The position numbers and the translations under genes were made by a program. This document shows positions 1 to 64,000 of a stretch of DNA of 64,000 bases, in pieces (within the stretch, counting starts at the first letter, position 1; the number at the start of each line of letters is the position of its first letter). The stretch lies in assembly GCA_000182565.2 (NCBI GenBank), contig KQ257450.1, one strand, 5' to 3'. Under the pieces are notes generated by a model that was not told the DNA's origin, searched no databases, and worked only from the letters and a program-made list of their open reading frames with translations. The stretch is from Spizellomyces punctatus DAOM BR117 (lineage: Eukaryota).

Positions 1-1130
1 TGATATTGGAACTTAAGACTCCATTGTTGAGAGTTAAATCAGGAGACTGTGCTGTTAAGGATAATCTGAAATCACTGCCAACCCGTGTTATTCCTTGGGA
101 TGCTGTGAATATATCACGGATTGTATCACGACCTGACATTGCAAGCCCTGAATTCGCATCACATTTCAAACTCAATTGTATATCGTTCTGCAATCTCTCA
201 ATTCCATTGCTACATGTCAGTACATCTTTTATCGTATCTGCTTTGACCATTTGGAGACAACTACCAGCCTCGGCTTTTAACGATAGTACCACATCGTTAG
301 TTGTACCAGGTCTAATAGCAACTCCATTAAAATCCTGAAAAATCAGTCCTGAAACAAGTTGATTACCAATGATGCATATGGTCTGGTTATCAACCAAAAC
401 CCCAATCTCGCGCCGTCCACTAAACTCGGGGCCGATAGCAATTGCACCTGTTTGACTGCCTTGATAATACTGACTCAAGTAGTCCTTGGACACAGCATAC
501 GAGCCTCCACCGATTGCTGGTAATGTACCGCTCAATTTCACGTTAGGCACTCGTAACTCCTGTAGCGTTGTCGAATAGGTGAATGAAGGACTCCCACTGT
601 ATCCATAAGTCATGTTACCATACAGTATCTGCTCGTATCCTGGACTCTTCAAAGACAACTTGGAACCGGCTTGACTGAATGTAGAAGTGTCGGTCATGAG
701 TCGAATGGCAGTCGTATCTACCTCCCCTAAGACGTCTGTGAGTTCAGTCAGAGATGAGAAGCCGAAATCAAGCCAACTGCTTCCGATGTCAAGGATACTG
801 TCTGCTCCAGACGATGTCTTTATTGCCCCAAAAGCCTTGAATAGTTGACTTGTATTTGTTTCGAGTTCATCTGAACTGTTCACCTTCAAACTCTTGTGAA
901 GTTTGACACCGATTCCATTGTCACGATATAGTGGTTTCTTCAGCGTCTCTGGCGGTGGAGGGTCAGGAAAGTTGACAGAGAGTCCGTTTTCGTTTATGAT
1001 AAAACTATCATCTGCCAGTAAACCAATAGTCCTTGTATCTGCATCATGATATAATGGAAACTCGTAATTCAAAGGAACAACTGTCAATTTTCCATTATCC
1101 ACTTTCAATTCATCATCATCAATTTGTATA
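1..1130 (-). CDS. Fibre-like protein, paralog 2 (partial: N-terminus in gap, C-terminus beyond window start)
   Basis: Manual minus-strand translation IQIDDDELKVDNGKLTVVPLNYEFPLYHDADTRTIGL...SLTAQSPDLTLNNGVLSSNI aligns collinearly with the protein encoded at 4410-5530. Not listed in the ORF track. Confidence 0.85.
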
Positions 1131-1513
1131 NNNNNNNNNNNNNNNNNNNNNNNNNNNNNNNNNNNNNNNNNNNNNNNNNNNNNNNNNNNNNNNNNNNNNN
1201 NNNNNNNNNNNNNNNNNNNNNNNNNNNNNNNNNNNNNNNNNNNNNNNNNNNNNNNNNNNNNNNNNNNNNNNNNNNNNNNNNNNNNNNNNNNNNNNNNNNN
1301 NNNNNNNNNNNNNNNNNNNNNNNNNNNNNNNNNNNNNNNNNNNNNNNNNNNNNNNNNNNNNNNNNNNNNNNNNNNNNNNNNNNNNNNNNNNNNNNNNNNN
1401 NNNNNNNNNNNNNNNNNNNNNNNNNNNNNNNNNNNNNNNNNNNNNNNNNNNNNNNNNNNNNNNNNNNNNNNNNNNNNNNNNNNNNNNNNNNNNNNNNNNN
1501 NNNNNNNNNNNNN

Positions 1514-4500
1514 ACCCGAGGCTCCCATTGGTAAGTATACCTGTTCCATTAGTTGCAGCGTGGTATGTACCCCAAGAATTACTCGAAGCAGCATTGTTAC
1601 TAATCAGAATGGCCGTAGATGCTGTGGCACTTGAAGGCGCATTGATGACTATGGCAGCCAGCTGCAATCCTCCTCCACCTGCTCCTAGGGTTAGAGTTTT
1701 TCCTATGCCGACTCCACCTGATACCTGGAAAGCACCTGTTGTCACACTAGTTGAATTGGTTGTGTTTGGTATCTGCGTTACGCCTGTATTGGAAACTCTC
1801 AGAACGAAGCCTGTATTGTTATAAGAACTATTTAGACCGAATCCGCCTGCTGATAATGTTCCGTCTCCTGTGCTTCCGGCAACTCTCATGCCCCATGTAA
1901 CATTACTCCCAGTATTTACTAAGGACAATGTTGTAGATGCTGCGCCATTTTGAATGGTTATACCCCTGCCAACAGTGGCACTGTTAAATGATAGCGCAGT
2001 CGATGAGGTAATAAGAGGTTGATATGAGGAAAGTATATTCGATGTAGGAACAACTGAGAACCCTGTGGGTGTTCCCATGATGAAAGTGTTAGCCGCCGGC
2101 GTTAAACCGCTGATAGAATCGAGTAATGCAGACGCACTTTGTTTAGTAGCAAGTGCTGTATCTGCGGCGGCCTTGTTATTCTGAACAAGTGTTTGAAGCA
2201 AAGTCAAGGATTGACTAAGAGGACTTGTCATGCCGGTCATTGTAGCGACACTCCATTGTTGCGTAGCCACTTCGACTCCATTTTGAATGATCAGTCCTTC
2301 AACATTTAGATCATGTTCAACATGTAAGCCACCTGTCAAGAGTCCATTGCCTACATTATCTACTCGAAACACTATATCTGAGGTGCCTTGGACAAATATT
2401 CCACCACTCGTTGTTAGAGAATTAACATTCAATGCAGACGATGTAGTAAGAAGAGGTTGGAATCCCCCTAGAATTGTAGAGACAGGTGATACTGTAAAGC
2501 CCCCAGCAGTTCCCATGACGAAGGAATTCGGTGTCGTTGTTAAACCACTGATTGCATCGAGTAAAGGATTGGCATTTTGCTTCGTAGCAATGGATGTTGT
2601 TAGAGAACTTTCAGTAGCCAATTTCACTCCATTTGTGTATACATCCCCTCCAACGTACAGTGATTTAGCGATGCCAACTCCACCTTTCACCTGGAACGAG
2701 CCGGATGTTGAGGAAGTAGCATCAGTTGTCATATTGATAATAACATTCCCAGATGAGAGAATATCCAAATTCGAAGCCGTTGCATTATTTGTACCAATAC
2801 GCAAATTACTAGCGGAGGCTCGAATGATGTAGTCTCCAGCAACGGTATTTGTTACCCATTGACCTGCTGTTGCTGTATATCCGAATGATGCATTGTTTAT
2901 TTGAAAGGCGGCAGTGGCTGTAGTAGATATAATAGCATACTTTCCCATGTACACTGTGCCTTGCACTCCTAATCCACCGGGAATTTGTAATGCACCTGTT
3001 GTTGTAGAGGATGCATCATTTGTAGCATCCAGTGTAACGATTCCAGTGTTTGCCTGTATTGTTAGTCCTCTAGCGGTCTGTGCTTGAAGCCGAAGGTTAC
3101 CAATATTGTTTCTCAACGTCATTGCGTTAATCCCACCGTCCGAACTCCGGTTGTTTCCATTCAAAAACATCACTCCAGAACCCCCTGAAGCTGTTAGATA
3201 AAGAATGCTGCATCCGTTCGTCCCTGTACTCGGATTGCTTACGATAAGGGAACGTAAACCATTTACAGAAGAGGCTCCGACAGTTAGGTCACCCCCTACA
3301 ACGCACAAACCATTTGTGTCCACTCTTAGACCCAGAGATACTGCACTAGATGTCCGTCCGTAAATGTAAATCAGCTTGTCTTGTGCTCCTAACCACGTAG
3401 CAGCATCACTAGCATACCCTAAAAAACCAGAACCATCCAGACCCAGCCAAGACGATTTTGTACCGTCAAAACTATTTGAAATAAAGACAGACGAGCCTCC
3501 TGCTACAGAGGCGGTCGTTTGAACTCTGCTTCCTGTAATGACTTTCCCTGAGATATTGCTGCCAAATGTAACATTATTTGAAGTTAGATTAGTTATCTGG
3601 CTTCCGACCCAAGGTTTGATAACATCATTGTCGTAATCTCTTAACATTGAGAGATTGATCGCTTGCTGAGGGTATTCGTATTTGATGCCTCGATAACATG
3701 AAGGCATATCAAACAAGAGACGAGTACAACCTCCTATTGGATCAGAAGCAATTGTGACATTGCTCCCGGGTTCAAGTGGTGGCATGAAGGTAACAGGGTC
3801 TATTGGTTCATAAACGGGGTTTCCATCGCCATCGAGTATAGGTTGGCCTTCCGCATCTCGTTGAACCTTACGTTTGCATGACCCTCCGAAAATCATTCCC
3901 CAAGGGAACGTTGAGACGATTGGGAGGATGGAGTTTACAGCCATAGGGACTGTCAAGGTCGGGGAGACCATCGCTGGAAAAGGTACGGTTGATAATGGAG
4001 TTGATCCGGACAAAATAACAGTGTTGCCTGATGGAACATCCATTTTTAACACTTCTGCAGTATCAGTCTGTTCAGTATTATCGGTATCCCTTTGTTTCAA
4101 TAACAGCGTAGGGTCAATGAGTGTAAAGTTGTAGAGAGGGTAACTTCCTGTGATAATCAAGTTTGGACTGTTACTTACGAATTGTGGCGGAATCATGTTA
4201 TACTGAATGGTATTACCAACAACGACCACACTTCCGTATGAATTGGTCGAACCGACATAATTGCCCTTCAGAACATCCCCAACACGAAGAACTGTATCGC
4301 TTCCTGTAAGAGAACATGAAATCAAATCACCGGACACTTGCACTCCATTAATACCTCGGAGATTAGTAGACAAAACAGCACCATTCTTCTGGAGTCCAAT
4401 TCCCGCAGCGATGTTCGAACTGAGAACCCCATTATTGAGGGTTAAATCGGGTGACTGTGCAGTAAGAGATAACCTGAACTCATTGCCAATCCTGCTTACC

Positions 4501-5897
4501 CCTTGGGAGGCTGTAAAGGTATCCCGTATGGTTCCCCTGTTGACCATAGCCAAACCTGAATTAGCATCAACTTTTAGATCGAGTTGAAGGTCATTCTGTA
4601 CTCTCTCGATACCATTGCTGCAAGTAAGTACGTCTTTAATGGTATCTGCTTTGACCATTTGGAGACAACTGCCAGCCTCACATTTGAGAGAGAGCATCAC
4701 ATCATTGGTAGTCCCAGGCCGGATGGTGACTCCGTTAAATTCCTGGAAAATGTACCCACCTGTGAGTGCATTTCCAACAATTCTGATGGTCTGATTATCG
4801 ACCAAACAGCCAATCTCGCGTCGTCCGTTAAACTCGGGTCCCACTGCTATTGCTCCTGTTTGAGAGCCTTGATAAAATTGGGAAAGATAGTCTTTACTCA
4901 CTGCATACGACCCACCTCCAATAGCAGGAAATACTCCTGTTAATTTGACATTTGGTACTCTCAACTCCTGAAGCGTGGACGAATAAGTGAATGAAGAACT
5001 TCCCAAGTAGCCATAGGTAAGGTTCCCATACATGATTTGTTCATATCCGGGTGATTTCAGGGACAATCTCGAACCCGCTTGACTGAATGTGGAACTATCT
5101 ACCATTAGGCGAATGGCTGTGGTGTCTACTTCTCCTAACACATCAGTCATTTCGGTCAAACTATCGAATCCAAAGTTGAGCCATGAAGACCCGATGTCTA
5201 ACAACGTATCCGCACCTGAACTCGATTTCAGAGCGCCAAATGCTTTTAGTACCGACTGAATGTTAGTTTCCAATTCGTCATTATTGTTCACCTTTAGACT
5301 TTTATGAAGTTTGATTCCAAGGCCGCTCTGGTCACGATACAACGGCTTTTTCAGCGTCTCAGGATCAGGAAAATTAACCGATAGACCATTTTCAGTTATA
5401 AGCAAAGTATCATCTGCTTGTAAACCAACCGTACGTGATTCGGCATCCCTGTAGAGTGGAAAATCATAGTTATAAGGAATGACTGTTAATTTTTCATCCT
5501 CAACTTTTAGTTCATCATCATCAATGTTTAGGCTTACTGTTCGTGAGTCGGGAGCCCTATAGAGAGGTTGCAGGAGTGTCTCTGGTTTAACAGATAAGCC
5601 GTCTTCTGTTATAAGCAGAGTATCGTCTGTTACAAGCCTGACATCATGTTCATCATCAATTAATGGAAAAACATAAGTTGTCTCGGCAAGAGAGATGGTA
5701 TATTTACCTTTATTTTTCTGAATGGAGAGACTAGGCGTTTGACTATCCAAATCGAGTATAGTGACTATACCATCTTTATTCCGTAGGCTCTCTCCATAGA
5801 TAGAATTGGCTTTAACTTTTCCGGACTTGAAATTATCTAGGACTTCTAAATTTCTTCAAACCATATATGTGCCTTGAATGCTATTAGGCAAAGGCAT
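1514..5897 (-). CDS. Large virion fibre/spike-like protein, paralog 1 (>1460 aa; one in-frame TGA at 5856-5858; C-terminus in gap)
   Basis: ATG at 5897 (MPLPNSIQGTYMV*RNLEVLD...) is in frame with ORF 1119..5750. It has N-terminal PLYRD-type shaft-like repeats and three G/S/T-rich STTTGALQIPGGLGV-type repeats typical of viral fibres. Confidence 0.75.
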
Positions 5898-5955
5898 CTT
5901 CTTATTCCTTTATATCATCATAGCTTAGAAAATGAATTGCATGCCGACATTTGGT

Positions 5956-6654
5956 CTATACAATGTCATCAAAGATCGATGGTGGTTTGGTACGCATGAT
6001 ATCCCTGCCGGGATGCGTTACAGGCTCCGCGCGACAGGTATCTATTGCATACCGGGTTGTTCGAGTGTGGTGAACGGGGCGATTTCTCTTTTTTTTGATG
6101 ACTTTGACAACTTCCTCATAATCATCTGAAGAATCATCTTCTTCTTTGTCTGACGATTCCTCAACTACAATCTTCCGTCTTTTTTTCGGTATCAGCGTTT
6201 TAATTCTTTTTTTAGTCTTGTGACTATATGAAGTATTTTGTAAGTCCTCCTCAGCGCGGAGCCTAGCCTCGACACGTTTTTCCTGTTCCACCCTAAGAGC
6301 CTCGGCCTTAGCAAGAATCCTCTCCTCCTCTTTTCTCTTCTTTTCTAGTTCTCTCTCTTCTTTTCTCTTGGCAGCGAGTTCTCGTCTAACCTGAAGAGCC
6401 TTTTCTCGGGATTTTTCTAAATGTGCTCGCTGCTTCTCTGATGCAGTTCATTTTTTGGGAGCGCTGGCATTGACCTCTCTGGGATTGGCCGCTCCGTGCC
6501 CGGCATATTTGTTTACAAGTTCTTGAACATAGTCTTGATGATCATTGTCATTAGTTTCATCATCATCATTCAAACTTTGTTCTTCATCTGTAATGTCAGG
6601 CATGCCTGCCGGCATTTGGCTCTGCGCCAGCATAGATTCCTTTTTTTTAGGCAT
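5956..6654 (-). CDS. Charged coiled-coil viral protein (track ORFs 6448..6687 and 5956..6291 joined through an in-frame TGA at 6448-6450)
   Basis: Reads MPKKKES...APKK*TASEKQRAHLEKSREKALQVRRE...EQEKRVEARL in one frame. The KKRxxSEKQxxxLxKxRE pattern is one I recall from small proteins of PLVs and large DNA viruses. Confidence 0.7.
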
Positions 6655-6693
6655 TTTAGCTTGTAAATAGAAAATAAAAAAACCCAAATACGC

Positions 6694-7671
6694 TTAGCGA
6701 GGTTCTTTTGTCCATGATGATGGTATCTTATAAGAATTACTTGCCCACTCTTTCTTAAGTTCCTTGTGTACCTTACCATTTTTTCTAATCCAATTACCGG
6801 TTCTTGGATTGTAAACTTCCTGCAAGGATGAATCTCTCGGGTTTCTTCTCTCATGAAGCCTTGGCGATGGCTGCATTGTTGTGAAGTCAAATGTAGATGG
6901 AGACGGAGATGGTGAGTCATCCATCGGCGCTAGTGATGGTAAGCCTGAGGTTGGTGAATCAGATCACCTATGTAGAACCCATTGTGTAGGCGGCGTGCCT
7001 CCTTCCTCATAAAAGATGTTCTCAGACAACGCAGGAGTAGGTCGTATCACACCACGTTGCATGTTGTATTCATCTCTTGAGGCAGAAATATCAGTACCCC
7101 TAGTGCCCAAGCCAGTTGTTTCTAGCAAACTCTCCCCAGGATTGTGAATACCATGTGAAGAGCGGAAACGCTGTATGTCAGCCAATTCCTTACATTTTTC
7201 CTCTTTTATAAACTCTTCATAACCTTCGCGCATTCGTCGGATGCATGCAATCAAATCTATGTCATTTTTGTATCCTTCACTACCGTGGTTTATCGGATAC
7301 CTAGTTTCTTGATTAGCACTCGGAGCATTCATCCGGGTACGACCCTCCTGCATCTGTTTGAGTTCTGCATCAGACACAACGGGACAAAATGTATCAGGAT
7401 TCAAAGAGCGTCCATTTTCATCTCTCAGTTCACCAAAACGTCTATTATCAATTTCAATATAGTATGGGTCACTGACGAATTGTGTATCAACCTTACCAAA
7501 TGAACGATACTTGTTTAACAGCGGGTGCTTGAAATAGCCTGTAGGTAACTTTGAGTCAACCCATTTTCTTTTTTCTTTCCAGAACACATCATGTTCAACC
7601 TGCTCAGAGTTGTAAGCAGTTACATCAGTGTTACCTTGCTGTAATAGTTTTACTAATTCAGCAACAGACAT
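6694..7671 (-). CDS. Hypothetical viral protein with C-terminal NPxTGxxI motif (track ORFs 6964..7671 and 6694..6924 joined through an in-frame TGA at 6964-6966)
   Basis: Continuous frame ...WVLHR*SDSPTSGLPSLAPMDDSPS...; the C-terminal YNPRTGNWIRKNGKVHKEL resembles the 2-cysteine-adaptor-like motif of large DNA viruses. Confidence 0.65.
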
Positions 7672-7720
7672 ACCGTTCTATTCTGTATTTTACTATATAG
7701 TATTATTAAAAAAAAGAAGA

Positions 7721-7981
7721 ATGTCGTCTCAGCAAAGGAAGGAACGGATACAAGAGCATTTGAGGAAGAAGTTGGCTGAAAGGAATGAAGGGCAAGAAAT
7801 GGAAACAGTTCTTTCTCGAATTATAAGAGAACTGGAGGAACCTCGCATGCCTGAGCCGGCATTGGCATACAGTAAGGAAACCATCATCCCAGATGCTGAT
7901 GCGGGGGGTATTAACTGGAACGAATATGTTATTATTCATGAAAATCCTCTTTACAGTGATGACTTGAATGAAATCATTTGA
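7721..7981 (+). CDS. Small hypothetical viral protein (86 aa)
   Basis: ATG at 7721 follows an A-rich leader. The gene is divergent from the 7671 ORF and ends at a hairpin. Confidence 0.55.
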   Translation: MSSQQRKERIQEHLRKKLAERNEGQEMETVLSRIIRELEEPRMPEPALAYSKETIIPDADAGGINWNEYVIIHENPLYSDDLNEII

Positions 7982-7982
7982 C

Positions 7983-8003
7983 GCTACTTTTTCTAAAAGT
8001 AGC
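7983..8003. terminator. Palindromic hairpin between convergent genes
   Basis: GCTACTTTT-TCT-AAAAGTAGC is a perfect 9-bp stem filling the gap between stop codons at 7981 and 8005. Confidence 0.55.
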
Positions 8004-8004
8004 A

Positions 8005-8322
8005 TTAATACCCCGCTAATTCAACAGGAAGCGATTTCCTTAAGGCTGAATCAAAATTTTGTTGAATCTCATAGCCCCGCCCTAGACCTTTATGGAGATC
8101 ATCGATATAGCCTCGTCCTCGTGAAATTGTCTCTCTTACTTTGACGGGTACAGATTCGTCATGGACAAGAGATTGATGAACTTTCCCATAGATATCTTTG
8201 GCTTGTCCAGCATGGGCAACAAATTGTCTAATACCGTTGTTAACTTTGTTATAACTGTTCAGCACTCTAAGACCAAAGTTTTTTGCACTTGAGAGAAAGT
8301 TTGCGAATTTTTGACGCAACAT
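8005..8322 (-). CDS. Small amphipathic helical virion protein candidate
   Basis: 105 aa, directly downstream of the penton gene on the same strand, with an amphipathic N-terminus (FANFLSSAKNFGLRVLNSY). Confidence 0.6.
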   Translation of the reverse strand: MLRQKFANFLSSAKNFGLRVLNSYNKVNNGIRQFVAHAGQAKDIYGKVHQSLVHDESVPVKVRETISRGRGYIDDLHKGLGRGYEIQQNFDSALRKSLPVELAGY

Positions 8323-8357
8323 CTTTTACATGTTCCAAATGAAAAAAAAAAAAAAAA

Positions 8358-9101
8358 TTAATCATCTGCAAAGCCAGAGGAATGACAATCGAGAACTAAA
8401 GTGAACCCTTTGCCCTGTAGATCCAAGGGTAGCAATGTTTCAGCATCAAGCAAATGGATGTCGATCGTACTAACAAGGCCAGACTCCGTGTCAATGAAGT
8501 CGGTGTCAAAATAATTCTGCGCACATAGGACAGTTTCAATTTCTTGCGACACCGGAATAGAGGCAATGATATTTAAATCATCTGTGCCTGCATAAATGAC
8601 ATCATTTGACCTTATGTTAGATGAGGCTACGAGCACCATCTTAACGCCTGTCAGATCGATGGGATTTGAGAAGGTAATTGATGTCCCAGGGTCAGATTGC
8701 TGAGTTTGCTGCAATCCGAGCAGTTTGCTTGCTGTGGTTTGAGGGTAGAGAACTTTGAATGGTGTTGTACCCGCGGTCACTGTGATTTGACTGTTTATAT
8801 GATTGTATTCTACAGTGTATGCTTGCGTCCCAGTCGAGTTGAATCCAGCAGTCAGTGCATCGACCAAATCATCAGGGCTATATGTCCCAGGAGGAATAGC
8901 AAAAGTCCTTGCAGCATTACCCATCCCAGCATCATAAAAGGAGACAATATTGTTCTTTTCGTTTACTATGTCCCACGAAAGGGGCAAAATGATCGAATTG
9001 TATCGAATTTTATCACATGCGATGGGTTCGGCTAGAGTCCATTTAGGTTCATTCCTGTTTCCGTTCGTCGCCCTGTTGCTATCGAGAATCAACTTTTTCA
9101 T
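8358..9101 (-). CDS. Minor capsid protein (penton, single jelly-roll)
   Basis: PLV penton pattern: LILDS at the N-terminus, PLSWDIVNEKNN, IPPGTYSPDDLVDAL, NPIDL, IIASIPV and C-terminal IDIHLLD...PLDLQG.FTLVL. Confidence 0.85.
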   Translation of the reverse strand: MKKLILDSNRATNGNRNEPKWTLAEPIACDKIRYNSIILPLSWDIVNEKNNIVSFYDAGMGNAARTFAIPPGTYSPDDLVDALTAGFNSTGTQAYTVEYNHINSQITVTAGTTPFKVLYPQTTASKLLGLQQTQQSDPGTSITFSNPIDLTGVKMVLVASSNIRSNDVIYAGTDDLNIIASIPVSQEIETVLCAQNYFDTDFIDTESGLVSTIDIHLLDAETLLPLDLQGKGFTLVLDCHSSGFADD

Positions 9102-9149
9102 TTCTTCTAATGTATTATAGATACAGAGAGCAAATAAAAAACAAGCGCA

Positions 9150-9821
9150 ATGAAGGCTATTACAATATCACCCTTACCAAGTCAAGTCTCTGGACGCATA
9201 AAGGATAATACAGATCCACGGCTTCCTAGAAAGTATGGTTTTATTGTATACAATGGTGCTCGATTTTGTGGGAAGACGCTAAACATTGCAGTGATATGCA
9301 AATTGTTCTTGAAGAAGCAGTATTCGAATATCATAATTTTCACACCAAATCCACACGATACCAATTGGAACCCTTTAAGAACGAGCAAAAAGGTTCATAT
9401 ATTTGACAAGATTTCCAATGAAATACTCAATTTTATACACGAAGAGCAACTTTATGAATTTGTTCGAAGCGGAAGAAAATGAGATTTACTTCTTATCATA
9501 GATGACTACAATATGCAGAAAGGACATAAGAAGTCACTCGATGAGTTGGCTACACGGGGTAGACACGCTGGAATCACCTGCATCCTGTCGAGTCAATATT
9601 TTTATCACAATAGTCCCGCTGTCCGTAGCAATGCGACGAACTGGATCATTTTTAGACCTTTGAAAAGCGAACTTAAGAAAATGGTCGAAGCAGGCTTATC
9701 TCTCGCTTTACCTGAAGATGTATTTGAAAAGTTCGTTATGGATAATACAAAGAAACTGTTTCATTTTGTGCACATAAATCTACAAAGTTCGAAAAGACCG
9801 TTTAGAGTTGGTTTTTCGTAG
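9150..9821 (+). CDS. A32-like (FtsK-HerA) genome packaging ATPase, interrupted by an in-frame TGA at 9480-9482
   Basis: Walker A GARFCGKT; Walker B LLIIDD just after the TGA in the same frame; A32 signatures TRGRHAGITCILSSQ and SPAVRSNA. Confidence 0.92.
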
Positions 9822-9840
9822 GGGGACAGGCTGTCCCCCT
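9820..9840. terminator. Perfect hairpin at the ATPase stop codon
   Basis: AGGGGGACAG-G-CTGTCCCCCT is a 10-bp inverted repeat overlapping the TAG. Confidence 0.5.
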
Positions 9841-10001
9841 TTGACCCCCTCGCTTTGACAACCATTGTAACTTGTTAAGCTACACCGACTGAGTTCAGGC
9901 TATTTAGGACAGCAAACTCCTTTCCGAAAGGCACAATTTTTGATGTCACTTTTTCTTAAAAAGTGACGTTTTTTTTTTCTAGATGTGTAAGTTAAACCAC
10001 A

Positions 10002-11387
10002 ATGTCTTCAGGAATTCAGGTAACTGAGGTTCGACAAGTCCCAAACGTCTTTACGTATAAGCGCAATGCCAAGAACGGGGTTGTGCTGAATTTTCAGCCA
10101 TCTAGTCAGGTTCGCTTCGAGCCTACCAACGGATTGGGTGACTGTAACTTTGGCAGCAAAATCACTTTTAAAATAGCCGATGACAAGCGTTTTTGGCTTG
10201 TGAATGAAACCTTACATAAATATCGTGTCGTAGGGCTTGATGCAAATAGACAGGAAATCGTTTCTGCCACTGCAACCCACAGGCTATGTCAATCAGGAAC
10301 GGATGCTGTATGGAAACGCCAAAGTGTTCTTATTAATGGAAGGATCATCGAAGATCTCAATGATTATAATTTGTTCACCGCACATGAAAACGCTCTAACA
10401 TTGTGGGAAACCAAACAACATCTTGGGCAATGTGAATATTATTCGAGTGATGCGGCTAACGACCATTCAGCAGTGGTTGCTAAAAACAGGGCATACACTG
10501 TCACTGGCTCATCACTGTCATTCTTTCAAAATGAAGTGGCTTTCCCTCTCTGTCTTGTCAAAGGTGGTGTCCAGGTCGAGATGACTGCAGAGAGTGAACT
10601 TGCCAAAATTTTCCCCACATCCACAGGAATAGATTCATTCAAGATTGTCCAGAACGAACTCATTTGCCAGTTCGCCGAGCCCATACCCGAATACTACAAC
10701 AAGATCCTTAGCCTAATGGAGAGCAACGAATACTTGACCATCCCCATGCAAGTTGTGTGGAGTCAGGAGTTTGCTGGGCAAGCCAGTCGCGTACAGCAAT
10801 TGTCACTTGTGACTGGTGAGCAGTCCTCTGTTTCATCATTGATGTTGGTGACAACTGACAATGTTCGAACTGATGTAGACAAATTGAATTTCAGTGAAGA
10901 TGCTGGGATTAGAACAGTTAGTATCCAGGTGGGTATGCAGCGGTTCCCTGAGGGAAAAGCGATTGCCAACGGTTCCGCTTGTGCTGGTACTAATATTATA
11001 CCTACTGTAGATCCTGAAATGTATGCATTAAGCCAACGTAATAAAGATTTCAATGATGTGCGATTTGCCCCCACTATGTCCGATTTGGAAGGATGGGCAC
11101 TAGCAGGCAAAAAGATACAGCATTGGTCATGGAGGCAAAATTTCAAGCAAAGTCCAGATATGATCGGCGGTGGTTTGAATACTCTAGCCGATGGGCATAT
11201 TCTCATCAATGTGAGTCAATATCCCAACCCTCCGGAAGTAGCCGATTTCCCAAGCGAAAAACTAGAGGGTGATACGCCTAACCCCGATTATATCCCTACG
11301 TTCAAGGACAAGACATTCCATGTCTTCTGGACAACAGACCATGAGATGCACATCGACCGTGATGGTGTTCGCTTGTTACCAGCATAG
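10002..11387 (+). CDS. Major capsid protein (double jelly-roll, PLV type)
   Basis: 461 aa, beta-rich. VRFEPTNG...KITFKI and SGTDAVWKRQSVLINGRIIEDLNDYN match the PLV MCP N-terminal pattern, and the gene sits beside the ATPase and penton. Confidence 0.82.
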   Translation: MSSGIQVTEVRQVPNVFTYKRNAKNGVVLNFQPSSQVRFEPTNGLGDCNFGSKITFKIADDKRFWLVNETLHKYRVVGLDANRQEIVSATATHRLCQSGTDAVWKRQSVLINGRIIEDLNDYNLFTAHENALTLWETKQHLGQCEYYSSDAANDHSAVVAKNRAYTVTGSSLSFFQNEVAFPLCLVKGGVQVEMTAESELAKIFPTSTGIDSFKIVQNELICQFAEPIPEYYNKILSLMESNEYLTIPMQVVWSQEFAGQASRVQQLSLVTGEQSSVSSLMLVTTDNVRTDVDKLNFSEDAGIRTVSIQVGMQRFPEGKAIANGSACAGTNIIPTVDPEMYALSQRNKDFNDVRFAPTMSDLEGWALAGKKIQHWSWRQNFKQSPDMIGGGLNTLADGHILINVSQYPNPPEVADFPSEKLEGDTPNPDYIPTFKDKTFHVFWTTDHEMHIDRDGVRLLPA

Positions 11388-11449
11388 TTCAACAACAGGA
11401 ACCACGATGATTTTTTCTAAGCTTTGGTTAGGTAAGCCTCAAGAAGAAT

Positions 11450-11620
11450 ATGACAAAAACACATCGAAAACTCGTCAACGTATCGGCCATGCCGAATAAA
11501 GGACTTAGAGTGGCTGCTCGTGCAAGAAACAGGCGCATCATCGCTGCTAGAAAAGCCGCAGCAACACGTAAGCGACGCTACGGTTCTGGAAGAGTCATGA
11601 GGCGTGTTGTTTATGTTTAA
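11450..11620 (+). CDS. 56-aa Arg/Lys/Ala-rich core (DNA-condensing) protein candidate
   Basis: Manual translation MTKTHRKLVNVSAMPNKGLRVAARARNRRIIAARKAAATRKRRYGSGRVMRRVVYV*. No acidic residues; directly after the MCP; below the ORF-track cutoff. Confidence 0.7.
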   Translation: MTKTHRKLVNVSAMPNKGLRVAARARNRRIIAARKAAATRKRRYGSGRVMRRVVYV

Positions 11621-11785
11621 AAAACGGCGCCAAGAAATGCCAAGACTATGCCGGGCGCGGGGCGGCCAATCCCTGCAGGGATGCCAAGATTCTTTCCATT
11701 GAACGGAAGGGCGTCCCTGAGTACAAGCCGGTGGCATAAAAAGGCACTCGGTGTATCTTTTCTCCCATTAGCACGAGTATGGGTT

Positions 11786-11929
11786 TGAAACATCAGGTAT
11801 GATTCGAAACATTTAACCGAATCTGAAACATCAGATACGTGTTCTGAAACACGTGCCATAAATCTGAAACATCTAACCGAATCTGAAACATAGCTACATT
11901 TTCTGAAACACCTAACCGAATTAGAAACA
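11786..11929 (+). repeat. Array of 8 phased GAAACA motifs (period 19-21 bp)
   Basis: GAAACA starts at 11787, 11806, 11825, 11846, 11866, 11885, 11905 and 11924, several within a TAACCGAATCTGAAACA context. Confidence 0.85.
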
Positions 11930-12684
11930 TGTCCATTGCAAAGAGTCAATGGGGGCAAGTGACACACTTTGTAGGAGGCTTGCTACATCCCATAGCGTGT
12001 CGTGCTCTCAAGATGGGTCTAGAGGATCTCACCTTCGAGCAAAGCGAGTGTTTATTAGAAAATATGGCTGATAATCAGAAGATATATAAGGATGACAAGG
12101 AGTTGCTAGAATCACTTAAAGGTCATCTGAGACGACTCCTAAAGTGGAAGAAGCGAGAAGAGACTCAACGGAAATCTTCATCTCTCAAGTTAAAGAGGAA
12201 GTTTGAAGAGTTCGAAGAGTCCGATGGTGAAACCTTGAGTTCTGGTTCTTCATCTGATGCTGACGATTCCGATGATGCCGATGACAGCGATTACAGTCCA
12301 CAAAAGGCTAAACGCAGACGTGTCGAGAAAGAGAGTATGCCAGGCGCGGAGCGGTCAAGCCCGGTGCAGACCCATATCCCGGCGCAGAGCCATATCCCGG
12401 CGCAGAGCCATATGCCAGAAGGCATGCCGGAAGGCATGCCGGCAGGCATCCCGGCAGGCATCCCGGCAGGCTTTCCTGAGCCTGAGCGTGATGGGGAATC
12501 CGCTAATTTAGAGCAAATGCTCATGGAGCGTATCGAGCAGCAGCAGATGCAGATTAACGCACTCATAGCAGCTAGCATCCCTAAGCGCAGAAAGAGCGTC
12601 AAGGCTAAAGTGAGCGATCAGGACATTGTCCATGCTGATGTTATCAATCCTCCAGATGTAGGAAGCAGTAGCGCCGCTGCTTGA
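11929..12684 (+). CDS. Hypothetical viral protein with acidic tract, NLS-like basic motifs and (M/I)P(A/E)G repeats
   Basis: 251-aa ORF with 18-bp and 12-bp GC-rich tandem repeats at ~12372-12470. Confidence 0.65.
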   Translation: MSIAKSQWGQVTHFVGGLLHPIACRALKMGLEDLTFEQSECLLENMADNQKIYKDDKELLESLKGHLRRLLKWKKREETQRKSSSLKLKRKFEEFEESDGETLSSGSSSDADDSDDADDSDYSPQKAKRRRVEKESMPGAERSSPVQTHIPAQSHIPAQSHMPEGMPEGMPAGIPAGIPAGFPEPERDGESANLEQMLMERIEQQQMQINALIAASIPKRRKSVKAKVSDQDIVHADVINPPDVGSSSAAA

Positions 12685-12968
12685 TTCTCTTCAATTACCG
12701 TTGACACTCGCTAAAAAATCCATGAAATCAACAAAAAAAGTATGTCGTCCATTCGAAGAACGGACATGGAAACAACAAAACCAGAAAAAAAAAATACAAA
12801 ACGACAAAAACAGTCTGTAAAGGTGTTTTGTAGCACAATGTACATAGATATCCCTTTGTTTAGTATCATGTAGGGGCGTTGTTATAGAGCTTTTGTACAA
12901 CGTTTGCTAATAAACACACACGTTTAAACAAAGATAAATAATATTTTGTATACACAATATATTTTAAC

Positions 12969-13283
12969 ATGGGACGCAAATCAGGATCGATAAACACGAA
13001 GGATCGCTACAGGGTATACAAGATCGAAGAAGATGGTTCTAGAACATTTGTAAATGACTATCAGGCAGCCATAGAGATTGCTAACAGGTTAGGTGTCTCG
13101 CGCTCATACATTCATAATATAATACATGGGTTAGCAGAATCGCCTATTTCAAAGATGTATGCTATAGAAAAGTTACCATGTATACGAAAACCACCACCAC
13201 CTCCTCCTAAGATGAGATACTTTAAAATAAATCGAAAAGTGGCTATTCCTGATGATCCAGTAAAAGTTGCTCACTTCGCATGA
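12969..13283 (+). CDS. Small HTH (NUMOD1-like) DNA-binding protein
   Basis: FVNDYQAAIEIANRLGVSRSYIHNII fits a helix-turn-helix; basic N-terminus MGRKSGS. Confidence 0.6.
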   Translation: MGRKSGSINTKDRYRVYKIEEDGSRTFVNDYQAAIEIANRLGVSRSYIHNIIHGLAESPISKMYAIEKLPCIRKPPPPPPKMRYFKINRKVAIPDDPVKVAHFA

Positions 13284-13357
13284 ACATCATTCGAAGAACA
13301 AACACATTTAAAGCTTTGAAAATATTTATTTTTTAACACTATATATTTCTATTTACT

Positions 13358-16300
13358 ATGCCTTTGATTTTTGACCCAATCGCAAACAGAAACGTAAAAG
13401 AAGACTCGAAGCCTTTCGAGAAGATGATGCGGAAGATCGTCTCTGGAAACTTCTCATGTAAGAACTGGACTAAGAAACGACGAGAAGCACTAGAGAACCT
13501 TCAAATACATCGAGTACCAAGATTCCTACAATCTGAGCGAGAAAAAAGAATTGCTGCTGCGAGACGCACTGAGGCTCAAAAGCAGGCTATTGCTGAAAAG
13601 GCCAGAGAGACAAGAAGGCTTAATAAAGAAGCGGAAGAGCGCGAGATGAGAGAAATTCAAGAGAGGGCTCAGGCTGCTATTAAAAAGCGAAAGGAAGCCG
13701 CTAAGAAGGCTGCTGCCACTAGGGCTAAACGTAAGTATAATCTTCGAAAGCGTCAAGAATCATTCTCACCTTTAATATCTGTCAAAGAGATCAAAATCAA
13801 AGGTATCGGTTATACAAAGGAACTTTATCGGTTCAATCCAAAGTACACCTTCGCTACTCATGATGATATTGTTTCATTTTTCAATGATGTCATCAAGGAA
13901 TCACTTGTAGGCCTTGAATGCGGTGACAAAGTGCAAATAGGGTTTCAACATCAAAGTCTACACAATGGATTTTGGTCATCAAAAGTTGTATCAGTTAGTG
14001 ATCTGATTGCTTCTGATGTGATAGACGAAATTACTGCGAGAATGCAATCGGCTGAAATAGCATCAATCGATGAAAGCATGACTATCGAGGTGCGTCGTTT
14101 AGTTTCGGTAAAGGGCGGCGCCTTCAAAAACTATCATGACCATCTATCAGCACAGTCAAAAAGTTGTGTCATTGTTGTGAAAAACAATGGTAACGATTGT
14201 GGTATGAGAGCAGTTGCCTTATCCGTAGCATTCCATACGATGGATCACTCAACAAATGAATATGCGTACATCATGAAACAAAGAAAGCCACTGGACAAAA
14301 TTGTTACTAACTATTATGAAGGATGCGGGTTACCTGTTGGTCAGAAGATGTCTTACGGCGATTTTCCAAAGTTGGTTTCATTCCTCAAAAGGAACATCAT
14401 TATTGTTGATCTAGAGAATGGTGGTAAGCCTCTTATGGTCAAAGGTGTTAACAATGAGCGATACAATGAGAAACCTGCTACTATCCTATGTAAAGGGGAT
14501 CATTTCGATTGCATAACCAAGATTAACGCCTTTTACTGTGCATCGTATTTTTGTTTCCAATGCATGAAAGGACACAAGCATACCAATCATAAATGTGATA
14601 AGAAACGAGGATGCAACCTTTGTGGTCGGGTCACATGTAAACAAGGATCTCCCGATGATCTAGTGTTGTGTTTAAGTTGTAACTTAGGTCACTTTTCAGG
14701 AGATTGTGATGATTATCACAAGGAGAAAAAATGCGATAAAATATGGAAATGTAACAAGGAAGGCGGCTGCGGGCGTGTATTTGAGTGTGCTTATTATGAC
14801 GGTAATTGTGCTGAGTTACACAATTGCAACCACCATCTCTGCCGTCCTTGCAAGGCTTACGTCACTCCTGACCATCGATGCTTCATACAGAAAAAGAAAC
14901 CCAGAAAGCACATTAGCAAGATCATAGCATTTGATTTTGAATCAGAGTTTCTACATGATGGTGAACATCATGTAAAGTTTACGGATTGCAAGGTAGTTTG
15001 TACCGGTCTATGCCAATCTGTGTGCCAATGTCATGAGCATCACTCCTTCTTTGAATTTGATGCTTTTTATCAATTCATCTTCAAGAACCCTAATACAACA
15101 TTCATTGCTCACAATGGTCAGGGTTACGATTTCCACTTTCTCTTCAAAAAGTTCAATGACAACGGTGTTAAGCCTAAGTATATCTCAAATGGGTTGAAGA
15201 TCATTTCAATGGTGCTGCCCAAGTTCAACATCCGGTTCATTGATAGCATGTCGTTTTTGCCTATGGGACTGTCAAAGTTGCCTTCCATGTTTGGATTAGA
15301 GGAACATGTTCGTAAGGGTTACTTTCCACATTGGTTCAAATGTTCAAATGATTATAAAGGCGTTTTACCGTCTTTGGATGATTTCCGATTCGACAGTATG
15401 CCCTATGATAAACGCGCTGATGCACGACGCTGGTACAAGAAAACCCTACGCGAATGCATGAAGGGTAGGTATGTTTTTGATTACACTAAGGAACTTGTTG
15501 AATACTGCAAGAATGATGTCGATATTCTAGCAGCGGCCGTGAAATTGTTCCGAGAGCAATTCCTTGTAGCAACCGATGGTGAAATTGATCCTTGGGCTTA
15601 TAAAACCATAGCATCGGCATGTATGGGGACTTACAGGCATATGTTCATGCCTGAAGAAAGCATACCCACACATCATGAAGAAGGAATGTGGCGTCATTCA
15701 GACAAGGCTGTCCAGTGGCTCGAATATCTATGCGATAATGGCGTTCCAGATATGCGACATGTTCTACATGGTGGAGAGAAATGGATTGACTGATTAAATG
15801 GGAAAAAATTCTATGCTGATGGCTATTCTCCTTCGACAAATACTGTGTATGAATTTAATGGTTGTGAATTCCATGGGTGTAAACAATGCAAAGACGATGA
15901 TGCCGTTAATTATCGTGGTGTCCCTTATAAGTCTTTGAGACAATATACTGATAATAAGCATGAAAAATTGATTGCTCTAGGTTACAATTATGTCTCGATC
16001 TCAGAGTGTGAATATGACTCAAACAAGAAGATATGTGATTATGTTATGAGTAAAGACCTCGACATTGAATATATCCGACCTCTAGATCCTCGTAACGCAT
16101 TTTTTGGTGGTAGAACAAATGCCAGCAAACTTTACTACAAATGTTCTGAGAAGGAAAGAGTGAAATACTGCGATTTTACATCACTGTATCCTTGGGTAAA
16201 CGCTTTTGGAGAGTACCCCTGCTACTCGTTCCCCACAAGGATTCTTAACAACTTTGATGGCCAACTGAACTACAATGGTTTCATCAAGTGTCGAATAGTA

Positions 16301-17500
16301 CCCCCTCGTGGGTTATATCACCCTGTACTTCCTGCTAAGATTAACAACAAGACCATGTTTGTTCTTTGTAATAATTGTGCTGAAAAAGGAATCTCTGTTT
16401 GTCGCCACTCTGTTGAACAGAGGGCTTTTGTTGGGACTTGGTGCATTCCGGAAGTGAAGTTAGCGCTTTCAAAGGGCTATGTCATTTCTCAAGTTTATGA
16501 GGTTCTTCATTTCGAAAATACGGGATCTGATCTTTTCAAAGATTACATCTTCACATTTCTCAAAATCAAGCAGGAAGCATCAGGGTACCCTAAATGGTGT
16601 AAAAATGATGACGACAGAAAAAAGTATATTGACGACTACGAAAGCAAGCAAGGTATTCATCTTGATCCAGCCAAAATTGTCTACAATGAAGGATTACGTC
16701 TCGTGGCTAAGTTGATGCTCAATTCATTGTGGGGTAAATTCGGTCAAAAGAACAACATGCGTAAGCATATCACAATCAATGCTGAGGAAAATCCTGATGA
16801 ATACTACTCCATCATGTTCAATGATAAATATATTGTACACGACATTGTTGATTATGATAATGGTCGCACTTTGGATCTGTCATACTCCTTGCATAAGGCT
16901 GCTGTTCGTGATGACAAGAATACTAGTATTTTCATTGCTGCATACACTACCGCTTTGGCTCGTTGTAAACTTTACAGTGTTCTGGATACTGTAGGGGAAA
17001 AGGTGTTGTACTATGATACTGATTCTATTATATATGTTGATGATGATATAGGATCAACTGAAAAGACTTTGCCCTATGGTGATTATCTTGGAGACCTGAC
17101 AGATGAATTGAAAGGCGACCATATTGTAGAATTTGTTTCAGGTGGCGCTAAGAATTACTCTTACATTCTCAACAAAACGGGGAGAGCAAAGACGGTCTGT
17201 AAAGGCTTCGCACTTTCATATGAAAATGGACTCAATCTTGGACATGAGTCTATGAAGGATATAGTATTTAACCCTAGGTACATTGATGATGAAGGGATTG
17301 AGAAAGAGAGTTGTGTTAATTTTAACTTTAGCGAAATCAACATTAGTAAAACACACAGTGTGCGTAACAAGACAAAGATCATCATACCAGAAAAAAATAA
17401 CTCACCCAGCAAAAAGTACAAGTTTGTCTACGACAAACGTGTGGTTCAAGAATTTAACTCTGAGTCTAAGGTCATAGAGACACTTCCTTTCGGTTTTTAA
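13358..17500 (+). CDS. polB: Protein-primed family B DNA polymerase (single ~1380-codon gene with an in-frame TGA at 15791-15793)
   Basis: ExoI AFDFES, ExoII AHNGQGYD, ExoIII YCKNDV; polymerase motifs FFGGRT, DFTSLYP, KLMLNSLWGKFGQ, YYDTDS, KNYSY. The two track ORFs are in the same frame, separated only by one TGA. Confidence 0.95.
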
Positions 17501-17501
17501 A

Positions 17502-18602
17502 ATGGGGACAAAAACCGAACTAATCACGAAAGTTTACTATGATCCCAAGACTGGACTTCAGAGCATAGAAAAGCTCTACCAGAGACTCAAGGATCAGGGT
17601 ATTTCCAGAAAGGATATAAAGACATTCATCGACAGTCAGCATGTGCAACAAGTACACAAACCTCTTGTCAAGCCTAACTACATGCATATAACAGCCAATG
17701 GTGTTGATCACATATGGCAATCGGATTTGTGTGACATGCAGAAATATGCTACCTACAACAACGGTTACCGTTATCTGTTATGTATTGTAGACGTGTACTC
17801 TTGTTATGCCTTTGTTTTTCCTCTCAAGAATAAAACCAGAGAAAAGATTGCTGATTGTTTTACAAAGTTACTCGCTAGGCGGCGTCCTAAAAATATCACG
17901 ACTGATAGGGGTTCAGAGTACAACAACATTGTTTTTGAGCAATTGCTCAATAAGTATGGTATAAACCATTACATGGCTGAAGTTGCTGACCATAACCATA
18001 TGGGTCTGGTCGAAAGGTTTAATCGCACACTGAAAAGTGTTATCTCCAGATACATGACCGTATTTAAAACTAAGCGCTACATAGATGCTCTTCCTGACCT
18101 TGTTATGAACTACAATACTTCATATCACAGTCTATTGAAAAAGGCACCTGTCGATGTTGCTGATGGTGATTATATACGCGATAATAGCAAGGCTGTAAGT
18201 GATTTCAAGAAGTTTGACATTGGTGACCATGTAAGAATATTACTCAAACGGGATATTTTCAAAAAAGGATATGAGGCAAAATGGTCTGATGAAGTATACC
18301 ATATAGTCAATGTCGATGGCTATCGATTCGTAGTAGCATATGCCAATGGTAAAGAAATAGACCAGCATTTCAAATACTATGAATTACAGAAAACCAATGC
18401 ACCGATTACCGAGAAACCAGGTCATCGACCAGTAAAATTGACTAGAACACAAAAAGAAGTTCGCAAAGAAATTCGTCAGTTGGAGCCTGTACAAACACGA
18501 CCTACTAAAACAAGATTGCAACAGAAAAAGTTAAAAGTTCGTCCGAAGGGTACATTTTCACACATAGAAATTCCGCGGCGGAAGATGCCGGTGCAGATGT
18601 AG
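17502..18602 (+). CDS. int: Retroviral-like (rve, DDE) integrase of Polinton type
   Basis: YYDP N-terminus; catalytic WQSDLCDM / TDRGSE / VERFNRTLK; SH3-like FDIGDHVRI..FKKGY...WS; starts 1 nt after the polB stop. Confidence 0.95.
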   Translation: MGTKTELITKVYYDPKTGLQSIEKLYQRLKDQGISRKDIKTFIDSQHVQQVHKPLVKPNYMHITANGVDHIWQSDLCDMQKYATYNNGYRYLLCIVDVYSCYAFVFPLKNKTREKIADCFTKLLARRRPKNITTDRGSEYNNIVFEQLLNKYGINHYMAEVADHNHMGLVERFNRTLKSVISRYMTVFKTKRYIDALPDLVMNYNTSYHSLLKKAPVDVADGDYIRDNSKAVSDFKKFDIGDHVRILLKRDIFKKGYEAKWSDEVYHIVNVDGYRFVVAYANGKEIDQHFKYYELQKTNAPITEKPGHRPVKLTRTQKEVRKEIRQLEPVQTRPTKTRLQQKKLKVRPKGTFSHIEIPRRKMPVQM

Positions 18603-18962
18603 TCCATTTGAAGAATGGACATGAGGACCCCGGCAGGCATGCCGGGCGCGGAGCGGCCAATCCCGGCTGGTATGCCTCGAAGGTAATGTTGAGATGGGAT
18701 GAGTTCTGATGCCTGAGTTGCCTACATCTTCTGTGGAATTTTGTGTAAACAAGGAAACCAATGTTGCCATTTAAACATGTGGATATTTCTATTCTTTTTG
18801 CAATCTTGCTAGGAAAATGGGGACATTTCTCATCCCTACATGTCTCTACATAATTTTTTACTTTCCATAAGCTTCCAATTTTTACCATTGGTTTTATCCT
18901 GTGGCACTTTTTCCCTGGGAATATTTTTGATGAAATTGTCCCACAGTGCCTCACTTTGTAGT

Positions 18963-19779
18963 CAACTTACCTGCTTGTCGAGCAGCAGAGAATGTCATCG
19001 TTATCGACCCAAACAAGCGCGACATTCTCTACTGCCAAGACAGCAATGGTACGACATTTCGCTACACCGCCAACCAGCGAGCCGTGGAGACTGGAAGCCA
19101 GTGATTTGCAAAGAGACGAGAAGCAATGAAGGAAGAAGCTGGAGTTGATCTCATAGAATCACGAATACCATCCCACAAAACAATGAACCTCATGGACTTC
19201 ACTCGCTACCTTCTCGTTCGCCGCGCTGATTGGGATCGTCGCAAGGAATTCTATTCGCATCCTGCTCATACTCGATGGAAATGGCACTCCTTCATAAACC
19301 GTCAGAAGAGCGAATCAGACCTCATAAGTAACATGCGCAACAAGTACGGTGAAAACTTTACTGTTGTGATGGGTGATTGGAGCGATGCTGGTCGAACTGC
19401 AAAATTTCAGACCTCATCAAAGACAAAAGGCTGGCGCACCCTCTTTAAGCGGAACAGGATAAACTGCTTCCTTCTCGATGAGTACAAGACCTCATCTGTT
19501 TGCCCTCGCTGTTCATCCTCTGAGTTTGTCGAGAAAGGCTTCAAAGAACGACCTCATTCAAGACCTTGGCAGCGAGGCAAGGTTGAAAAAGTCCATGGAT
19601 TGCTGGGTTGTACCAACCCTAACTGTTTGCAGCAAGACTGGACGTTGAGAATGCGCTACTGGAACCGAGATACGCTGGCAACCTGTAATATGCTAACGAT
19701 CGTGCAATCAATGTTGGATGGACACGGTAGACCAGAGGTGTTCAGCAGGAGCAGCAGGAGTGTTCCAGCGGTAGCGTAG
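18963..19779 (+). pseudogene. Fz1: Fanzor1 (eukaryotic TnpB-family RNA-guided nuclease), 3' part only, with an in-frame TGA at 19102-19104
   Basis: The frame of ORF 19126 extends upstream as NLPACRAAENVIVIDPNKRDILYCQDSNG (RuvC-I Asp at 19006). Also present: VMGDWS, LDEYKTSSVCPRC (RuvC-II Glu + Zn finger), CTNPNC and WNRD (RuvC-III). Closely resembles SpuFz1 as I recall it. Confidence 0.93.
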
Positions 19780-19797
19780 CGTAGATTAGTTAGATTA

Positions 19798-19887
19798 GCT
19801 TTTCCGAACTGGTTGTCGCCGGTTCAATCCATGGTGCGGGTGCTAGTGCCAATACCCACCGGCTCCGCACTATCGACACCAGCAAGA
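19798..19887 (+). ncRNA. Fanzor1 omegaRNA (~75-nt scaffold ending ...CCGGCTCCGCACTA at 19872, plus predicted ~15-nt guide TCGACACCAGCAAGA)
   Basis: Lies just downstream of the Fanzor stop. TTTCCGAACTGGTTGTCGCCGGTTCAATCCATGGTGCGGGTGCTAGTGCCAATACCCACCGGCTCCGCACTA resembles the SpuFz1 scaffold/right end as recalled. Ends are approximate. Confidence 0.82.
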
Positions 19888-21013
19888 TCGCATCCGCAAG
19901 GTTCACATAGTATAAAACTTTGGGCAACGCTTCCGCAACCGAGCGGATGCGCTACAGATGATTGAAATGAAGCATATATTATATATCCAAGTCGGAGGCC
20001 TAGTGGCAGGAGAGGAGATCCCCTACTGAATGAGCTAGGCTCTGCCGCGACGGCACAGTGGCGGTTTATGGATACTTTACGAGGTGCAGCTGTCGCGCAG
20101 CGACGGGAAGGAACCTTCCGATATGCGTTTGAACTTGGAGCGAAACCTTCCTGGTAAGGTACTCTCAAATTTTCCATTTGTTCATAAGCTTCTAATCGAT
20201 GGCTCAAATGAAATCGAGAGCTTGACTTACTAGCCTCGCCGTGTAAATCTTAATAGGGATTGTAGCTCTCATGGCACCTTCATGTTGTGAAGGTTAAGAG
20301 TCTGGCCCGAATGATGGGCTGGGAGGGCAGGTTTGGCTATACTGGTCACAGCCAAGCCTTCCCAGTACGGCCCACCATTGTTGCGACGAACATTGAGCGG
20401 AACGTACCCGTTTCTAAGATGTAAATGCCAAATATGCAAGATCATCCAACCAAACCTCTGAATCTACACATCCATATTCCCTGACGGAAATAAATGCTGT
20501 TGTCCTTGCTGCCTCCAATGACGGTAGATTATGGTCTTAGATCGCACCCCGTAGACCAATTATAAGTAGTGAAAATTGCCCAGAGAAGATTATGGTATCT
20601 CGTATGGCAGGTGTACGATTGCAAATCCTGTAATAAAGTTCCAGATCAGGATCCAAAAACGAGCCTAACCTTCTGTTGAAGACAGTCAAATTCACTACAC
20701 ATAACTAGACTGCTATGCAAGCCATCTTGAGTTTGTCATTGCTATCTTTTTCCCTTTTCTCTGCACCGAGCATGGTGAAATAATATTCGATGGGTGATTT
20801 TCTATTTTAAGGTGCAGAGGACCCATTCACGCCCTCTTTTCCAGAATCTAATCCTGTCCACACTTGCTTCTGACAATGCCTTCCAGAACCCTCAAACGCG
20901 CCTGTTGGTATAAGAAACCATCATGGCTGACAGAGGGAAACCTCGTTAGACTGCAGCCATTCTGATACCGCAACCAAGAGTGCCCGAGTTCATCTAACAA
21001 ATTATCATTCAAC

Positions 21014-22827
21014 ATGGCACCTCAATACCAGGATGTTTCGTTAGCGCCCGTCGTAGACTCGAAAGAAAGCATGGAACGAGAGATTGAAGCCTATGCCGAG
21101 CATATTAGGAACCTGTTTGCAGATGTTCCCGCCCTTAAGCCAAAGGTGGGCTTTATAGCAAAGAATCAGTGGCTTATCGTATATGGAATGGTGCATTGCT
21201 AACTCTGGGAGATATCTGTTATAGTATATCCCCATAACCAGAGAGACCTTTTTTACCGCATTCCAGGATGGCATTCTTCTTGCCCATATAATCAATGAGA
21301 TTAAGGCTAAATCAGTCAACATCCAAAAGCTGAACACGCACGTCAACCCGGAGCACCTCGCTCCCCCAGCAAAGGCAGACAATGTTCCCCAAGAACACAC
21401 CAAAGACCTTTTTGAAGCGACAAATAACCTCAACATTTGTCTTGATGCCGCACGTAATGTAGCGGTCGTGGTGAACGTTGCTGCTGAAGACTTCCTTCGA
21501 AAGAAGCCTGATCTGGTCCTTGGGGTTGTTTGGCAGTTAATTCGTGCCCATCTGCTTTCAGATGTGAATCTCCCGTCTCACCCTGAGCTGATTCGCCTAT
21601 TGGAACCAGGGGAGAGCTTGACTACGTTAATCGGACTGACAAATGATCAGGTCCTGTTGAGATGGTTCAATTATCACCTCGCCCGGTCGGGTGCATCCAA
21701 GCGCATTCAGAACTTTGGCAAAGATGTGACAGACTCGGAGGCATACCTTTTGTTACTCAGGCAAGTTGCCCCTGGGCATCGAAAGGATGCGACGGATGAG
21801 TTGGAGGCGGCATTGAAAATTCCTGCAACGGAGAAAGAAGCGAGAGCTAAAGCGGTCTTGGAGGCCGCTGAAAGACTGGGTTGCAGAAAGTTCGTTACCG
21901 TCGCCGATATATGCAATGGCCACGCGAGGTTGAATCTGGCGTTTGTGGCCACCGTTTTTGGAAAGCATATTGGAATCCATCTCCCTACCGAGGAACAAGC
22001 CAGAGAAATCATTGACGAGGTCGCTGTACTGAAGGCTCGTATCGCTCAATTAGAAGAAACTGTCGCGACCCAGGCCAATGAACTCACTGCCGAAAGAGCT
22101 GCCCACAACGCTAGTGTAGCAGATTTGGAAAACAAACTCGCTTCCGAAACAACCAGGCTAGAATCGGCCTTGGAAGAACTTCGGAAGGCGAAAGAGCAAG
22201 ACACAGAAACGTACACCAGTCAAGTCGCGGAACTTCAGGCCCGATTTAATGCTCTCAAAGACGAGCAGGTCCGCTCAGTAGAGTCCCAGCAAGCTTTCCG
22301 CAAGCATGTTGGCACACGACTTGGCATGGTCCGATCCATGCTGCAGGATCATATGGTTGCTGTCAAGCAAGACAGCTCTCTTGCTGCAAAGCTCGGCAAA
22401 TTGCTTGGCTCTAACGCAAACAGCCCCGAAAGAAACGATACACCTCCTCCACCGGCTGCGACAAAGGAGCCGGGTACAATGGAAGAAGAACTGGAATACT
22501 TGTCGGATGATCTCCAAGCTTTTGTCAAGGAAGTTTTGGATGAGAACAGGGAGCAAAAGAAGATTATTTTGGTTCTTGCGACTCGAACTGAGCAGAATGA
22601 AAAGGTATGATTTTGACTTTTGTCAAAATTTCATATACCGATGACTGACCCTTTTAAAGATCAATTCCATGATGGGCGACAAGATTCGAGAATACACGGA
22701 ACACCAGATTGCCTTGAACCCTATCAAGGAAAAGAAGCACAAAGAGCACAAAGAAAAGGAGCACAAAGAGAAAGAGCACAAGGAGCCAAAAGAGCACAAA
22801 GAGGGCAAAGGGGTGAAGGCCAAATAA
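21014..22827 (+). CDS. Fimbrin/plastin-type tandem CH actin-binding domain + coiled coil + basic tail (multi-exon)
   Basis: FQDGILLAHIINEI, LVLGVVWQLIR, HPELIRLL, LLRWFNYHL, DSEAY, RLNLAFVA; introns near 21145-21224 and 22604-22659; last exon has KEHKEK repeats. Confidence 0.85.
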
Positions 22828-23338
22828 TAGATGTTGATCTGGTAGGCAGTCATAACAATAGTCGTAATGTATTCACAGAAATAGTAATATCAGTAAAGAG
22901 TACTTTATCGCCATGTCCTATTCCCTTATACGAATTGCGTCTCTCATTTCTCTTGTGTGATATGCTGATGCTCCAGGCACTAAGAAGCAAATGAAATAGA
23001 CATGCTTGTAGAGATCATGGCAACCGTAATAGCCTGTTGCGGACGGGCAAAAGAATGGTACACGGATAGATGGTAGTGGTCCACTAACATCAGCACGAGA
23101 TTAGATCGCGGACGAAGTGGATAAGCGGGCGCCGCGACAGAACTGCTTCCGATGAGGTAACCTGTGGATTCCGGAGGGTCGGAGGGTAAAGTGAAAAGTG
23201 ATATATCATCCTATCGGGGCAAGCGGGCGGGAATGGTAGGTCGTTTGTATCAGATTTTCCGGTCGCATCAGTCTACCGCCCGTAGTGTCATGCAGATGTT
23301 ATGGCCGTTTGCCAGATTGCTTTAACATGATTGATTCA

Positions 23339-24397
23339 TTATATTAATGAAAAGAGATTTTCGCCCAGTTCCGCATCGAGTCCGACAAGCATCTCATTAA
23401 GGAACGTTCGCATAATAGGTGTGTCCATAGCTGCTGCCCTTATCACTATCCCCGTGATGTCACCAACCGCCAACGGCAAAGGGGACGCAGACCATATTAA
23501 AGACTGTATCGAAGAGCTCACTGCACATCCCCCAGAACCGGAGGCAGTAATCAAGACTTTGTCGAATGCGTTCATGGCCGCTGCGACAAGGTTGCTCACA
23601 CGATGTCCCGCCAAAATCAGATTAGCAAAACAGTGGTAGGGTTCCACACGCTCCTTATAGGTATGTTGGTCCCCCGTCTTTGGATTACATGCACTGTCCT
23701 TTTCATCGTCTAAGAGCCATGCGTCGCGCAATATCAGTTTGGCAGATGATTGAGCCGCATCGCCTTCCACCCATATTTCATTAACTGAAGCGTACCGATC
23801 AAACTGCCAAGCCTCCCCTCTACTCTTTCGTCCGGAGGTGAACCAATCTAGTAAAACCAACGATGCGCCCTGTTCTAGACGGAACACTTGCCGTTGGTTG
23901 TAGGAAGCGTCTGCAAAACATGTTACGGGCTCAGGGAGAACGGCCAACAGAGCGTTACGGGAGATTCTTGCCGAAAGTGTCTGAACAACATTTGTCGGTG
24001 GGGAAATTTGTGTGACTATTTCGTCAAGGGAGCTTGCCGTCGGCCTCTGACGGAACACTTTTGTTGAAGATTGTGTCAGCAATGACATGGCACAGTCTTC
24101 GTCAACCTTTACGGTTAGAGATATCCTATCACCGCTGACAAGACCGCCACCATATGTTAGGACATAAACAGACACATGATTTGGCGTGTGAGCGCGGGGG
24201 GAAACAAGACGTAGAGGGTATGTGTATGTGAGGGTAGATAATGTAACCTTGCAGTTGACTCGGCAGCAGTGAACCGTGCCCGATCCTTGAACATCTTGTA
24301 TTGTCGTGGTCATTGGATGGGGAACGGAACACTCAACATCATGATGGGACTGCCATTTTGGCTGTGCCCCTGCAATTTGACTATATATGGACGACAT
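23339..24397 (-). CDS. ureD: Urease accessory protein UreD
   Basis: YTYPLRL, YGGGLVSGD, LTQSSTKVF, LPEPVTCF.DASYNQRQ, LLDWFTSGR..RGEAW. Confidence 0.92.
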   Translation of the reverse strand: MSSIYSQIAGAQPKWQSHHDVECSVPHPMTTTIQDVQGSGTVHCCRVNCKVTLSTLTYTYPLRLVSPRAHTPNHVSVYVLTYGGGLVSGDRISLTVKVDEDCAMSLLTQSSTKVFRQRPTASSLDEIVTQISPPTNVVQTLSARISRNALLAVLPEPVTCFADASYNQRQVFRLEQGASLVLLDWFTSGRKSRGEAWQFDRYASVNEIWVEGDAAQSSAKLILRDAWLLDDEKDSACNPKTGDQHTYKERVEPYHCFANLILAGHRVSNLVAAAMNAFDKVLITASGSGGCAVSSSIQSLIWSASPLPLAVGDITGIVIRAAAMDTPIMRTFLNEMLVGLDAELGENLFSLI

Positions 24398-24808
24398 AAG
24401 AGCCCACGGCCCTCGTCAGGCTCGTCCATGACAAGAAGGAGACTCGACGTTGGTCGCAACGGCGAAGAGCGATTGCACAAGTCAAGTTCACAGCCAGAAC
24501 CCGAGGCTATTTGCTGATACAGCTGTGCATACAGCATATCACGCAGCTGTTACCATGTACCCTTGTCCGGAGCCCTAATGACTTTCTGACATTGCTCTGC
24601 TCCACACAAAGTAGCATAGACTTATTTCTTTACCAATATACTGTAGCGTCTGCGCTTACCATCTGCTTTCTCATCTTGGAATGGCAGACCTTGCTTAAGA
24701 ATGATGATGTAAACCTCCAGGTATTGCAGATTACTAGCGTACTTGAGGGGTGGCACAGCTACACATGGTGCCGGGATTGCCAGTGGATGAGCTCGTCGTC
24801 TGCCGCCA

Positions 24809-26237
24809 ATGTCCTTGCTGATCGTCAACGTAAAGTGCCTGACAAACAACAAGACCATCCAGCTCACAAGTGGCAGGAATATTTTGGGAAGAAACAATGA
24901 AGCTCTCGGCTTGCAGAACGAACCCAAGTTGGTAGTTTCCATTTCACAAATACAATTGAAATAAACCTCGCCATACCGCTGCTGGAACATTGAAGAGCTC
25001 AAACCTCATGTGTCATTGGCTTCAGACTCAGCAGAAAACAGCTCGACGTCCACGTAGACGCTCAAACCAAGAAAGTCACTGTTGAACGAGTGGGTCTGAG
25101 TGCGAGTGAGACTGTGAGGAAAATTCATGTAACGGTATATTGATGCAGATCTATCAGTTAGGAACGAACGTCTCCCAACTTAATGGACGTGTTATCCCAA
25201 AAAATCAACCTGTTGAAGTCGCAAATGGAGATTGCGTGACCCTGGTTATCAATGCCTATCCATGCGTATTTTCCATTGTAGAGGCACCTTTCTCTTCGGA
25301 TCCGCTGACTTCCCAGGCTGATCCTTTGACCCTCCGAATACCACCTCCTGTCGCCAAGCGGCGACCTTTGGTAGAGATTCGTGAATCCGATGTAGATGCG
25401 GATTCCGACGATGCATTGGATGGGGTAGGAAGACTATGGCCTGAGGACTTTTCAGACGAGTCCGATGACGTATTTGGATCCGGAGTAGAAGAATTATCAG
25501 AAGAAGAGCCAGAAGAGCAGCCTCAGGTGACGAAACGTCCCAAATTGAAGCCCGTATCTGAAGGAACCTCCAAAAGCAATAGACAATCGCGTGCCAAAAG
25601 AGACCCTGCAGTCACTACCACTACACAAGGAGGAAGTAAAAGAAAGGACGGTCGCAAACGGCAAGGCGGGCGCCGAGTTACTGCATATGGGCTTTTCTCC
25701 AAAGAAGTGCGTGCGCAACTGAAGAAAGACTACCCAGGGCAACCGGTAACAGCCATCACAAAACTGGCCAAGAGACGATGGTTTGAGCTACCAGACGAGG
25801 AACGAGAGGTACGTGGGAGGAGCGATTGATCCTGGACATGACGTACTAAGTCTACTGTATAATTGTAGATCTTTGAAGCGAGAGCCAGGCAACATAACGC
25901 TATTGTGGAGGAAGGCGCGGACATTAAGGAAGAGGATCGGCAGTCCGATGATAACTCGCCTAATGAGGATAGTGCTCAGATGCGCACGTACAGCGAGAGC
26001 AGATCATCTGCCGCTGGGAGCGACGTTCAACAGGAAGAGGCATTGAGCATATTGGCTGAAGAGGAGGAACAAAATCAAACCCATATTCCACGGGATATCG
26101 GGTTCGATTTGAGTTTGCCTGTTCCTTCACAGCGAAATACGACGTCTGGTACAAGTTCGGGGATTACAACTCCGGTCACAGCAAGCAGACCTCTGACAAA
26201 TGCGCTCCTGATGTGCGAATCCGATGAAGACGAATGA
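24809..26237 (+). CDS. FHA domain + HMG-box protein (multi-exon)
   Basis: Exon 1 MSLLIVNV...ILGRNN and exon 2 LSRKQL, then LGTNVSQLNG (PNKP/aprataxin-like FHA); HMG box RRVTAYGLFSKEVRAQLKKDYP...LAKRRWFELPDEER. Confidence 0.75.
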
Positions 26238-26541
26238 TAAGCGTATTTGTGTCAGAATCCGTCCGCATTCACCGTGTAATATATTATGCTCTATTTCCCT
26301 CATATACATCTTTTTACATACTCATTTCCTTCTGGGCGTCACATAAACTACGGGTCAACGAGTAAGGCTTGGAAACATCAAATTTGAATCAGATCTCGAT
26401 AATCTTACCTTAGCACCTTAACAACATTCATATTGAAAAATGACCGACAACAATATGCGACATGCTATTTTCCTGTTCTCCCTCCCACGCTGTATATCTC
26501 GATATTCCACACCTGACATCCGGAGTACTACTTACATAGCT

Positions 26542-29183
26542 TCATTGACTATTATTCGCCTTATTCGCATTGGCCCGCTTCACCGCCCTGACAATCTCAG
26601 TAGAAACTTCATCCACCAATCCCCAATATGGGCCAGCGTTTAGTTCTCTACTGAACATATTCATATGCGCTGCAATCTCATCTGAGCAATCACTACTGAC
26701 AGGGCGAAAGAGGTGGCAGTAGGTTTGGGGTGGCGGGACAATAAAGGTGGACTGAGGTTGGGGACCTGGGATGGGACGAGATGACGCCAATCGGGCGGCT
26801 AGATTGATGGCAGTTGTGGATTGTGGGGCTGTCGGTTTTGATGATGCACTTGGTTCTGGTGATTGATTACTAGAACGAGAGGCTGCCAATTGTGCTGCCA
26901 AGGCCGTGGCAACCGATGACTTTGGTGGCTTCGGCTGCTCGTTTGAGCGTTCGACTTCTTCAATTACTTGCTCTGCTACATCTGATGGTGTAGACGATGT
27001 TGCGTCCAAATCCATAGCATCGTCATCCGATATGCTCCCTCCAACAACTTCTTTCAGGCGACTCTTTAGTCGCTCCTCGCTTGATTTTGCGATTACAGTT
27101 TTTTCTTGATCCTTTGAAGTGTTGGCCACCGTTTTCTTAAGAGCATCATCCGTCATTACATCTTTCGTTGGGTTGAGGCTTACAGGCACAGGTTGGGCGG
27201 GAGTAACAGGAAGTGGCAACTAGACAAGGTGCATGTAAGAACATAACCGATGTTAAACGTTTGAAGCAACACGGTGTCAGTCCACCTACTTCAACAAAAA
27301 AACACTTGAATCCGATACGGCCTGTTTCCACCTCGGCCTTGATATCCTCTATCCGCTTGGACAGCGCCTTTGTACTTTCTCCCCACAGCGGATACAAAAA
27401 CTGCAAATGCTGGCGCGCTTCTTCAGCATGCGACAAGGCATAAGCAACGGCCACCCGTCGCACAACCGGTCCGGCGTATAAAAGGCCTCCCGAATAGTAT
27501 GCACCTGCGGCAATGGCTGCACCAGCAAGCCCCAGACGGACCCAGGGCGTCCAGTCAGTGTCTTGTGGAAGGGGTAAAAGCCCGACCGCACTTGCCGAGG
27601 CGTTGGTAGAGGATTCCGCCGGTGCAGGCGAAGGAAGAAGGTCATCACCGGCTGCACCAGCAGGCGGCGGAGTTTCGGATACAGGAGAATTGGGTTCGCT
27701 TTTAGCATGCTCTACGGCCACCGTGGCAGCAGCAACCGCGGCGGCGAAGACAACACTTTCATCTTGCAGTTCCTTTGGGGTTTGTACGTCTGACTGGGAT
27801 AATTGGACCCTAACTTCTTCTATCGAAGTTCCGGCAACAATCATATGACCTCCAGACGTGTCTGCTTCTTGCGGAGAGTTAGCTGCATTATCAGTTTCTG
27901 CGCTGACGGTGGCGTCTCCTTTGGCTTCCGAGTCATTGGCAGTATTTTTGGACGAGAAGAGCGAAGGGATATATGCTACAGACTGCAGAGCAGACGATCC
28001 GAGTTGCAATGTCGCACCAGGCAAAGCTGTCACCGCCTGCACACTCATGTGAAGTCCCTGTGTTGCGGCTCCTGGGAGTGCCGCAACCGCACCTGGCAGG
28101 GCCCCAACGAGACCTTGAGTGGCCTCTGGGATCGATCCGACTGCTCGCGCACTGTAGCGTAAGGCCTGAGAAGCCACCTGCGGAATCGCTCCAACAGCCT
28201 GCGTTCCAGCCTGCACTCCTGCCCCTACAGCTTGGGGTATCGCTTGAAGCGCTGATCCTATCGGTATGGGAGGCGCAGGAATTGACGGCATGGGAGGAAC
28301 ATAATTAGATATGACATTCGCAGCACGAGATCCCGCGGCGGCTGTGTAGACACGGGAGTGAAGCCCAAAAAAGGGCGTATCAAAAGTTATAATAGAAATA
28401 ATATTGACCGGAGGACGTTTACGGTTGGAGGTGTCCGGTGGCGGAAGCAGTGGGGTGGAAGCTAAAGCATCACTAACGACGCTGTGATCCGCTGACACAT
28501 CATGCGATGATGATTCTAGCGCTGGTTCGGCCCGCTGATGCGGATCGTCTTCCGTAGCAGATGACAAATCTTCATTGTGTCGCATTTCGGTCGGAACGGC
28601 TCCGATTACCGAATCGGCAGAAAGACCGCCAGTTTCCGTCCCTTTCACTTCTTTTGTGCCCGCGCTGGAGTTCGCCGTCTGACTTTGACCGCCTCGCGGC
28701 CACCAAGATCCCAAAGCGCCGAACCATGAATTTGATTTTGACGTTTGCTCCCCTTCCTTGTCGTGCTTGACATCTTTTGGTACTCCTGCCTCTGCATCTA
28801 TAAGTCCATATATCTTCCGATATGCGTCTACAACCATCAGGCCACCCATAGAGTGTCCTAATATCACACAACTTTCATACTCGGGTTCGGCTGCATTCAG
28901 AAGAAGCCAATTGCACAGTTGGTTCACAGCGCGCGTGGGGTCACCCTTCGTGTCAAAGCGAGGAAATATCCGTGCTTCTACATTGCGCAACTTGTGTATT
29001 GTCCGGAGAGTTTGGGTAACATCGTAGGGAAATGTCTCAAATGAATGTTCGCTGCCCTGCATTCAAGGCACGTTAGTCAATGGAGCCTGATAATCTCGCG
29101 GGTAGACAAGATATACTAACCAAGAAACCATGTACAAAGAGAATGAGGGTTTTGGGCTCGTGTATTGAGGGCGCATATGACAT
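26542..29183 (-). CDS. Alpha/beta-hydrolase fold (DUF676/lipase-like) protein (multi-exon)
   Basis: Exon 1 MSYAPSIHEPKTLILFVHGFL; nucleophile elbow GHSMGG; IITFDTPFFG; C-terminal DEIAAHMNMF. Confidence 0.8.
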
Positions 29184-29510
29184 TGTGGTTGCTGCAACTC
29201 CACAAAGAGGCAACTCTTCCTTGTGCTTCCCTCCAAGAATCTGAGAGTCCACGACGAGAAGCTATTCCTGTGGGTGAGGTACAATTCCTTCAGTTCACCA
29301 CACTGGATTTCAGTCCCACGTAAGCTCAAAAATACGGTGATGACCTGCGCCAGTTCGACTGCTGATCTTTGAGCCAGGTGTGATGACATGCGTGTTGACG
29401 ACACATTCGAAGCGATTCAAATGCACATTGGGTCTCTTTCTCGGCAGCTTTTTGAAGGGTTGGTGATCTTTCAATTTCAATTGCCATTGCAAGCCGTCCA
29501 AACTGCCGAT

Positions 29511-31119
29511 ATGCCTCACCGTCTGCCGGTTCACAAGCTTCTACACCTTCCCAACGAAAACGATGCAATCCTTTTGGTCTATGGTTCATATTTTTCCATA
29601 GTTTCGTCAAGGTTGGTGTACGCGAACTATGAGCTGCTATCTCACCAAATGCTAACGCCGGTAACGCTATAAACAGTACGGGACAACTTCTCTTTTCTCC
29701 AAACGAACCTACGAACGGAAACATTCGCGCCCTAGCATATCACCCTGAAACCCGACACTTGGCAGTAGCAACTGAGACAAAAGAGTTGGACGTCTGGGAT
29801 ATTGGAACGTATCAAAAAGTTAGCTCGAGGTGAGATTGAAGCAATCCAACCTGCAAACTGGCAACGTATCCCAATGGTGGGCCTTTTGTGTTTACGTAGA
29901 ACGACCATCAAACGGGCGAACTGCCTGGAATTTTCGAGGGACGGTGAACGGGTGTTATGTGGGGACAAGTTTGGGGACGTTTACAGGTGTGATCGATATG
30001 ATACTGCGTCTTTTTTCTATCTAATTATATTAACAAGATTTTACTTAAAAGTTTCAAATCATCTGATGCGACAGATAAAGAATCGCTCATGCTGGGGCAT
30101 GTGTCAATGCTCACTGCGATGGTAAGGGGAACTGCCTTGCTTCTCCAATGCACGAGACGCATTTTATTCACAGAATGGCGCCAACATGCAGGCAATAACG
30201 CCGGACGGCAAGCATATTATCACGGCGGATCGAGACGAGAAAATACGTGTCTCACGGTACCCACTGTCTTTCGACATTGTACAATTCTGTTTGGGACACA
30301 AAGAGTGAGTGATTATATGGTCTTGTTATTAGTTATCCATTCTAAAAGTGTTCATTGCAGATTTGTATCCGCGATCCATGTTTTGCCTTTCGCTTCTGAA
30401 ATCCTGGTTTCTGGAGGAGGCGACCCCTTCCTGTGTGTATGGGACTACATGAACGGTAAACTGCTGCAACAGATACCAATAGGAGAGGAGGGATCTGTGG
30501 TGATAGCTATCAAAAGTTGCAAAAGTACAAGGATGTTGGGTGTCCTTCTTGAAGGGTGAGTTATATGTTCCAGACGTAATAAGATCTCAACGAGTTTCTC
30601 AAAATCAGATTCTGATAGGCGATCCGAAGTGTTATTGTTTAACGCCCAAAATCCCACCAATATCCTTCTGGCCCAGAAGCTCGACATTGGAAGACCTGCC
30701 CTTGATATTGCGTTTGATTCTGCTGGAAACTTGTGGATTGCGCACGAGCCGACAGAGAACGGCGATTTGCTTTCTCTCTCAAGGGTGATTGGAGAAACAG
30801 TATGTACTACCGCATGGTTTACTGTTTGAAAATGTCTCTATTAACATCGTGACAAGTTTCAGTTAAATATGGGGGATACGTTGGTTCAAGCCTTCAATGA
30901 AAAGGGTACTCCGTCAGGTACTGCCCCTCGTTTGTCGATTCGAAATTGCCCATTGATACTTAACAACCTTCTATTCTGGCCATAGTGGAAACCTTACCCG
31001 AGTACCACGCAACAAGCAAACTTCGTAAAAGTGGACAAGCTCCACCGCCGCGAATAGATAAGCGGAAGGGGGGCAATAACGCGGGAAGCGGGGCAGAGCA
31101 AAAAAAAATAAAAGTGTAG
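29511..31119 (+). CDS. TRM82: tRNA m7G methyltransferase non-catalytic WD40 subunit (Trm82/WDR4), multi-exon
   Basis: KRAN..., [43 protein letters not shown]; ends approximate. Confidence 0.9.
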
Positions 31120-33968
31120 CTCATTCCGTATTATATAGTATTATTCTAGACGAATGAGAACCTTTTTTGAGATTTGAAGATGAGTCAAGTATGCCCAGAT
31201 GATACTCCACTAAGATGTGGTCCATGACGCTTGGCGAACAATTGACGAAGCCATTCCATCGCTGAGCATGTATTTCTCAATCGAGGAATGATGGAGAACC
31301 TTGAACGGCTTATAGCTCATCGACCGATAAAATCAATACTGTAAAAGCTTTACATTGCATTCGCGCAACTGGTATTCTGTCTCTCCTGAACGTCTCATAT
31401 TGTAAAAATGATCTAGGTTTGCCATGTTGTACTTCTGTAGAAATCCGGCAGCGATTCAGTTGCTGAAATGTTGTATAACTGCATGTAGGCTGATGGTGAC
31501 TATTAAAATGTCTGATGTTGCTATGTACAGAGGGAAGAATCCCGAGCTGTCTGATTACATCTACCGTGCAGAACCAGTTGCATGAGCGCGTAGCTAAGCC
31601 ATCCAACCTACTTTCCCGAAAAGGAAAGTCGTAGCTGGGTGGGGAGGGCAGATCTACAGACTGCAACAGAAGGTAGCAAGGATCATCATGGGTTGCCGGA
31701 TTTTACATGAAGGGTGGTCACACTGGTGATGGTATAGAGCAATGATTCTGTAATTACTGAACAGGAAAGCCATCCAGTAGTAGAACAGATATTGAATCAA
31801 TCTCTGATACTCAGTGGTTAAGGTAGCACATGGTGAACACACGTTTTTGACTTTTGCATCCTCGAATCTCGTACAAGCTGTGCTTACACCATTAGATGGG
31901 GTCATCATTGGTTCTTTATTTCAAAAGTGGATATCAGCAGCCCTTCCCTCCACCTGGCTTGGCTTCTCAATATTCTATCACCGTCATCGTAGTTTTCTTC
32001 CATCGGACGAAAATTTTCATAATCCAAGTCAAATGCTGTTTGCCGTGGGTACGCACAGCCCGACGACAAGTATGGCAGAGACTTCCGTGGTTGACGCTAA
32101 TTCCACCGCAGTATGTCTGCTGGATAGTTCTGGGACTTGGCGTGTTATGGAAGCACATTACACCCACCATTTTGGAATTCAGTCGTCCCTGATAGTGATT
32201 CGACGGACATGGGAAGGACAACCCTCCATTGTGACTGTTCGATCATTACTGGGCGCCACAAAACGGTGCTCTAATATGTCATTGAAGCTGACGCTCGTTC
32301 CAAATAGAATATTCCTTGACGATGTCGAAAGAGCAGTGGGAGCCGTTGCGAAATGGGTCGTTTTAGTAATCCTTGATGGTACACCTCTGTAGAAAGGCTC
32401 ATATTCTTCTACCTTGTCTGCTAGATCAATTCCATTATTGTAAAGCCCAGGTATTATCCACCCCAGGATGTTAGATATGGTTACACTGCCAAGATCTGGA
32501 GCTGGCAGGGTGTCCACCTTATAGTTTGGGATTAGATCAAGGATCAATAGTACTCCTTCCGAGTATTTCGAACAAATGACTCCTTTCTAGATGCAGATCC
32601 TCAAAGTGTCTGCCACTGCTATTCAAAACCTCGAGAGAGAAGAGGATTCATATCCGCCGGTTGCTTTCCTGCATCCCGGCAGAGGAAAGGATTCGAATGA
32701 AGGGACGTCAAAACACTCCTCAAACGGCATCAACTACCCATTAGAACCTCAACTTTATACCCTTTTGGCAAATGGTTACGAGAAATTTCATGTCCCATGT
32801 ATCCAAATGCTCAAAATCTTTGCCGAATTGACTGCCTTCTCCGGTGGGACTGTTGGCCAAGTTTCAATGTACATCATGCGAGGTAAGCCATCCCTCCTTT
32901 TCACGGTCTAGGAAATGAGGGTATGAAGCTTGCTAGTCGGAAAAAAATAAAACGTTTTAGTTCTTCTCTTTTATCTGGCTCGCAGGACATGAACATATAG
33001 CAGGCTATGTAGAGATTTGTGTAATACTTTTGTCTTTATCCTAATATTAACCGGATAGTATAGATCTGATATCCACCATGTAGACAAAAAGTAAAGTTGT
33101 AAGCTGGCCAATGTGAATAACAAAGCGTCTTCAACATTTGATGCCGGTTCTTCTTTTGGCATCAAGATTCTTGATTGACGAGATTAGGAGATCAGTTAAA
33201 GGCAGTGTCTATTAAATCAGAGGTTGAACCATTCCATCTTTATTTTTGTGCACATGACAGCAACAAACCATTAATATTCTTTTGAATGCTAGTTTCCTTC
33301 TAACATATTCCTATACGGATGAGCCGTAAACCGTCATTCTGTGACCATAAACAGGTACGCGAATTGGCAGGACAATCTGGTCAGATACGCTATGGCAATG
33401 AATGTAACATCTTTCGGCTTTTGGCATGCTCAAACAAGTTGTTTTGGAAAACCCAGAAAAGAAGTGCGCTTGCTGGTTTGATTCCTTATTGCGGCGATAA
33501 TGCTATATTCTGCCTTGTTTTGACCAAACAAGAACAGCTCATGCTGCCTTCAATTATTCCGTTGTAACACTTAATTACGAACAGGAGGTTGCTGAGGATA
33601 TATTTGGAGAACACGCCTTTGTGCTGGCATGAACAGATGGAGTGGTACTTGTGGTGTCCGTCCAGTCGTTTAAACATTGAGTAAAGGATTTCGCCTCCCA
33701 ATTGAAGCCGTAAGAAATGGGGGGCGTGGCCCGGCCAGTAAACAAAGTTTGCAAAAACAGAATGTTCTATTGCAGGAATATACTCATATAACCCAAACCA
33801 GCAATAACCACACAAAAAAGAAAAACTATGGACATCAGATGCTAGGCTTTGCTCACACTATACAAAGAAATAATTCCCATAATCGCACTGATGCTCAAAA
33901 TACGCCGAATAAAACGAATAGGAGCCACATTGCAAAAAAAGGACACACAATAGCTGTTCAAGGCTGGC

Positions 33969-36860
33969 TTATGACGACAACGCACTCATCATTCTGGTAT
34001 ACATTTCTTTTTCTTGTTTGGCGAGTCGACGCTGGATGACTTGAATCTGGATTCGTTCACTTGCGATGTACGGGTTGTTGGGATCAAACTACAAGGAAAT
34101 TACAAAAATTGCATTGAATGGTCATGTTGATGGTCTCCAGCCTGACCAAGATAAAAAAAAAAAGAAAGAGAATAAACATACCAGTTCAGCCTTTTCCAAA
34201 ATCTGCAAAGCTTCGGCAAACTCTCCCGAGCTCTTTAACCCTCTCGCCAAGCTTATCAACAACTTTACACTCTCTGGCTCACTCCACAACCCCTCACGGC
34301 ACACACGGATCGCATCGGTGTGCTGTCCCATGTGGAGTAATCCAGCAGCCAAGTTAGAAAACAGGGCTGTACGAATGAACTGTAGTTCGAGTTCTTGCGC
34401 AGGAGGGGCATTCCAAGTGTGTTTGAGAAGCTGAAGCGCGCTGCGATAGGACTTGACGGCAGTTGGGTAATCTTGGGACTGGAAGGATACGTTGCCAGCG
34501 TTTTTTAGGGCAATGGCTTCGGAGATTCTAGCTGGTAAGGTGGATTGAGGCTGTTTTCGATGTTTTTATTAGCAAAGACTGGGACGTACAATATCAAGTG
34601 GGGAAAACTTACCGGGTCTACATGCATTACCCGGATAGTAAACCTCAGGGCAGCATGTGGCGGAATCACCGAGTCATACCCTTTCTCTCCATACGCTATA
34701 AAAACACCCGCACATGAGCATTCGCAAAGATATCGAAACAAAACAGTCCAAGACAGACTATTTACCAAGTTCAGAATCAACAATGAACTCTGCTTCTTCC
34801 CCCATTTTCATTGTCTGCACTGCCATATCCCAGCCAGGAATCACATCTCCTGGATGGTATAGTGATTAAGATGCCATCACGGCTTACTAAGGAAATCAAA
34901 AAGACAAACCTTCTCCAACCGTAAAATCAAACGTGGAGCCCCGATCCCAACTCGAATCAAACATCATACCTCCGGGTCCGTCTACCCATCCCTCGTAATG
35001 GACTAGAATCAAAACAGGATGGGTACCGGGCGTTTAGAGTATCATACGGAGGAACCCACCTTTAACAAAAGACTGCGGTTCAACGGCGGGCCCAGAACCG
35101 GGTTTGAGAATTTTTTTCTTGAGTTTGCCTGTTGGGAGGATGTTAGTGTAGCCCTCTACGTCGACTTGGCATGTGAGGTTGGGGGGTTGATCTGTGTTGG
35201 CGAGTGTAGATGGCATTTCTGTCGGAAGAGTATTTTCCAGAGACGTATCAAGGGATTGATCTGGTACATCAGTTGCTGCGTGGTCCTCTGTCTCCCTGTT
35301 TTTTGTTGACTCCACGGGAATTTTGGTGGGTTCTGTCCTTTCATCAAGGAGAGTCTGAACGCTCTGCTCACTGTCAGCTGTCTCTTTGCTGTTTGGTGAC
35401 TCGACAGAGGTATTGCCGGATTCCGTGGCTTTACTCTCATCAAGGTGAGTCTGAACACTCTGCTCACTCTCCTCTGCAGCACCCTGGTTCTTCTTCGTAG
35501 TGTCCTCCATGATTTCCGCATTGTCTTCGCTTGTACTCGCAGGAACCTTCCCATCCACATTTCGAAGCACCTCACAATCTCGCACGCGATGCTTGCCTTC
35601 ACATATCGCACAAGCACCATGTTCCAGCCTTTTAAACCACTCACTTTCCTCAATTCCCCATTTCTCTTTTACAGTCGGGATAGAAACGCCCATCTCGACA
35701 TAGTCTGGTACATCCTTCCAAGACAATTCTTCACCAATGATCGGATACAGAGCGCATTGTCTGAGTTTGTGGGAAGGATGTCCGCAGCGCAGACAGAGGG
35801 ATAGAGCCATACGTGTTACCCATGTTGAAGGGGCGACACCAAAGGTGGAGGTGCGACGGTATAAGCTGTGTTCGCGAGGATGGGAGGGAAAGAGTGTGGA
35901 CTTGCGTTGAGGTTGGACATTGTTTTCTTGTTTTTTGCGTTTGGTATTTTCTTGTGTTTCGGACGATGCTGGAGTCAAGGTCGGTTCCTTTTGCATACAC
36001 GGCTCAGTAAAAATAACAAGAAGGAAGCCATTCCAAAGAAAAACACGCGTCACCTTTATCTCCCAAAATTTTGTAGAAATCCTCTGCCCTTCAACAATCT
36101 CACAGAGCTCACAGGGCAAGTAACTCCATCCATTGGGTTTCTTTATCGCAACACATGGAAAATCCGGGTACTCCAATGTCACTCCATACCTCTCCAAAAA
36201 ATATTCGCGAACCGTCATGGCTTTACCGTCCACATCGAGCACAATTGAGTTTGAGGTTTGGGAGGTGAGTTCGGTAATGCGATATCGCCGGCGATAGGAA
36301 TGCGACGCTTGTACTTGAAAATTGCGTAGCTCCTGTGTGAGGAATTTGCAGTCCTCTGATGTAATACGCTGAGAAAGAGGCTCGGCCCGGGCAGGATACA
36401 GCTTTCTTAACAGGTTGCATATGATGGGGATGAGTGGACCTGGTTTTTGCGTGAGCGGATATGAGTGGCAAGGAAAGAGTATGATCAGGCAGGTTCATGA
36501 TGCATTACCAGACTGCATAAACTCGTTCGGATCCAACGCGGTTTCTTCGATCCTGGATCCTTCATCTTTTGAATTTCCATTCTCTTGCTTTTCGGAATGT
36601 TCCTCATGACTTGCATGCCTACTCAAACCAGAAAAATGCAAAACACATGAACCACATGTATAAAATCCTGAAAATCAAGAGAGAGTACAGTCCTACCCAT
36701 TAATACGAGCCCATTGATCAAATTTCTCCACCATCTCAAGCAAGTCTGCTTGATCTGCTTGATCGACTAGCTCGTTCTCACTTGACAGTTGATTCATAAA
36801 AGTGCTCGTCGGTAGAATTGACAGGTTGTCGTCTTCTTGGCCTTGCTGGTGAAGCATCAT
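33969..36860 (-). CDS. PAZ + zinc-knuckle + FKBP-type PPIase + TPR fusion protein (multi-exon; start uncertain)
   Basis: PAZ: LRNFQVQASHSYRRRYRITELT...TVREYFLERYGVTLEYPDFPCV...YLPCELCEIVEGQR. CCHC: CLRCGHPSHKLRQC and CAICEGKHRVRDC. FKBP: KKILKPGSG, HYEG, FDSSWDRG, VIPGWDMAVQTMKMGE, AYGEKG..VIPPHAALRF. TPR: LKNAGNVSFQSQDY, FSNLAAGLL, QEKEMYTRM. Confidence 0.82.
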
Positions 36861-38141
36861 CACTATACAGAACAAGAGAAATGGTGCTGATATTCGATAT
36901 TAGCGCAGAGTATTTAATTGTAACTCTCTGTAAACGGGCACAGACCTCTGTGCTTCGACTCGCAAAGAGCTAGTCTAAAAGCTGTCAAAACAGGCTTTGG
37001 CAGCGATCGGACCACGCGGCCTGGTAGCTTACGCAAGCCTCTAGTTGCCATGGGTGCGATTCGCGCGTGCCATCTGCCGGGACCATGGATGTGCAATTTG
37101 TTGGTGGAATTGGTAGATGGTAGGTTTTTATGTGCAAACCCATAAAACCCGTATTCAGGGGATAAAAGGCAGTGCCTCGGTTCGGACCTTGCGGACAATG
37201 TTGGAATCCTCGGGAACAATGGACAATGGGAGCATTGTTGGATGAGATGGGCACAAGTGCATCGGGTAAAGTGTTTTCTGAATATAGCCTGGATGGTTTT
37301 TTTTGCAGGTGAATATATGTACGCGATAAGAGTTTGGAGTATTTGTCACTAGTGTGCAAGCCTACAGTCTTGCGAAATGACACTGCCGGATCTGGCAAGG
37401 GCATCGTGATTTGAGACGGTTATCAGAGCTCTGACAAGTCACAGTAGCGTGTCTTGCATTTGTAACAAAGGGAGATTGTCGACCAAGCACAGCAAAGAGT
37501 TTCAAAGACATGCGCATTAAAGCGATTGTCGATACTTTTTGGTTTCATCCACGCATGTGAAAATGCCTCATGCCTGCGCTTGCGCTCTGCAAAATCAACG
37601 TAAGACCGTATCGGATAGCAAAGATCCATTCATGGCAATCATTACAGCAAGAAAGAAAATCAAAAAGGGAAAACAAGAACTAGGCGAATAGCTCATTCTA
37701 ATGGTCCCGCAAAAGAAAAAGGTGTTTTAAATCTCACATGTTTTGGCATCAGGCACAAGGCAGAACCCTCCATCCCATCCTGCTGGAATCTATCCAGGTC
37801 GTCCATCCCATTATTCTCACGCAGTATTAAAAAAAAAAAATGTGCGAGCGTGTACACACACCATGCCCCTCCCCCCCTTTTCTTTTACAAATGTCCACCG
37901 TCGATTGGAAATCCATAAGGAAAAAAAAAACAACAGTCCAAAACGTCTCCCTCTCTACCCAGCCCATCTTATTGTCCTTCAACTCACGTTACCCGTTCAA
38001 AAAGGAGGTACTCTCGTACGTCCTCCAATAGAGTAAAAAAATGTAAAATATCTCGGTTTGTGCATTCATTGGGAGAATAGTGTCCGTTTATGGGGGCCAG
38101 CCACAATAGTCGTATGAGGAATGCGTCTTTCCTCAGATGGA

Positions 38142-39860
38142 TCATTCGTACTCAAAATTACCGTACCGTCGTCGGGTTTTCCGTCGGATAGGTATTTTGA
38201 TACCTTGATCGGCAAAATGCTTTGACAGTTCCGTTGATTCTGGTTTCGTAAATGTAAATCTGAATGAATACATAGTACCGGAGACAATCAAAATTTGCTG
38301 TTCATCCCACCTTTCAGTCCGGGATAATCGCGAGCATTAAAGGATGAAAATGGTTGTGACACTGCTGAACACACCGTCACAGCCGGCTTATCCACATTCC
38401 CGCTGTATATACTGCTCAATTCCAATATATATAAGAAAAGATCCAAGGAAATCAAAACGCCACTTGTCGTCGTCCTCTTACCTGGCAAGATTTGTCAGTA
38501 TCACCTTTAGTCGAAATGATCCCTCGACCCGAATAGAAAGATCCGGAAACACAAAGTACGCTCCCTTGGACCCGCTCAAATCCGTAAGATAATGACAAGA
38601 CGATACTAGTGATCCAGACAATGTTCGCTCCCACTTGTGGCATTCATCGGGTGGACCAAACTCTGATTCCTCAGTGGTTTCTTCCTCCGTCGATGCCTCA
38701 GCTGGGGCAACGCTTGCTGACGCCGTCGGTGTCATTGATGTTGATGCAGATCCTTCTCCGCTGAGATCCATAGATGTGGGTTCGGTTGATGATGAGGGTT
38801 CAGGGATTGTGGATACGGTAAGATCCTCTCGTGACAGGGATGCAGATAGTGGCTGTCCTTCTGCAGGTGCAACCGAGTTCCATTCTTGTTCCTCCATGGG
38901 TGGGGTGACGGGAGCGCCCATGTAGTTTCCATTTCCGCTGCCAGAGCTCCCTTCCAGGGCAGGAGCCGCGCCGGGCGTTACCTCTGGTGCCGGGTTACCC
39001 ATCGACGCAAGAATTTCTGCCCCTGTTATTGGCGCGTCAGACGCTGGCCCAACAGTAGAGAGCTCTTGAGCTAAAGGGTCGTTCCACTGATTTGGAGCAA
39101 GGAGGACAGGTGGCATCGTTGGTGGAACGAGGACAACGCTCCGATCTTCCTTGCCGTTTTCCGAAAGCAATGAGGCGTGGGCAACCATAGCTGATACATC
39201 GCCCAGAGCCTGCAAGCTAAGGCAGGCAAAGAGCAAAGAGAGAAGAAAATGCGAAACCAAGCATTAGGTGACCTGTCGACAGGAGTACAGATTTGAGGCA
39301 GAGGCATACCTTGTATCAATCTCCCCCGATTCCTTGACAGCGGCAAGCTGGACAATGACGCATGGATCTACCGGTCGGTTATTTAGCTTCTCACCGCCGA
39401 ATCCACAGCATCGTGCCGTTTCCGGTTGCTGCCGGATCAAGAGACAGTATCTAGTCACAGAAAGCATTGGTAGTGAGCGGTATGAGTATTGACAAATGTT
39501 GAATGTGACAAGGACAATTACCTCGTCTGCCGAAGGGCGTGTGGAGGGCGAGCATTTGCGCGGATGTTTGATAACGGTCGCTGCTGCTGTTGTGGTTGTG
39601 TCGTCGGTGGCTGCTGCTGTGGTTGCCGTGTCTGTGGCTGCTGTGGTGGATTTGTTGGGAGAAGATTGGGTTGAGCGACCGGTCTGGGAACGGGTACTGC
39701 TAATGATTGCAACTGTTGTTTTGTTGATTGGAACTGGTGTGTCTGGACGGCCTGGAATTCCTGCTGCACTGGCACTACCTCTGGAGTGTCAACTTGTTGT
39801 ATAATCGGCGATGGTTCCTGTGGTGGTGGCTGTTGCTGCGACTCTGGGTCCGACGTCAAC
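38142..39860 (-). CDS. Velvet-domain transcription factor (split velvet domain, VelB-like), multi-exon
   Basis: LLIRQQPETARCCGFG..RPVDP, RTLSGSLVSS, FVFPDLSIRVEGSFRLK, SQPF...YPG, STELSKHFADQGIKIPIR; start approximate. Confidence 0.88.
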
Positions 39861-42144
39861 GTCCCGTTTTCAACTTTCGCGTCCTAGACAAGAACTAAGT
39901 ACAAGAGTCTTGTGCGTGGGTCAGAGGTCATGGCGTGAAATGACCTACCTGCATTCTCCCGTGTCAAAACAAAAAAAAAAGTAAAAGTTACAGGCGGAAC
40001 GGGGAAGGCGACCAAGCGCGTTACAGACAACAGAAACCCGAGTACGAATGCCGAAAGATGGTGGGTAGTGGCGTGTATGTGTGTGTTGACTTTTGCAATG
40101 GCGATGTTCAGAGCGGCCTCATTTCGTACCAAGTGTGTCCCCGTTTTTTCTTCCTTTCGGGTCTATTGCCCGCTACCCGGGGCCGGCGCGTCAATCAAAA
40201 GGACGACAAACACCGAGATGGTTACCAAATAACAAAATAGGACGCTTGTTCCTCAATGGCGACGATATCGGCCGGAAAGATATCAAATAAGAATAATAAA
40301 GACAGAGTCTCGCAGTAGCGACGGCCACGACGACGACAAAGTGAGAAAAATCTTATCTCTCTCACGGCCCAACACCTTTGTCGTTCCCCAACAACGGGTG
40401 CCAACAAACGACCGGAACGACGAGGGGGAAATGGACGAGGAGGGGGTTTACGGGGGGGCGAAGGGAAACGAAGGGGGCGACACTACGAACGTTCCCGGGG
40501 CGACGGGACCGAAACTTTTTTTTTTTGTTGCCCAAAGACGCGCACGATCAAAAAACGACAAACTGGGAGGGCCGACCGTAGCGATGGAATTTCTTTCTTT
40601 TGTTCAGTTGCCAAGCGGATGGTCGGCGGGAACGTTGCCGACTTCCAACACCCGTTTGTAATGTCGTCCGCGTTCGCCGTGTGTGTGTTCCGACCGTGCG
40701 GAGGGCCGCTAAAAAAACGTGTGTGGGGACTGCAAGTGAGAGCAGAGAGAGTCCTAATAAAAAAGCGCGTTACTTTTATTGTTTCAGCTTAAAAGGTTTT
40801 AGACGTCTTTATTTCGACTTTCTTAAGGACCTTTTTGGTTGCCGAGATGAAAGAATAAAAAAAATAAAAGAAATGGGTTGGGTGTTGCGTTTTTAATGTT
40901 GGAGAGATGGTGTGAAAGAGTGGAAGATCGTGGCCGTTTACCGAGGTAAACAATGAACACTTTTATTGAACACCCTGGAGTGTGCTATTCTCTGCAAAGC
41001 TATTCTGGAAAAACTGCTTAATAGTTATGGCACACCGCATCACATTCCTATTGTTTTATTTTGGGTTTTTTCAACAAAAGTTAGCCTCATCCATACTAAA
41101 TATCCTTGTCATGAGCATGCCCGCCGGCCCGTATCCATGTATCTTGTAAACATGGCCATCCCGCGTCAAAAAGAGTTCCCGTCAAAAAAAAAACAAACAA
41201 ACACATAGTGGGCTATGCTGTATTGTGGATCCAATGCATTCCATTTGCCATTGCGTCGGATTACGGATATGATGACGCAATCCGTCGTACATTTCCACCC
41301 GTCCACCCGGAAACCCCAACCCTTCCAGGAGGAGGGAGCGAAGGATTGGTGTCAATCCATGTGTGCTACCGCTGCACACTTTTAAGCAGATTGTCAGGCG
41401 GGCATGACAAGAGGTCAATGTACAGGTTGCTCATTGCATAAACAATAATAAGCAAAGAATGAATGCCAACAGCAGAGAGAGATAAGCAGAACTATAAAAA
41501 AACAGGCGACTGACCACTTGATATTCCATGTTGCCAAGGAGGGGGGGAATTGCACATCGGCTGAGATCCGGAGCTTTTGCGTCCCTTGAGTCATTTTCGT
41601 TGGGTGTGCTAATGTCACCCTCAATCCCTGAAGACTAAACGCGTAAAAAAGGGGCCCCACCATCGGAGGCTACACAGTCAGAGCTCCATGGCGCTTCCCC
41701 AGCCCTGTGCTATCTTCCTTCCCAGTCATGGGTCACCCCCCCCAAAAAAACGCTCGGCCTCGTAGTGGCCTTTCATTTGTTCTTGCGTCGTGCGCTGTTA
41801 TGACCCCTTCCAGCGACCAAACAATTTGGGTTAATTCTGGCACGTGTCAAAAAGTATATCACGTGGTATACCCATGGTGGCTTAGTCCAGATGCCAAATG
41901 ACGGTGGGAATTGCGTCTTTTGACAAACTGGTTAGCTTGACGACTGCGTCATCAACGACGAGGGAATTTGACATTTGGCTCATCCACGCGCTGATAGAGT
42001 GGCGACTGTGTGCATAGAGAGATCCAGAGACCAGTAGGATTGCTCGTAGGGATCGATATATATTCGTTTGGTGATTGGTAAGCAATATTTTCTGGGATTC
42101 CCCATAATCAATGCTCTGACACAGATCCAAACAGATCCATACCA

Positions 42145-44987
42145 ATGTCCACCACCAACGACAACCCAACCTTTCCCGTCCTCGTCATTGGGACTCTCGC
42201 GATTGGAGGCGCGGCTCTGGCGTTATATTTCTGGCTCATCAAGAAAGCTGCATCGGAGCAAGATCTTGATCGCGTTGAAACGATGGAGGAGCTGATCAAG
42301 GCGGAATCAAGAACAGAGAGGAAATCTGAGGGGAAAAAGGGGAAAAAGGTCTGTGGTTGCTTGTGCGTGTGAACCTTTGGAATCATATTTGACATTGGTT
42401 TGACGTTTATTCGTTGGACGGTTAGGGAAAGAAGAAGCACAAGCACGTAACGAAACCCGTGGCTGTTCCCACCCATGCTGTCCCAGTACCCACCGTCTCT
42501 GACAAAACAGAGGAACAAGAGCAAGAAGAGGAAGAAATATTGGCCCCCGAGGAGGATAATATTGAAGATCTGTTGCATCTAAGTCGACTGGCCAAGCCCA
42601 AGCAAGGACATAAAAAACCCACCGAGCCTCCTGTTCTGCCCCGCAAGGCGAAACGCAAGCCCGTCAAAGTGATGAGGGAAGAACTGGCGGAAAATCATCG
42701 GGATACGAACGTGAACGAACAGAGTGTTGATAGCGTGACGGATGAACACATCGCTTCCGTCGTGCATTTTGCTGATGCAACCGTTGAGATTGGCATTCCG
42801 TCTCAAGAGGCTCTGTTGGAGGGTGACCTGGAACCAATAGCGTTAGTCATTGACGAAACCGCAGACTTGGCCGCGATTCCTGTCTCAGTTCTCAAAAAAG
42901 AAGGTGAACAGGATCATCCCAGAGTGACAGAGTTTCAGAAAGAACTAGCGTCGGTTCGGAACCAAGTAGCAGAATCCGCGTCGATAATACAAAATCTCGA
43001 ATCTCTGCTTTCCCAGAAATCGCACTTATTCCAAGAGATGCAGTCAGAGAGCCAACGACTTGCAGCAGAGAATGAACGTCTCATCTCGGAAATCAGCGAC
43101 GTCCGTGCTGTGCAGCAAACCGTTGAGGATCTTCAAACCCAAATGGTGATTTTGCGCGACACCAACCGCGTCCTTACACAATCATTAGTCGCAAATCAGC
43201 TGAATGCAAAGGAATCACAAGATCGTGCCACAAAACTCAAAGAAGAAGCCGTGCACAATGAGTATCGCCAAACGATTCACGAGCTTGAGACTAGAAACCA
43301 ACAACTCCTAACTCAATTGACGGAGAAGGATCAATTAAACGAGGCCACTCGTCGAGAGGCCGCTGAAGCAAGGCACCGACTCGCTCAACTTGACGACAAA
43401 TTCCACCGCGTCCAAAAAGATCTGGCGGCAGAGCGCGAACGCTTTGCTGATCAGCTGGCAGAGTCACATACACTTCGACAAGCCGCACAAGAAGCAAAAG
43501 TTAACGGCAGCCAATTGGAAGCAAAACTGCAAGAGAGTGAACTTGTGTTCAAAAACACCCGCCATGAACTGGAAAGTGTACTACGTAAAGTTGAGGGAGA
43601 GCTCGAAGTGGCGCGGGACGAAATTGATGATTTGAGGAAAGAGTTGGACGGCACCCGATCTACAATGGGCCGATTGAGGAAAGAGATGGTCGACATTCAG
43701 ACACTCCAAGAGGAACTGGAAAGCTTGAAAATGGAAAAGCGAAGAGTTGAAGAGGAGCTTGAGTCGCAGCGAACACTGACACATCGGAGCAACCAGGAAT
43801 TGGCCAACCTCAAGAGTTCGTTGACTGGAGAGGAATTGCTTCATGAAGAGATTGAGCGCCTGCGAACGCAGGTAGAGGAAGGAGCCAAGATGAGAGCGGC
43901 TATTGAGGTTGAAGTTAAAGAGCATCAGAATGAAGTGGTTCGATTAACCAAAAGCCGGGCTGACGTTCAGAGTGAGCTTGAAGCAGCCCGATCTGAGTCT
44001 GGTAAATTAAAACAAGAGCTTGATGCGCTTATTGGCGAGAAAGCGAGCCTATTGACAGAGTCAAGTGCGATCCGAGAAACGGAAGTTGCTGCACGGACTG
44101 AGGCTGAGACAATGAGGAAGCAGATCGAGGATCTTGAGAGATTGGAATCGTCTTTGCGAACAGCGCGGGATGAAGCTCTTTCTCGCGTGGATACCCTGGA
44201 AAAGGAGATGGAGCAAGTACGGACGTTGTCAAGCGACAAGAAGGAGATAACTATCCTAAAGGCCGCTAAAGTTGACGCTGAAGCGCAAATTGCTGCACTT
44301 GCAAAGCAGCTGCAAGAGTCAACGGAAGCACAGCATGCTGTTGAACAACAACTGGAGGAAACGCAGACCCGCTTATGGGGCCTGGACGAACTTTGCAAAT
44401 CCACGATGGGACGACTTAAAGACTCCCTACAAACCACACATGCCACAAGAGATGAGAATGACCGGATGAAATCCGAACTGGATGTTACCAGAAAAGAATT
44501 GGAACGGCTACACTCCTTGGTACAGGAACGCGATGAGGTGATCCAAACGCTTCGTCCTCATTCGGAAAAGAAGGAGATGCTCCGGACCGTCGCGTCAGAC
44601 GATACATTGGTAGAAACAAGTACCAGCGAAGCAGAATCTGCGCACTCTGACAAGCCAAACACCACACCCTATGAATTCACATGGGGACACGGCGGCAAAG
44701 ATGTGATTGTCACCGGCACATTTGACAACTGGTCCCAAAGTGTCCATCTCACCCCAAGTCCAACGCATCCTTCCCTCTTTTCAGCGACCGTACCACTCGT
44801 CACTGGTGAACGGGTTCTCTACAAGTTTGTTGTCGATGGGGAGTGGAAGACTGATCCAGATCGGGTATGTGAAGTCCACGAGGGCATTGTGAACAATGTG
44901 GCGGTTGCCGGACCAACGATCAAGAAGAAGAAAAAGAAGGGCAAAAAGAAGGGGAGACAAGGGGCGGTGGCTGTTGCTGTATGCTGA
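42145..44987 (+). CDS. N-terminal TM, long coiled coil, C-terminal AMPK-beta-type glycogen-binding (CBM48) domain protein
   Basis: Exon 1 TM segment VLVIGTLAIGGAALALYFWLI; ~550-aa heptad-rich region; FTWGHGGKDVIVTGTFDNW...YKFVVDGEW; polybasic tail. Confidence 0.8.
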
Positions 44988-46400
44988 GGAAATCAAGAGG
45001 TGACGAACATTAGCAAATTCGGTGTGGACACGACGTGCAAATATATAAATAAAATGTACCCATCCAGCACAACAGAATCATTTGGTGGTCATAATAATAT
45101 CGGCTTTAGCCGGCCCCTAATAATAATCAAATTTCTATTTTTCCTGTTTTTGAGCGCAAGTTAAACACACACATGTGCTCATTTGACGAAAAAGGGCTGG
45201 TTTATAGCATGGAAAGATGATGTCCCGCCAGTGTCTCTGACATATCCCCTGTGGGCGCCCTACACCTTTTCTGTGAGGGGACTTTGCAAATGATCTCCTC
45301 GGATACCTTTTTTACTCATAGGGAGGTACGCACAGGAGCTCTTTAATTTCGATATTTGGCAATCGCTTTGTTTAGTGAACTTGATTGTGTGTTGTTTAAT
45401 ATAAAAGTAATATCTGGGTCTATGTGTCAAAACTCTACCAAGGATTGTTCAAAAACATGTCCACAAGATCAAAAACCTCCTTGTCCAAATGACGACATTT
45501 GGGCTAAGAGATCAAGAAAGTTGTTCTGAAGTGACCGCGTCCCTCTGGCGTCCATGGATGGCCACCGACTGTCCATCATCCCCCGTTTTTCCTTGGTTAG
45601 CGCGGGATGTGTGTAATGGACGTTTATATAAAAAAGACCCGTGGAAGTATTTGTCGTACCCTGATTGCCCCCCGTATTTTCAAACCCAGGGTTTTTGGAT
45701 TTGCTCAACCCGTGGCAAGTGTTTACGCTGTTACTCCCGCGGATCTACTCGAGGGCTGTTACGCAGTGGACCGGCAGCTTCTGAATGCGGCGTAACTAAC
45801 CAAATGAACATTTACGAGCCTCTCTGAAGTGATACTTTTACAGCGTCGTTTCCCAAGGAGGACGAAACAATAGTGTGACCAAGAGTCATATACACTTGCC
45901 AGTCTTGCCAGAATGATGTCAGCTGCCACAACATCGATAATATTTACCAATGTGCTTGAATAGTATCTGTTCAGTAAACACATTGTTGCTGCCTAGTAGC
46001 TTCTTGTATGAGTAGCCTGTCCATTTGAATTAAGGAAACATTCCGAAATTTTCACTTTTATTTATTAGAGAGACATCAGAACAGATACCAACAATATAAA
46101 AATAAAATGGCCAAAGTATCAGCCAATGTTCGTCTTTTGGGGTTACATTCTCAGAGGCGCAAAAAGCCCAGAGCTACAAACAAAAAGACATTCGATTTCC
46201 GATGCCCGTCAGTTGTCTTTCTGACCACTGCCTACTTTCATGCACTCTTGAATCCCATGCGACTGTGATAAACGCAAGGCATGTACGGTTTCAAATAGGC
46301 TTAAGTCAAATATCTCATGTCAAATACAGTGAAAATGCACTAAATATAATGGCAAGTCCCACTTTCAAAAGGCATTGCCTCAGCGATAACGTCGCACAAT

Positions 46401-47600
46401 TCAAGGATTTCTCGATTCTCCCAAAACCAGCCAAAACGCCCAATCCAGCACTCGATCTGGTACCCACGCACGCATGAACGCAGCACACCGCGCATCGTAC
46501 CCAACCAAATATCGTGTTTTCGGGTACCGATCTTTAATAGCGTGCAGGATGGCTCGGGTAGTGTGCCTGGGCGAGATGAGGCCCTGACGGGTTTCAATCG
46601 TGAGAGATTTGAGGGAGGTGACGAGAGGACTGTAGAGGTGTTCAGAGGGAGATGGAAGTTGGGACTGGTTGCTGCATTCTGACCAGAGTTTGGTGTCCAC
46701 CGCTCCTGCGACGCAAGAACACAATCAACATGATTGTCAGCATGGCAATCAGCACACTATATCCTACCAGGCTCGATGACAGAGACAGACAATCCCCACC
46801 TCTGCATCTCTACCCTCAAACTATCCGATAAAGCCTCCAATGCCATCTTGCTAGCAGCGTAACCGCCATTTAATGGACATGCCATAAACCCAGCCGCAGA
46901 ACTCACGTTGATGACTCGTCCACCACTTTCACGCAAAAGGGGTATAAATTCTTGACATACTCGTACCGGACCAATGACATTGACCTCTAGGCATTGTCGC
47001 ATTTGGGAAGAGGATATCGTTTCTATGGGTGAAGCGCAGGGTATGCCAGCACAATTAACTATGGCTACCAGCGGTTGCAAGGAGCTATGCTGGGAGAGTT
47101 CGGCTCGGACCAGTTCACCAGCCCGGTTGACATGCGTCGGATTTGTCACATCCAGCAAAATGGGCACAATATTCTTGGAAACGGGAGACGAAAGTTGCTC
47201 TTGAAGACGCTTTCCATCCTCCAGATTACGTACACCTGCAAACACCGTGTACCCTTCCTCTGCCAGTGTTTTAGCAGCATGGGCCCCAATACCCGATCCC
47301 GCACCTGTGATCACTACCGAACCGACGTTATAGACTTTGTACCCAACTTGGAATCCAAGTCCCTTTTCCAAACCCCACATCCACATTGCGTTCCACGACC
47401 TGTCCGCCCAGTCCATCCCGGCGATGAGATCCCACGTCATCCATTTCGAGGGAGAGCGGACCAGCGCCCATTCCGAGGAAACAAGGTACCCGCGAACAGA
47501 AGGCATAACAATGTTCAAGAACAAATAGACAACTGAAATTGTCTGCAATGTCGTGTCACCCCTTGGGGTGTAGGAGGATACGAACGCGTGCTAGAACACA
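46401..47600 (-). CDS. Short-chain dehydrogenase/reductase (17-beta-HSD/RDH-like), multi-exon
   Basis: TGAGSGIG, VNCAG, NVSS, YAASK, VIEPG, PKTRYLVG; start approximate. Confidence 0.9.
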
Positions 47601-48499
47601 CGGCTCCACAACGCGTGGAAATGTCGAGTAAGGGCAACGCCGCAATGAAGCTACGTTCTGCACGACACATTGAACGCTTTGGGCCGTCGCTATTGCTCAG
47701 AACTTCTGGTAGGAAAGCATCCGCAGAGACAGCACGGTTGTCTCAAACCAGCCGTGATCCAGCCTGTTGGCTGAATGGTTATTCGCAGCGATTGGCTTCA
47801 GGAGCCGAACCTACTGGTGAGCTGGGTAGGTTGAACCTGCAAGTTTCTACCATCATGATCAAAACAGTGTTTCCCTTGAGAATGGTTTCTTGTTTTTTGT
47901 CCATGCTGGGTTATCAACCTGGTGTTTTCACTTGAATCTCGGGAAGGCCCAGGCCATCGACCATGGTGAGCCTTCTTACATACCAATCCCTTTTGGATGC
48001 ATCAATTAGATGATAAGTGTCCTGGGAAAACCAGGGACTATTTCAAACGCAAAAATATAAGCAAGTATTTATGATAGCTCTAATTGAGTTCCATGAAGTG
48101 AGTTATTCCTTGTTATATAGCATCAGAATATAACTACGAAGGGTTGGAGGACAGCTGCTAAAAGGAGGAAGGCAACGAAACACTCACCGTGTAGCGTGCT
48201 GGACAAGCTCAGGAACCTTTACAGCAAGGAGAATTTCCTGCCTGAACTATAGGTCATGCACTCCATCCTTCCCTTCAAAAGACCACCTGTCAGGAGCCTC
48301 TTCAGCCATTGGACATGCGGCACATTGAGAGATGTACGTAGGAAAATAAACGTTAAGGCTTGCAAAAGTGAATTGATCTCACATCCGGAGGACGGCAAAC
48401 GTATGATTGTTTATTAAACAGTAAAAAGAACCAGAGTAAACACAACGCACAAATGAAAGAAACACTACATGACGTCCTCTGAACCCAATTGCCTAATTG

Positions 48500-51222
48500 T
48501 TATTGATGCACCAATCCAAGCTCCTTAAGCGCTTGGATGCGCTCTCTGGCATGAGGACTTCCGCGCAATTCAGCCTACAACAAATGCAGACAATATCAGT
48601 ATATGTAAACGGAAGAAAAACGCTTTTGGTTGCGCGATAGGTAGCTCACCTCCTCATATAAGCGAAGAGCCTTTTCTACATCCCGTCCAACACCAACACC
48701 GGCCTCGAACAATGCTGCCAAATTAAAAGTTGCTCTTGCATGTCCCTGGCGCATTGCGCGCCGGTACCATTTTGCGGCAGTGGCATGATCCGGACCGCTC
48801 TCTGCGGTTCCGAGACCAAGTTCTACCATTTCTCCGAGCATATTTTGAGCCTCTGGGTTGCCCTCGTGTGTGCTTGTTGCGGCGATGGTTAAGTAGTGAA
48901 CGGCCTTAGTGTAGCTTTGAAGTGGGGGTGGGGCGGTAGTTAAGAGGTTGGCGAGGCGAAGTTGAGCTTTAATGGAGTTCTTTGGAACGGAAAAGCAAAG
49001 CGGTTAGTCAGTCAATGGAGCGCAGTGACCATCCGGCACTGGGCGTCTCTCACTTTATCAGCCGCCTCCTTGTAGTATCGAGAAGCCATCTCCCAGTCTG
49101 GGTTGAGCACAGCCCCTTCACCGTCTCGGCATCCTGTCTCATACAGTATTCCCAGGTTGTAGGCAGCATCAACACTATGTAGAGAACCGGCAGTGAGCCT
49201 TGAGTTTTGCTGATGAAAGAGCTGCATGGTCATACTACCTTCCCAATGATAACGCTAAATGGAATAATCGTATGGCCTCCATGAAATTGTTCTTTCGGTA
49301 TTACCACGCAAGGCGAAGTCTTCGTCAGTTTGGCGCTTCAAACGTCTCTGATGAATCATCTAAACTCACCTCGGTCATGCACAGATAACCTAGATTGTTT
49401 ACTCCGCTTGGATGTCGAGCTTCCGCCGCTAGCTTGTATAGTGTCTTTGCCATTACCACATCCTTTGCAACCCCAAGTCCCTCCTCATAACATATACCCA
49501 AATTATTGTGTGCATTTGGATCCCCGCATTCTGCGGCACGCCGATACCACACCACCGCTTCCCCGTAGTCTTTCGCTACCCCAATACCCCGGTAATAGGC
49601 GCTTCCAAGGGCATTTTGTGCACGAGGACAATCCTGCTCTGCTGCGACTCGATACCATCTCACAGCCTCCGCCGCGTTTTTGGTACATCCCGACCCTGTT
49701 TCGAGAAGATTTCCTAGCGAACACATGGCGTCCAAGTGCCCTGCCTCAGCCGCAAGGAGATATAGCTCATAGGCGGTTTTCGGGTCTGTTGGGACACCTT
49801 TTCCGGTCTCGTGGATGCGGGCCATGTTGGCAAGGGATTCTGGGTGAGCCTTATTGGCGGATTGTTGATACCATTTAATGGCTGCAGCCATATCCTTTGG
49901 TCGCCCCAGCCCGTGCTCAAACATCAGTCCGAGCATGTTGATCGCTTCTGGTAGACCAAATTTTGCTGCAGCCTGTGTTCAAAGTCGCTGATGATTAGCA
50001 AGCGGCCCTTGTAATTTAATCTGAGAGAGGCTGATTTCCAGCTACATACCATATACCGCTTAAAAGCGATATCGTATGATCTTAGCACACCAAATCCTAA
50101 AAGGTACTTGTCGCCTTGCAAGAACAGCTTTTGTGCGTCATCAATTGTCAGATCTGTCATTGTAATTGAACGAAAAATGAACACTCCATGAGATGCTGAC
50201 AGTTGGAATGATGCATACGCTACCTTGCCAATCCGGTGCACCCGTCGCAACAGCCAGCTTTGCCACATTCCCCGTTGCGCTTGATGCGGCGTCGGAGCTG
50301 TTTTGTGCGATAGACAGTGTCAATTGTATCATCTATAGGACGGGAGAGTATTAATGTCATTGACATGAGCTTCCGGTCTGCGGATCCGTAAGGGGACGAA
50401 CCTACCAAATCCCTCCAAGCTTCACACATGTCTATATAAAGGAGGAACAGTTTCCGCTTTTTCGTCCCTGGTAGTGGCAGCGTATGTGTTTTGTAGTAGT
50501 GCAGCTGGTACGTGAGGGCACACACAGATTTGTGCAGAGTGGTGAGGGACTGGGTTAGAGGTATTGTGTTCGGCGTGACAGGAGTGAGAGGCTTTGTAGT
50601 TGTTGCTGTACTCGGGGAAGCTAGTGATGGCGCTTTGGACGTCCGAATGTGTTGGATGAGATCTGCCTTACGGGCCATAAAGGCATCCTGGAGTTCACAA
50701 TTAGTAAGGTGTTGCCAATGTGAGCGACAAGCTGCGACTTACGGCAATGTCTTGAACCACCCGGCCTAACTTTCCTGCTTCGCTGATTCGTTTCCCCGCA
50801 GCATGCGCTGCAACAGTGCAATCAAGTAGCCGTTCTTGAACATCCTCCACGCTCACGAGTGTCGGATGCGGATCTGTCGGGACAGGTGGTAGAGGCAGCG
50901 GAGATCGGTATGATTCCTATATTCAGTTTCAATATATAAGAACAGTTGTTTTGAACCCCAGCACTTTGAAGAACCAAAGGTACCAAACCTCCACAACTGT
51001 CATCTTGACAAGGTCCTCATGACTTTTGACCACATCCCGCGCTAGTTTATCCTCAGTTTTCGTACCCTTTTGTTTGGGTACCACGTCTCTAAACCGTTTC
51101 GTCGCCGTATCCAAGGACAATGTAGGCTTTTTCTTTCTCCCAACCTCTCTTATGGGAGGGGTCAACTTGGGCTCACTTTTGAATGTGCGCGGTATTTGTC
51201 TAGGACCTTGTACCGACATGAT
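48500..51222 (-). CDS. Sel1-like repeat protein (multi-exon; 5' extent uncertain)
   Basis: Multiple AQNALG..Y..G.GV.KD...A..WY..AA repeats between 48500 and 50160. Upstream exons at 50350-51222 probably belong to the same gene. Confidence 0.8.
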
Positions 51223-52182
51223 GGACGCCTGTTTTTAAACTTTTTGCGCAACAAGAGTTGGCACGATCTGTAGCAAGCTTGATGCAATTCAATGGTCCAA
51301 GTATAGCCCTATAACCACAGTTTCTGAAAAATCGAAATCTCAATATGCATTTAGAGCCAGATTGATTATTGGACTACTATTTTTAGGTCACACCAGTTTG
51401 GCCCGGCCAGCACATTTCGCTGAACACATGAATCTTTTTGGTAGGATAATTCCTTTGGCAAACTTAAGTTTGAGCTTTTGGATACTTGCCGGTTATACAG
51501 TGCTTTTTTAACCCGCGAATTGTCAATCGACAAAGATTAAACTACAGCAGCGGGGATTTCTAAAGTCGAAAGCAAAATGCACAATCCCATGCAAGAACGA
51601 TCACCCAATTTTGACCGGACATTGTCCTGGTAGGTAACATTTGATGCACACATTATCCAGTTTGTACATTGTAGGTGGCATGTGCAAAGAGAGCAATGCT
51701 TATTGACCGCCGCGTACATGCCGCCAGTTCGATACCTGTGATGCCAGATCAGAACGTTTATTCAGCTCATGTCACCTCATCCAATGCCTCTGCGTGAATA
51801 TATCCCAAGATACATTATTGGACCATCTCGTTCTTGATTGCTTCAATGTGGCCGAGGAGGAGGAAGAAAGTGTTATGCCCAGATGCGCTGCGGACGTAAG
51901 CTCCGATTAGCTTGATCTCATTGGTTCAATTTCATGCTAGTGCCACTCACGTGGTATTTTTGTTTTTGCGCTGGTTTGTTTTCCAACTGCCCGATCTAGA
52001 CAGTGCCTTGCAAGGACGGGGGACGCTGAAAACGAACGAGGACAAACGACAACTGCCAAAGGAGGAATCCACTCGGTCCGAGACATCACCTTTCCCCAGC
52101 CCCCTCTGTACGTTCCCGAGACGGTGTAGACCCGTGCGTGCATCAACTTGGACCCCCGGAGACCCTATAAAACACCACCATA

Positions 52183-53922
52183 ATGGTGAGCTATACCGTA
52201 AATGCGGGAATGAACGGATATGGACGGTCCATACTAACAAGCTCTATATATAGCCTTTACTTCTACTTTATGAGACTTCCTCAGGCTATGCTCTGTTTGA
52301 GAGAATAGAGTCTGAGGAAATCGGCCAAGAGATGGAGGAAGTCCAACAAAGTGTCTTGGATCTCGCCCGCTTTAGCAAGATTGTAAAGTTGAAGTCTTTC
52401 CAGCCTTTCAAAAGCGCTGCCCATGCTTTGGAGAATATTATGGATGTCTCTGAAGGTAAAGAAATAGAATGCCTAAGACGTTTGTGACTAGAAGAGGAAT
52501 GACTGACCTGGTTTTCGTTCAGGAATCTGCAACCCATCCTTGAAAGCCTTCCTCGAGCTCAACCTTCCCAAATCTGGCAAAAAGCAAAAGGTCCAACTCG
52601 GTGTCTCGGAGAGCAACTTGGGAGGAAGCATAAAGGCCGAACTTGGGTGCGACTGCATTCACAATGAGACTGTTCGTGAGCTCCTCCGTGGCATCCGTCT
52701 GCACGCCGAACGGTTAATGGGCCAACTGCGCGAAGGTGACTTGGACAAGGCCCAGCTTGGTCTCGGTCATGCCTACTCCCGTGCCAAAGTGAAGTTCAAC
52801 GTCAACCGTGCCGACAACATGATCATTCAATCTATCAACTTGTTGGACCAATTGGACAAGGATGTAAACACATTTTCCATGAGAGTGAGGGAATGGTACG
52901 GATGGCACTTCCCCGAATTGGTCAAGATTGTGAATGACAATGCAATGTACGCCAAACTCGTCAAGTTTATCAAAAACAAGGGAGACTTGGGTGAAGACAA
53001 ATCGGAAGATTTGGAAGAGATCCTCGGAGACCCCATCAAGACAAAGATGGTTTTGGATGCAGCAAGGGCATCGATGGGAACAGACATTTCTGAAGTTGAC
53101 ATGGCCAACATTGAAAGCTTTGCTGACCGAGTTATCGCTCTGACCGACTATCGCAAAAGACTTCACGAATACCTTGTTTCCAAAATGCACCTAGTAGCAC
53201 CTAATCTCTCTGCACTCATTGGCGAAATGGTTGGCGCCCGTCTCATCGCTCACGCTGGAAGTCTGACAAACCTATCAAAGTTACCCGCCTCAACCGTTCA
53301 AATTCTTGGCGCCGAAAAGGCTCTCTTCAGAGCCCTAAAGACCAAGGGCAACACACCCAAATATGGTCTGATCTTCCACTCGTCCTTCATCGGTCGCGCT
53401 GCACAAAAGAACAAGGGTCGGATTTCCCGTGTGCTGGCCAACAAGTGCTCGATCGCTTGTCGTATCGATTGTTTCTTGGACACACCAACGAGCAAATTTG
53501 GCGAGTTGTTGCGCGAACAGGTCGAAGAGCGGCTCAGATTCTACGAAGAGGGTGTGACACCCCGTAAGAATGCAGAGGTGATGCAAAAGGCATTGGCGGA
53601 GGTTGGTATGGCTGATTTAATGGACGTGGATGCCGCTGAAGGTACTGTATCGCGATCGTTCTGTTGTCACTCTATAAAGTCATGCTCATCTTTGTTGTTC
53701 TTTACAGAATCAGAAGAAGAAGCTGAAGCTGAACCCGAAACACCCAAGAAGCGCAAGTCAGACGATTCCGAGGAAACACCAAAAAAGAAGGAGAAAAAGG
53801 ATAAGAAGGACAAAAAGAAGGACAAGAAGGCAAAGAAGGCAGAGGCGACAAGTGATGCAGAGGCACAAACACCATCGTCTGAGAAAAAGAAAAAGAAGAA
53901 GAGTAAGAAGGAGAAGAGCTGA
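52183..53922 (+). CDS. NOP56: Box C/D snoRNP protein Nop56 (multi-exon)
   Basis: [74 protein letters not shown], and a KKE/D tail. Confidence 0.95.
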
Positions 53923-54115
53923 AGCGCTCTTTTGGATATGGGGGGGATAGGAAACTCTAGCACGTAGGATTAGATGTGATGGTATTGTAGAAGCGGCGGA
54001 TCCCTTCGTTCTTTTCACTTTTTGTGTTTTTGTTTGTCTCGTGTATATATATCACAATTTTTATTTTAGCCTCACATTGAAAAAAATAACATGTCCCACT
54101 GCCCAGTTGTCACCT

Positions 54116-57100
54116 TCACTCCGCATCCGGGTCGTCCCTAACCCACACCCTGAAGCCAACCCTCTTACTTACAACCAAACTATATCCATTATCCCAAACA
54201 AAAGTATATACCCCAGGACGATCGGTCACATTTAGTTTTCCGCGTATAACACCTTTCTGTTTGGTAGGTGTCACAACATAGGTCGCCCTGGCCTGTCTGG
54301 CATATCCTTGTGGTACTGAGGTGGGACGAGACGGTGGTGGCGAATGCGCTCCCTTGGATCCGACCACGGCAGCAAGCCGCGACGAAATGGATGGACGAGA
54401 AAGGGATTGTCCATTTTGCAAAGTACGGGGTGGTGCGACATCTTCCGACACAGCGTCAACACTCTCGCTTGTACTCTCAGTCAGCTTATTAGAGATACTC
54501 TCCACTAAAACTTCCCGAGTACCCGATCCAGCCAGCTCTTCCAACACACCTCCAACATTTGTCGGATCTCCTCCTGACGCTGCCACAGAGATCACAGCTG
54601 CAGCGTCGGCAACATCGGAGAGAGAGGTTGCGGATTGGTCTTTTGTAGAGCTGTCAGATTCGTGAGACTCTGAGGAGGGGGGCCGTGCTGGGATCTCCTC
54701 CTCTGTACTTGGTAGCTTTGGTCGTGGGGGTATCGGAGGTGGTGGCGTAGGTGTCAAGTCATTGGCTCCGTGCTCAACCTCTGAATCATCACCTTTCGGG
54801 TCATTGGCCTCGAACTCCTCATACAAAACACCAAATAAAATATCAAATCCGCCAGTGGTGAACTCCCAACAGAGTTCTCTGCCTTGTCCACTATTCCCTG
54901 AAACAACTACCGGATATCTCCCCGCATTTTTTCTCGCCACAGTCACATCTGCACAAATCCCAACATCGCCCTCCAAAATTGTATCTGCTCTGTATTTGAG
55001 GTGCTTGGAGACTTTCTGTATATTCTGGAAGAGTAATATAAAGGTTCCAGACGGGAAATTCGAGAGGGGTATCACACCCCATGTCGCGCTGGTGAGGTGG
55101 ACGGTTGTAGCTGGAAACAGTGTCTTTGTGGTTGACTCGGACGAGTTTGCGGGTAGATGGGGAAGAATGGACGCCACAGAGGGTGAGGAGAGCGTGTCGA
55201 TATCAGGGTCGGGGGTGAAGAGAAGTGTGAATGATATGGTCTGGGATTGGTCAAACGTGGGTCCATAGTCATACGCAAAATATGTAGACACATCAGGAGG
55301 GTATAGGGAGTTGATGAAAGGTATCTCGATGCGGACCAGTTCTTTAGATTGGACGTGACGCTCAACATAAGGGGTATCCAAGATCGGGGGGCCAGGGGGT
55401 TTGGGAATGAGAGGAGGAGGCGGTGGAAGCAAAGAAGATCGGGAGGGCGTCACACGTGCTGTAGAAACGCTTTCCGAATCTGAAGAAGCAACCTCTGCTA
55501 AATCAGACGTCGCCGCAGTCAATGAAAAGGAAATTCCGTCGTCATGAAGCGAGTTCTCAGAATAGGGCATTGAAGCAGCCGAGTCCTTACTCTCCTCCTT
55601 CGTATGACCTTTGACTCGTCCCTCGGAAGGATTTTCTGAATCATCATCGTCCATCCAATTTCCAGTACTCGCCTCGCCACCAAAATCCGCCAATTCAACA
55701 CTAGGCGCTCGAGCAGTAGCCGATAGTAGCTCATCAGAAGGTATTCCTGTAAGTTCTCCACTCTGCTGCCGTCCCAACCATCCAGACACCTTACGGGTCT
55801 TCATTAGATAGGTTGCAGTGGATCCCACAATATTCTTCAGTTTCTCCATCCGTCGCCCTTGGCCCTGCGAGTCCAACGACGATGCCGATGAGTCACTGAA
55901 GAAGCGCCGGCGGCGGATACTAGATGCATCCGAGGGACTGCGATGAAGGGTCGCAGATGTATTACGGTCCCGCGAAGCAGCCAAGCCAGTTAGAGATGCA
56001 AATTCTTCGATGAATGTTTTTAGCTTTTTGCAAAAGTCGAAGGAAACTTCTAGTCGCGCAAGATCCGGACTCAGCTGGGATAGTACGGTGACATGGCACG
56101 TATCAGACGGATATTGCGTATCTGGTGTGATGAGGTATCCGAAAAGATACACCGTGTTGTTGTTTTCCGATTTGCTGCTGGCAGGTGCTGGTACAGATAG
56201 CTTGCTCTTAGCTTTCCAGTTTCTCACCGGCGATTGATCAACATCGTCAAGGCTGCTACTATTTGAACGACTGTGAAGTTTCTGCTGGCCTTTGCCATCT
56301 CCACGTTGCGGGCTGCCAGCGGTGGCATCACTTTGCGGATCTCTTGTTTCATCACGACCCTTCTCCGGGGAACCCGTCAATGTCTTGGTATCGCCACCCT
56401 CAGCTTCATCAAGAGAAAATGCCTTGATGGAACGGAAAACTACCACAAAGGAATGCCTACCCAACTGCTCTGGGATAGGCGCGGATTCATTGCTTGAAGA
56501 CGTTGCCGTTTCCGAATCAGTATCCGCTGGCGCTCCCTCTAAGGGAGAGTGTATGTCCTGGTTGCGCGTTCTTTTCACCTCAAAAACAATGTAATCTCTT
56601 GCGCCTTGTTTGCCAAACTGATATGACGTCCGACGGACGCAACGTGCTTCGTCTAATATATTCATAGGAAGATCGGTATCAAATAGGTACAGGGTAAAAA
56701 TAGTAGAAAAAGAGATATGATAGAGTCGAAAAGTTATTCGACGATCAGAGGGAGAGTACCCAGGTCACCCACTAGAGAAAGTCGAAGCACGTACCAAACT
56801 GATGTACTATCTCCGACCCTACGTAACCCTCATCTATTTGCCGATTGTGTTCAGGGTTCGATAACACCGCAAAAACTCGGTCGGCATCGCAGTGGATTAC
56901 CATAGCCGCCCGAGTGATCTCAGCTACCTCTTCGTTGACCAGGATTCGCTTCTTTTGTACGTGTACGCCATTTCGGTTGCGAATGGTTTTCCACGCTGTT
57001 GATACCACAGATGGTATACTTGTCGGCTTCTCTGCAGGGACACTTCGCGCTTCTTGGAAATCGTTTTCAGACTCGGAGGCAATTACGCTGTCTACGGGGC

Positions 57101-58676
57101 CACCACTTCCGGTGACCTGGTTTTTCGCATTCGAGACAGATGATGGCGGGGGGATGTCGTCGCTGTCGGTATCCTTTGCCAGCTTCAAGAACCCTGTCAC
57201 AAGAGTGTCTTCCAGTTCCTTCACTTCACGAGTAGAAGGATGGAGAATTTTCGATGTTTGGAATGTCGTCTGGCCCAACACATCTCCAAAAAGAAACGGT
57301 AGATCTGACTTGCTGTTGCGTAAAAGAGGCGAGCGCGTTTCCCATAGGGTGGAGGCCTTGGATTGAGAATCGGCCTTACGTCCCGCGCTAGCAGCTTCTT
57401 TAGCTGCTCGTGAGCGAGCAAGGATATCCTAAATATGAAATCTGAGAACTTCATCATATCATGATCAAGCGACTGCTTCATTTTATACCTCCAATTTTGG
57501 CTCCATGAGAGGCATAAAGAAAGTTCTCCACGATGGTAGCACCCACAGTTCTAAGAACACTTTCCGTACGACACTTGAAAGGAGCTTGTTTACCATGCCG
57601 CGCAAGAGCTCATTATCGCCCACTGTGAGAGGCGAGTCTACACGAAATGATACCCCAGGATCCTCAACGAAAGCAACCCCAATCATATCTGGCCATTTAA
57701 TGGAGGGACATCGAATCCGCACCTTTCCCGCAAGCGCGCTGAGGTATACGCGGACAGGCAGTTCAATCCACCGNNNNNNNNNNNNNNNNNNNNNNNNNNN
57801 NNNNNNNNNNNNNNNNNNNNNNNNNNNNNNNNNNNNNNNNNNNNNNNNNNNNNNNNNNNNNNNNNNNNNNNNNNNNNNNNNNNNNNNNNNNNNNNNNNNN
57901 NNNNNNNNNNNNNNNNNNNNNNNNNNNNNNNNNNNNNNNNNNNNNNNNNNNNNNNNNNNNNNNNNNNNNNNNNNNNNNNNNNNNNNNNNNNNNNNNNNNN
58001 NNNNNNNNNNNNNNNNNNNNNNNNNNGCCCCACCCATGACTAGATTTCGTACCACGACGAGTTTCCCCTTCAGTTTAACATTAATCTTCTCTGTCCACTT
58101 AGCCTTTGCCTTCTTCTTGAACAGCTCGCTCCCTCTCAGCGCCAAGAAAAATCTGTGTGCAAGAACATTGATCCAGTGGCATTGCTCAGTTTCTGCCATT
58201 GCAATGGGTTCATTGTCTTGATCGAGGGGAGTCGATCCCGGTTTCTTTGACCGAGAGGGTCGTAGCAATGCATCGTTATCCCCAGGTGTCAAAGCTTGAC
58301 GCAAGAATTCCACAACGTTCTCCGGCCAGGGTTCGTGATGCTCTCGTGTCTGATGGTGTGCAGAGCTGCTGGTTGTTTTGTGTTTGCTCTCGAGCAGCTC
58401 ATCTTTGAGGATTTCATGGTCAGCCGCCGTTCCCGTCCCTTCAGGGCCGCCAGTCACACCAATAAACTCTTTGGCAAAGGAAGGGCGGTCACCAGCAGAC
58501 ACCTTGAAGAGACGACGGGATGGGTCGAGAAAGTGACTGACAAGGCGAAAAACGAGGAATGCTTCTATCGCCAAGACCGACAGAATGCCAAAGAAGAGGC
58601 CTTTTATAAACGAGGAAGTACCCGTTGATGTCGCATGCTGAACCGCCTCTTCTGAAAAGAAGCCTTGCAAGGTCAT
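54116..58676 (-). CDS. TM-SMP domain + START-like + GOLD-like lipid-transfer protein (multi-exon, spans a gap)
   Basis: N-terminal TM; SMP ETEQCHWINVLAHRFF...VFLELWVLPSW; START-like WKTIRNRNGVHVQKK...CDADRVFAVLSNPE; GOLD-like WEFTTGGFDILFGV and PGVYTFVWDNGYSLVVSK. Confidence 0.7.
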
Positions 58677-61621
58677 CCTGTACGTCGCCAGCGGCTACCC
58701 TCCATCGCAGAGCTTTGGTGCTGCAAATGCAACTGCCGGTCAAAGTCAATCGTGGATTTAAAGCACGTGCTCGGTGAGATTCGCAATATAAACAAAAGCG
58801 ATGGCTGTTCATTCGCAAATCTCCGGGAGGTACGCAAGTTTGCCGTATGATCATGGTAGATCTGGGGCCAATTTCCTTACAATGTTTTCCAATTGGTGAA
58901 CGGGTTGCCGTGAATACCTGCGATAATAAGGCGTACTTGAATCCTTCCACATCAATTTCGATGGTACTCGAATGAATTTACTGCTAATTTGACAAGATTT
59001 TCTGCAAGTAGTTGTCCAAAACTTCCACCACAGTGAGCAGTAACAAATCAGATCATGAACGGATTCTGAATCCTTTCACCGCTTGATTCATGCAAGCAAA
59101 TTGCTTTCACATATGTCAATCATTGCATTAAGACATTGCTTCTTGAAGTTCACATTTAAGCCTGTACAGTACCTGAAGCGTCAACCGTGTGCTATCAATT
59201 ATGGCCTTCAGAATGCAGTCGCTTCAGGACTCGCTGCTGACAATCGCCTAATCAACCGCATGATAGTTCATATTTCGACCTACTCAAGAATGATTTCACA
59301 CTGGTTGATCTTACTGGCGAATGACAATAAGGAAATAACTACACATAGAGCATATTTATTGTTCCNNNNNNNNNNNNNNNNNNNNNNNNNNNNNNNNNNN
59401 NNNNNNNNNNNNNNNNNNNNNNNNNNNNNNNNNNNNNNNNNNNNNNNNNNNNNNNNNNNNNNNNNNNNNNNNNNNNNNNNNNNNNNNNNNNNNNNNNNNN
59501 NNNNNNNNNNNNNNNNNNNNNNNNNNNNNNNNNNNNNNNNNNNNNNNNNNNNNNNNNNNNNNNNNNNNNNNNNNNNNNNNNNNNNNNNGTCCAGGTCTCT
59601 ATCGAAGGACGTTCAGTCGTCTCCGAGTCACCTTGCTTCTGCCACTCAAAATTTTGACACTCTTCTACGGGCCGAATTGACATCTCTAGTATCGGCGATT
59701 CTTCCTCGTAACACGTTCGGACCTCCATGCCCCATTTCCAACCTTTGACCGCAGTTCCGTGCAGGGGCAGAAAGGGAACCTCGTCGAAAAAGTCTTCCAT
59801 CGACCACTACTAGGAACTCTTTGAATGGAGTGAGAACACTAATCTGAGTTGACCGATGCATGGATCTTTCCTTTAAATCGAGATAAAAGTGGGATATGGA
59901 ATGTTTGTATATGCTGCACTCCAACGGCACCAAAGATTGTCAATGCCGCTGCTGATCAGTGGGGTCCACTAGCAGAACTGGACAAAGTTATCGGGTCTTC
60001 ACCGTCCGCATGTGTCTCAAAAAGCGAATCTCCAAGATATCATCCATGACAGGAACCATAGAAGCTGTGCGTGCCCCAGTGCAGCATGGTACCCACCATT
60101 TGTGTTCCGTCTACAGAATTGCCGTGGTATGCGAGAACTCGATGTGATTTTGATTCATCGTATAGAATCATGACACTTGAGATATTGGGTGCTATTACGA
60201 CACCCCGCCCTTCTCTGACGGACATTGCCAGCAGATACGGTTCACTTCTGTCAGAGAAAAGAGCCAGCAGGACAAGAGCAACTACTAGCTCAGTCGCCGA
60301 GCCGATTTCACAGTTTCCAAAGCAAGCTCGAGTGACAAGGGATTGATAACGGCAATGGGTCCGTTTCGCTAATGTACAGCAGAGGAGTGCGCCTCCTGTA
60401 TGCGCCGCAAGGTCTTGAGTTCGCTCAAGGTGTTCAACCATGAATGTAAATGCCATATCATCATTGCGGTGTGATTGTAATTATGGTGGGGTAACAGGAC
60501 TGACATGTTGATCAGTTCAGATAAGATTAACATATATTGCAGGATCTATCAAATAGACATTTACAACCACCTGGGCTCGATTACAATAAGTGTACACGGG
60601 TAAAACTTAACAAATATTGCTCTAGTGGTCCAGGTTAGCAGTACCCATCAATTCATCAACAGTAATAATATGCTTCTAAGCTTTGATGGAAACCCGTGCC
60701 TTCACATATTCGAAAAATATGATGGGAGTTGCAGCCGATAGAACTGGGTACCCCTTTCGAAGCGAACATGCCGCTGCCATTCTGCTTTGGCAGTGCCCCT
60801 GCACAGCTGGTAGAGACAGGTGGCCACCGAAGCGATCCAAGGCTGGTGATCCTCCCGCTAGCACACGGCGTAGTGTAATCAACAGTTGAACTGCCACAGG
60901 TGCTTATTTCAGCTGTCATTGAAAGCATACTGGATGCAACATACTGGACGCAATTGAGCGGTGAGTACCTTCGGGCTAAAATGGACTGACAGTCGCTTAA
61001 ATAGTCGATAACCATGTTTCTTCTGTCATTTGTCCCACAAAGTGAGCGTAGCCTTGTAGGCAATATCGCGTGGGCTTGCTGACTGCAAGAACCACTGAAA
61101 GTGTTTGGATATGATTTAAAGTTGTGTTGGTATGCATGTTCTCATTTTTCATCCTTTTCATCCTTTATCACAGGCCCTTCCCCCGAAGAGGATGCCATCA
61201 TCACCCGAAGGCTCCGGCGAGTCGTTGCTCCTTTCATTTCTGGCGCGCGCAAACGATCAGTCCCNNNNNNNNNNNNNNNNNNNNNNNNNNNNNNNNNNNN
61301 NNNNNNNNNNNNNNNNNNNNNNNNNNNNNNNNNNNNNNNNNNNNNNNNNNNNNNNNNNNNNNNNCCGATGCTTCCGCCACCGTTATATGTCACGTCTAGT
61401 TCCGCTGACTATGAATATTCGATCAATGTTATTCATCTCGATCCGTTTATGAAGACATCGAGACCACGACGCTTACTACAGCGAGATCCTCAGCAATCCC
61501 CTTGAGTAATCGGACACCGTGAATCTTCGGCGCATAATCCCCCAGAGAGATATCTGTCACTTCGATGTATGACTGTCATATAGGCAACTCGTTAATATGT
61601 TTACATATTTTGGACCACAAG

Positions 61622-62433
61622 GCCCCACCCATGACTAGATTCGTACCACGAACGAGTTTCCCTTCAGTTTAACATTAATCTTCTCTGTCCACTTAGCCTT
61701 GGCTTTCTTCTTGAACAGCTCGCTCCCTCTCAGCGCCAAGAAAAATCTGTGTGCAAGAACATTGATCCAGTGGCATTGCTCAGTTTCTGCCATTGCAATG
61801 GGTTCATTGTCTTGATCGAGGGGAGTCGATCCCGGTTTCTTTGACCGAGAGGGTCGTAGCAATGCATCGTTATCCCCAGGTGTCAAAGCTTGACGCAAGA
61901 ATTCCACAACGTTCTCCGGCCAGGGTTCGTGATGCTCTCGTGTCTGATGGTGTGCAGAGCTGCTGGTTGTTTTGTGTTTGCTCTCGAGCAGCTCATCTTT
62001 GAGGATTTCATGGTCAGCCGCCGTTCCCGTCCCTTCAGGGCCGCCAGTCACACCAATAAACTCTTTGGCAAAGGAAGGGCGGTCACCAGCAGACACCTTG
62101 AAGAGACGACGGGATGGGTCGAGAAAGTGACTGACAAGGCGAAAAACGAGGAATGCTTCTATCGCCAAGACCGACAGAATGCCAAAGAAGAGGCCTTTTA
62201 TAAACGAGGAAGTACCCGTTGATGTCGCATGCTGAACCGCCTCTTCTGAAAAGAAGCCTTGCAAGGTCATCCTGTACGTCGCCAGCGGCTACCCTCCATC
62301 GCAGAGCTTTGGTGCTGCAAATGCAACTGCCGGTCAAAGTCAATCGTGGATTTAAAGCACGTGCTCGGTGAGATTCGCAATATAAACAAAAGCGATGGCT
62401 GTTCATTCGCAAATCTCCGGGAGGTACGCAAGT
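61622..62433. repeat. Near-identical duplicate of 58027-58839 (5' part of the SMP gene)
   Basis: The track gives the same translations for both copies (e.g. 58676- and 62270-start ORFs); both copies border N gaps. Confidence 0.9.
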
Positions 62434-63018
62434 NNNNNNNNNNNNNNNNNNNNNNNNNNNNNNNNNNNNNNNNNNNNNNNNNNNNNNNNNNNNNNNNNNN
62501 NNNNNNNNNNNNNNNNNNNNNNNNNNNNNNNNNNNNNNNNNNNNNNNNNNNNNNNNNNNNNNNNNNNNNNNNNNNNNNNNNNNNNNNNNNNNNNNNNNNN
62601 NNNNNNNNNNNNNNNNNNNNNNNNNNNNNNNNNNNNNNNNNNNNNNNNNNNNNNNNNNNNNNNNNNNNNNNNNNNNNNNNNNNNNNNNNNNNNNNNNNNN
62701 NNNNNNNNNNNNNNNNNNNNNNNNNNNNNNNNNNNNNNNNNNNNNNNNNNNNNNNNNNNNNNNNNNNNNNNNNNNNNNNNNNNNNNNNNNNNNNNNNNNN
62801 NNNNNNNNNNNNNNNNNNNNNNNNNNNNNNNNNNNNNNNNNNNNNNNNNNNNNNNNNNNNNNNNNNNNNNNNNNNNNNNNNNNNNNNNNNNNNNNNNNNN
62901 NNNNNNNNNNATCAGTCTACGATTAGAAACATTAAAAATTGGCAACTTGAGATAAAAAAAACTAAAAACATTAAACTCCAGCATTCTATGCAACTTGTTT
63001 GGCACAGGCACATCCGCC

Positions 63019-63935
63019 TCATAGTCCCAGGGTTTGCCTTCGCAACACCTCCTTCCCACAAAGCTCCATCATTTCAATAAGTGTCTCGGCTTTAAACGGT
63101 TTTGAGATGTGTCCATCCATTCCAGCTCGTATACAAAGATCCTTATCTGTATCCCTGGCATTGGCAGTTAAGGCATAAATGGTTGGTTGGTGAATGTCCG
63201 GGTCGCTACGTATGAGACGTGTTGCCTCAACCCCAGACATAGTAGGCATCTGCATGTCCTGATGAGGTGAGCGAAAAGATCGATGAGTCTTGCGATTTAC
63301 ATGGAGGTCCAGATGTTCGACAATATACCATGAGAATGAGATCGTATTTCTTCTTTTTGCATGCGTCGACTGCTTCCTGACCATTGCCTGCTATGTCAGC
63401 TGTGTAGCCTAACCTCTGAAATAACCAGAACATCATTCAATAGTCGGTCATACAGATACTCATTCACCTTGATCTACCTGTAACATCCGTAGACATAGCT
63501 TTTGATTAACAGGATTGTCTTCCGCCATTAATATACTCATCGGAAACTTCTCGGCCAATCTCGCCGCCTCTCGCTGGACTTTGACTTCCTCCTTTGTGAT
63601 ATTCGCGGACTCTTCCGAACTACAAACTCTCATCTCTAGCGAAAAACAAAACGTACTTCCGTGCCCCTCCCGGCTCTCAACAGTCAGTTTGCCATAGTTG
63701 GGATCCATCATTTGAACCAGTCGTTGCGAAATAGCGAGCCCCAGTCCTGTTCCCCCGTACTTTCGTGATGTCGAGTTATCAATCTGCGAAAATGGTTTAA
63801 ATAGGAGGTGTCGACGATCATCCGGGATACCAATTCCAGTGTCTTTAATCCGAAAGTGGACGAGAAAGCGGCTTGAATCCAAATGATCATAGTCAATGTT
63901 GACTACTACTTCGCCGTGGTTTGTGAATTTCACCT
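63019..63935 (-). CDS. Hybrid histidine kinase, C-terminal HATPase_c + receiver domain (partial, multi-exon)
   Basis: KFTNHGEV, DTGIGI, FKPFSQ, GGTGLGL, GSTF; receiver AEDNPVNQ, DLILMDMQMP, ALTANA, SKPF. Confidence 0.93.
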
Positions 63936-64000
63936 ATATTGGCTTTAGTACCAAAGCACCCCACGTTCAATCACACAGGATAATTGTCCAAACGTACTGC

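Follow-up and report, generated by a model that had tools for sequence, protein, structure and literature searches.

An endogenous Polinton-like virus, very probably a defective copy, in the chytrid Spizellomyces punctatus

The first 18,963 nucleotides of a 64,000-nucleotide stretch of the genome of the soil chytrid Spizellomyces punctatus (the window) are derived from a virus; protein matches assign the host to strain DAOM BR117. The block is a real Polinton-like virus (PLV; Preplasmiviricota), ordinary for its kind, and it represents the right-hand ~19 kb of the element, whose left end lies beyond the window start. An earlier note, made from the sequence alone, had proposed that a Polinton-like virus is integrated in the DNA of a chytrid, and this is borne out by the gene set and by a junction with a Fanzor gene. 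Within its small multi-copy family, this copy is very probably defective and not a provirus able to replicate. Three or more nearly identical capsid genes are spread over three scaffolds of S. punctatus, and diverged ones occur as well. S. punctatus is a transformable model chytrid, and dsDNA viruses of fungi are, to our knowledge, almost unstudied.

Gene content and predicted folds

Six gene classes can be recognised in the block: a double jelly-roll (DJR) major capsid protein (MCP), a penton, an A32-type ATPase, a protein-primed family B DNA polymerase (pPolB), an rve integrase, and fibre-like proteins encoded by two large tandem genes. All six had been named in the earlier note and are present, as judged by Pfam and, for the MCP and penton, by AlphaFold2 and Foldseek; the fibre identity is tentative. 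Features are given below by window coordinates.

2..1130, minus strand: fibre-like gene A, partial; an open frame that runs off the window start, its N-terminal part lost in the gap
1131..1513: assembly gap of 383 N between fibre genes A and B
1514..5897, minus strand: fibre-like gene B, at least 1461 aa, rich in G, S, T and N; C-terminus inside the gap
5956..6654, minus strand: 232-aa Lys/Glu-rich ORF; TGA at 6451-6453; no Pfam family above noise
6694..7671, minus strand: 325-aa ORF; TGA at 6964-6966; weak two-cysteine adaptor motif after the stop
8005..8322, minus strand: 105-aa ORF; no Pfam or PHROG match
8358..9101, minus strand: penton, single jelly-roll vertex protein, intact ORF; AlphaFold2 pLDDT 68.1
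9150..9821, plus strand: A32-type DNA-packaging ATPase; Pfam Pox_A32; TGA at 9480-9482
10002..11387, plus strand: MCP, double jelly-roll, intact ORF; AlphaFold2 pLDDT 83.2, pTM 0.83
11450..11620, plus strand: 56-aa Arg-rich ORF, from its translation
11929..12684, plus strand: 251-aa acidic, Ser-rich ORF; no Pfam match; three copies of a 26-nt direct repeat upstream
12969..13283, plus strand: 104-aa ORF; weak helix-turn-helix signal (Pfam HTH_3, E 0.0027, below cut-off)
13358..17500, plus strand: pPolB, 1380 codons; Pfam DNA_pol_B_2; TGA at 15791-15793
17502..18602, plus strand: rve-family integrase, intact ORF; Pfam rve E 7.9e-17, 61.8 bits against a cut-off of 32.6
18603..18963: right terminal non-coding region; element end at 18962/18963
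18964..19779, plus strand: host flank, the C-terminal 270 aa of a SpuFz1-family Fanzor (phmmer against PDB 8gkh); TGA at 19102-19104

The MCP matches no Pfam family, a PDB profile search with it returned noise only (E above 0.7), and Capsid_N is touched by just three of the 42 members of its alignment (best E 0.001). It was the fold that identified the protein. The earlier note had staked its reading beforehand on this fold, and the AlphaFold2 model is indeed a double jelly-roll. Its best Foldseek matches in the PDB are PBCV-1 Vp54 (E 8e-17) and the DJR capsid proteins of SGIV and Sputnik, with E values ranging from 8e-17 to 6.5e-12. Against BFVD, the model matches NCLDV-type MCPs with E down to 7e-20, and an Adintovirus capsid entry ranks 20th, behind the NCLDV-type proteins. 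The modelled structure supports a placement nearest to NCLDV/PLV-type capsids. A scan of IMG/VR gave no relative of the window MCP, either directly or via the distant relative P0015, and two alignments from these scans were too divergent to yield patterns.

The penton was also checked by structure, and its model matches known pentons. Foldseek places the mavirus penton 6g41 first (E 1.3e-6), along with those of PBCV-1 and Sputnik; VIA-align Z scores are 12.7 for EhV-201, 12.5 for PBCV-1, and 9.3 for both Sputnik and mavirus. The ATPase clears the Pfam threshold of 22.8 bits for Pox_A32, at 24.8 bits over residues 36-179, only when its in-frame TGA is read as X. This codon sits just before a Walker B-like motif, LLLIIDD.

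The polymerase matches Pfam DNA_pol_B_2 (PF03175) on its two halves, with E values of 8e-21 and 6e-25, and it is 38-65% identical to at least 120 homologues. The closest are two at 60-65%, one of them from Powellomyces (65%); more than 100 further listed homologues show 38-44% identity across over 89% of the stretch searched, and the named animal proteins among those listed come from Nematostella, an octocoral, a spider, a lancelet, a reptile and a fish. These homologues and the Pfam matches uphold the Polinton/Maverick-type module of pPolB and rve integrase that had been suggested earlier. An OTU-like domain at the pPolB N-terminus, suspected from Cys/His motifs, was rejected, as residues 1-547 match no Pfam family at E <= 1.

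The two large genes are tandem paralogues of ~1460 aa with a period of 4408 nt: positions 137-1128 of gene A align to 4545-5530 of gene B, at a spacing of 4402-4408 and 73-76% nucleotide identity. Neither has a Pfam or PDB sequence match, and Atlas gives leads of 0.84-0.88 to phage tail-fibre clusters, none reaching 0.9. They may be fibres.

Among the smaller ORFs, the motif in the 325-aa protein is a Pfam 2C_adapt match of 19.3 bits at residues 287-308, below the cut-off of 22. The 105-aa ORF is a candidate minor virion protein, and the 56-aa Arg-rich ORF could encode a DNA-condensing core protein. The ORFs Pfam-scanned in the window part of the element include no adenain-like cysteine protease family, and Pfam scans of the window ORFs gave no chitinase family, part of the element lying outside the window. 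No further pieces of the element were found elsewhere in the 64-kb window, and a repeat search inside 1-22000 gave no inverted repeat pairing with the right terminus; any partner repeat and target-site duplication would lie at the left end, outside the window.

The block had been described as AT-rich. Its G+C content is indeed lower than that of the neighbouring DNA (0.42 in 1-18900 against 0.48 in 19000-57700), but the difference is modest.

Capsid likenesses of this kind can also be read in another way, in which the family would not be autonomous but would depend, in the manner of virophages, on giant viruses of chytrids (Mycodnaviridae) as their satellite, its integrated copies serving as a reservoir or defence, as with mavirus in Cafeteria. 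The penton is structurally near those of mavirus and Sputnik, the MCP is near NCLDV-type MCPs, the weak 2C_adapt motif points the same way, and the available part of one paper (PMC13533422) describes giant viruses that infect zoosporic fungi and have PLV-like integrases. However, DJR and penton similarity is generic across the whole realm, the element has its own Polinton/Maverick-type pPolB, and neither giant-virus genes nor promoter motifs were found in the window element. Such a dependent lifestyle is improbable.

Probable decay of the copy and its silence in one RNA sample

One in-frame TGA each is found in the ATPase, the pPolB, the 232-aa ORF and the 325-aa ORF, and another at codon 14 of fibre gene B if the ATG at 5897 is its start. 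Recognised genes contain no frameshifts, and no stop interrupts the ORFs of the MCP, penton and integrase. Neither the in-frame TGAs nor the N gap at 1131-1513 appeared in the earlier note.

The three TGAs that were examined, in the ATPase, the pPolB and the flanking Fanzor, all correspond to arginine in relatives or reads, that is, to a CGA>TGA change. At position 9480 a C (CGA) is present in 10 of 11 X16 reads, in one X1 contig and in one X2 contig; a T is present in the remaining read, and since three near-identical copies map together, an assembly error at the window copy is possible. The pPolB stop is an arginine in the two closest of 12 aligned homologues, the other 10 being too divergent there, and the Fanzor stop at 19102-19104 aligns with an arginine of SpuFz1.

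Of the 310 differences detected in reads and contigs, 40 were examined, and 27 of these lie in the element; 19 of the 27 are transitions, 14 of them at CpG. The TGAs at 15791, 6451 and 6964 are not among the 40. The CpG observed/expected ratio is 0.78 in the element and 0.87 in the host part, which is mildly lower and non-discriminating alone.

RNA depth (X15) is 0-0.21 in all 21 bins between 5900 and 18583, against 90-180 in two host-gene bins at 22208-23415, in a sample of ~6% of one run with unstated culture conditions, to which the silence is limited. The available part of one paper, for which S. punctatus was sequenced by Nanopore, states that 5mC is confined to transposons in Spizellomyces (PMC12695648).

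After insertion, C>T changes at CpG have very probably turned arginine CGA codons of the ATPase and the pPolB into TGA, and two or three more genes were probably hit likewise. Decay and silencing would both reflect the treatment of transposon-like DNA by host 5mC, the element being transcriptionally silent in the single RNA-seq run examined.

The same observations bear on whether the copy could be an intact, inducible provirus, latent in the sampled condition, with TGAs that are draft-assembly errors or are read through. Its MCP, penton and integrase ORFs are undamaged, frameshifts are absent from the recognised genes, assembly gaps lie close by, and most X16 reads carry a C at 9480. Those reads may, however, derive from the two sibling copies. 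Moreover, TGAs occur in four to five separate genes, and a change of this kind is also present in the neighbouring host transposon, a pattern expected of mutation more than of random sequencing error. Recoding or read-through of TGA was rejected, because TGA is the ordinary terminator of three element ORFs. An intact provirus is therefore very unlikely, and a defective copy is the preferred reading. The earlier idea of an integrating, virion-forming virus that pairs a Polinton module with a PLV-type capsid thus holds for the pPolB and rve genes, the DJR MCP and the integration, but not for the functionality of this copy, which has nonsense codons and almost no RNA reads.

The integration site

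Evidence for chromosomal integration is provided by the right-hand junction. The flank matches the S. punctatus Fanzor in PDB entry 8gkh (phmmer E 2.8e-173), aligned to its last 270 residues. It is not a full-length RuvC-containing TnpB-like protein, the N-terminal part having been cut off by the element. In other Fanzor copies, reads match from 18964 onward only, and their frame continues upstream of that position. A sibling copy of the element, on an X2 contig, tracks the window to 18962 and then enters a different flank. The right boundary of 18962 given earlier agrees with this read breakpoint at 18962/18964. A Fanzor gene cut mid-frame at 18962/18963 is a clean insertion signature, and the element has inserted into the open reading frame of a SpuFz1-family transposon copy.

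Contigs covering the host flank in X1 and X2 show no differences from the window, and a 2,242,449-bp contig of S. punctatus is on record as carrying precisely this MCP. The Fanzor flank has a DNA depth of 110-288, whereas nearby DNA has about 4-6 per strand class. In X16 the depth of about 4-6 per strand class is the same in element and host, which is no measure of copy number because X16 is a ChIP library. The adjoining genes had been described as intron-bearing, and a host intron at 22601-22655 (GT..AG) is indeed spliced in RNA reads.

That the block is instead a free or episomal viral genome, misjoined to the host by the assembler, is extremely improbable: related Powellomyces hirtus capsid genes do lie on separate 10-21 kb contigs, and stand-alone MELD virus genomes were assembled from a Powellomyces dataset (Starrett et al., PMC8502044, in the part available), but the junction interrupts the Fanzor ORF at a point where other copies continue precisely in frame, the sibling ends at the same base and is flanked by other DNA, the MCP sits on the 2.24-Mb contig, element DNA depth is not above that of the host flank, and the nonsense codons and CpG-type decay fit chromosomal residence.

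An abundant RNA fragment maps to 19791-19873, beside the Fanzor flank. Rfam and tRNA scans of 18500-24500 and of 1-24500 gave no match to it.

The family and its known relatives

The 90% MCP cluster has three S. punctatus members on three contigs: the window MCP, SPPG_07208, which is 97% identical to it, and SPPG_05630. A more diverged MCP copy, SPPG_05487, is 67% identical (78% over matched stretches), and a penton that is 92% identical, SPPG_09548, lies on a fourth contig.

The presence of this virus family in S. punctatus is already known from the available parts of published work. These describe one integrated PLV in S. punctatus and a named "S. punctatus group", 52% of whose members have a chitinase gene, and they place a Polinton replication module together with PLV-type capsid genes in 28 viruses from at least 8 clusters (Bellas & Sommaruga 2021, Microbiome 9:13, PMC7805220). 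The published element and the present one are alike in host species, genome assembly, integration in a large contig and a novel PLV-type DJR MCP. As far as the available text of that paper goes, it has one element, whereas here at least three near-identical MCP genes lie on three scaffolds, with diverged copies besides.

Six Powellomyces MELD viruses (1-6) with fibre-like genes are described in the available part of another paper (Starrett et al. 2021, Virus Evol 7:veaa055, PMC8502044). They share with the window element a host in the Spizellomycetales and large fibre-like genes beside the capsid genes. In that text they are stand-alone assemblies, some with non-PolB replicases, whereas the window element is chromosomal, has nonsense codons and encodes a pPolB that matches PF03175. 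P. hirtus homologues of the window proteins are 44-71% identical for the MCP, 56-63% for the penton and 65% for the pPolB.

Animal Polintons/Mavericks and adintoviruses have the pPolB and rve genes, the A32 ATPase, the DJR MCP and the penton in common with the element. They differ in that the window part has no match to an adenain-like protease and its MCP is structurally closest to NCLDV-type proteins; adintovirus-type virion proteins are said to be restricted to animals in the text available (PMC8502044). Mavirus shares the rve integrase and pPolB, and its penton 6g41 is the best Foldseek match, but the window MCP ranks nearer to those of PBCV-1 and SGIV than to the Sputnik type.

From the families involved, the ancestral virus would have had a linear dsDNA genome copied by its own protein-primed polymerase, packaged by the A32-type ATPase into an icosahedral shell of DJR MCP and penton whose vertices bore long fibres. 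The rve integrase would have given the virus entry to the host chromosome.

Several recent copies of a PLV family in a transformable host offer a possible way into experiments, as was noted in print in 2021. The window adds the exact right junction inside a Fanzor copy, the divergence of copies mainly via CpG transitions, giving Arg-to-stop changes, and transcriptional silence in one data set. A literature search found no paper stating any of these three, some of which the supplements of PMC7805220 may hold.

A further reading, which is on the unlikely side, is that the S. punctatus and Powellomyces elements belong to a single family of dsDNA mycoviruses that form genuine virions, bear adenovirus-like fibres and are still active in the Spizellomycetales. 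One near-identical S. punctatus sibling would then be intact and inducible, and the host would contain the family by 5mC-driven CpG decay, ongoing in the window. If this were true, a fungal Polinton-like virus could for the first time be studied in a laboratory system, S. punctatus being genetically tractable.

Gene content of the element

Window positions 1-18963 are densely packed with long, uninterrupted open frames (ORF survey), and their G+C content is 0.42, compared to 0.48 in the remainder of the window. They hold an integrated Polinton-like virus (PLV) with the following layout.

Features of the element, by window position
2-1130 (partial) and 1514-5897, minus: two tandem paralogous fibre-like genes, leftmost in the element; period 4408 nt, 73-76% nucleotide identity
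between the two fibre-like genes: N gap, 383 bases
between the fibre-like genes and the penton gene: three small or medium ORFs
8358-9101, minus: penton
9150-9821: A32-type ATPase
10002-11387: major capsid protein (MCP)
11450-11620: 56-aa ORF, about 30% Arg/Lys, directly 3' of the MCP gene
between the 56-aa ORF and the polymerase gene: two small ORFs
13358-17500: protein-primed family B DNA polymerase (pPolB), 1380 codons
17502-18602: retrovirus-like (rve) integrase

The gene calls of the earlier note (penton, A32 ATPase, MCP, pPolB, rve and fibre-like genes) are correct. Pfam identifies pPolB (DNA_pol_B_2, E 8e-21 and 6e-25) and the integrase (rve, E 8e-17), and the ATPase scores 24.8 bits with Pox_A32 (Pfam cut-off 22.8), provided that its internal TGA is taken as X. 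Sequence-level searches with the MCP (Pfam and a PDB profile search) gave no family. The earlier note had staked its reading on a double jelly-roll fold, and the fold was found: an AlphaFold2 model built from an alignment of 42 relatives is confident (pLDDT 83.2, pTM 0.83), and in the PDB it is matched best by double jelly-roll capsid proteins, from PBCV-1 (E 8e-17), SGIV, and Sputnik. In BFVD, NCLDV-type MCPs match best.

The penton model, built from 10 sequences, is less confident (pLDDT 68.1). Its top matches are all vertex proteins, namely those of mavirus, PBCV-1, Sputnik, and EhV-201 and the adenovirus penton base. "Fibre-like" is a putative name, given for the size, composition, and position of the genes and for relatives in the literature. 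The 56-aa ORF may encode a DNA-condensing core protein.

A GC-rich motif of 26 nt occurs four times with at most 3 mismatches (6481-6506 on the minus strand, 11648-11673, 12337-12362, and 18639-18664), where zero copies are expected by chance. Within the window it is confined to the element, and at all four sites it reads in the same direction as the genes around it. Because it falls in differing reading frames and in non-coding DNA, it is a DNA-level signal.

A 26-nt sequence also occurs as three direct copies at 11806-11930, the other two having 85-96% identity to the first, with spacings of 60 and 39. It sits directly upstream of ORF 11929-12684 and is possibly a promoter element.

Insertion into a Fanzor copy

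The right terminus of the element is 18962/18963, and the element is inserted into a copy of a transposon, Fanzor. Evidence for this is provided by public reads mapped on window 5900-24000. Reads of other Fanzor copies align only from 18964 onward; those copies have one common upstream sequence, which carries the Fanzor frame on. A contig from run X2 tracks the element to 18962 and then departs into different sequence; it probably represents a sibling copy that has a flank of its own. In X1 and X2, contigs of the host flank show no difference from the window. Contigs of the element from these runs are identical to it or 1-3% different.

Frame 18964-19779 corresponds to the C-terminal 270 residues of SpuFz1, a Fanzor of Spizellomyces punctatus (PDB 8gkh, E 2.8e-173). 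The N-terminal part is missing, and the repeat reaches about 19.9 kb. DNA depth over this segment is 110-288, compared to 4-6 nearby, so the Fanzor family is high-copy. The left terminus of the element falls outside the window.

Just 3' of the Fanzor stop, RNA-seq bin depth is 342 at 19791-19873, where thousands of reads match, 5803 of them with a loose end at 19791. These reads match only about 30 nt and diverge on both sides. Rfam and tRNA scans of the fragment gave no match; it may belong to an abundant RNA made from other repeat copies.

In-frame stops and RNA depth

With TGA taken as X, continuous frames result for the ATPase, pPolB, ORF 5956-6654, and ORF 6694-7671, each with just one TGA inside it. 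Fibre-like gene 1514-5897 may hold a fifth. Recoding of TGA is unlikely, since it is the ordinary terminator of three element ORFs.

All three testable stops, in the ATPase, pPolB, and the flanking Fanzor, trace back to Arg. ATPase position 9480 is C in 10 of 11 reads of X16 and in both covering contigs, the pPolB stop faces an R in both of the nearest homologues, and the Fanzor TGA at 19102-19104 is aligned with Arg of SpuFz1. The mapping pools reads from three near-identical copies, so each T is only putatively assigned to the window's own locus. X16 is a ChIP library, and therefore its depth is not copy number.

Of 310 differences detected in all, 27 of those listed lie in the element; 19 of these are transitions, 14 of them at CpG. 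Since the available text of PMC12695648 reports 5mC as confined to transposons in Spizellomyces, we infer that methylation-driven CpG decay produced the stops and CpG transitions. RNA-seq depth (X15, about 6% of the run) is 0-0.21 in all element bins, compared to 90-180 on the adjoining spliced host gene. The earlier note's Polinton-like virus block is real, but this copy, called "near-complete" there, lies only in part within the window and seems to be defective.

Relatives and neighbouring features

The exact MCP is recorded on a 2,242,449-bp contig. It is 97% identical to SPPG_07208 of S. punctatus DAOM BR117, and its 90% cluster holds two more S. punctatus members on other contigs. The species also carries SPPG_05487, an MCP with 67% identity, and, on a fourth contig, a penton with 92% identity. 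Relatives can be found in Gaertneriomyces, Powellomyces (many contigs of 10-21 kb), and Geranomyces. Among the homologues listed, pPolB is 60-65% identical to the two closest, one from Powellomyces, and 38-44% identical to more than 100 others, including named animal proteins.

Both the kind of element and the presence of such an element in the S. punctatus genome are already published. As far as its available text goes, Bellas & Sommaruga 2021 (PMC7805220) describes one PLV integrated in a large S. punctatus contig, a 27-member "S. punctatus group" suggested to consist of dsDNA fungal viruses, and Polinton-type gene sets paired with many PLV-type capsids. Excerpts of Starrett et al. 2021 (PMC8502044) report six assembled Powellomyces MELD viruses with fibre-like genes, and part of a 2026 preprint (10.64898/2026.06.19.733378) places chytrid ATPases among "Aquintoviruses". 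No mention of the Fanzor junction or CpG-type stops was found in the portions of the literature searched.

Further along the window, Pfam detects a calponin-homology domain (CH, E 2.8e-18) in a host gene at 21468-22610, and splicing of a 55-nt GT..AG intron at 22601-22655 is seen in 34 RNA reads. At 23416-24000, DNA depth is about 31 per strand class compared to 4-6, pointing to another repeat family. Finally, 58027-58839 and 61622-62433 form an 814-nt direct duplicate (99.4% identity), each copy adjoining an N gap. There are two readings of it, a recent repeat and an artefact of the assembly.

Follow-up and report, generated by a model that had tools for sequence, protein, structure and literature searches.

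Known systems and the place of this locus

Endogenous adintoviruses and giant viruses silenced by 5-methylcytosine (5mC) have been described for Amoebidium (Sarre et al., 2024; PMC11244446). According to the accessible part of that report, these elements resemble the provirus analysed here in that they are Polinton-related, carry pPolB and capsid genes, are present in multiple copies, are silent and in some cases degenerate. However, methylation was measured there, whereas our evidence is a mutational scar and comes from a chytrid. The terms "deamination" and "stop codon" are absent from the searched text of that paper.

Our window, i.e., the whole stretch of 64,000 nucleotides that was analysed, belongs to contig KQ257450.1 of Spizellomyces punctatus DAOM BR117 (assembly GCA_000182565.2). 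In the accessible parts of two sources, an integrated Polinton-like virus (PLV) has already been recorded for S. punctatus (Bellas & Sommaruga, 2021; PMC7805220) and chytrid PLV ATPases occupy two tree positions (2026 preprint; 10.64898/2026.06.19.733378). SPPG_00925, the host match of two major capsid protein (MCP) rows in the accessible part of PMC7805220, is missing from the 12 homologues found for the probable MCP in our window and, judged by these homologue lists, our provirus may represent a second S. punctatus PLV lineage. For Spu-1 Fanzor1, 11 loci with embedded genes, Gypsy/Ty3 included, are listed in the accessible part of another study (Saito et al., 2023; PMC10432273). The Spu-1 Fanzor1 copy studied here has been interrupted by a virus and contains three TGA codons; viral insertion and methylation go unmentioned in the main text of that paper, as far as it was accessible. 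Our literature search, which included few subscription papers, yielded no report of a PLV inside a Fanzor and no published CpG spectrum of Spizellomyces repeats, but the locus may be listed in the supplementary data of PMC10432273 or in Table S4 of PMC7805220.

The mutational pattern shares with RIP and with the RIP-like TpCpG process (PMC3318451, accessible part) a C-to-T excess that inactivates repeats. However, the RIP-like process described by Horns et al. for Pucciniomycotina targets TpCpG, whereas here any CpG is affected and ACG most strongly; our pattern is similar to the passive excess of CpG change described for other basidiomycetes in the same part of this paper. MBD4-deficient human leukaemia is also similar, with dominating CG-to-TG changes, ACG as the highest context and few indels, but the context least affected is TCG in the leukaemia and CCG in our data (10.1101/180588, accessible part).

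A Polinton-like provirus inside a Fanzor gene

The provirus is Polinton-like: pPolB, rve integrase, A32-like ATPase, terminal inverted repeats (TIRs) and a target duplication are all present. The TIRs measure about 390 bp (right repeat at 18575..18962, partner at approximately G000:C1:815512-815917). The target duplication reads CAACTT at the present copy (C1) and CTCCTG at a second copy (C8), and 5-7 bp was used as criterion for Polinton-like and Polinton elements. In the window, the 6-bp duplication (18963..18968, plus strand), which is repeated at the left end of the provirus, is directly followed by the remainder of the 3' half of a Spu-1 Fanzor1 element (18963..19874, plus strand). The ORF of this half ends at 19779 and contains a TGA at 19102-19104; it encodes a SpuFz1-like protein sequence, which matched PDB 8gkh with 578 bits (E = 2.7e-173), and Fanzor homology runs to 19874. 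Spu-1 Fanzor1 elements are further characterised by end repeats of 30 nt and an omega-RNA region. The 5' half lies 35.5 kb upstream, outside the window, and bears two further TGAs. The Polinton-like virus is integrated inside the Fanzor, which is split by this 35.5-kb insertion, a location that the sequence-only reading had overlooked. Gypsy and copia elements sit in the left arm of the provirus, and this nesting suggests that the virus would have integrated into the Fanzor gene first and that the retroelements would have landed later.

Two of the diagnostic genes are interrupted. When the TGA codons were read as X, the DNA_pol_B_2 match (PF03175, E = 2.9e-45) of the protein-primed-type family B DNA polymerase (13358..17500, plus strand; TGA at 15791-15793) and the Pox_A32 match (PF04665, 24.8 bits, cut-off 22.8) of the A32-like packaging ATPase (9150..9821, plus strand; TGA at 9480-9482) spanned the breaks. 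The retroviral-type (rve) integrase (17502..18602, plus strand; PF00665, E = 8.4e-17) is open. Another open ORF (10002..11387, plus strand) probably encodes a double jelly-roll MCP. Its predicted model has a pLDDT of 44, the six best structural hits are capsid or scaffold proteins with a double jelly-roll fold (Z only 6.1-8.1, rmsd 4-8), and its Atlas neighbours at 0.97 contain DJR and Capsid_N minorities. Relatives of this protein occur in four chytrid genera and are absent from the viral and metagenome contigs searched. The position of the open ORF at 8358..9101 (minus strand) points to a probable minor capsid protein; its Atlas neighbours are viral hypothetical clusters only. Two other viral ORFs with no assigned function (11929-12684 and 12969-13283, plus strand) are open, and two on the minus strand are broken: one of 232 codons (5956..6654; TGA at 6448-6450) and one of 325 codons (6694..7671; TGA at 6964-6966) with a weak 2C_adapt match near its end. 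Classical Maverick/Polinton elements carry an adenovirus-like cysteine protease. Among the ORFs scanned no Pfam match to such a protease was found, the left arm being incomplete in the assembly, and Rfam gave no matches within the window.

The remaining broken viral gene is a long ORF (1514..5897, minus strand), which carries the earlier label of a putative fibre, lacks a Pfam match and has a TGA near its start (5856-5858). It enters an assembly gap of 383 N (1131..1513), the likely point of a mis-join. Beyond this gap lies "fibre-2" (1..1130, minus strand), which is 71% identical to fibre-1 and probably lies outside this provirus. The fibre of the C5 virus copy breaks off at an N gap and overlaps "fibre-2" by 71 nt at 98.6%, and copia flanks are interchanged between C1 and C5. 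These data suggest that "fibre-2" is probably the continuation of the C5 fibre, misplaced by a contig swap, and annotators should treat this likely mis-joined region with caution. The sequence-only reading had counted the difference between fibre-2 QTICI and fibre-1 QTIRI as a deamination missense change; this comparison probably joins two different virus copies.

Six in-frame TGA codons

The same reading had proposed that six genes are each broken by one in-frame TGA, that frameshifts are lacking and that the stops go back to CGA. Here, we found all six TGAs in frame and the frames open on both sides, with 17 codons upstream and 1578 downstream at 5856, 81 and 163 at 6448, 237 and 89 at 6964, 114 and 112 at 9480, 818 and 568 at 15791, and 56 and 224 at 19102. 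Five of the ten viral ORFs scanned contained a single TGA and five contained none. Thus, the pattern of one TGA per gene holds for the five viral genes but not for the Fanzor, which is split by the insertion and has two extra TGAs in its 5' half. Frameshifts were not seen in the viral ORFs of the window. Comparison with the C8 and C15 copies revealed 15 indels, and the coding ones are in frame, compensate each other (+1/-1) or leave the window frame open. Under uniform single-base change, the probability that all six stops are TGA is 2.6e-4.

Other genomic copies carry a CpG at five of the six TGA sites. Siblings have a CpG-bearing sense codon at four of the five viral sites, and of 29 Fanzor loci, 20 have an Arg codon with a CpG at the Fanzor site. 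Two sibling copies span 6964 and both lack a CpG there, and for TGA 6964-6966 we infer a CpG origin indirectly. A second proposed missense change, the integrase TGT at 17802, did not hold up, since C8, the only sibling covering this position, has the same codon. The suggested comparison of CpG observed/expected values gave a mild difference (0.78 for 1-18962 vs. 0.87 for 20000-64000), which makes it a weak discriminator.

Substitution spectrum and origin of the stops

When the spectrum was tabulated for other copies, as the sequence-only reading had suggested, transitions were found to concentrate at CpG. In the closest virus pair, CpG-type changes made up 93 of 150 substitutions (ratio 38x), and C/T differences affected 87 of 420 CpG, 8 of 881 CpA, 7 of 502 CpC and 11 of 763 CpT sites. 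In the terminal-repeat pairs that have target duplications (n = 7), 50 of 436 CpG bases were changed, whereas 3105 other sites showed 6 transitions and 7 transversions; CpG transitions were 59-fold (95% CI 25-169) more frequent than other transitions. This ratio depends on the set pooled: it was 27x for all 13 pairs, 7x for the six pairs without duplications and 29x for 12 pairs (C6 omitted), a pool that mixed in pairs without target duplications. Altogether, some 7-8% of the virus CpG bases are altered. The 5' neighbour influenced the frequency of CpG change (A 0.22, G 0.14, T 0.105, C 0.08; p = 2e-8). Changes occurred on both strands, and runs tests for strand runs were not significant; one of four strand tests was borderline (21/30, p = 0.04). 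CpG losses were not clustered (11 adjacent vs. 11.9 expected).

In the closest pair, CpG change was near neutral (synonymous 0.20, nonsynonymous 0.14, stop 0.17; p = 0.19), whereas the older non-CpG divergence had a pN/pS of 0.16-0.23. Three more diverged comparisons showed fewer nonsynonymous than synonymous CpG differences (p = 0.04 to 0.0005), which suggests that part of that signal is older than the insertion. At the CpG rate measured, 3.5-5.0 TGA stops would be expected in the virus, and five were observed; for other stops, 0.8-2.6 were expected and none was found. Among 10,349 sibling viral codons we counted eight stops, three of them non-TGA, and one of the five sibling TGAs lies at a codon without a CpG in the window. 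In the Fanzor census, TGA made up 20 of 22 stops. Interrupted Fanzors had no more private non-CpG changes than free ones, in which the median nonsynonymous CpG loss was 1.7%, and synonymous CpG loss did not differ significantly between the two groups (p = 0.25, with about 13 sites in each copy); in this contrast, methylation cannot be separated from youth or selection.

The host genome encodes a DNMT5 orthologue (808 bits to 7R76) and a DNMT1-like exon (E = 5.5e-4), which belongs to the DNMT1 superfamily and matches DNMT1 best. It lies near G000:C1:741.6 kb and may be part of a DNMT1, DIM-2 or RID gene. This exon, hidden behind a weak match, rules out that the host has only DNMT5; a search with it as query for a longer protein found nothing. 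A second weak methyltransferase match we take to be DNMT2-like by its motif, and one further host locus is also DNMT2-like. The search for PF12047 was blank, as were its controls. A lack of T:G repair is contradicted by a TDG/Mug-like ORF (below the curated cut-off), the presence of which leaves the high CpG ratio without explanation; there are four HhH-GPD matches in the host, and MBD4 may be among them. RNA depth never exceeded 0.19 in any of 21 viral bins, compared with 221 at a host gene end, in a single, apparently 3'-biased run of which about 6% was read. In this sample the provirus is silent, with essentially no RNA over the virus. According to the accessible part of a published study, Spizellomyces carries 5mC only in transposons (PMC12695648).

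Taken together, the sibling codons, the spectrum, its neutrality, the stop count, the methyltransferase genes and the silent RNA argue for CpG deamination and against recoding. With a probability of roughly 84%, the stops reflect post-insertion decay of DNA that was presumably methylated at CpG, and the locus is a new, unusually clean and strong example of a known mechanism. The host enzymes, the published restriction of 5mC to transposons and the absent RNA suggest that the host marked the region with CpG 5-methylcytosine and silenced it. Methylated cytosines would then have deaminated singly on either strand, presumably by this chemistry faster than they were repaired, while other mutations were rare. 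A CpG transition can make only one stop, which is TGA. Thus, nonsense changes would all be TGA, and they would have arrived ahead of any frameshift, in about the number that the rate predicts.

Six identical stop codons in frames that continue could also mean that TGA is subject to readthrough, recoding or editing and that the genes are functional. However, the viral TGAs occur in no sibling and the sixth in one of 29 Fanzor loci, the TGAs of C8 lie at different positions, the same genes terminate at ordinary TAA or TAG, the stop count fits neutral decay and the virus is essentially without RNA. We rejected recoding because the TGAs are not conserved among copies, and of all readings it is the most improbable. 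Sequencing or assembly errors are very improbable, too. The window letter is in the minority at 5858 and 9480 and the region contains a gap and a probable mis-join, but three DNA runs show this letter at both sites (10 of 27 reads in X17, 2 of 4 in X18 and three exact reads in X16 at 5858; 8 of 66, 1 of 5 and one at 9480), sibling copies account for the majority letter, and errors would not be expected to prefer CpG or ACG.

The size of the effect could indicate an active RIP-like defence, in which a DNMT1-family enzyme drives episodic CpG-to-TpG change in repeats far above the passive rate. The ratio reached 136x (CI 43-693) in the polymerase core, a gypsy stretch and its sibling showed 27 CpG differences and no others (994 sites), and another gypsy comparison gave 16:0. 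The CpG share was heterogeneous across the seven pairs (permutation p = 0.0005; 16:0 and 13:1 vs. 0:2 and 10:7), which fits a plain clock only if copying errors are present in young pairs and saturation affects old ones. Moreover, all eight interrupted Fanzor loci contain a TGA vs. two of 21 free ones (p = 1e-5), and a DNMT1-superfamily exon exists. On the other hand, RIP prefers CpA in ascomycetes, is set off by duplications ahead of meiosis and makes its changes in clustered, strand-biased rounds. Neither known RIP context fits our data, in which CpA change was 0.9% and TpCpG ranked below ApCpG (0.105 vs. 0.222), strand runs and clustering are lacking, and many repeats are barely touched, such as the free Fanzors and two LTR pairs with zero CpG change. 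Plain CpG excess in fungi has been assigned to passive deamination (Horns et al., 2012; PMC3318451, accessible part). Such a defence appears unlikely. It is conceivable but doubtful that an enzyme, or T:G repair withheld in heterochromatin, acts as an accelerated CpG mutator, under which methylated CpGs would change about 60 to more than 100 times faster than other sites. If such a mutator existed, it would permanently disable integrated viruses and retrotransposons while sparing free, transcribed Fanzors until they are interrupted, and it would amount to an antiviral defence of the RIP-like kind, outside Dikarya and with plain CpG as target.

If the stops arose by post-insertion decay, chytrid methylation would go beyond silencing and abolish the coding capacity of integrated DNA viruses quickly in evolutionary terms, before frameshifts occur. 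With a CpG excess of this size, the rate and repair of 5mC deamination in the host become directly testable in a transformable fungus. The decayed state of interrupted Fanzors and the preservation of free ones bear on why many Spu-1 copies remain intact. For annotators, TGA-only breaks at this locus would signal decay and not a different genetic code.

In-frame TGA codons in a provirus within a Fanzor gene

The open reading frame at 18963-19779 resembles Spizellomyces punctatus Fanzor1 (PDB 8gkh, E 2.7e-173), and the alignments of all 29 other fetched Fanzor loci start at 18963-18964, the end of the right terminal repeat of the virus. Since the Fanzor 5' half was found past the left repeat and CAACTT adjoins both virus ends, the virus is integrated into the Fanzor gene. 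Like Polinton-like viruses, it has pPolB, an rve integrase, an A32 ATPase and terminal inverted repeats (about 390 bp). It also contains probable capsid genes, the homologues of which are labelled Spizellomyces, Gaertneriomyces, Powellomyces and Geranomyces. Together with the Fanzor match, these labels identify the host as S. punctatus, a soil chytrid, or a near relative of it. The assembled virus spans 35,536 bp compared with 21,381 bp in the sibling copy on contig C8, because gypsy and copia elements occupy its left arm. The accessible text of earlier reports already describes a Polinton-like virus in this species (PMC7805220) and Fanzor loci with embedded genes (PMC10432273). Our literature search retrieved no account of the CpG spectrum or of virus-in-Fanzor nesting, although published supplements may include the locus.

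The sequence-only reading had proposed that six genes are each broken by one in-frame TGA without frameshifts. We found the TGA in frame at 5856, 6448, 6964, 9480, 15791 and 19102, and the frame is open on either side of each. One TGA apiece was present in 5 of the 10 viral ORFs scanned, but the Fanzor gene has two further TGAs in its 5' half, so that the rule of one per gene holds for the five viral genes only. When the break was replaced by X in ATPase and polymerase, the Pfam family matches extended across it. None of the 15 indels relative to the two closest siblings shifts the frame of a window gene, in line with the proposed absence of frameshifts. Under a model of uniform single-base change in these genes, the probability that all six stops are TGA is 2.6e-4. 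At 5858 and 9480, the two sites displayed, the window's letter was found as a minority in three DNA runs. The gypsy and copia frames in the left arm of the virus contain two TGAs and one TGA, respectively.

Sibling copies and substitution spectrum

Comparison with the three sibling copies (contigs C8, C15 and C5) indicated that the five viral TGAs are private, and at four of these sites at least one sibling carries a CpG-bearing sense codon. At 6448 the nearest sibling carries what the same CpG yields when changed on the opposite strand. Only this product was seen at 6964 in the two siblings covering that site, and we therefore infer the original CpG there. At the Fanzor site an Arg codon with CpG was found in 20 of 29 loci and TGA in one. 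Alignment to other genomic copies agreed with the suggested CpG-deamination origin of the TGAs. Of the two missense examples offered alongside, integrase TGT at 17802 is shared by C8, so that this change is unproven as post-insertion, and the contrast of QTICI in fibre-2 (1..1130) with QTIRI in fibre-1 (1514..5897) is probably one between two different virus copies. Ten paralogous stretches, some of which overlap one another, were aligned at the fibre-2 motif, and 6 of them have a CpG there.

Between the window and the right arm of C8, 93 of 150 substitutions were CpG-type, corresponding to a 38-fold higher rate than that of other transitions. For more distant copies the ratio drops to 18, 13, 8-11 and 5, as would be expected if viral divergence adds onto a comparable CpG load. 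The two terminal repeats of an element start out identical at insertion and their differences thus record later change. In seven pairs with target duplications, 50 of 436 CpG bases had changed, whereas the 3105 other sites showed 6 transitions and 7 transversions. This is a 59-fold excess (CI 25-169); it was 7-fold in the six pairs without duplications and 27-fold in all 13. CpG transitions dominate the spectrum, as the deamination proposal implied. In the closest pair the CpG changes are nearly blind to coding effect (p 0.19), and the older non-CpG changes (pN/pS 0.16-0.23) reflect purifying selection. The window has lost 6.6-8.3% of its CpG bases, and four rate estimates predict 3.5-5.0 TGA stops (5 seen) and 0.8-2.6 other stops (0 seen). 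As counter-evidence, the 10,349 viral codons of the siblings contain 8 stops, and 3 of these are codons other than TGA.

Probable silencing and CpG decay, and alternative explanations

The TGA stops are real, and we consider it quite probable (roughly 0.84) that they are explained by a known mechanism, in which the integrated virus would be silenced by 5mC and then undergo ordinary CpG decay. The locus would be a new and unusually clean example of it. Endogenous adintoviruses of Amoebidium are silenced by 5mC according to the available part of PMC11244446, and we liken the provirus to them, with 5mC presumed here. The host has a DNMT5 orthologue, which scored 808 bits against 7R76 (C. neoformans DNMT5), and an exon with a DNMT1 match (E 5.5e-4), and a 2025 paper, in its accessible portion, describes 5mC in Spizellomyces as restricted to transposons (PMC12695648). 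RNA depth was at most 0.19 in 21 of 21 viral bins versus 221 at the end of a host gene (one run, about 6% read), so the virus was essentially silent in this sample.

Among 29 other Fanzor loci (from 30 taken among 42 matches listed), 20 of 22 premature stops were TGA. All eight loci interrupted in the 5' half carry TGA compared with 2 of 21 free ones (p 1e-5), and a gypsy LTR is the interrupter in seven of the eight. Median nonsynonymous CpG loss was 15% in interrupted loci, with the provirus-bearing locus counted in, and 1.7% in free loci; the interrupted loci showed no surplus of private non-CpG changes. Methylation spreading from the insertion fits the decay of the interrupted Fanzors. Youth or selection of the free copies may also explain the contrast, since synonymous CpG loss did not differ significantly between interrupted and free Fanzors (p 0.25).

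TGA recoding was discarded, the TGAs lacking conservation in that no sibling has the viral ones. RIP fits poorly because its context and clustering features are missing: only 8 of 881 CpA sites had changed, no TpCpG bias was seen by 5' base (the change rate was 0.22 after A, 0.14 after G, 0.105 after T and 0.08 after C), and the CpG changes formed no clusters. These findings, together with a lack of strand runs among the changes, also make an active process in general improbable, and where fungi show a plain CpG excess, the accessible text of Horns et al. takes it to be passive (PMC3318451). What speaks for an active process is that the ratio is oddly large, reaching 136-fold in the polymerase core and 27:0 in a gypsy stretch, and varies oddly among terminal-repeat pairs (p 0.0005). 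In human 5mC-driven hypermutation ACG is likewise the top context, as far as the available part of the source describes (10.1101/180588). The host genome has a TDG-like gene, which is odd beside the high CpG ratio.

Assembly and neighbouring elements

Fibre-2 overlaps the point at which the C5 fibre breaks off at a gap (71 nt, 98.6%), the near-identical copia copies of C1, the window's contig, and C5 have exchanged flanks, and the 3' end absent from the C1 gypsy sits after the C5 copia. These data suggest that fibre-2 is probably part of another virus copy. A contig swap at the copia copies is the simplest reading and a probable one, and part of the provirus left arm is then probably missing from the assembly; a real double exchange may have occurred instead. 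The stretches involved are window 1-1513, L062:2945-5201 and L019:1501-3302. The nested chromodomain gypsy and copia extend from L026:1950 to L062:2945 (G000:C1:816.2-829.9 kb); the copia likewise has a chromodomain match, and a near-identical copia flanks the C5 virus copy. Among the eight full-length gypsy elements (L065-L068, L071-L074), four have no target duplication and seem to be recombined or mis-joined.

In ChIP run X17, depth over the virus (4600-18543) was about 10 times that over host DNA (19872-21199), as a heterochromatin mark may give, with copy number as a confounder. Within 13000-18000 the window's letter often made up less than a quarter of X17 reads (e.g. 6 of 34 at 13612) and other variants about half. 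Additional copies with a polymerase gene that the assembly lacks may account for this, as may uneven enrichment in the ChIP. RNA at the Fanzor 3' end (19208-19871) derives from other Fanzor copies, since 20 of 20 reads carry a different letter at 19831.

Within the virus and at its terminal repeat, a GC-rich motif (about 26-38 nt) was found several times and in both orientations (6481-6507, 11647-11685, 12337-12488, 18629-18676), and 11803-11930 contains three copies of a 29-nt unit. The C15 virus copy (L001:257-1399) has a different rve integrase directly after the capsid gene, which suggests module exchange among these viruses. A DNMT1-superfamily methyltransferase exon at L088:66-374 (G000:C1:741.6 kb) was absent from the Pfam scan results. 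Near the provirus, at 35037-36494, lies a host gene whose PAZ domain suggests a possible role in a small-RNA pathway. L083:208-3379 (G000:C3:655-658 kb) holds an open 721-codon C5 cytosine methyltransferase ORF. The ORF next to it resembles a recombinase on visual inspection and had no Pfam match, and a fibre homologue is located about 9 kb away; this locus is possibly a second kind of virus with its own methyltransferase.

What the first reader, a model, noticed from the sequence alone, without database searches (positions are those of the whole stretch)
18940..19779. Virus-Fanzor junction: the virus appears to have integrated inside an RNA-guided nuclease gene
Seen: Fanzor1 coding sequence begins mid-gene ~14 codons before the RuvC-I Asp, directly against the presumed viral terminus; the N-terminal REC/WED part and left end are missing here. 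Established: Fanzors are eukaryotic OMEGA nucleases carried by transposons and found in large DNA viruses. Inference: the rve integrase inserted the virus into a Fanzor1 element, so the 5' half should lie beyond the left TIR with a 5-6 bp TSD (about CAACTT). Such nesting offers a route for Fanzor capture by viruses, or reflects targeting of silenced repeats. A deletion that joined the two is the alternative.
Basis: partly seen in the sequence, partly recalled or inferred. Interest (0 to 1): 0.8.

Follow-up and report, generated by a model that had tools for sequence, protein, structure and literature searches.

The report
Virus-like element inserted into Fanzor gene
A roughly 21-kb virus-like mobile element has landed inside one copy of a chytrid fungus's Fanzor RNA-guided nuclease gene and split it, which is a real but fairly ordinary case of one mobile element nesting in another.

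Summary
Homology to SpuFz1 (Spizellomyces punctatus Fanzor1, PDB 8gkh) starts abruptly at window 18964, which is residue 369 of 638 and 14 codons before the Mg-binding D383. It runs to the stop at 19779. DNA to the left is a Polinton/Maverick-like endogenous virus with protein-primed polymerase, rve integrase and a probable capsid protein.

- A paralogous virus copy printed whole in a published supplement has termini ACTACAAAG...CTTTGTAGT and a 6-bp target duplication. This puts the window virus's end at 18962 and makes CAACTT (18963-18968) the duplicated target.
- An independent run's contig follows the terminal repeat to 18962. It then continues into the reverse complement of CAACTT plus 22 letters encoding Fanzor residues just upstream of the break. 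That is the predicted left junction.

Caveats:
- The left end lies outside the window.
- Only one low-depth contig shows the left junction.
- The published Fanzor-locus catalogue lists this locus as a lone partial gene and holds no matching 5' half.

Both elements are decaying through CpG-to-TpG changes. Virus capture of Fanzor and targeting of silenced repeats remain unshown. This is a nested insertion of known kinds, of modest interest.

The parts
1..18962 (.). Right ~19 kb of a Polinton/Maverick-like endogenous virus. Its left end lies outside the window, predicted about 1.8 kb upstream of base 1 if it has the same length as the 20,854-bp paralog.
   Evidence: Gene content. Terminus fixed by comparison with the paralog's termini and 6-bp duplication. 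N run at 1131-1513.
1514..5855 (-). Long repetitive fibre-like ORF. A diverged tandem paralog runs off the window start (137-1128 matches 4545-5530 at 73-76%).
   Evidence: No Pfam family found. The function label is inference only.
9138..9821 (+). A32/FtsK-like packaging ATPase candidate, broken by TGA at 9480-9482.
   Evidence: PF04665 at E 4.3e-4, 20.3 bits, below the 22.8-bit cut-off. Reads of other copies show C at 9480, giving CGA (X9: 66 of 74).
10002..11387 (+). Probable major capsid protein (461 aa).
   Evidence: 97% identical to SPPG_07208 and SPPG_05630. Atlas feature hits at 0.97-0.98 go to viral clusters, a few carrying DJR-like_dom or Capsid_N. The AF2 model was poor at pLDDT 36.9 and a PDB profile search found nothing, so this is a lead, not proof.
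13337..17500 (+). Protein-primed family B DNA polymerase, interrupted by an in-frame TGA at 15791-15793.
   Evidence: PF03175 at E 8.3e-21 (N-terminal part) and 6.4e-25 (C-terminal part). Stop codon seen.
17502..18602 (+). rve (retroviral-type) integrase.
   Evidence: PF00665 at E 8.4e-17. No chromodomain found in the C-terminal 166 aa at E up to 10.
18639..18962 (.). Right terminal inverted repeat of the virus. The outer end is exact and the inner edge is approximate.
   Evidence: Outer end CTTTGTAGT matches the paralog's right terminus. An X2 contig diverges from the window to the left of 18639 (255 loose letters). Depth rises about 1.5-fold in bin 18217-18817.
18963..18968 (.). CAACTT, the right copy of the 6-bp target-site duplication. 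It also forms codons N369-L370 of the Fanzor frame together with base 18969.
   Evidence: The X2 contig continues beyond 18962 with the reverse complement of CAACTT plus Fanzor upstream sequence. The paralog has a 6-bp duplication, ACCGCA.
18963..19779 (+). 3' part of a Fanzor1 (SpuFz1-family) gene, residues 369-638, with an in-frame TGA at 19102-19104. It is annotated in the source genome only as a 217-aa protein starting at 19126.
19798..19872 (+). omega-RNA scaffold region of the Spu-1 element, including the 30-nt right inverted repeat at 19843-19872.
   Evidence: Saito et al. annotate 'end' at 2879..2908 of their entry, equal to window 19843-19872. Their text describes a 75-nt scaffold spanning the IR. 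The region folds into two stem-loops at -34 kcal/mol, z -2.8. The multi-copy read zone ends at 19872/19873 with divergent loose ends.
19873..19887 (+). Position where the 14-15-nt omega-RNA guide would be read from host flank DNA.
   Evidence: Inference from Saito et al.'s description of transcripts extending 14-15 nt beyond the conserved region. Expression at this locus was not tested.

Best explanation
This is a three-layer nest in Spizellomyces punctatus DNA.

Layer 1: a ~2.1-kb Spu-1 element carrying a Fanzor1 gene and its omega-RNA sat in unique host DNA. Its right inverted repeat ends at 19872.

Layer 2: a ~21-kb Polinton/Maverick-like virus later integrated into the Fanzor ORF between codons ~367 and 370, using its own rve integrase. 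The integrase made a staggered 6-bp cut at CAACTT, and gap repair duplicated those 6 bp on both sides of the virus. The gene is therefore split. Residues 369-638 plus the omega-RNA module lie right of the virus in the window. The 5' part lies beyond the virus's left terminal repeat, outside the window.

Layer 3: both elements have since decayed by deamination of methylated CpG. This gave CGA>TGA stops in the Fanzor fragment and in the viral ATPase, plus an in-frame stop in the polymerase whose origin was not traced.

Shown: the breakpoint, the viral terminus, the 6-bp rule in a paralog, and one contig carrying the complementary left junction.
Inferred: catalysis by the integrase, the order of events, and survival of the whole 5' half.
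For: Breakpoint: 17 of 19 Fanzor relatives start to align at 18964 and none matches further left in the window. The fragment matches 8gkh at E 2.7e-173.

Viral genes: PF03175 and PF00665 immediately to the left.

Termini and duplication: in the published 43,112-bp locus, a paralogous virus of 20,854 bp runs from ACTACAAAG at 8022 to CTTTGTAGT at 28875. ACCGCA sits directly outside both ends, and the arms are reverse complements over the visible ~105 nt (compared by eye). The window has the same CTTTGTAGT ending at 18962.

Left junction: an X2 contig has a loose end behind 18962 of 28 letters with agreement 1. This is the reverse complement of Fanzor codons KALYVEN followed by CAACTT.

Empty sites: reads from uninterrupted Fanzor copies end ...GTGGAGAA directly before window 18963 (X9: 74 reads) or before 18964 (X9: 225 reads, X10: 246 reads).

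Unique host flank: depth falls from about 1000 to about 10 beyond 20020. X2 contigs there carry 0 differences over 367, 1054, 663 and 560 bp.

CpG decay: among the 29 virus-region differences listed, all 18 of 18 where the window has T or A and the reads have C or G are TpG or CpA in the window.

Precedent: Saito et al. report 11 Fz loci with further genes between the IRs, including Ty3 inside the Fz gene.
Against: The left junction is not in the window.

It rests on one Logan contig of one low-depth run (about 2.5-9x). Only 28 letters were printed, and I did not see how long the contig's matched part is. 351 loose-end rows were not shown.

Saito et al.'s catalogue of 42 Fz loci lists this locus as a 4,850-bp entry with only 'fz 369_638' and one IR. 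Their method merges hits closer than 25 kb and manually searches 50 kb for IRs. The catalogue shows:
- no other partial Fz near this locus on the same scaffold (5 loci listed there);
- no Fz hit of 53-59% coverage except 286_638 and 281_638;
- no further virus terminus next to Fanzor.
So either the reference assembly lacks or garbles the left junction (there is an N run inside the virus at 1131-1513), or the 5' part is largely deleted.

Raw reads were only 38-51 nt and reads spanning 18962/18963 were not tabulated, so the right junction has no explicit read count.

The virus has at least 4 copies. The contig's assignment to this particular copy rests on the exact CAACTT fit.
Confidence: 0.83

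Rival explanations
1. The virus and a 5'-truncated Fanzor copy were joined by a deletion, or the virus inserted next to an already truncated copy. No Fanzor 5' half adjoins the virus's other end.
For: Saito et al. list the locus as a lone partial Fz with a single IR. No 5' half was found in their file. Other truncated Fz copies exist in the genome, for example 552_638, 587_638, 286_638 and 281_638.
Against: The break coincides to the base with an intact viral terminus, CTTTGTAGT, identical to the paralog's. A random deletion would not preserve this. The X2 contig joins a viral terminal repeat to the Fanzor sequence immediately upstream of the break with a 6-bp overlap.
Confidence: 0.08
2. Assembly chimera: two repeats (virus and Fanzor, both multi-copy) were wrongly joined in the draft assembly, and the junction does not exist in the genome.
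For: Both partners are repeats. The scaffold has N runs, including 1131-1513 inside the virus. Reads across the junction were not explicitly counted.
Against: The two repeats share no sequence at the join that could mislead an assembler. The join falls exactly at the viral terminus. The complementary junction with the matching 6 bp is seen in an independent run. Depth at 18944 (13, 101 and 15 reads in X8-X10) is continuous with the terminal repeat.
Confidence: 0.04
3. The Fanzor fragment is cargo of the virus (captured). The true viral end would then lie at or beyond 19872.
For: Fanzors are reported in large dsDNA viruses (Bao & Jurka 2013, abstract seen).
Against: The paralog ends at CTTTGTAGT with a 6-bp duplication and no Fanzor at its ends. 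The region 18963-19872 behaves as Spu-1 repeat: depth about 100-fold above the virus, and the published right IR sits at 19843-19872. Two other virus copies, those encoding SPPG_07208 and SPPG_05630, do not appear in the Fz-locus file.
Confidence: 0.02

Closest known systems
Polintons/Mavericks and Polinton-like viruses integrated in eukaryotic genomes
   Same: Protein-primed polymerase, rve integrase, a probable capsid gene and a weak A32-like ATPase match. Terminal inverted repeats of a few hundred bp, a 6-bp target duplication and a ~21 kb size also match. Bellas & Sommaruga 2021 report integrated elements with TIRs and 5-7-bp duplications, including one in S. punctatus (passages read).
   Different: This is not the S. 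punctatus element they used. Their table cites SPPG_00918-00930 with a different gene order and a 51%-related lake-virus capsid. The capsid fold is not verified here and no maturation protease was found. The termini read AC...GT, whereas I recall AG...CT-type termini for classical Polintons (recalled, not checked).
Spu-1 / SpuFz1 Fanzor1 elements of S. punctatus (Bao & Jurka 2013; Saito et al. 2023)
   Same: 92% protein identity over residues 369-638. The catalytic D/E/D equivalents and zinc finger are kept, as is the right inverted repeat with a two-stem omega-RNA region. This very locus is the last entry of Saito et al.'s Supplementary Data of Fz loci.
   Different: Residues 1-368 and the left IR are missing at this site, and the frame has a TGA, so this copy cannot make a nuclease. 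Neither paper's main text mentions Polinton or Maverick (0 occurrences).
Ty3/Gypsy insertions inside Fz genes (Saito et al. 2023)
   Same: An rve-integrase-bearing element is nested in a Fanzor gene. Saito et al. found 11 of 42 Fz loci with extra genes between the IRs and read the Ty3-in-gene cases as past transposition rather than association.
   Different: Here the inserted element is a DNA virus-like element with polymerase and capsid genes rather than an LTR retrotransposon.
Fanzor genes encoded by large dsDNA viruses
   Same: A Fanzor sequence and viral DNA lie next to each other.
   Different: In those cases the virus carries an intact Fanzor as cargo (Bao & Jurka 2013 abstract). Here a host-resident Fanzor is the target and is destroyed. 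Nothing shows transfer into the virus.

Membership tests
Fanzor1 (SpuFz1 family) | Significant sequence homology to characterised Fanzor1 | tested here: met
   8gkh at E 2.7e-173. 92% identity to SPPG_07727 over residues 369-638.
Fanzor1 (SpuFz1 family) | RuvC Mg-binding residues (D383, N385, E541, D606 in SpuFz1) and the zinc-finger cysteines | tested here: met
   The alignment shows VIDPN, LLDEYKT, WNRD and CPRC...C conserved. Residue roles come from the passage read.
Fanzor1 (SpuFz1 family) | Complete protein with N-terminal REC/WED part and an open frame | tested here: not met
   No match to residues 1-368 anywhere in the window. In-frame TGA at 19102-19104.
Spu-1 element | 30-33-nt inverted repeats at both ends, with an omega-RNA scaffold at the right end | tested here: inconclusive
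   The right IR is annotated at window 19843-19872 and the scaffold region folds into two stems. The left IR is not in the window and not in the published entry.
Polinton/Maverick-like virus | Protein-primed family B DNA polymerase | tested here: met
   PF03175 at E 8.3e-21 and 6.4e-25, above the 25.8-bit cut-off. The frame is broken by one stop.
Polinton/Maverick-like virus | Retroviral-type (rve) integrase | tested here: met
   PF00665 at E 8.4e-17, 61.7 bits against a 32.6-bit cut-off.
Polinton/Maverick-like virus | Terminal inverted repeats and a 6-bp target-site duplication | tested here: met
   The paralog in the published locus has inverse-complementary ends and ACCGCA on both sides. 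For the window's copy, the right arm and CAACTT are seen directly, and the left side is seen only through one contig.
Polinton/Maverick-like virus | Double jelly-roll major capsid protein | tested here: inconclusive
   AF2 model at pLDDT 36.9. No PDB profile hit at E up to 10. No Pfam family. Atlas feature hits at 0.97-0.98 go to viral clusters, with DJR-like_dom in 10% and Capsid_N in 16-24% of members.
Polinton/Maverick-like virus | FtsK/A32-type packaging ATPase and adenain-like protease | tested here: inconclusive
   ATPase: PF04665 at E 4.3e-4, below the cut-off. Protease: no family found in the ORFs scanned, and not all ORFs were scanned.

The most novel reading that the evidence does not exclude
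Spu-1/Fanzor loci may be preferred landing sites for integrase-bearing elements in this gene-dense chytrid genome, both Ty3 retrotransposons and this virus family. The cause could be their silenced, 5mC-marked chromatin.

Two of the four assembled virus copies I could place lie inside IR-bounded Fanzor loci: this one directly in the ORF, and another inside a further repeat nested in a split Fz gene. In addition, 11 of 42 Fz loci carry insertions.

If real, Fanzor elements would act as sinks that absorb invading viruses. They would also put viral ends next to omega-RNA genes, a possible first step toward viral acquisition of Fanzor.
Probability: 0.15. Interest if true: 0.55.

Novelty: new member of a known kind. 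Interest (0 to 1): 0.3.

Why it matters
The locus gives a base-exact example of a Polinton-like virus integrating by the classical integrase route (6-bp duplication) in an early-diverging fungus. It also explains one of the 'partial' Fanzor loci in the SpuFz1 source genome.

It documents a multi-copy endogenous virus family: at least 4 copies in S. punctatus, with relatives in Gaertneriomyces, Powellomyces and Geranomyces. This family is distinct from the one S. punctatus element used in the Polinton-like virus literature I read.

It does not change how Fanzor or Polintons are understood. TE-in-TE nesting is expected, and a single insertion cannot show targeting or gene capture.

Tried and rejected
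- Whole-genome access: none is held for this window, so the left flank could not be read.
- Earlier scan notes: none for this genome.
- Inverted repeats within the window: none of 40 nt or more, as expected if the left arm lies outside.
- The two loose-end consensus strings occur nowhere in the window at up to 3 mismatches.
- Annotated proteins ending in Fanzor residues ~366 plus a read-through into the viral repeat: none among the 34 hits of the N-terminal search or the 20 proteins checked by tblastn. That search covered only proteins of 350-1117 aa.
- The 5' half in Saito et al.'s Supplementary Data: not found. A 5' half split into several short hits could have escaped the coverage-value search.
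- Capsid fold: the AF2 model was too poor (pLDDT 36.9) to send to a fold search, and the PDB profile search was empty.
- Chromodomain in the integrase C-terminus, as a possible heterochromatin-targeting device: none at E up to 10.
- Rfam on 18000-21000: no family at E up to 1.
- Copy number from depth: the three raw-read runs are ChIP libraries with strongly uneven coverage. Depth was therefore rejected as a copy-number measure, and copy number was taken from annotated paralogs instead.
- Pfam on SpuFz1 itself returned nothing in this library copy, although a precomputed PF26935 label appears.

Full report
**What is at the coordinates**

Reading the window stop-to-stop shows one frame from 18934 to 19779, interrupted by a TGA at 19102-19104. 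Its product from 18964 onward is a Fanzor1.
- Searching residues 19105-19776 against longer proteins gave 36 hits. The best were Spizellomyces punctatus DAOM BR117 proteins at 80-92% identity.
- An all-against-library HMMER search gave 1551 relatives at E<=0.001.
- Against solved structures the fragment matches SpuFz1 (8gkh and six further entries) at E 2.7e-173 over the last 271 residues of the fusion chain.
- tblastn of 20 stored proteins (19 Fanzor relatives plus the window's own product) placed the start of homology at 18964 for 17, at 18973 for one and at 18946 for one. The window's own 217-aa annotated product starts at 19126. Nothing matched residues 1-368 anywhere in the 64 kb.
- In SpuFz1 numbering the fragment begins at N369. 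D383, which with N385, E541 and D606 coordinates the two Mg ions (passage read), lies 14 codons later, and all four equivalents are present.

**What lies to the left**

From at least base 1 to 18962 the window carries a virus-like element.
- A protein-primed polymerase at 13337-17500 (PF03175, two pieces, E 8e-21 and 6e-25, with an in-frame stop at 15791-15793).
- An rve integrase at 17502-18602 (PF00665, E 8.4e-17).
- A weak A32-like ATPase match at 9138-9821 (below Pfam's cut-off), broken by TGA.
- A 461-aa protein at 10002-11387. I call it a probable capsid protein only on the strength of Atlas feature hits to viral clusters, some with DJR or Capsid_N domains. Its AF2 model was unusable (pLDDT 36.9) and a PDB profile search was empty.
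- Long fibre-like ORFs on the minus strand that run off the window's start.

The element's left end is therefore not in the window.

**Origin and copy number**

The window's exact 461-aa protein is on record from a 2,242,449-bp contig. It clusters with SPPG_07208 and SPPG_05630 (97% identity). SPPG_05487 is a more distant copy, at 67% by BLASTP and 77% in the alignment. The virus therefore has at least four copies in this genome. Relatives occur in Gaertneriomyces, Powellomyces and Geranomyces.

The one S. punctatus Polinton-like virus used by Bellas & Sommaruga 2021 corresponds to SPPG_00918-00930 and has a different gene order. It is a different element.

**Fixing the viral terminus**

Saito et al. 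2023 deposited GenBank-style entries for 42 'loci with Fz'. The last entry (4,850 bp) is this locus: 'fz 2000..2812, 369_638', protein SPPG_00319, and one 30-nt IR 'end' at 2879..2908. Position 2000 equals window 18964, so the IR is window 19843-19872.

Another entry (43,112 bp) contains SPPG_05487. It shows an Fz gene split into residues 18-326 (1172..2080) and 319-638 (40950..41912) between two IRs.

I searched that file for 8-letter words from the window's viral end. Four words per orientation were chosen so that every block phase is covered. Each word had chance hits elsewhere in the file: 8 places, of which 2 are the true left terminus. Of the 15 places, 3 are true termini.
- A left terminus ACTACAAAG starts at 8022, preceded by ACCGCA.
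- A right terminus ...CTTTGTAGT ends at 28875, followed by ACCGCA.
- The visible ~105 nt of the two arms are reverse complements and about 95% like the window's end (compared by eye).

That copy is 20,854 bp with a 6-bp duplication. Its flanks are not Fanzor, so it sits in other inserted DNA that is itself inside the split Fz gene.

By the same rule the window's virus ends at 18962 (...CTTTGTAGT), and the next six bases, CAACTT (18963-18968), are the candidate duplication. If the window's copy has the paralog's length, its left end lies about 1.8 kb before base 1.

**The left junction**

One search found runs holding the stretch. I laid three raw-read ChIP runs (reads of 38-51 nt) and one run's Logan contigs on 8000-26000 at 90% likeness. 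Three observations matter.

(a) An X2 contig matches the window up to 18962 and then continues for 28 letters unlike the window. Read as reverse complement, these are 22 letters encoding K-A-L-Y-V-E-N followed by CAACTT. Combined with the window's right flank this restores KALYVENNLPACR, exactly SpuFz1's sequence around residue 369. Because the arms are inverted repeats, this is what the virus's left junction looks like when aligned to the right arm.

(b) Another X2 loose end of 255 letters begins left of 18639, and depth rises about 1.5-fold in the bin containing 18639-18817. Both fit a terminal repeat of roughly 324 bp.

(c) Reads from uninterrupted Fanzor paralogs end ...GTGGAGAA immediately before 18963 (X9: 74 reads) or before 18964 (X9: 225, X10: 246). 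These show the empty-site sequence.

Neither loose-end string occurs in the window.

The deletion alternative cannot give such a contig.

**What speaks against, or limits, this**

- The left junction is seen in one low-depth contig only, and only 22 nt of Fanzor beyond the duplication are visible.
- 351 of 375 loose-end rows were not displayed, and reads across 18962/18963 were not tabulated.
- Saito et al. merged hits closer than 25 kb and searched up to 50 kb by hand for IRs. Their entry for this locus still has only the 3' part and one IR.
- On this scaffold they list five loci, none a 5' half.
- No Fz hit of 53-59% coverage exists in the file other than 286_638 and 281_638.
- The word searches found no further virus terminus next to Fanzor.

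Either the draft assembly lacks the left junction or most of the 5' half has since been lost. An assembly gap is plausible for a join of two repeats, and there is an N run at 1131-1513 inside the virus. I could not read the scaffold upstream of the window.

**The Fanzor remnant and its right end**

The multi-copy read zone runs from 18963 to 19872/19873, where loose ends diverge (agreement 0.45-0.63). Depth then falls from about 1000 to about 10, and X2 contigs in the flank are identical to the window. The Spu-1 right end is therefore at 19872 and host DNA follows.

The 75 nt ending at 19872 fold into two stem-loops (-34 kcal/mol, z -2.8). This agrees with the published 75-nt two-stem scaffold spanning the 3' IR, followed by a 14-15-nt guide. 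Rfam has no family for it. The split copy thus keeps an apparently whole omega-RNA module, like the 134 protein-less 'ghost' loci Saito et al. describe. Its expression was not tested.

**Decay**

Among the 29 differences in the viral part listed (40 rows shown, 670 not shown), 18 have T or A in the window where most reads have C or G. All 18 are TpG or CpA in the window. They include the ATPase's TGA at 9480. The Fanzor TGA at 19102 has the same origin (CGA in other copies).

One codon shows three states. The window has CAT, SPPG_07208 has Cys (so TGT or TGC), and most reads have CGT. The window's copy has therefore accumulated CpG deamination relative to its paralogs, as expected for methylated repeats.

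**Mechanism and order of events**

An Spu-1 element inserted in host DNA. The virus then integrated into its ORF through its rve integrase (staggered 6-bp cut, fill-in). Both then decayed.

The integrase's role is inferred from the TIR and duplication signature. The order follows from the nesting: host DNA flanks Spu-1, and Spu-1 flanks the virus.

**Comparison with what is known, and novelty**

Nesting of integrase-bearing elements in Fz loci is already reported: 11 of 42 loci, with Ty3 inside the gene, read by the authors as past transposition. Polinton-like elements with TIRs and 5-7-bp duplications in S. punctatus and oomycetes are also reported, and a 2026 preprint notes presumed viral regions in many chytrid genomes.

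I did not find in print that this 'partial Fz' locus is split by a virus. I also did not find this multi-copy virus family described. The relevant checks were:
- searches for 'Spizellomyces punctatus'+'Fanzor' and for 'Spizellomyces'+'Polinton';
- 0 occurrences of Polinton or Maverick in the two Fanzor papers' main texts;
- 0 occurrences of integrase, polymerase or capsid in the locus file.

It is a new member of known kinds.

**Targeting and capture**

Whether Fanzor loci are targeted remains open. Two of four placed virus copies lie within IR-bounded Fz loci. That exceeds a uniform-genome expectation, but it is easily produced by survival of insertions only in non-genic repeats. No chromodomain was found in the integrase.

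One ChIP run (X9) covers the virus at about 60x against 4-39x in the flanks. The other two runs peak over host promoters instead. This hints at a distinct chromatin state, but I do not know the antibodies. Nothing supports capture of Fanzor by the virus.

Noticed in passing
window 8000-18962 and 19102: The window's virus copy differs from the majority of reads at many sites. All 18 of 18 listed transitions of the type window-T/A versus read-C/G are in TpG or CpA context, meaning CpG deamination private to this copy. They include the nonsense codons at 9480 (ATPase) and 19102 (Fanzor).
   Followed up: partly
published locus entry of 43,112 bp (Saito et al. Supplementary Data; not in the window): A second Fanzor gene is split (residues 18-326 and 319-638, 38.9 kb apart). 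The intervening DNA holds a 20,854-bp copy of the same virus family with a 6-bp duplication, ACCGCA. That copy is inserted into other non-Fanzor DNA, part of which recurs in another Fz locus entry.
   Followed up: partly
window 8000-26000: ChIP run X9 covers the virus at about 60x but the flanks at only 4-39x. Runs X8 and X10 are flat on the virus (about 10x) and peak at about 100-130x over 23626-25428, near the UreD gene. This suggests opposite chromatin marks on virus and host genes. The antibodies are unknown to me.
   Followed up: no
window 19798-19887: The orphaned Fanzor 3' end keeps a two-stem omega-RNA scaffold and right IR, with only two majority differences from other copies (19810, 19831). 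It could still supply a guide RNA in trans, like the published ghost loci.
   Followed up: partly
window 137-1128 vs 4545-5530: Two tandem fibre-like genes on the minus strand are 73-76% identical, a duplicated tail or fibre gene in the virus. An N run (1131-1513) lies between them.
   Followed up: no
window 18639-18676, 11648-11685, 12337-12364, 6481-6506: A short GC-rich motif of about 26-38 nt (89-96% identical copies) recurs at the inner edge of the terminal repeat and at three other places in the virus. One overlaps a PAGMPAG-type peptide repeat. A 17-nt string at 18574-18590 also reappears at the contig-defined inner boundary of the other arm, so the repeat may extend further inward with a 55-bp indel.
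   Followed up: partly
window 58046-58345 vs 61640-61939: A 300-nt direct repeat at 97% identity lies in a low-GC region with four N runs (57774-62910). It is unrelated to the finding.
   Followed up: no
window 13337-14700: The polymerase ORF has a ~580-residue N-terminal extension before the PF03175 match, with a lysine/glutamate-rich stretch and cysteine-rich segments. Its function is unassigned.
   Followed up: no
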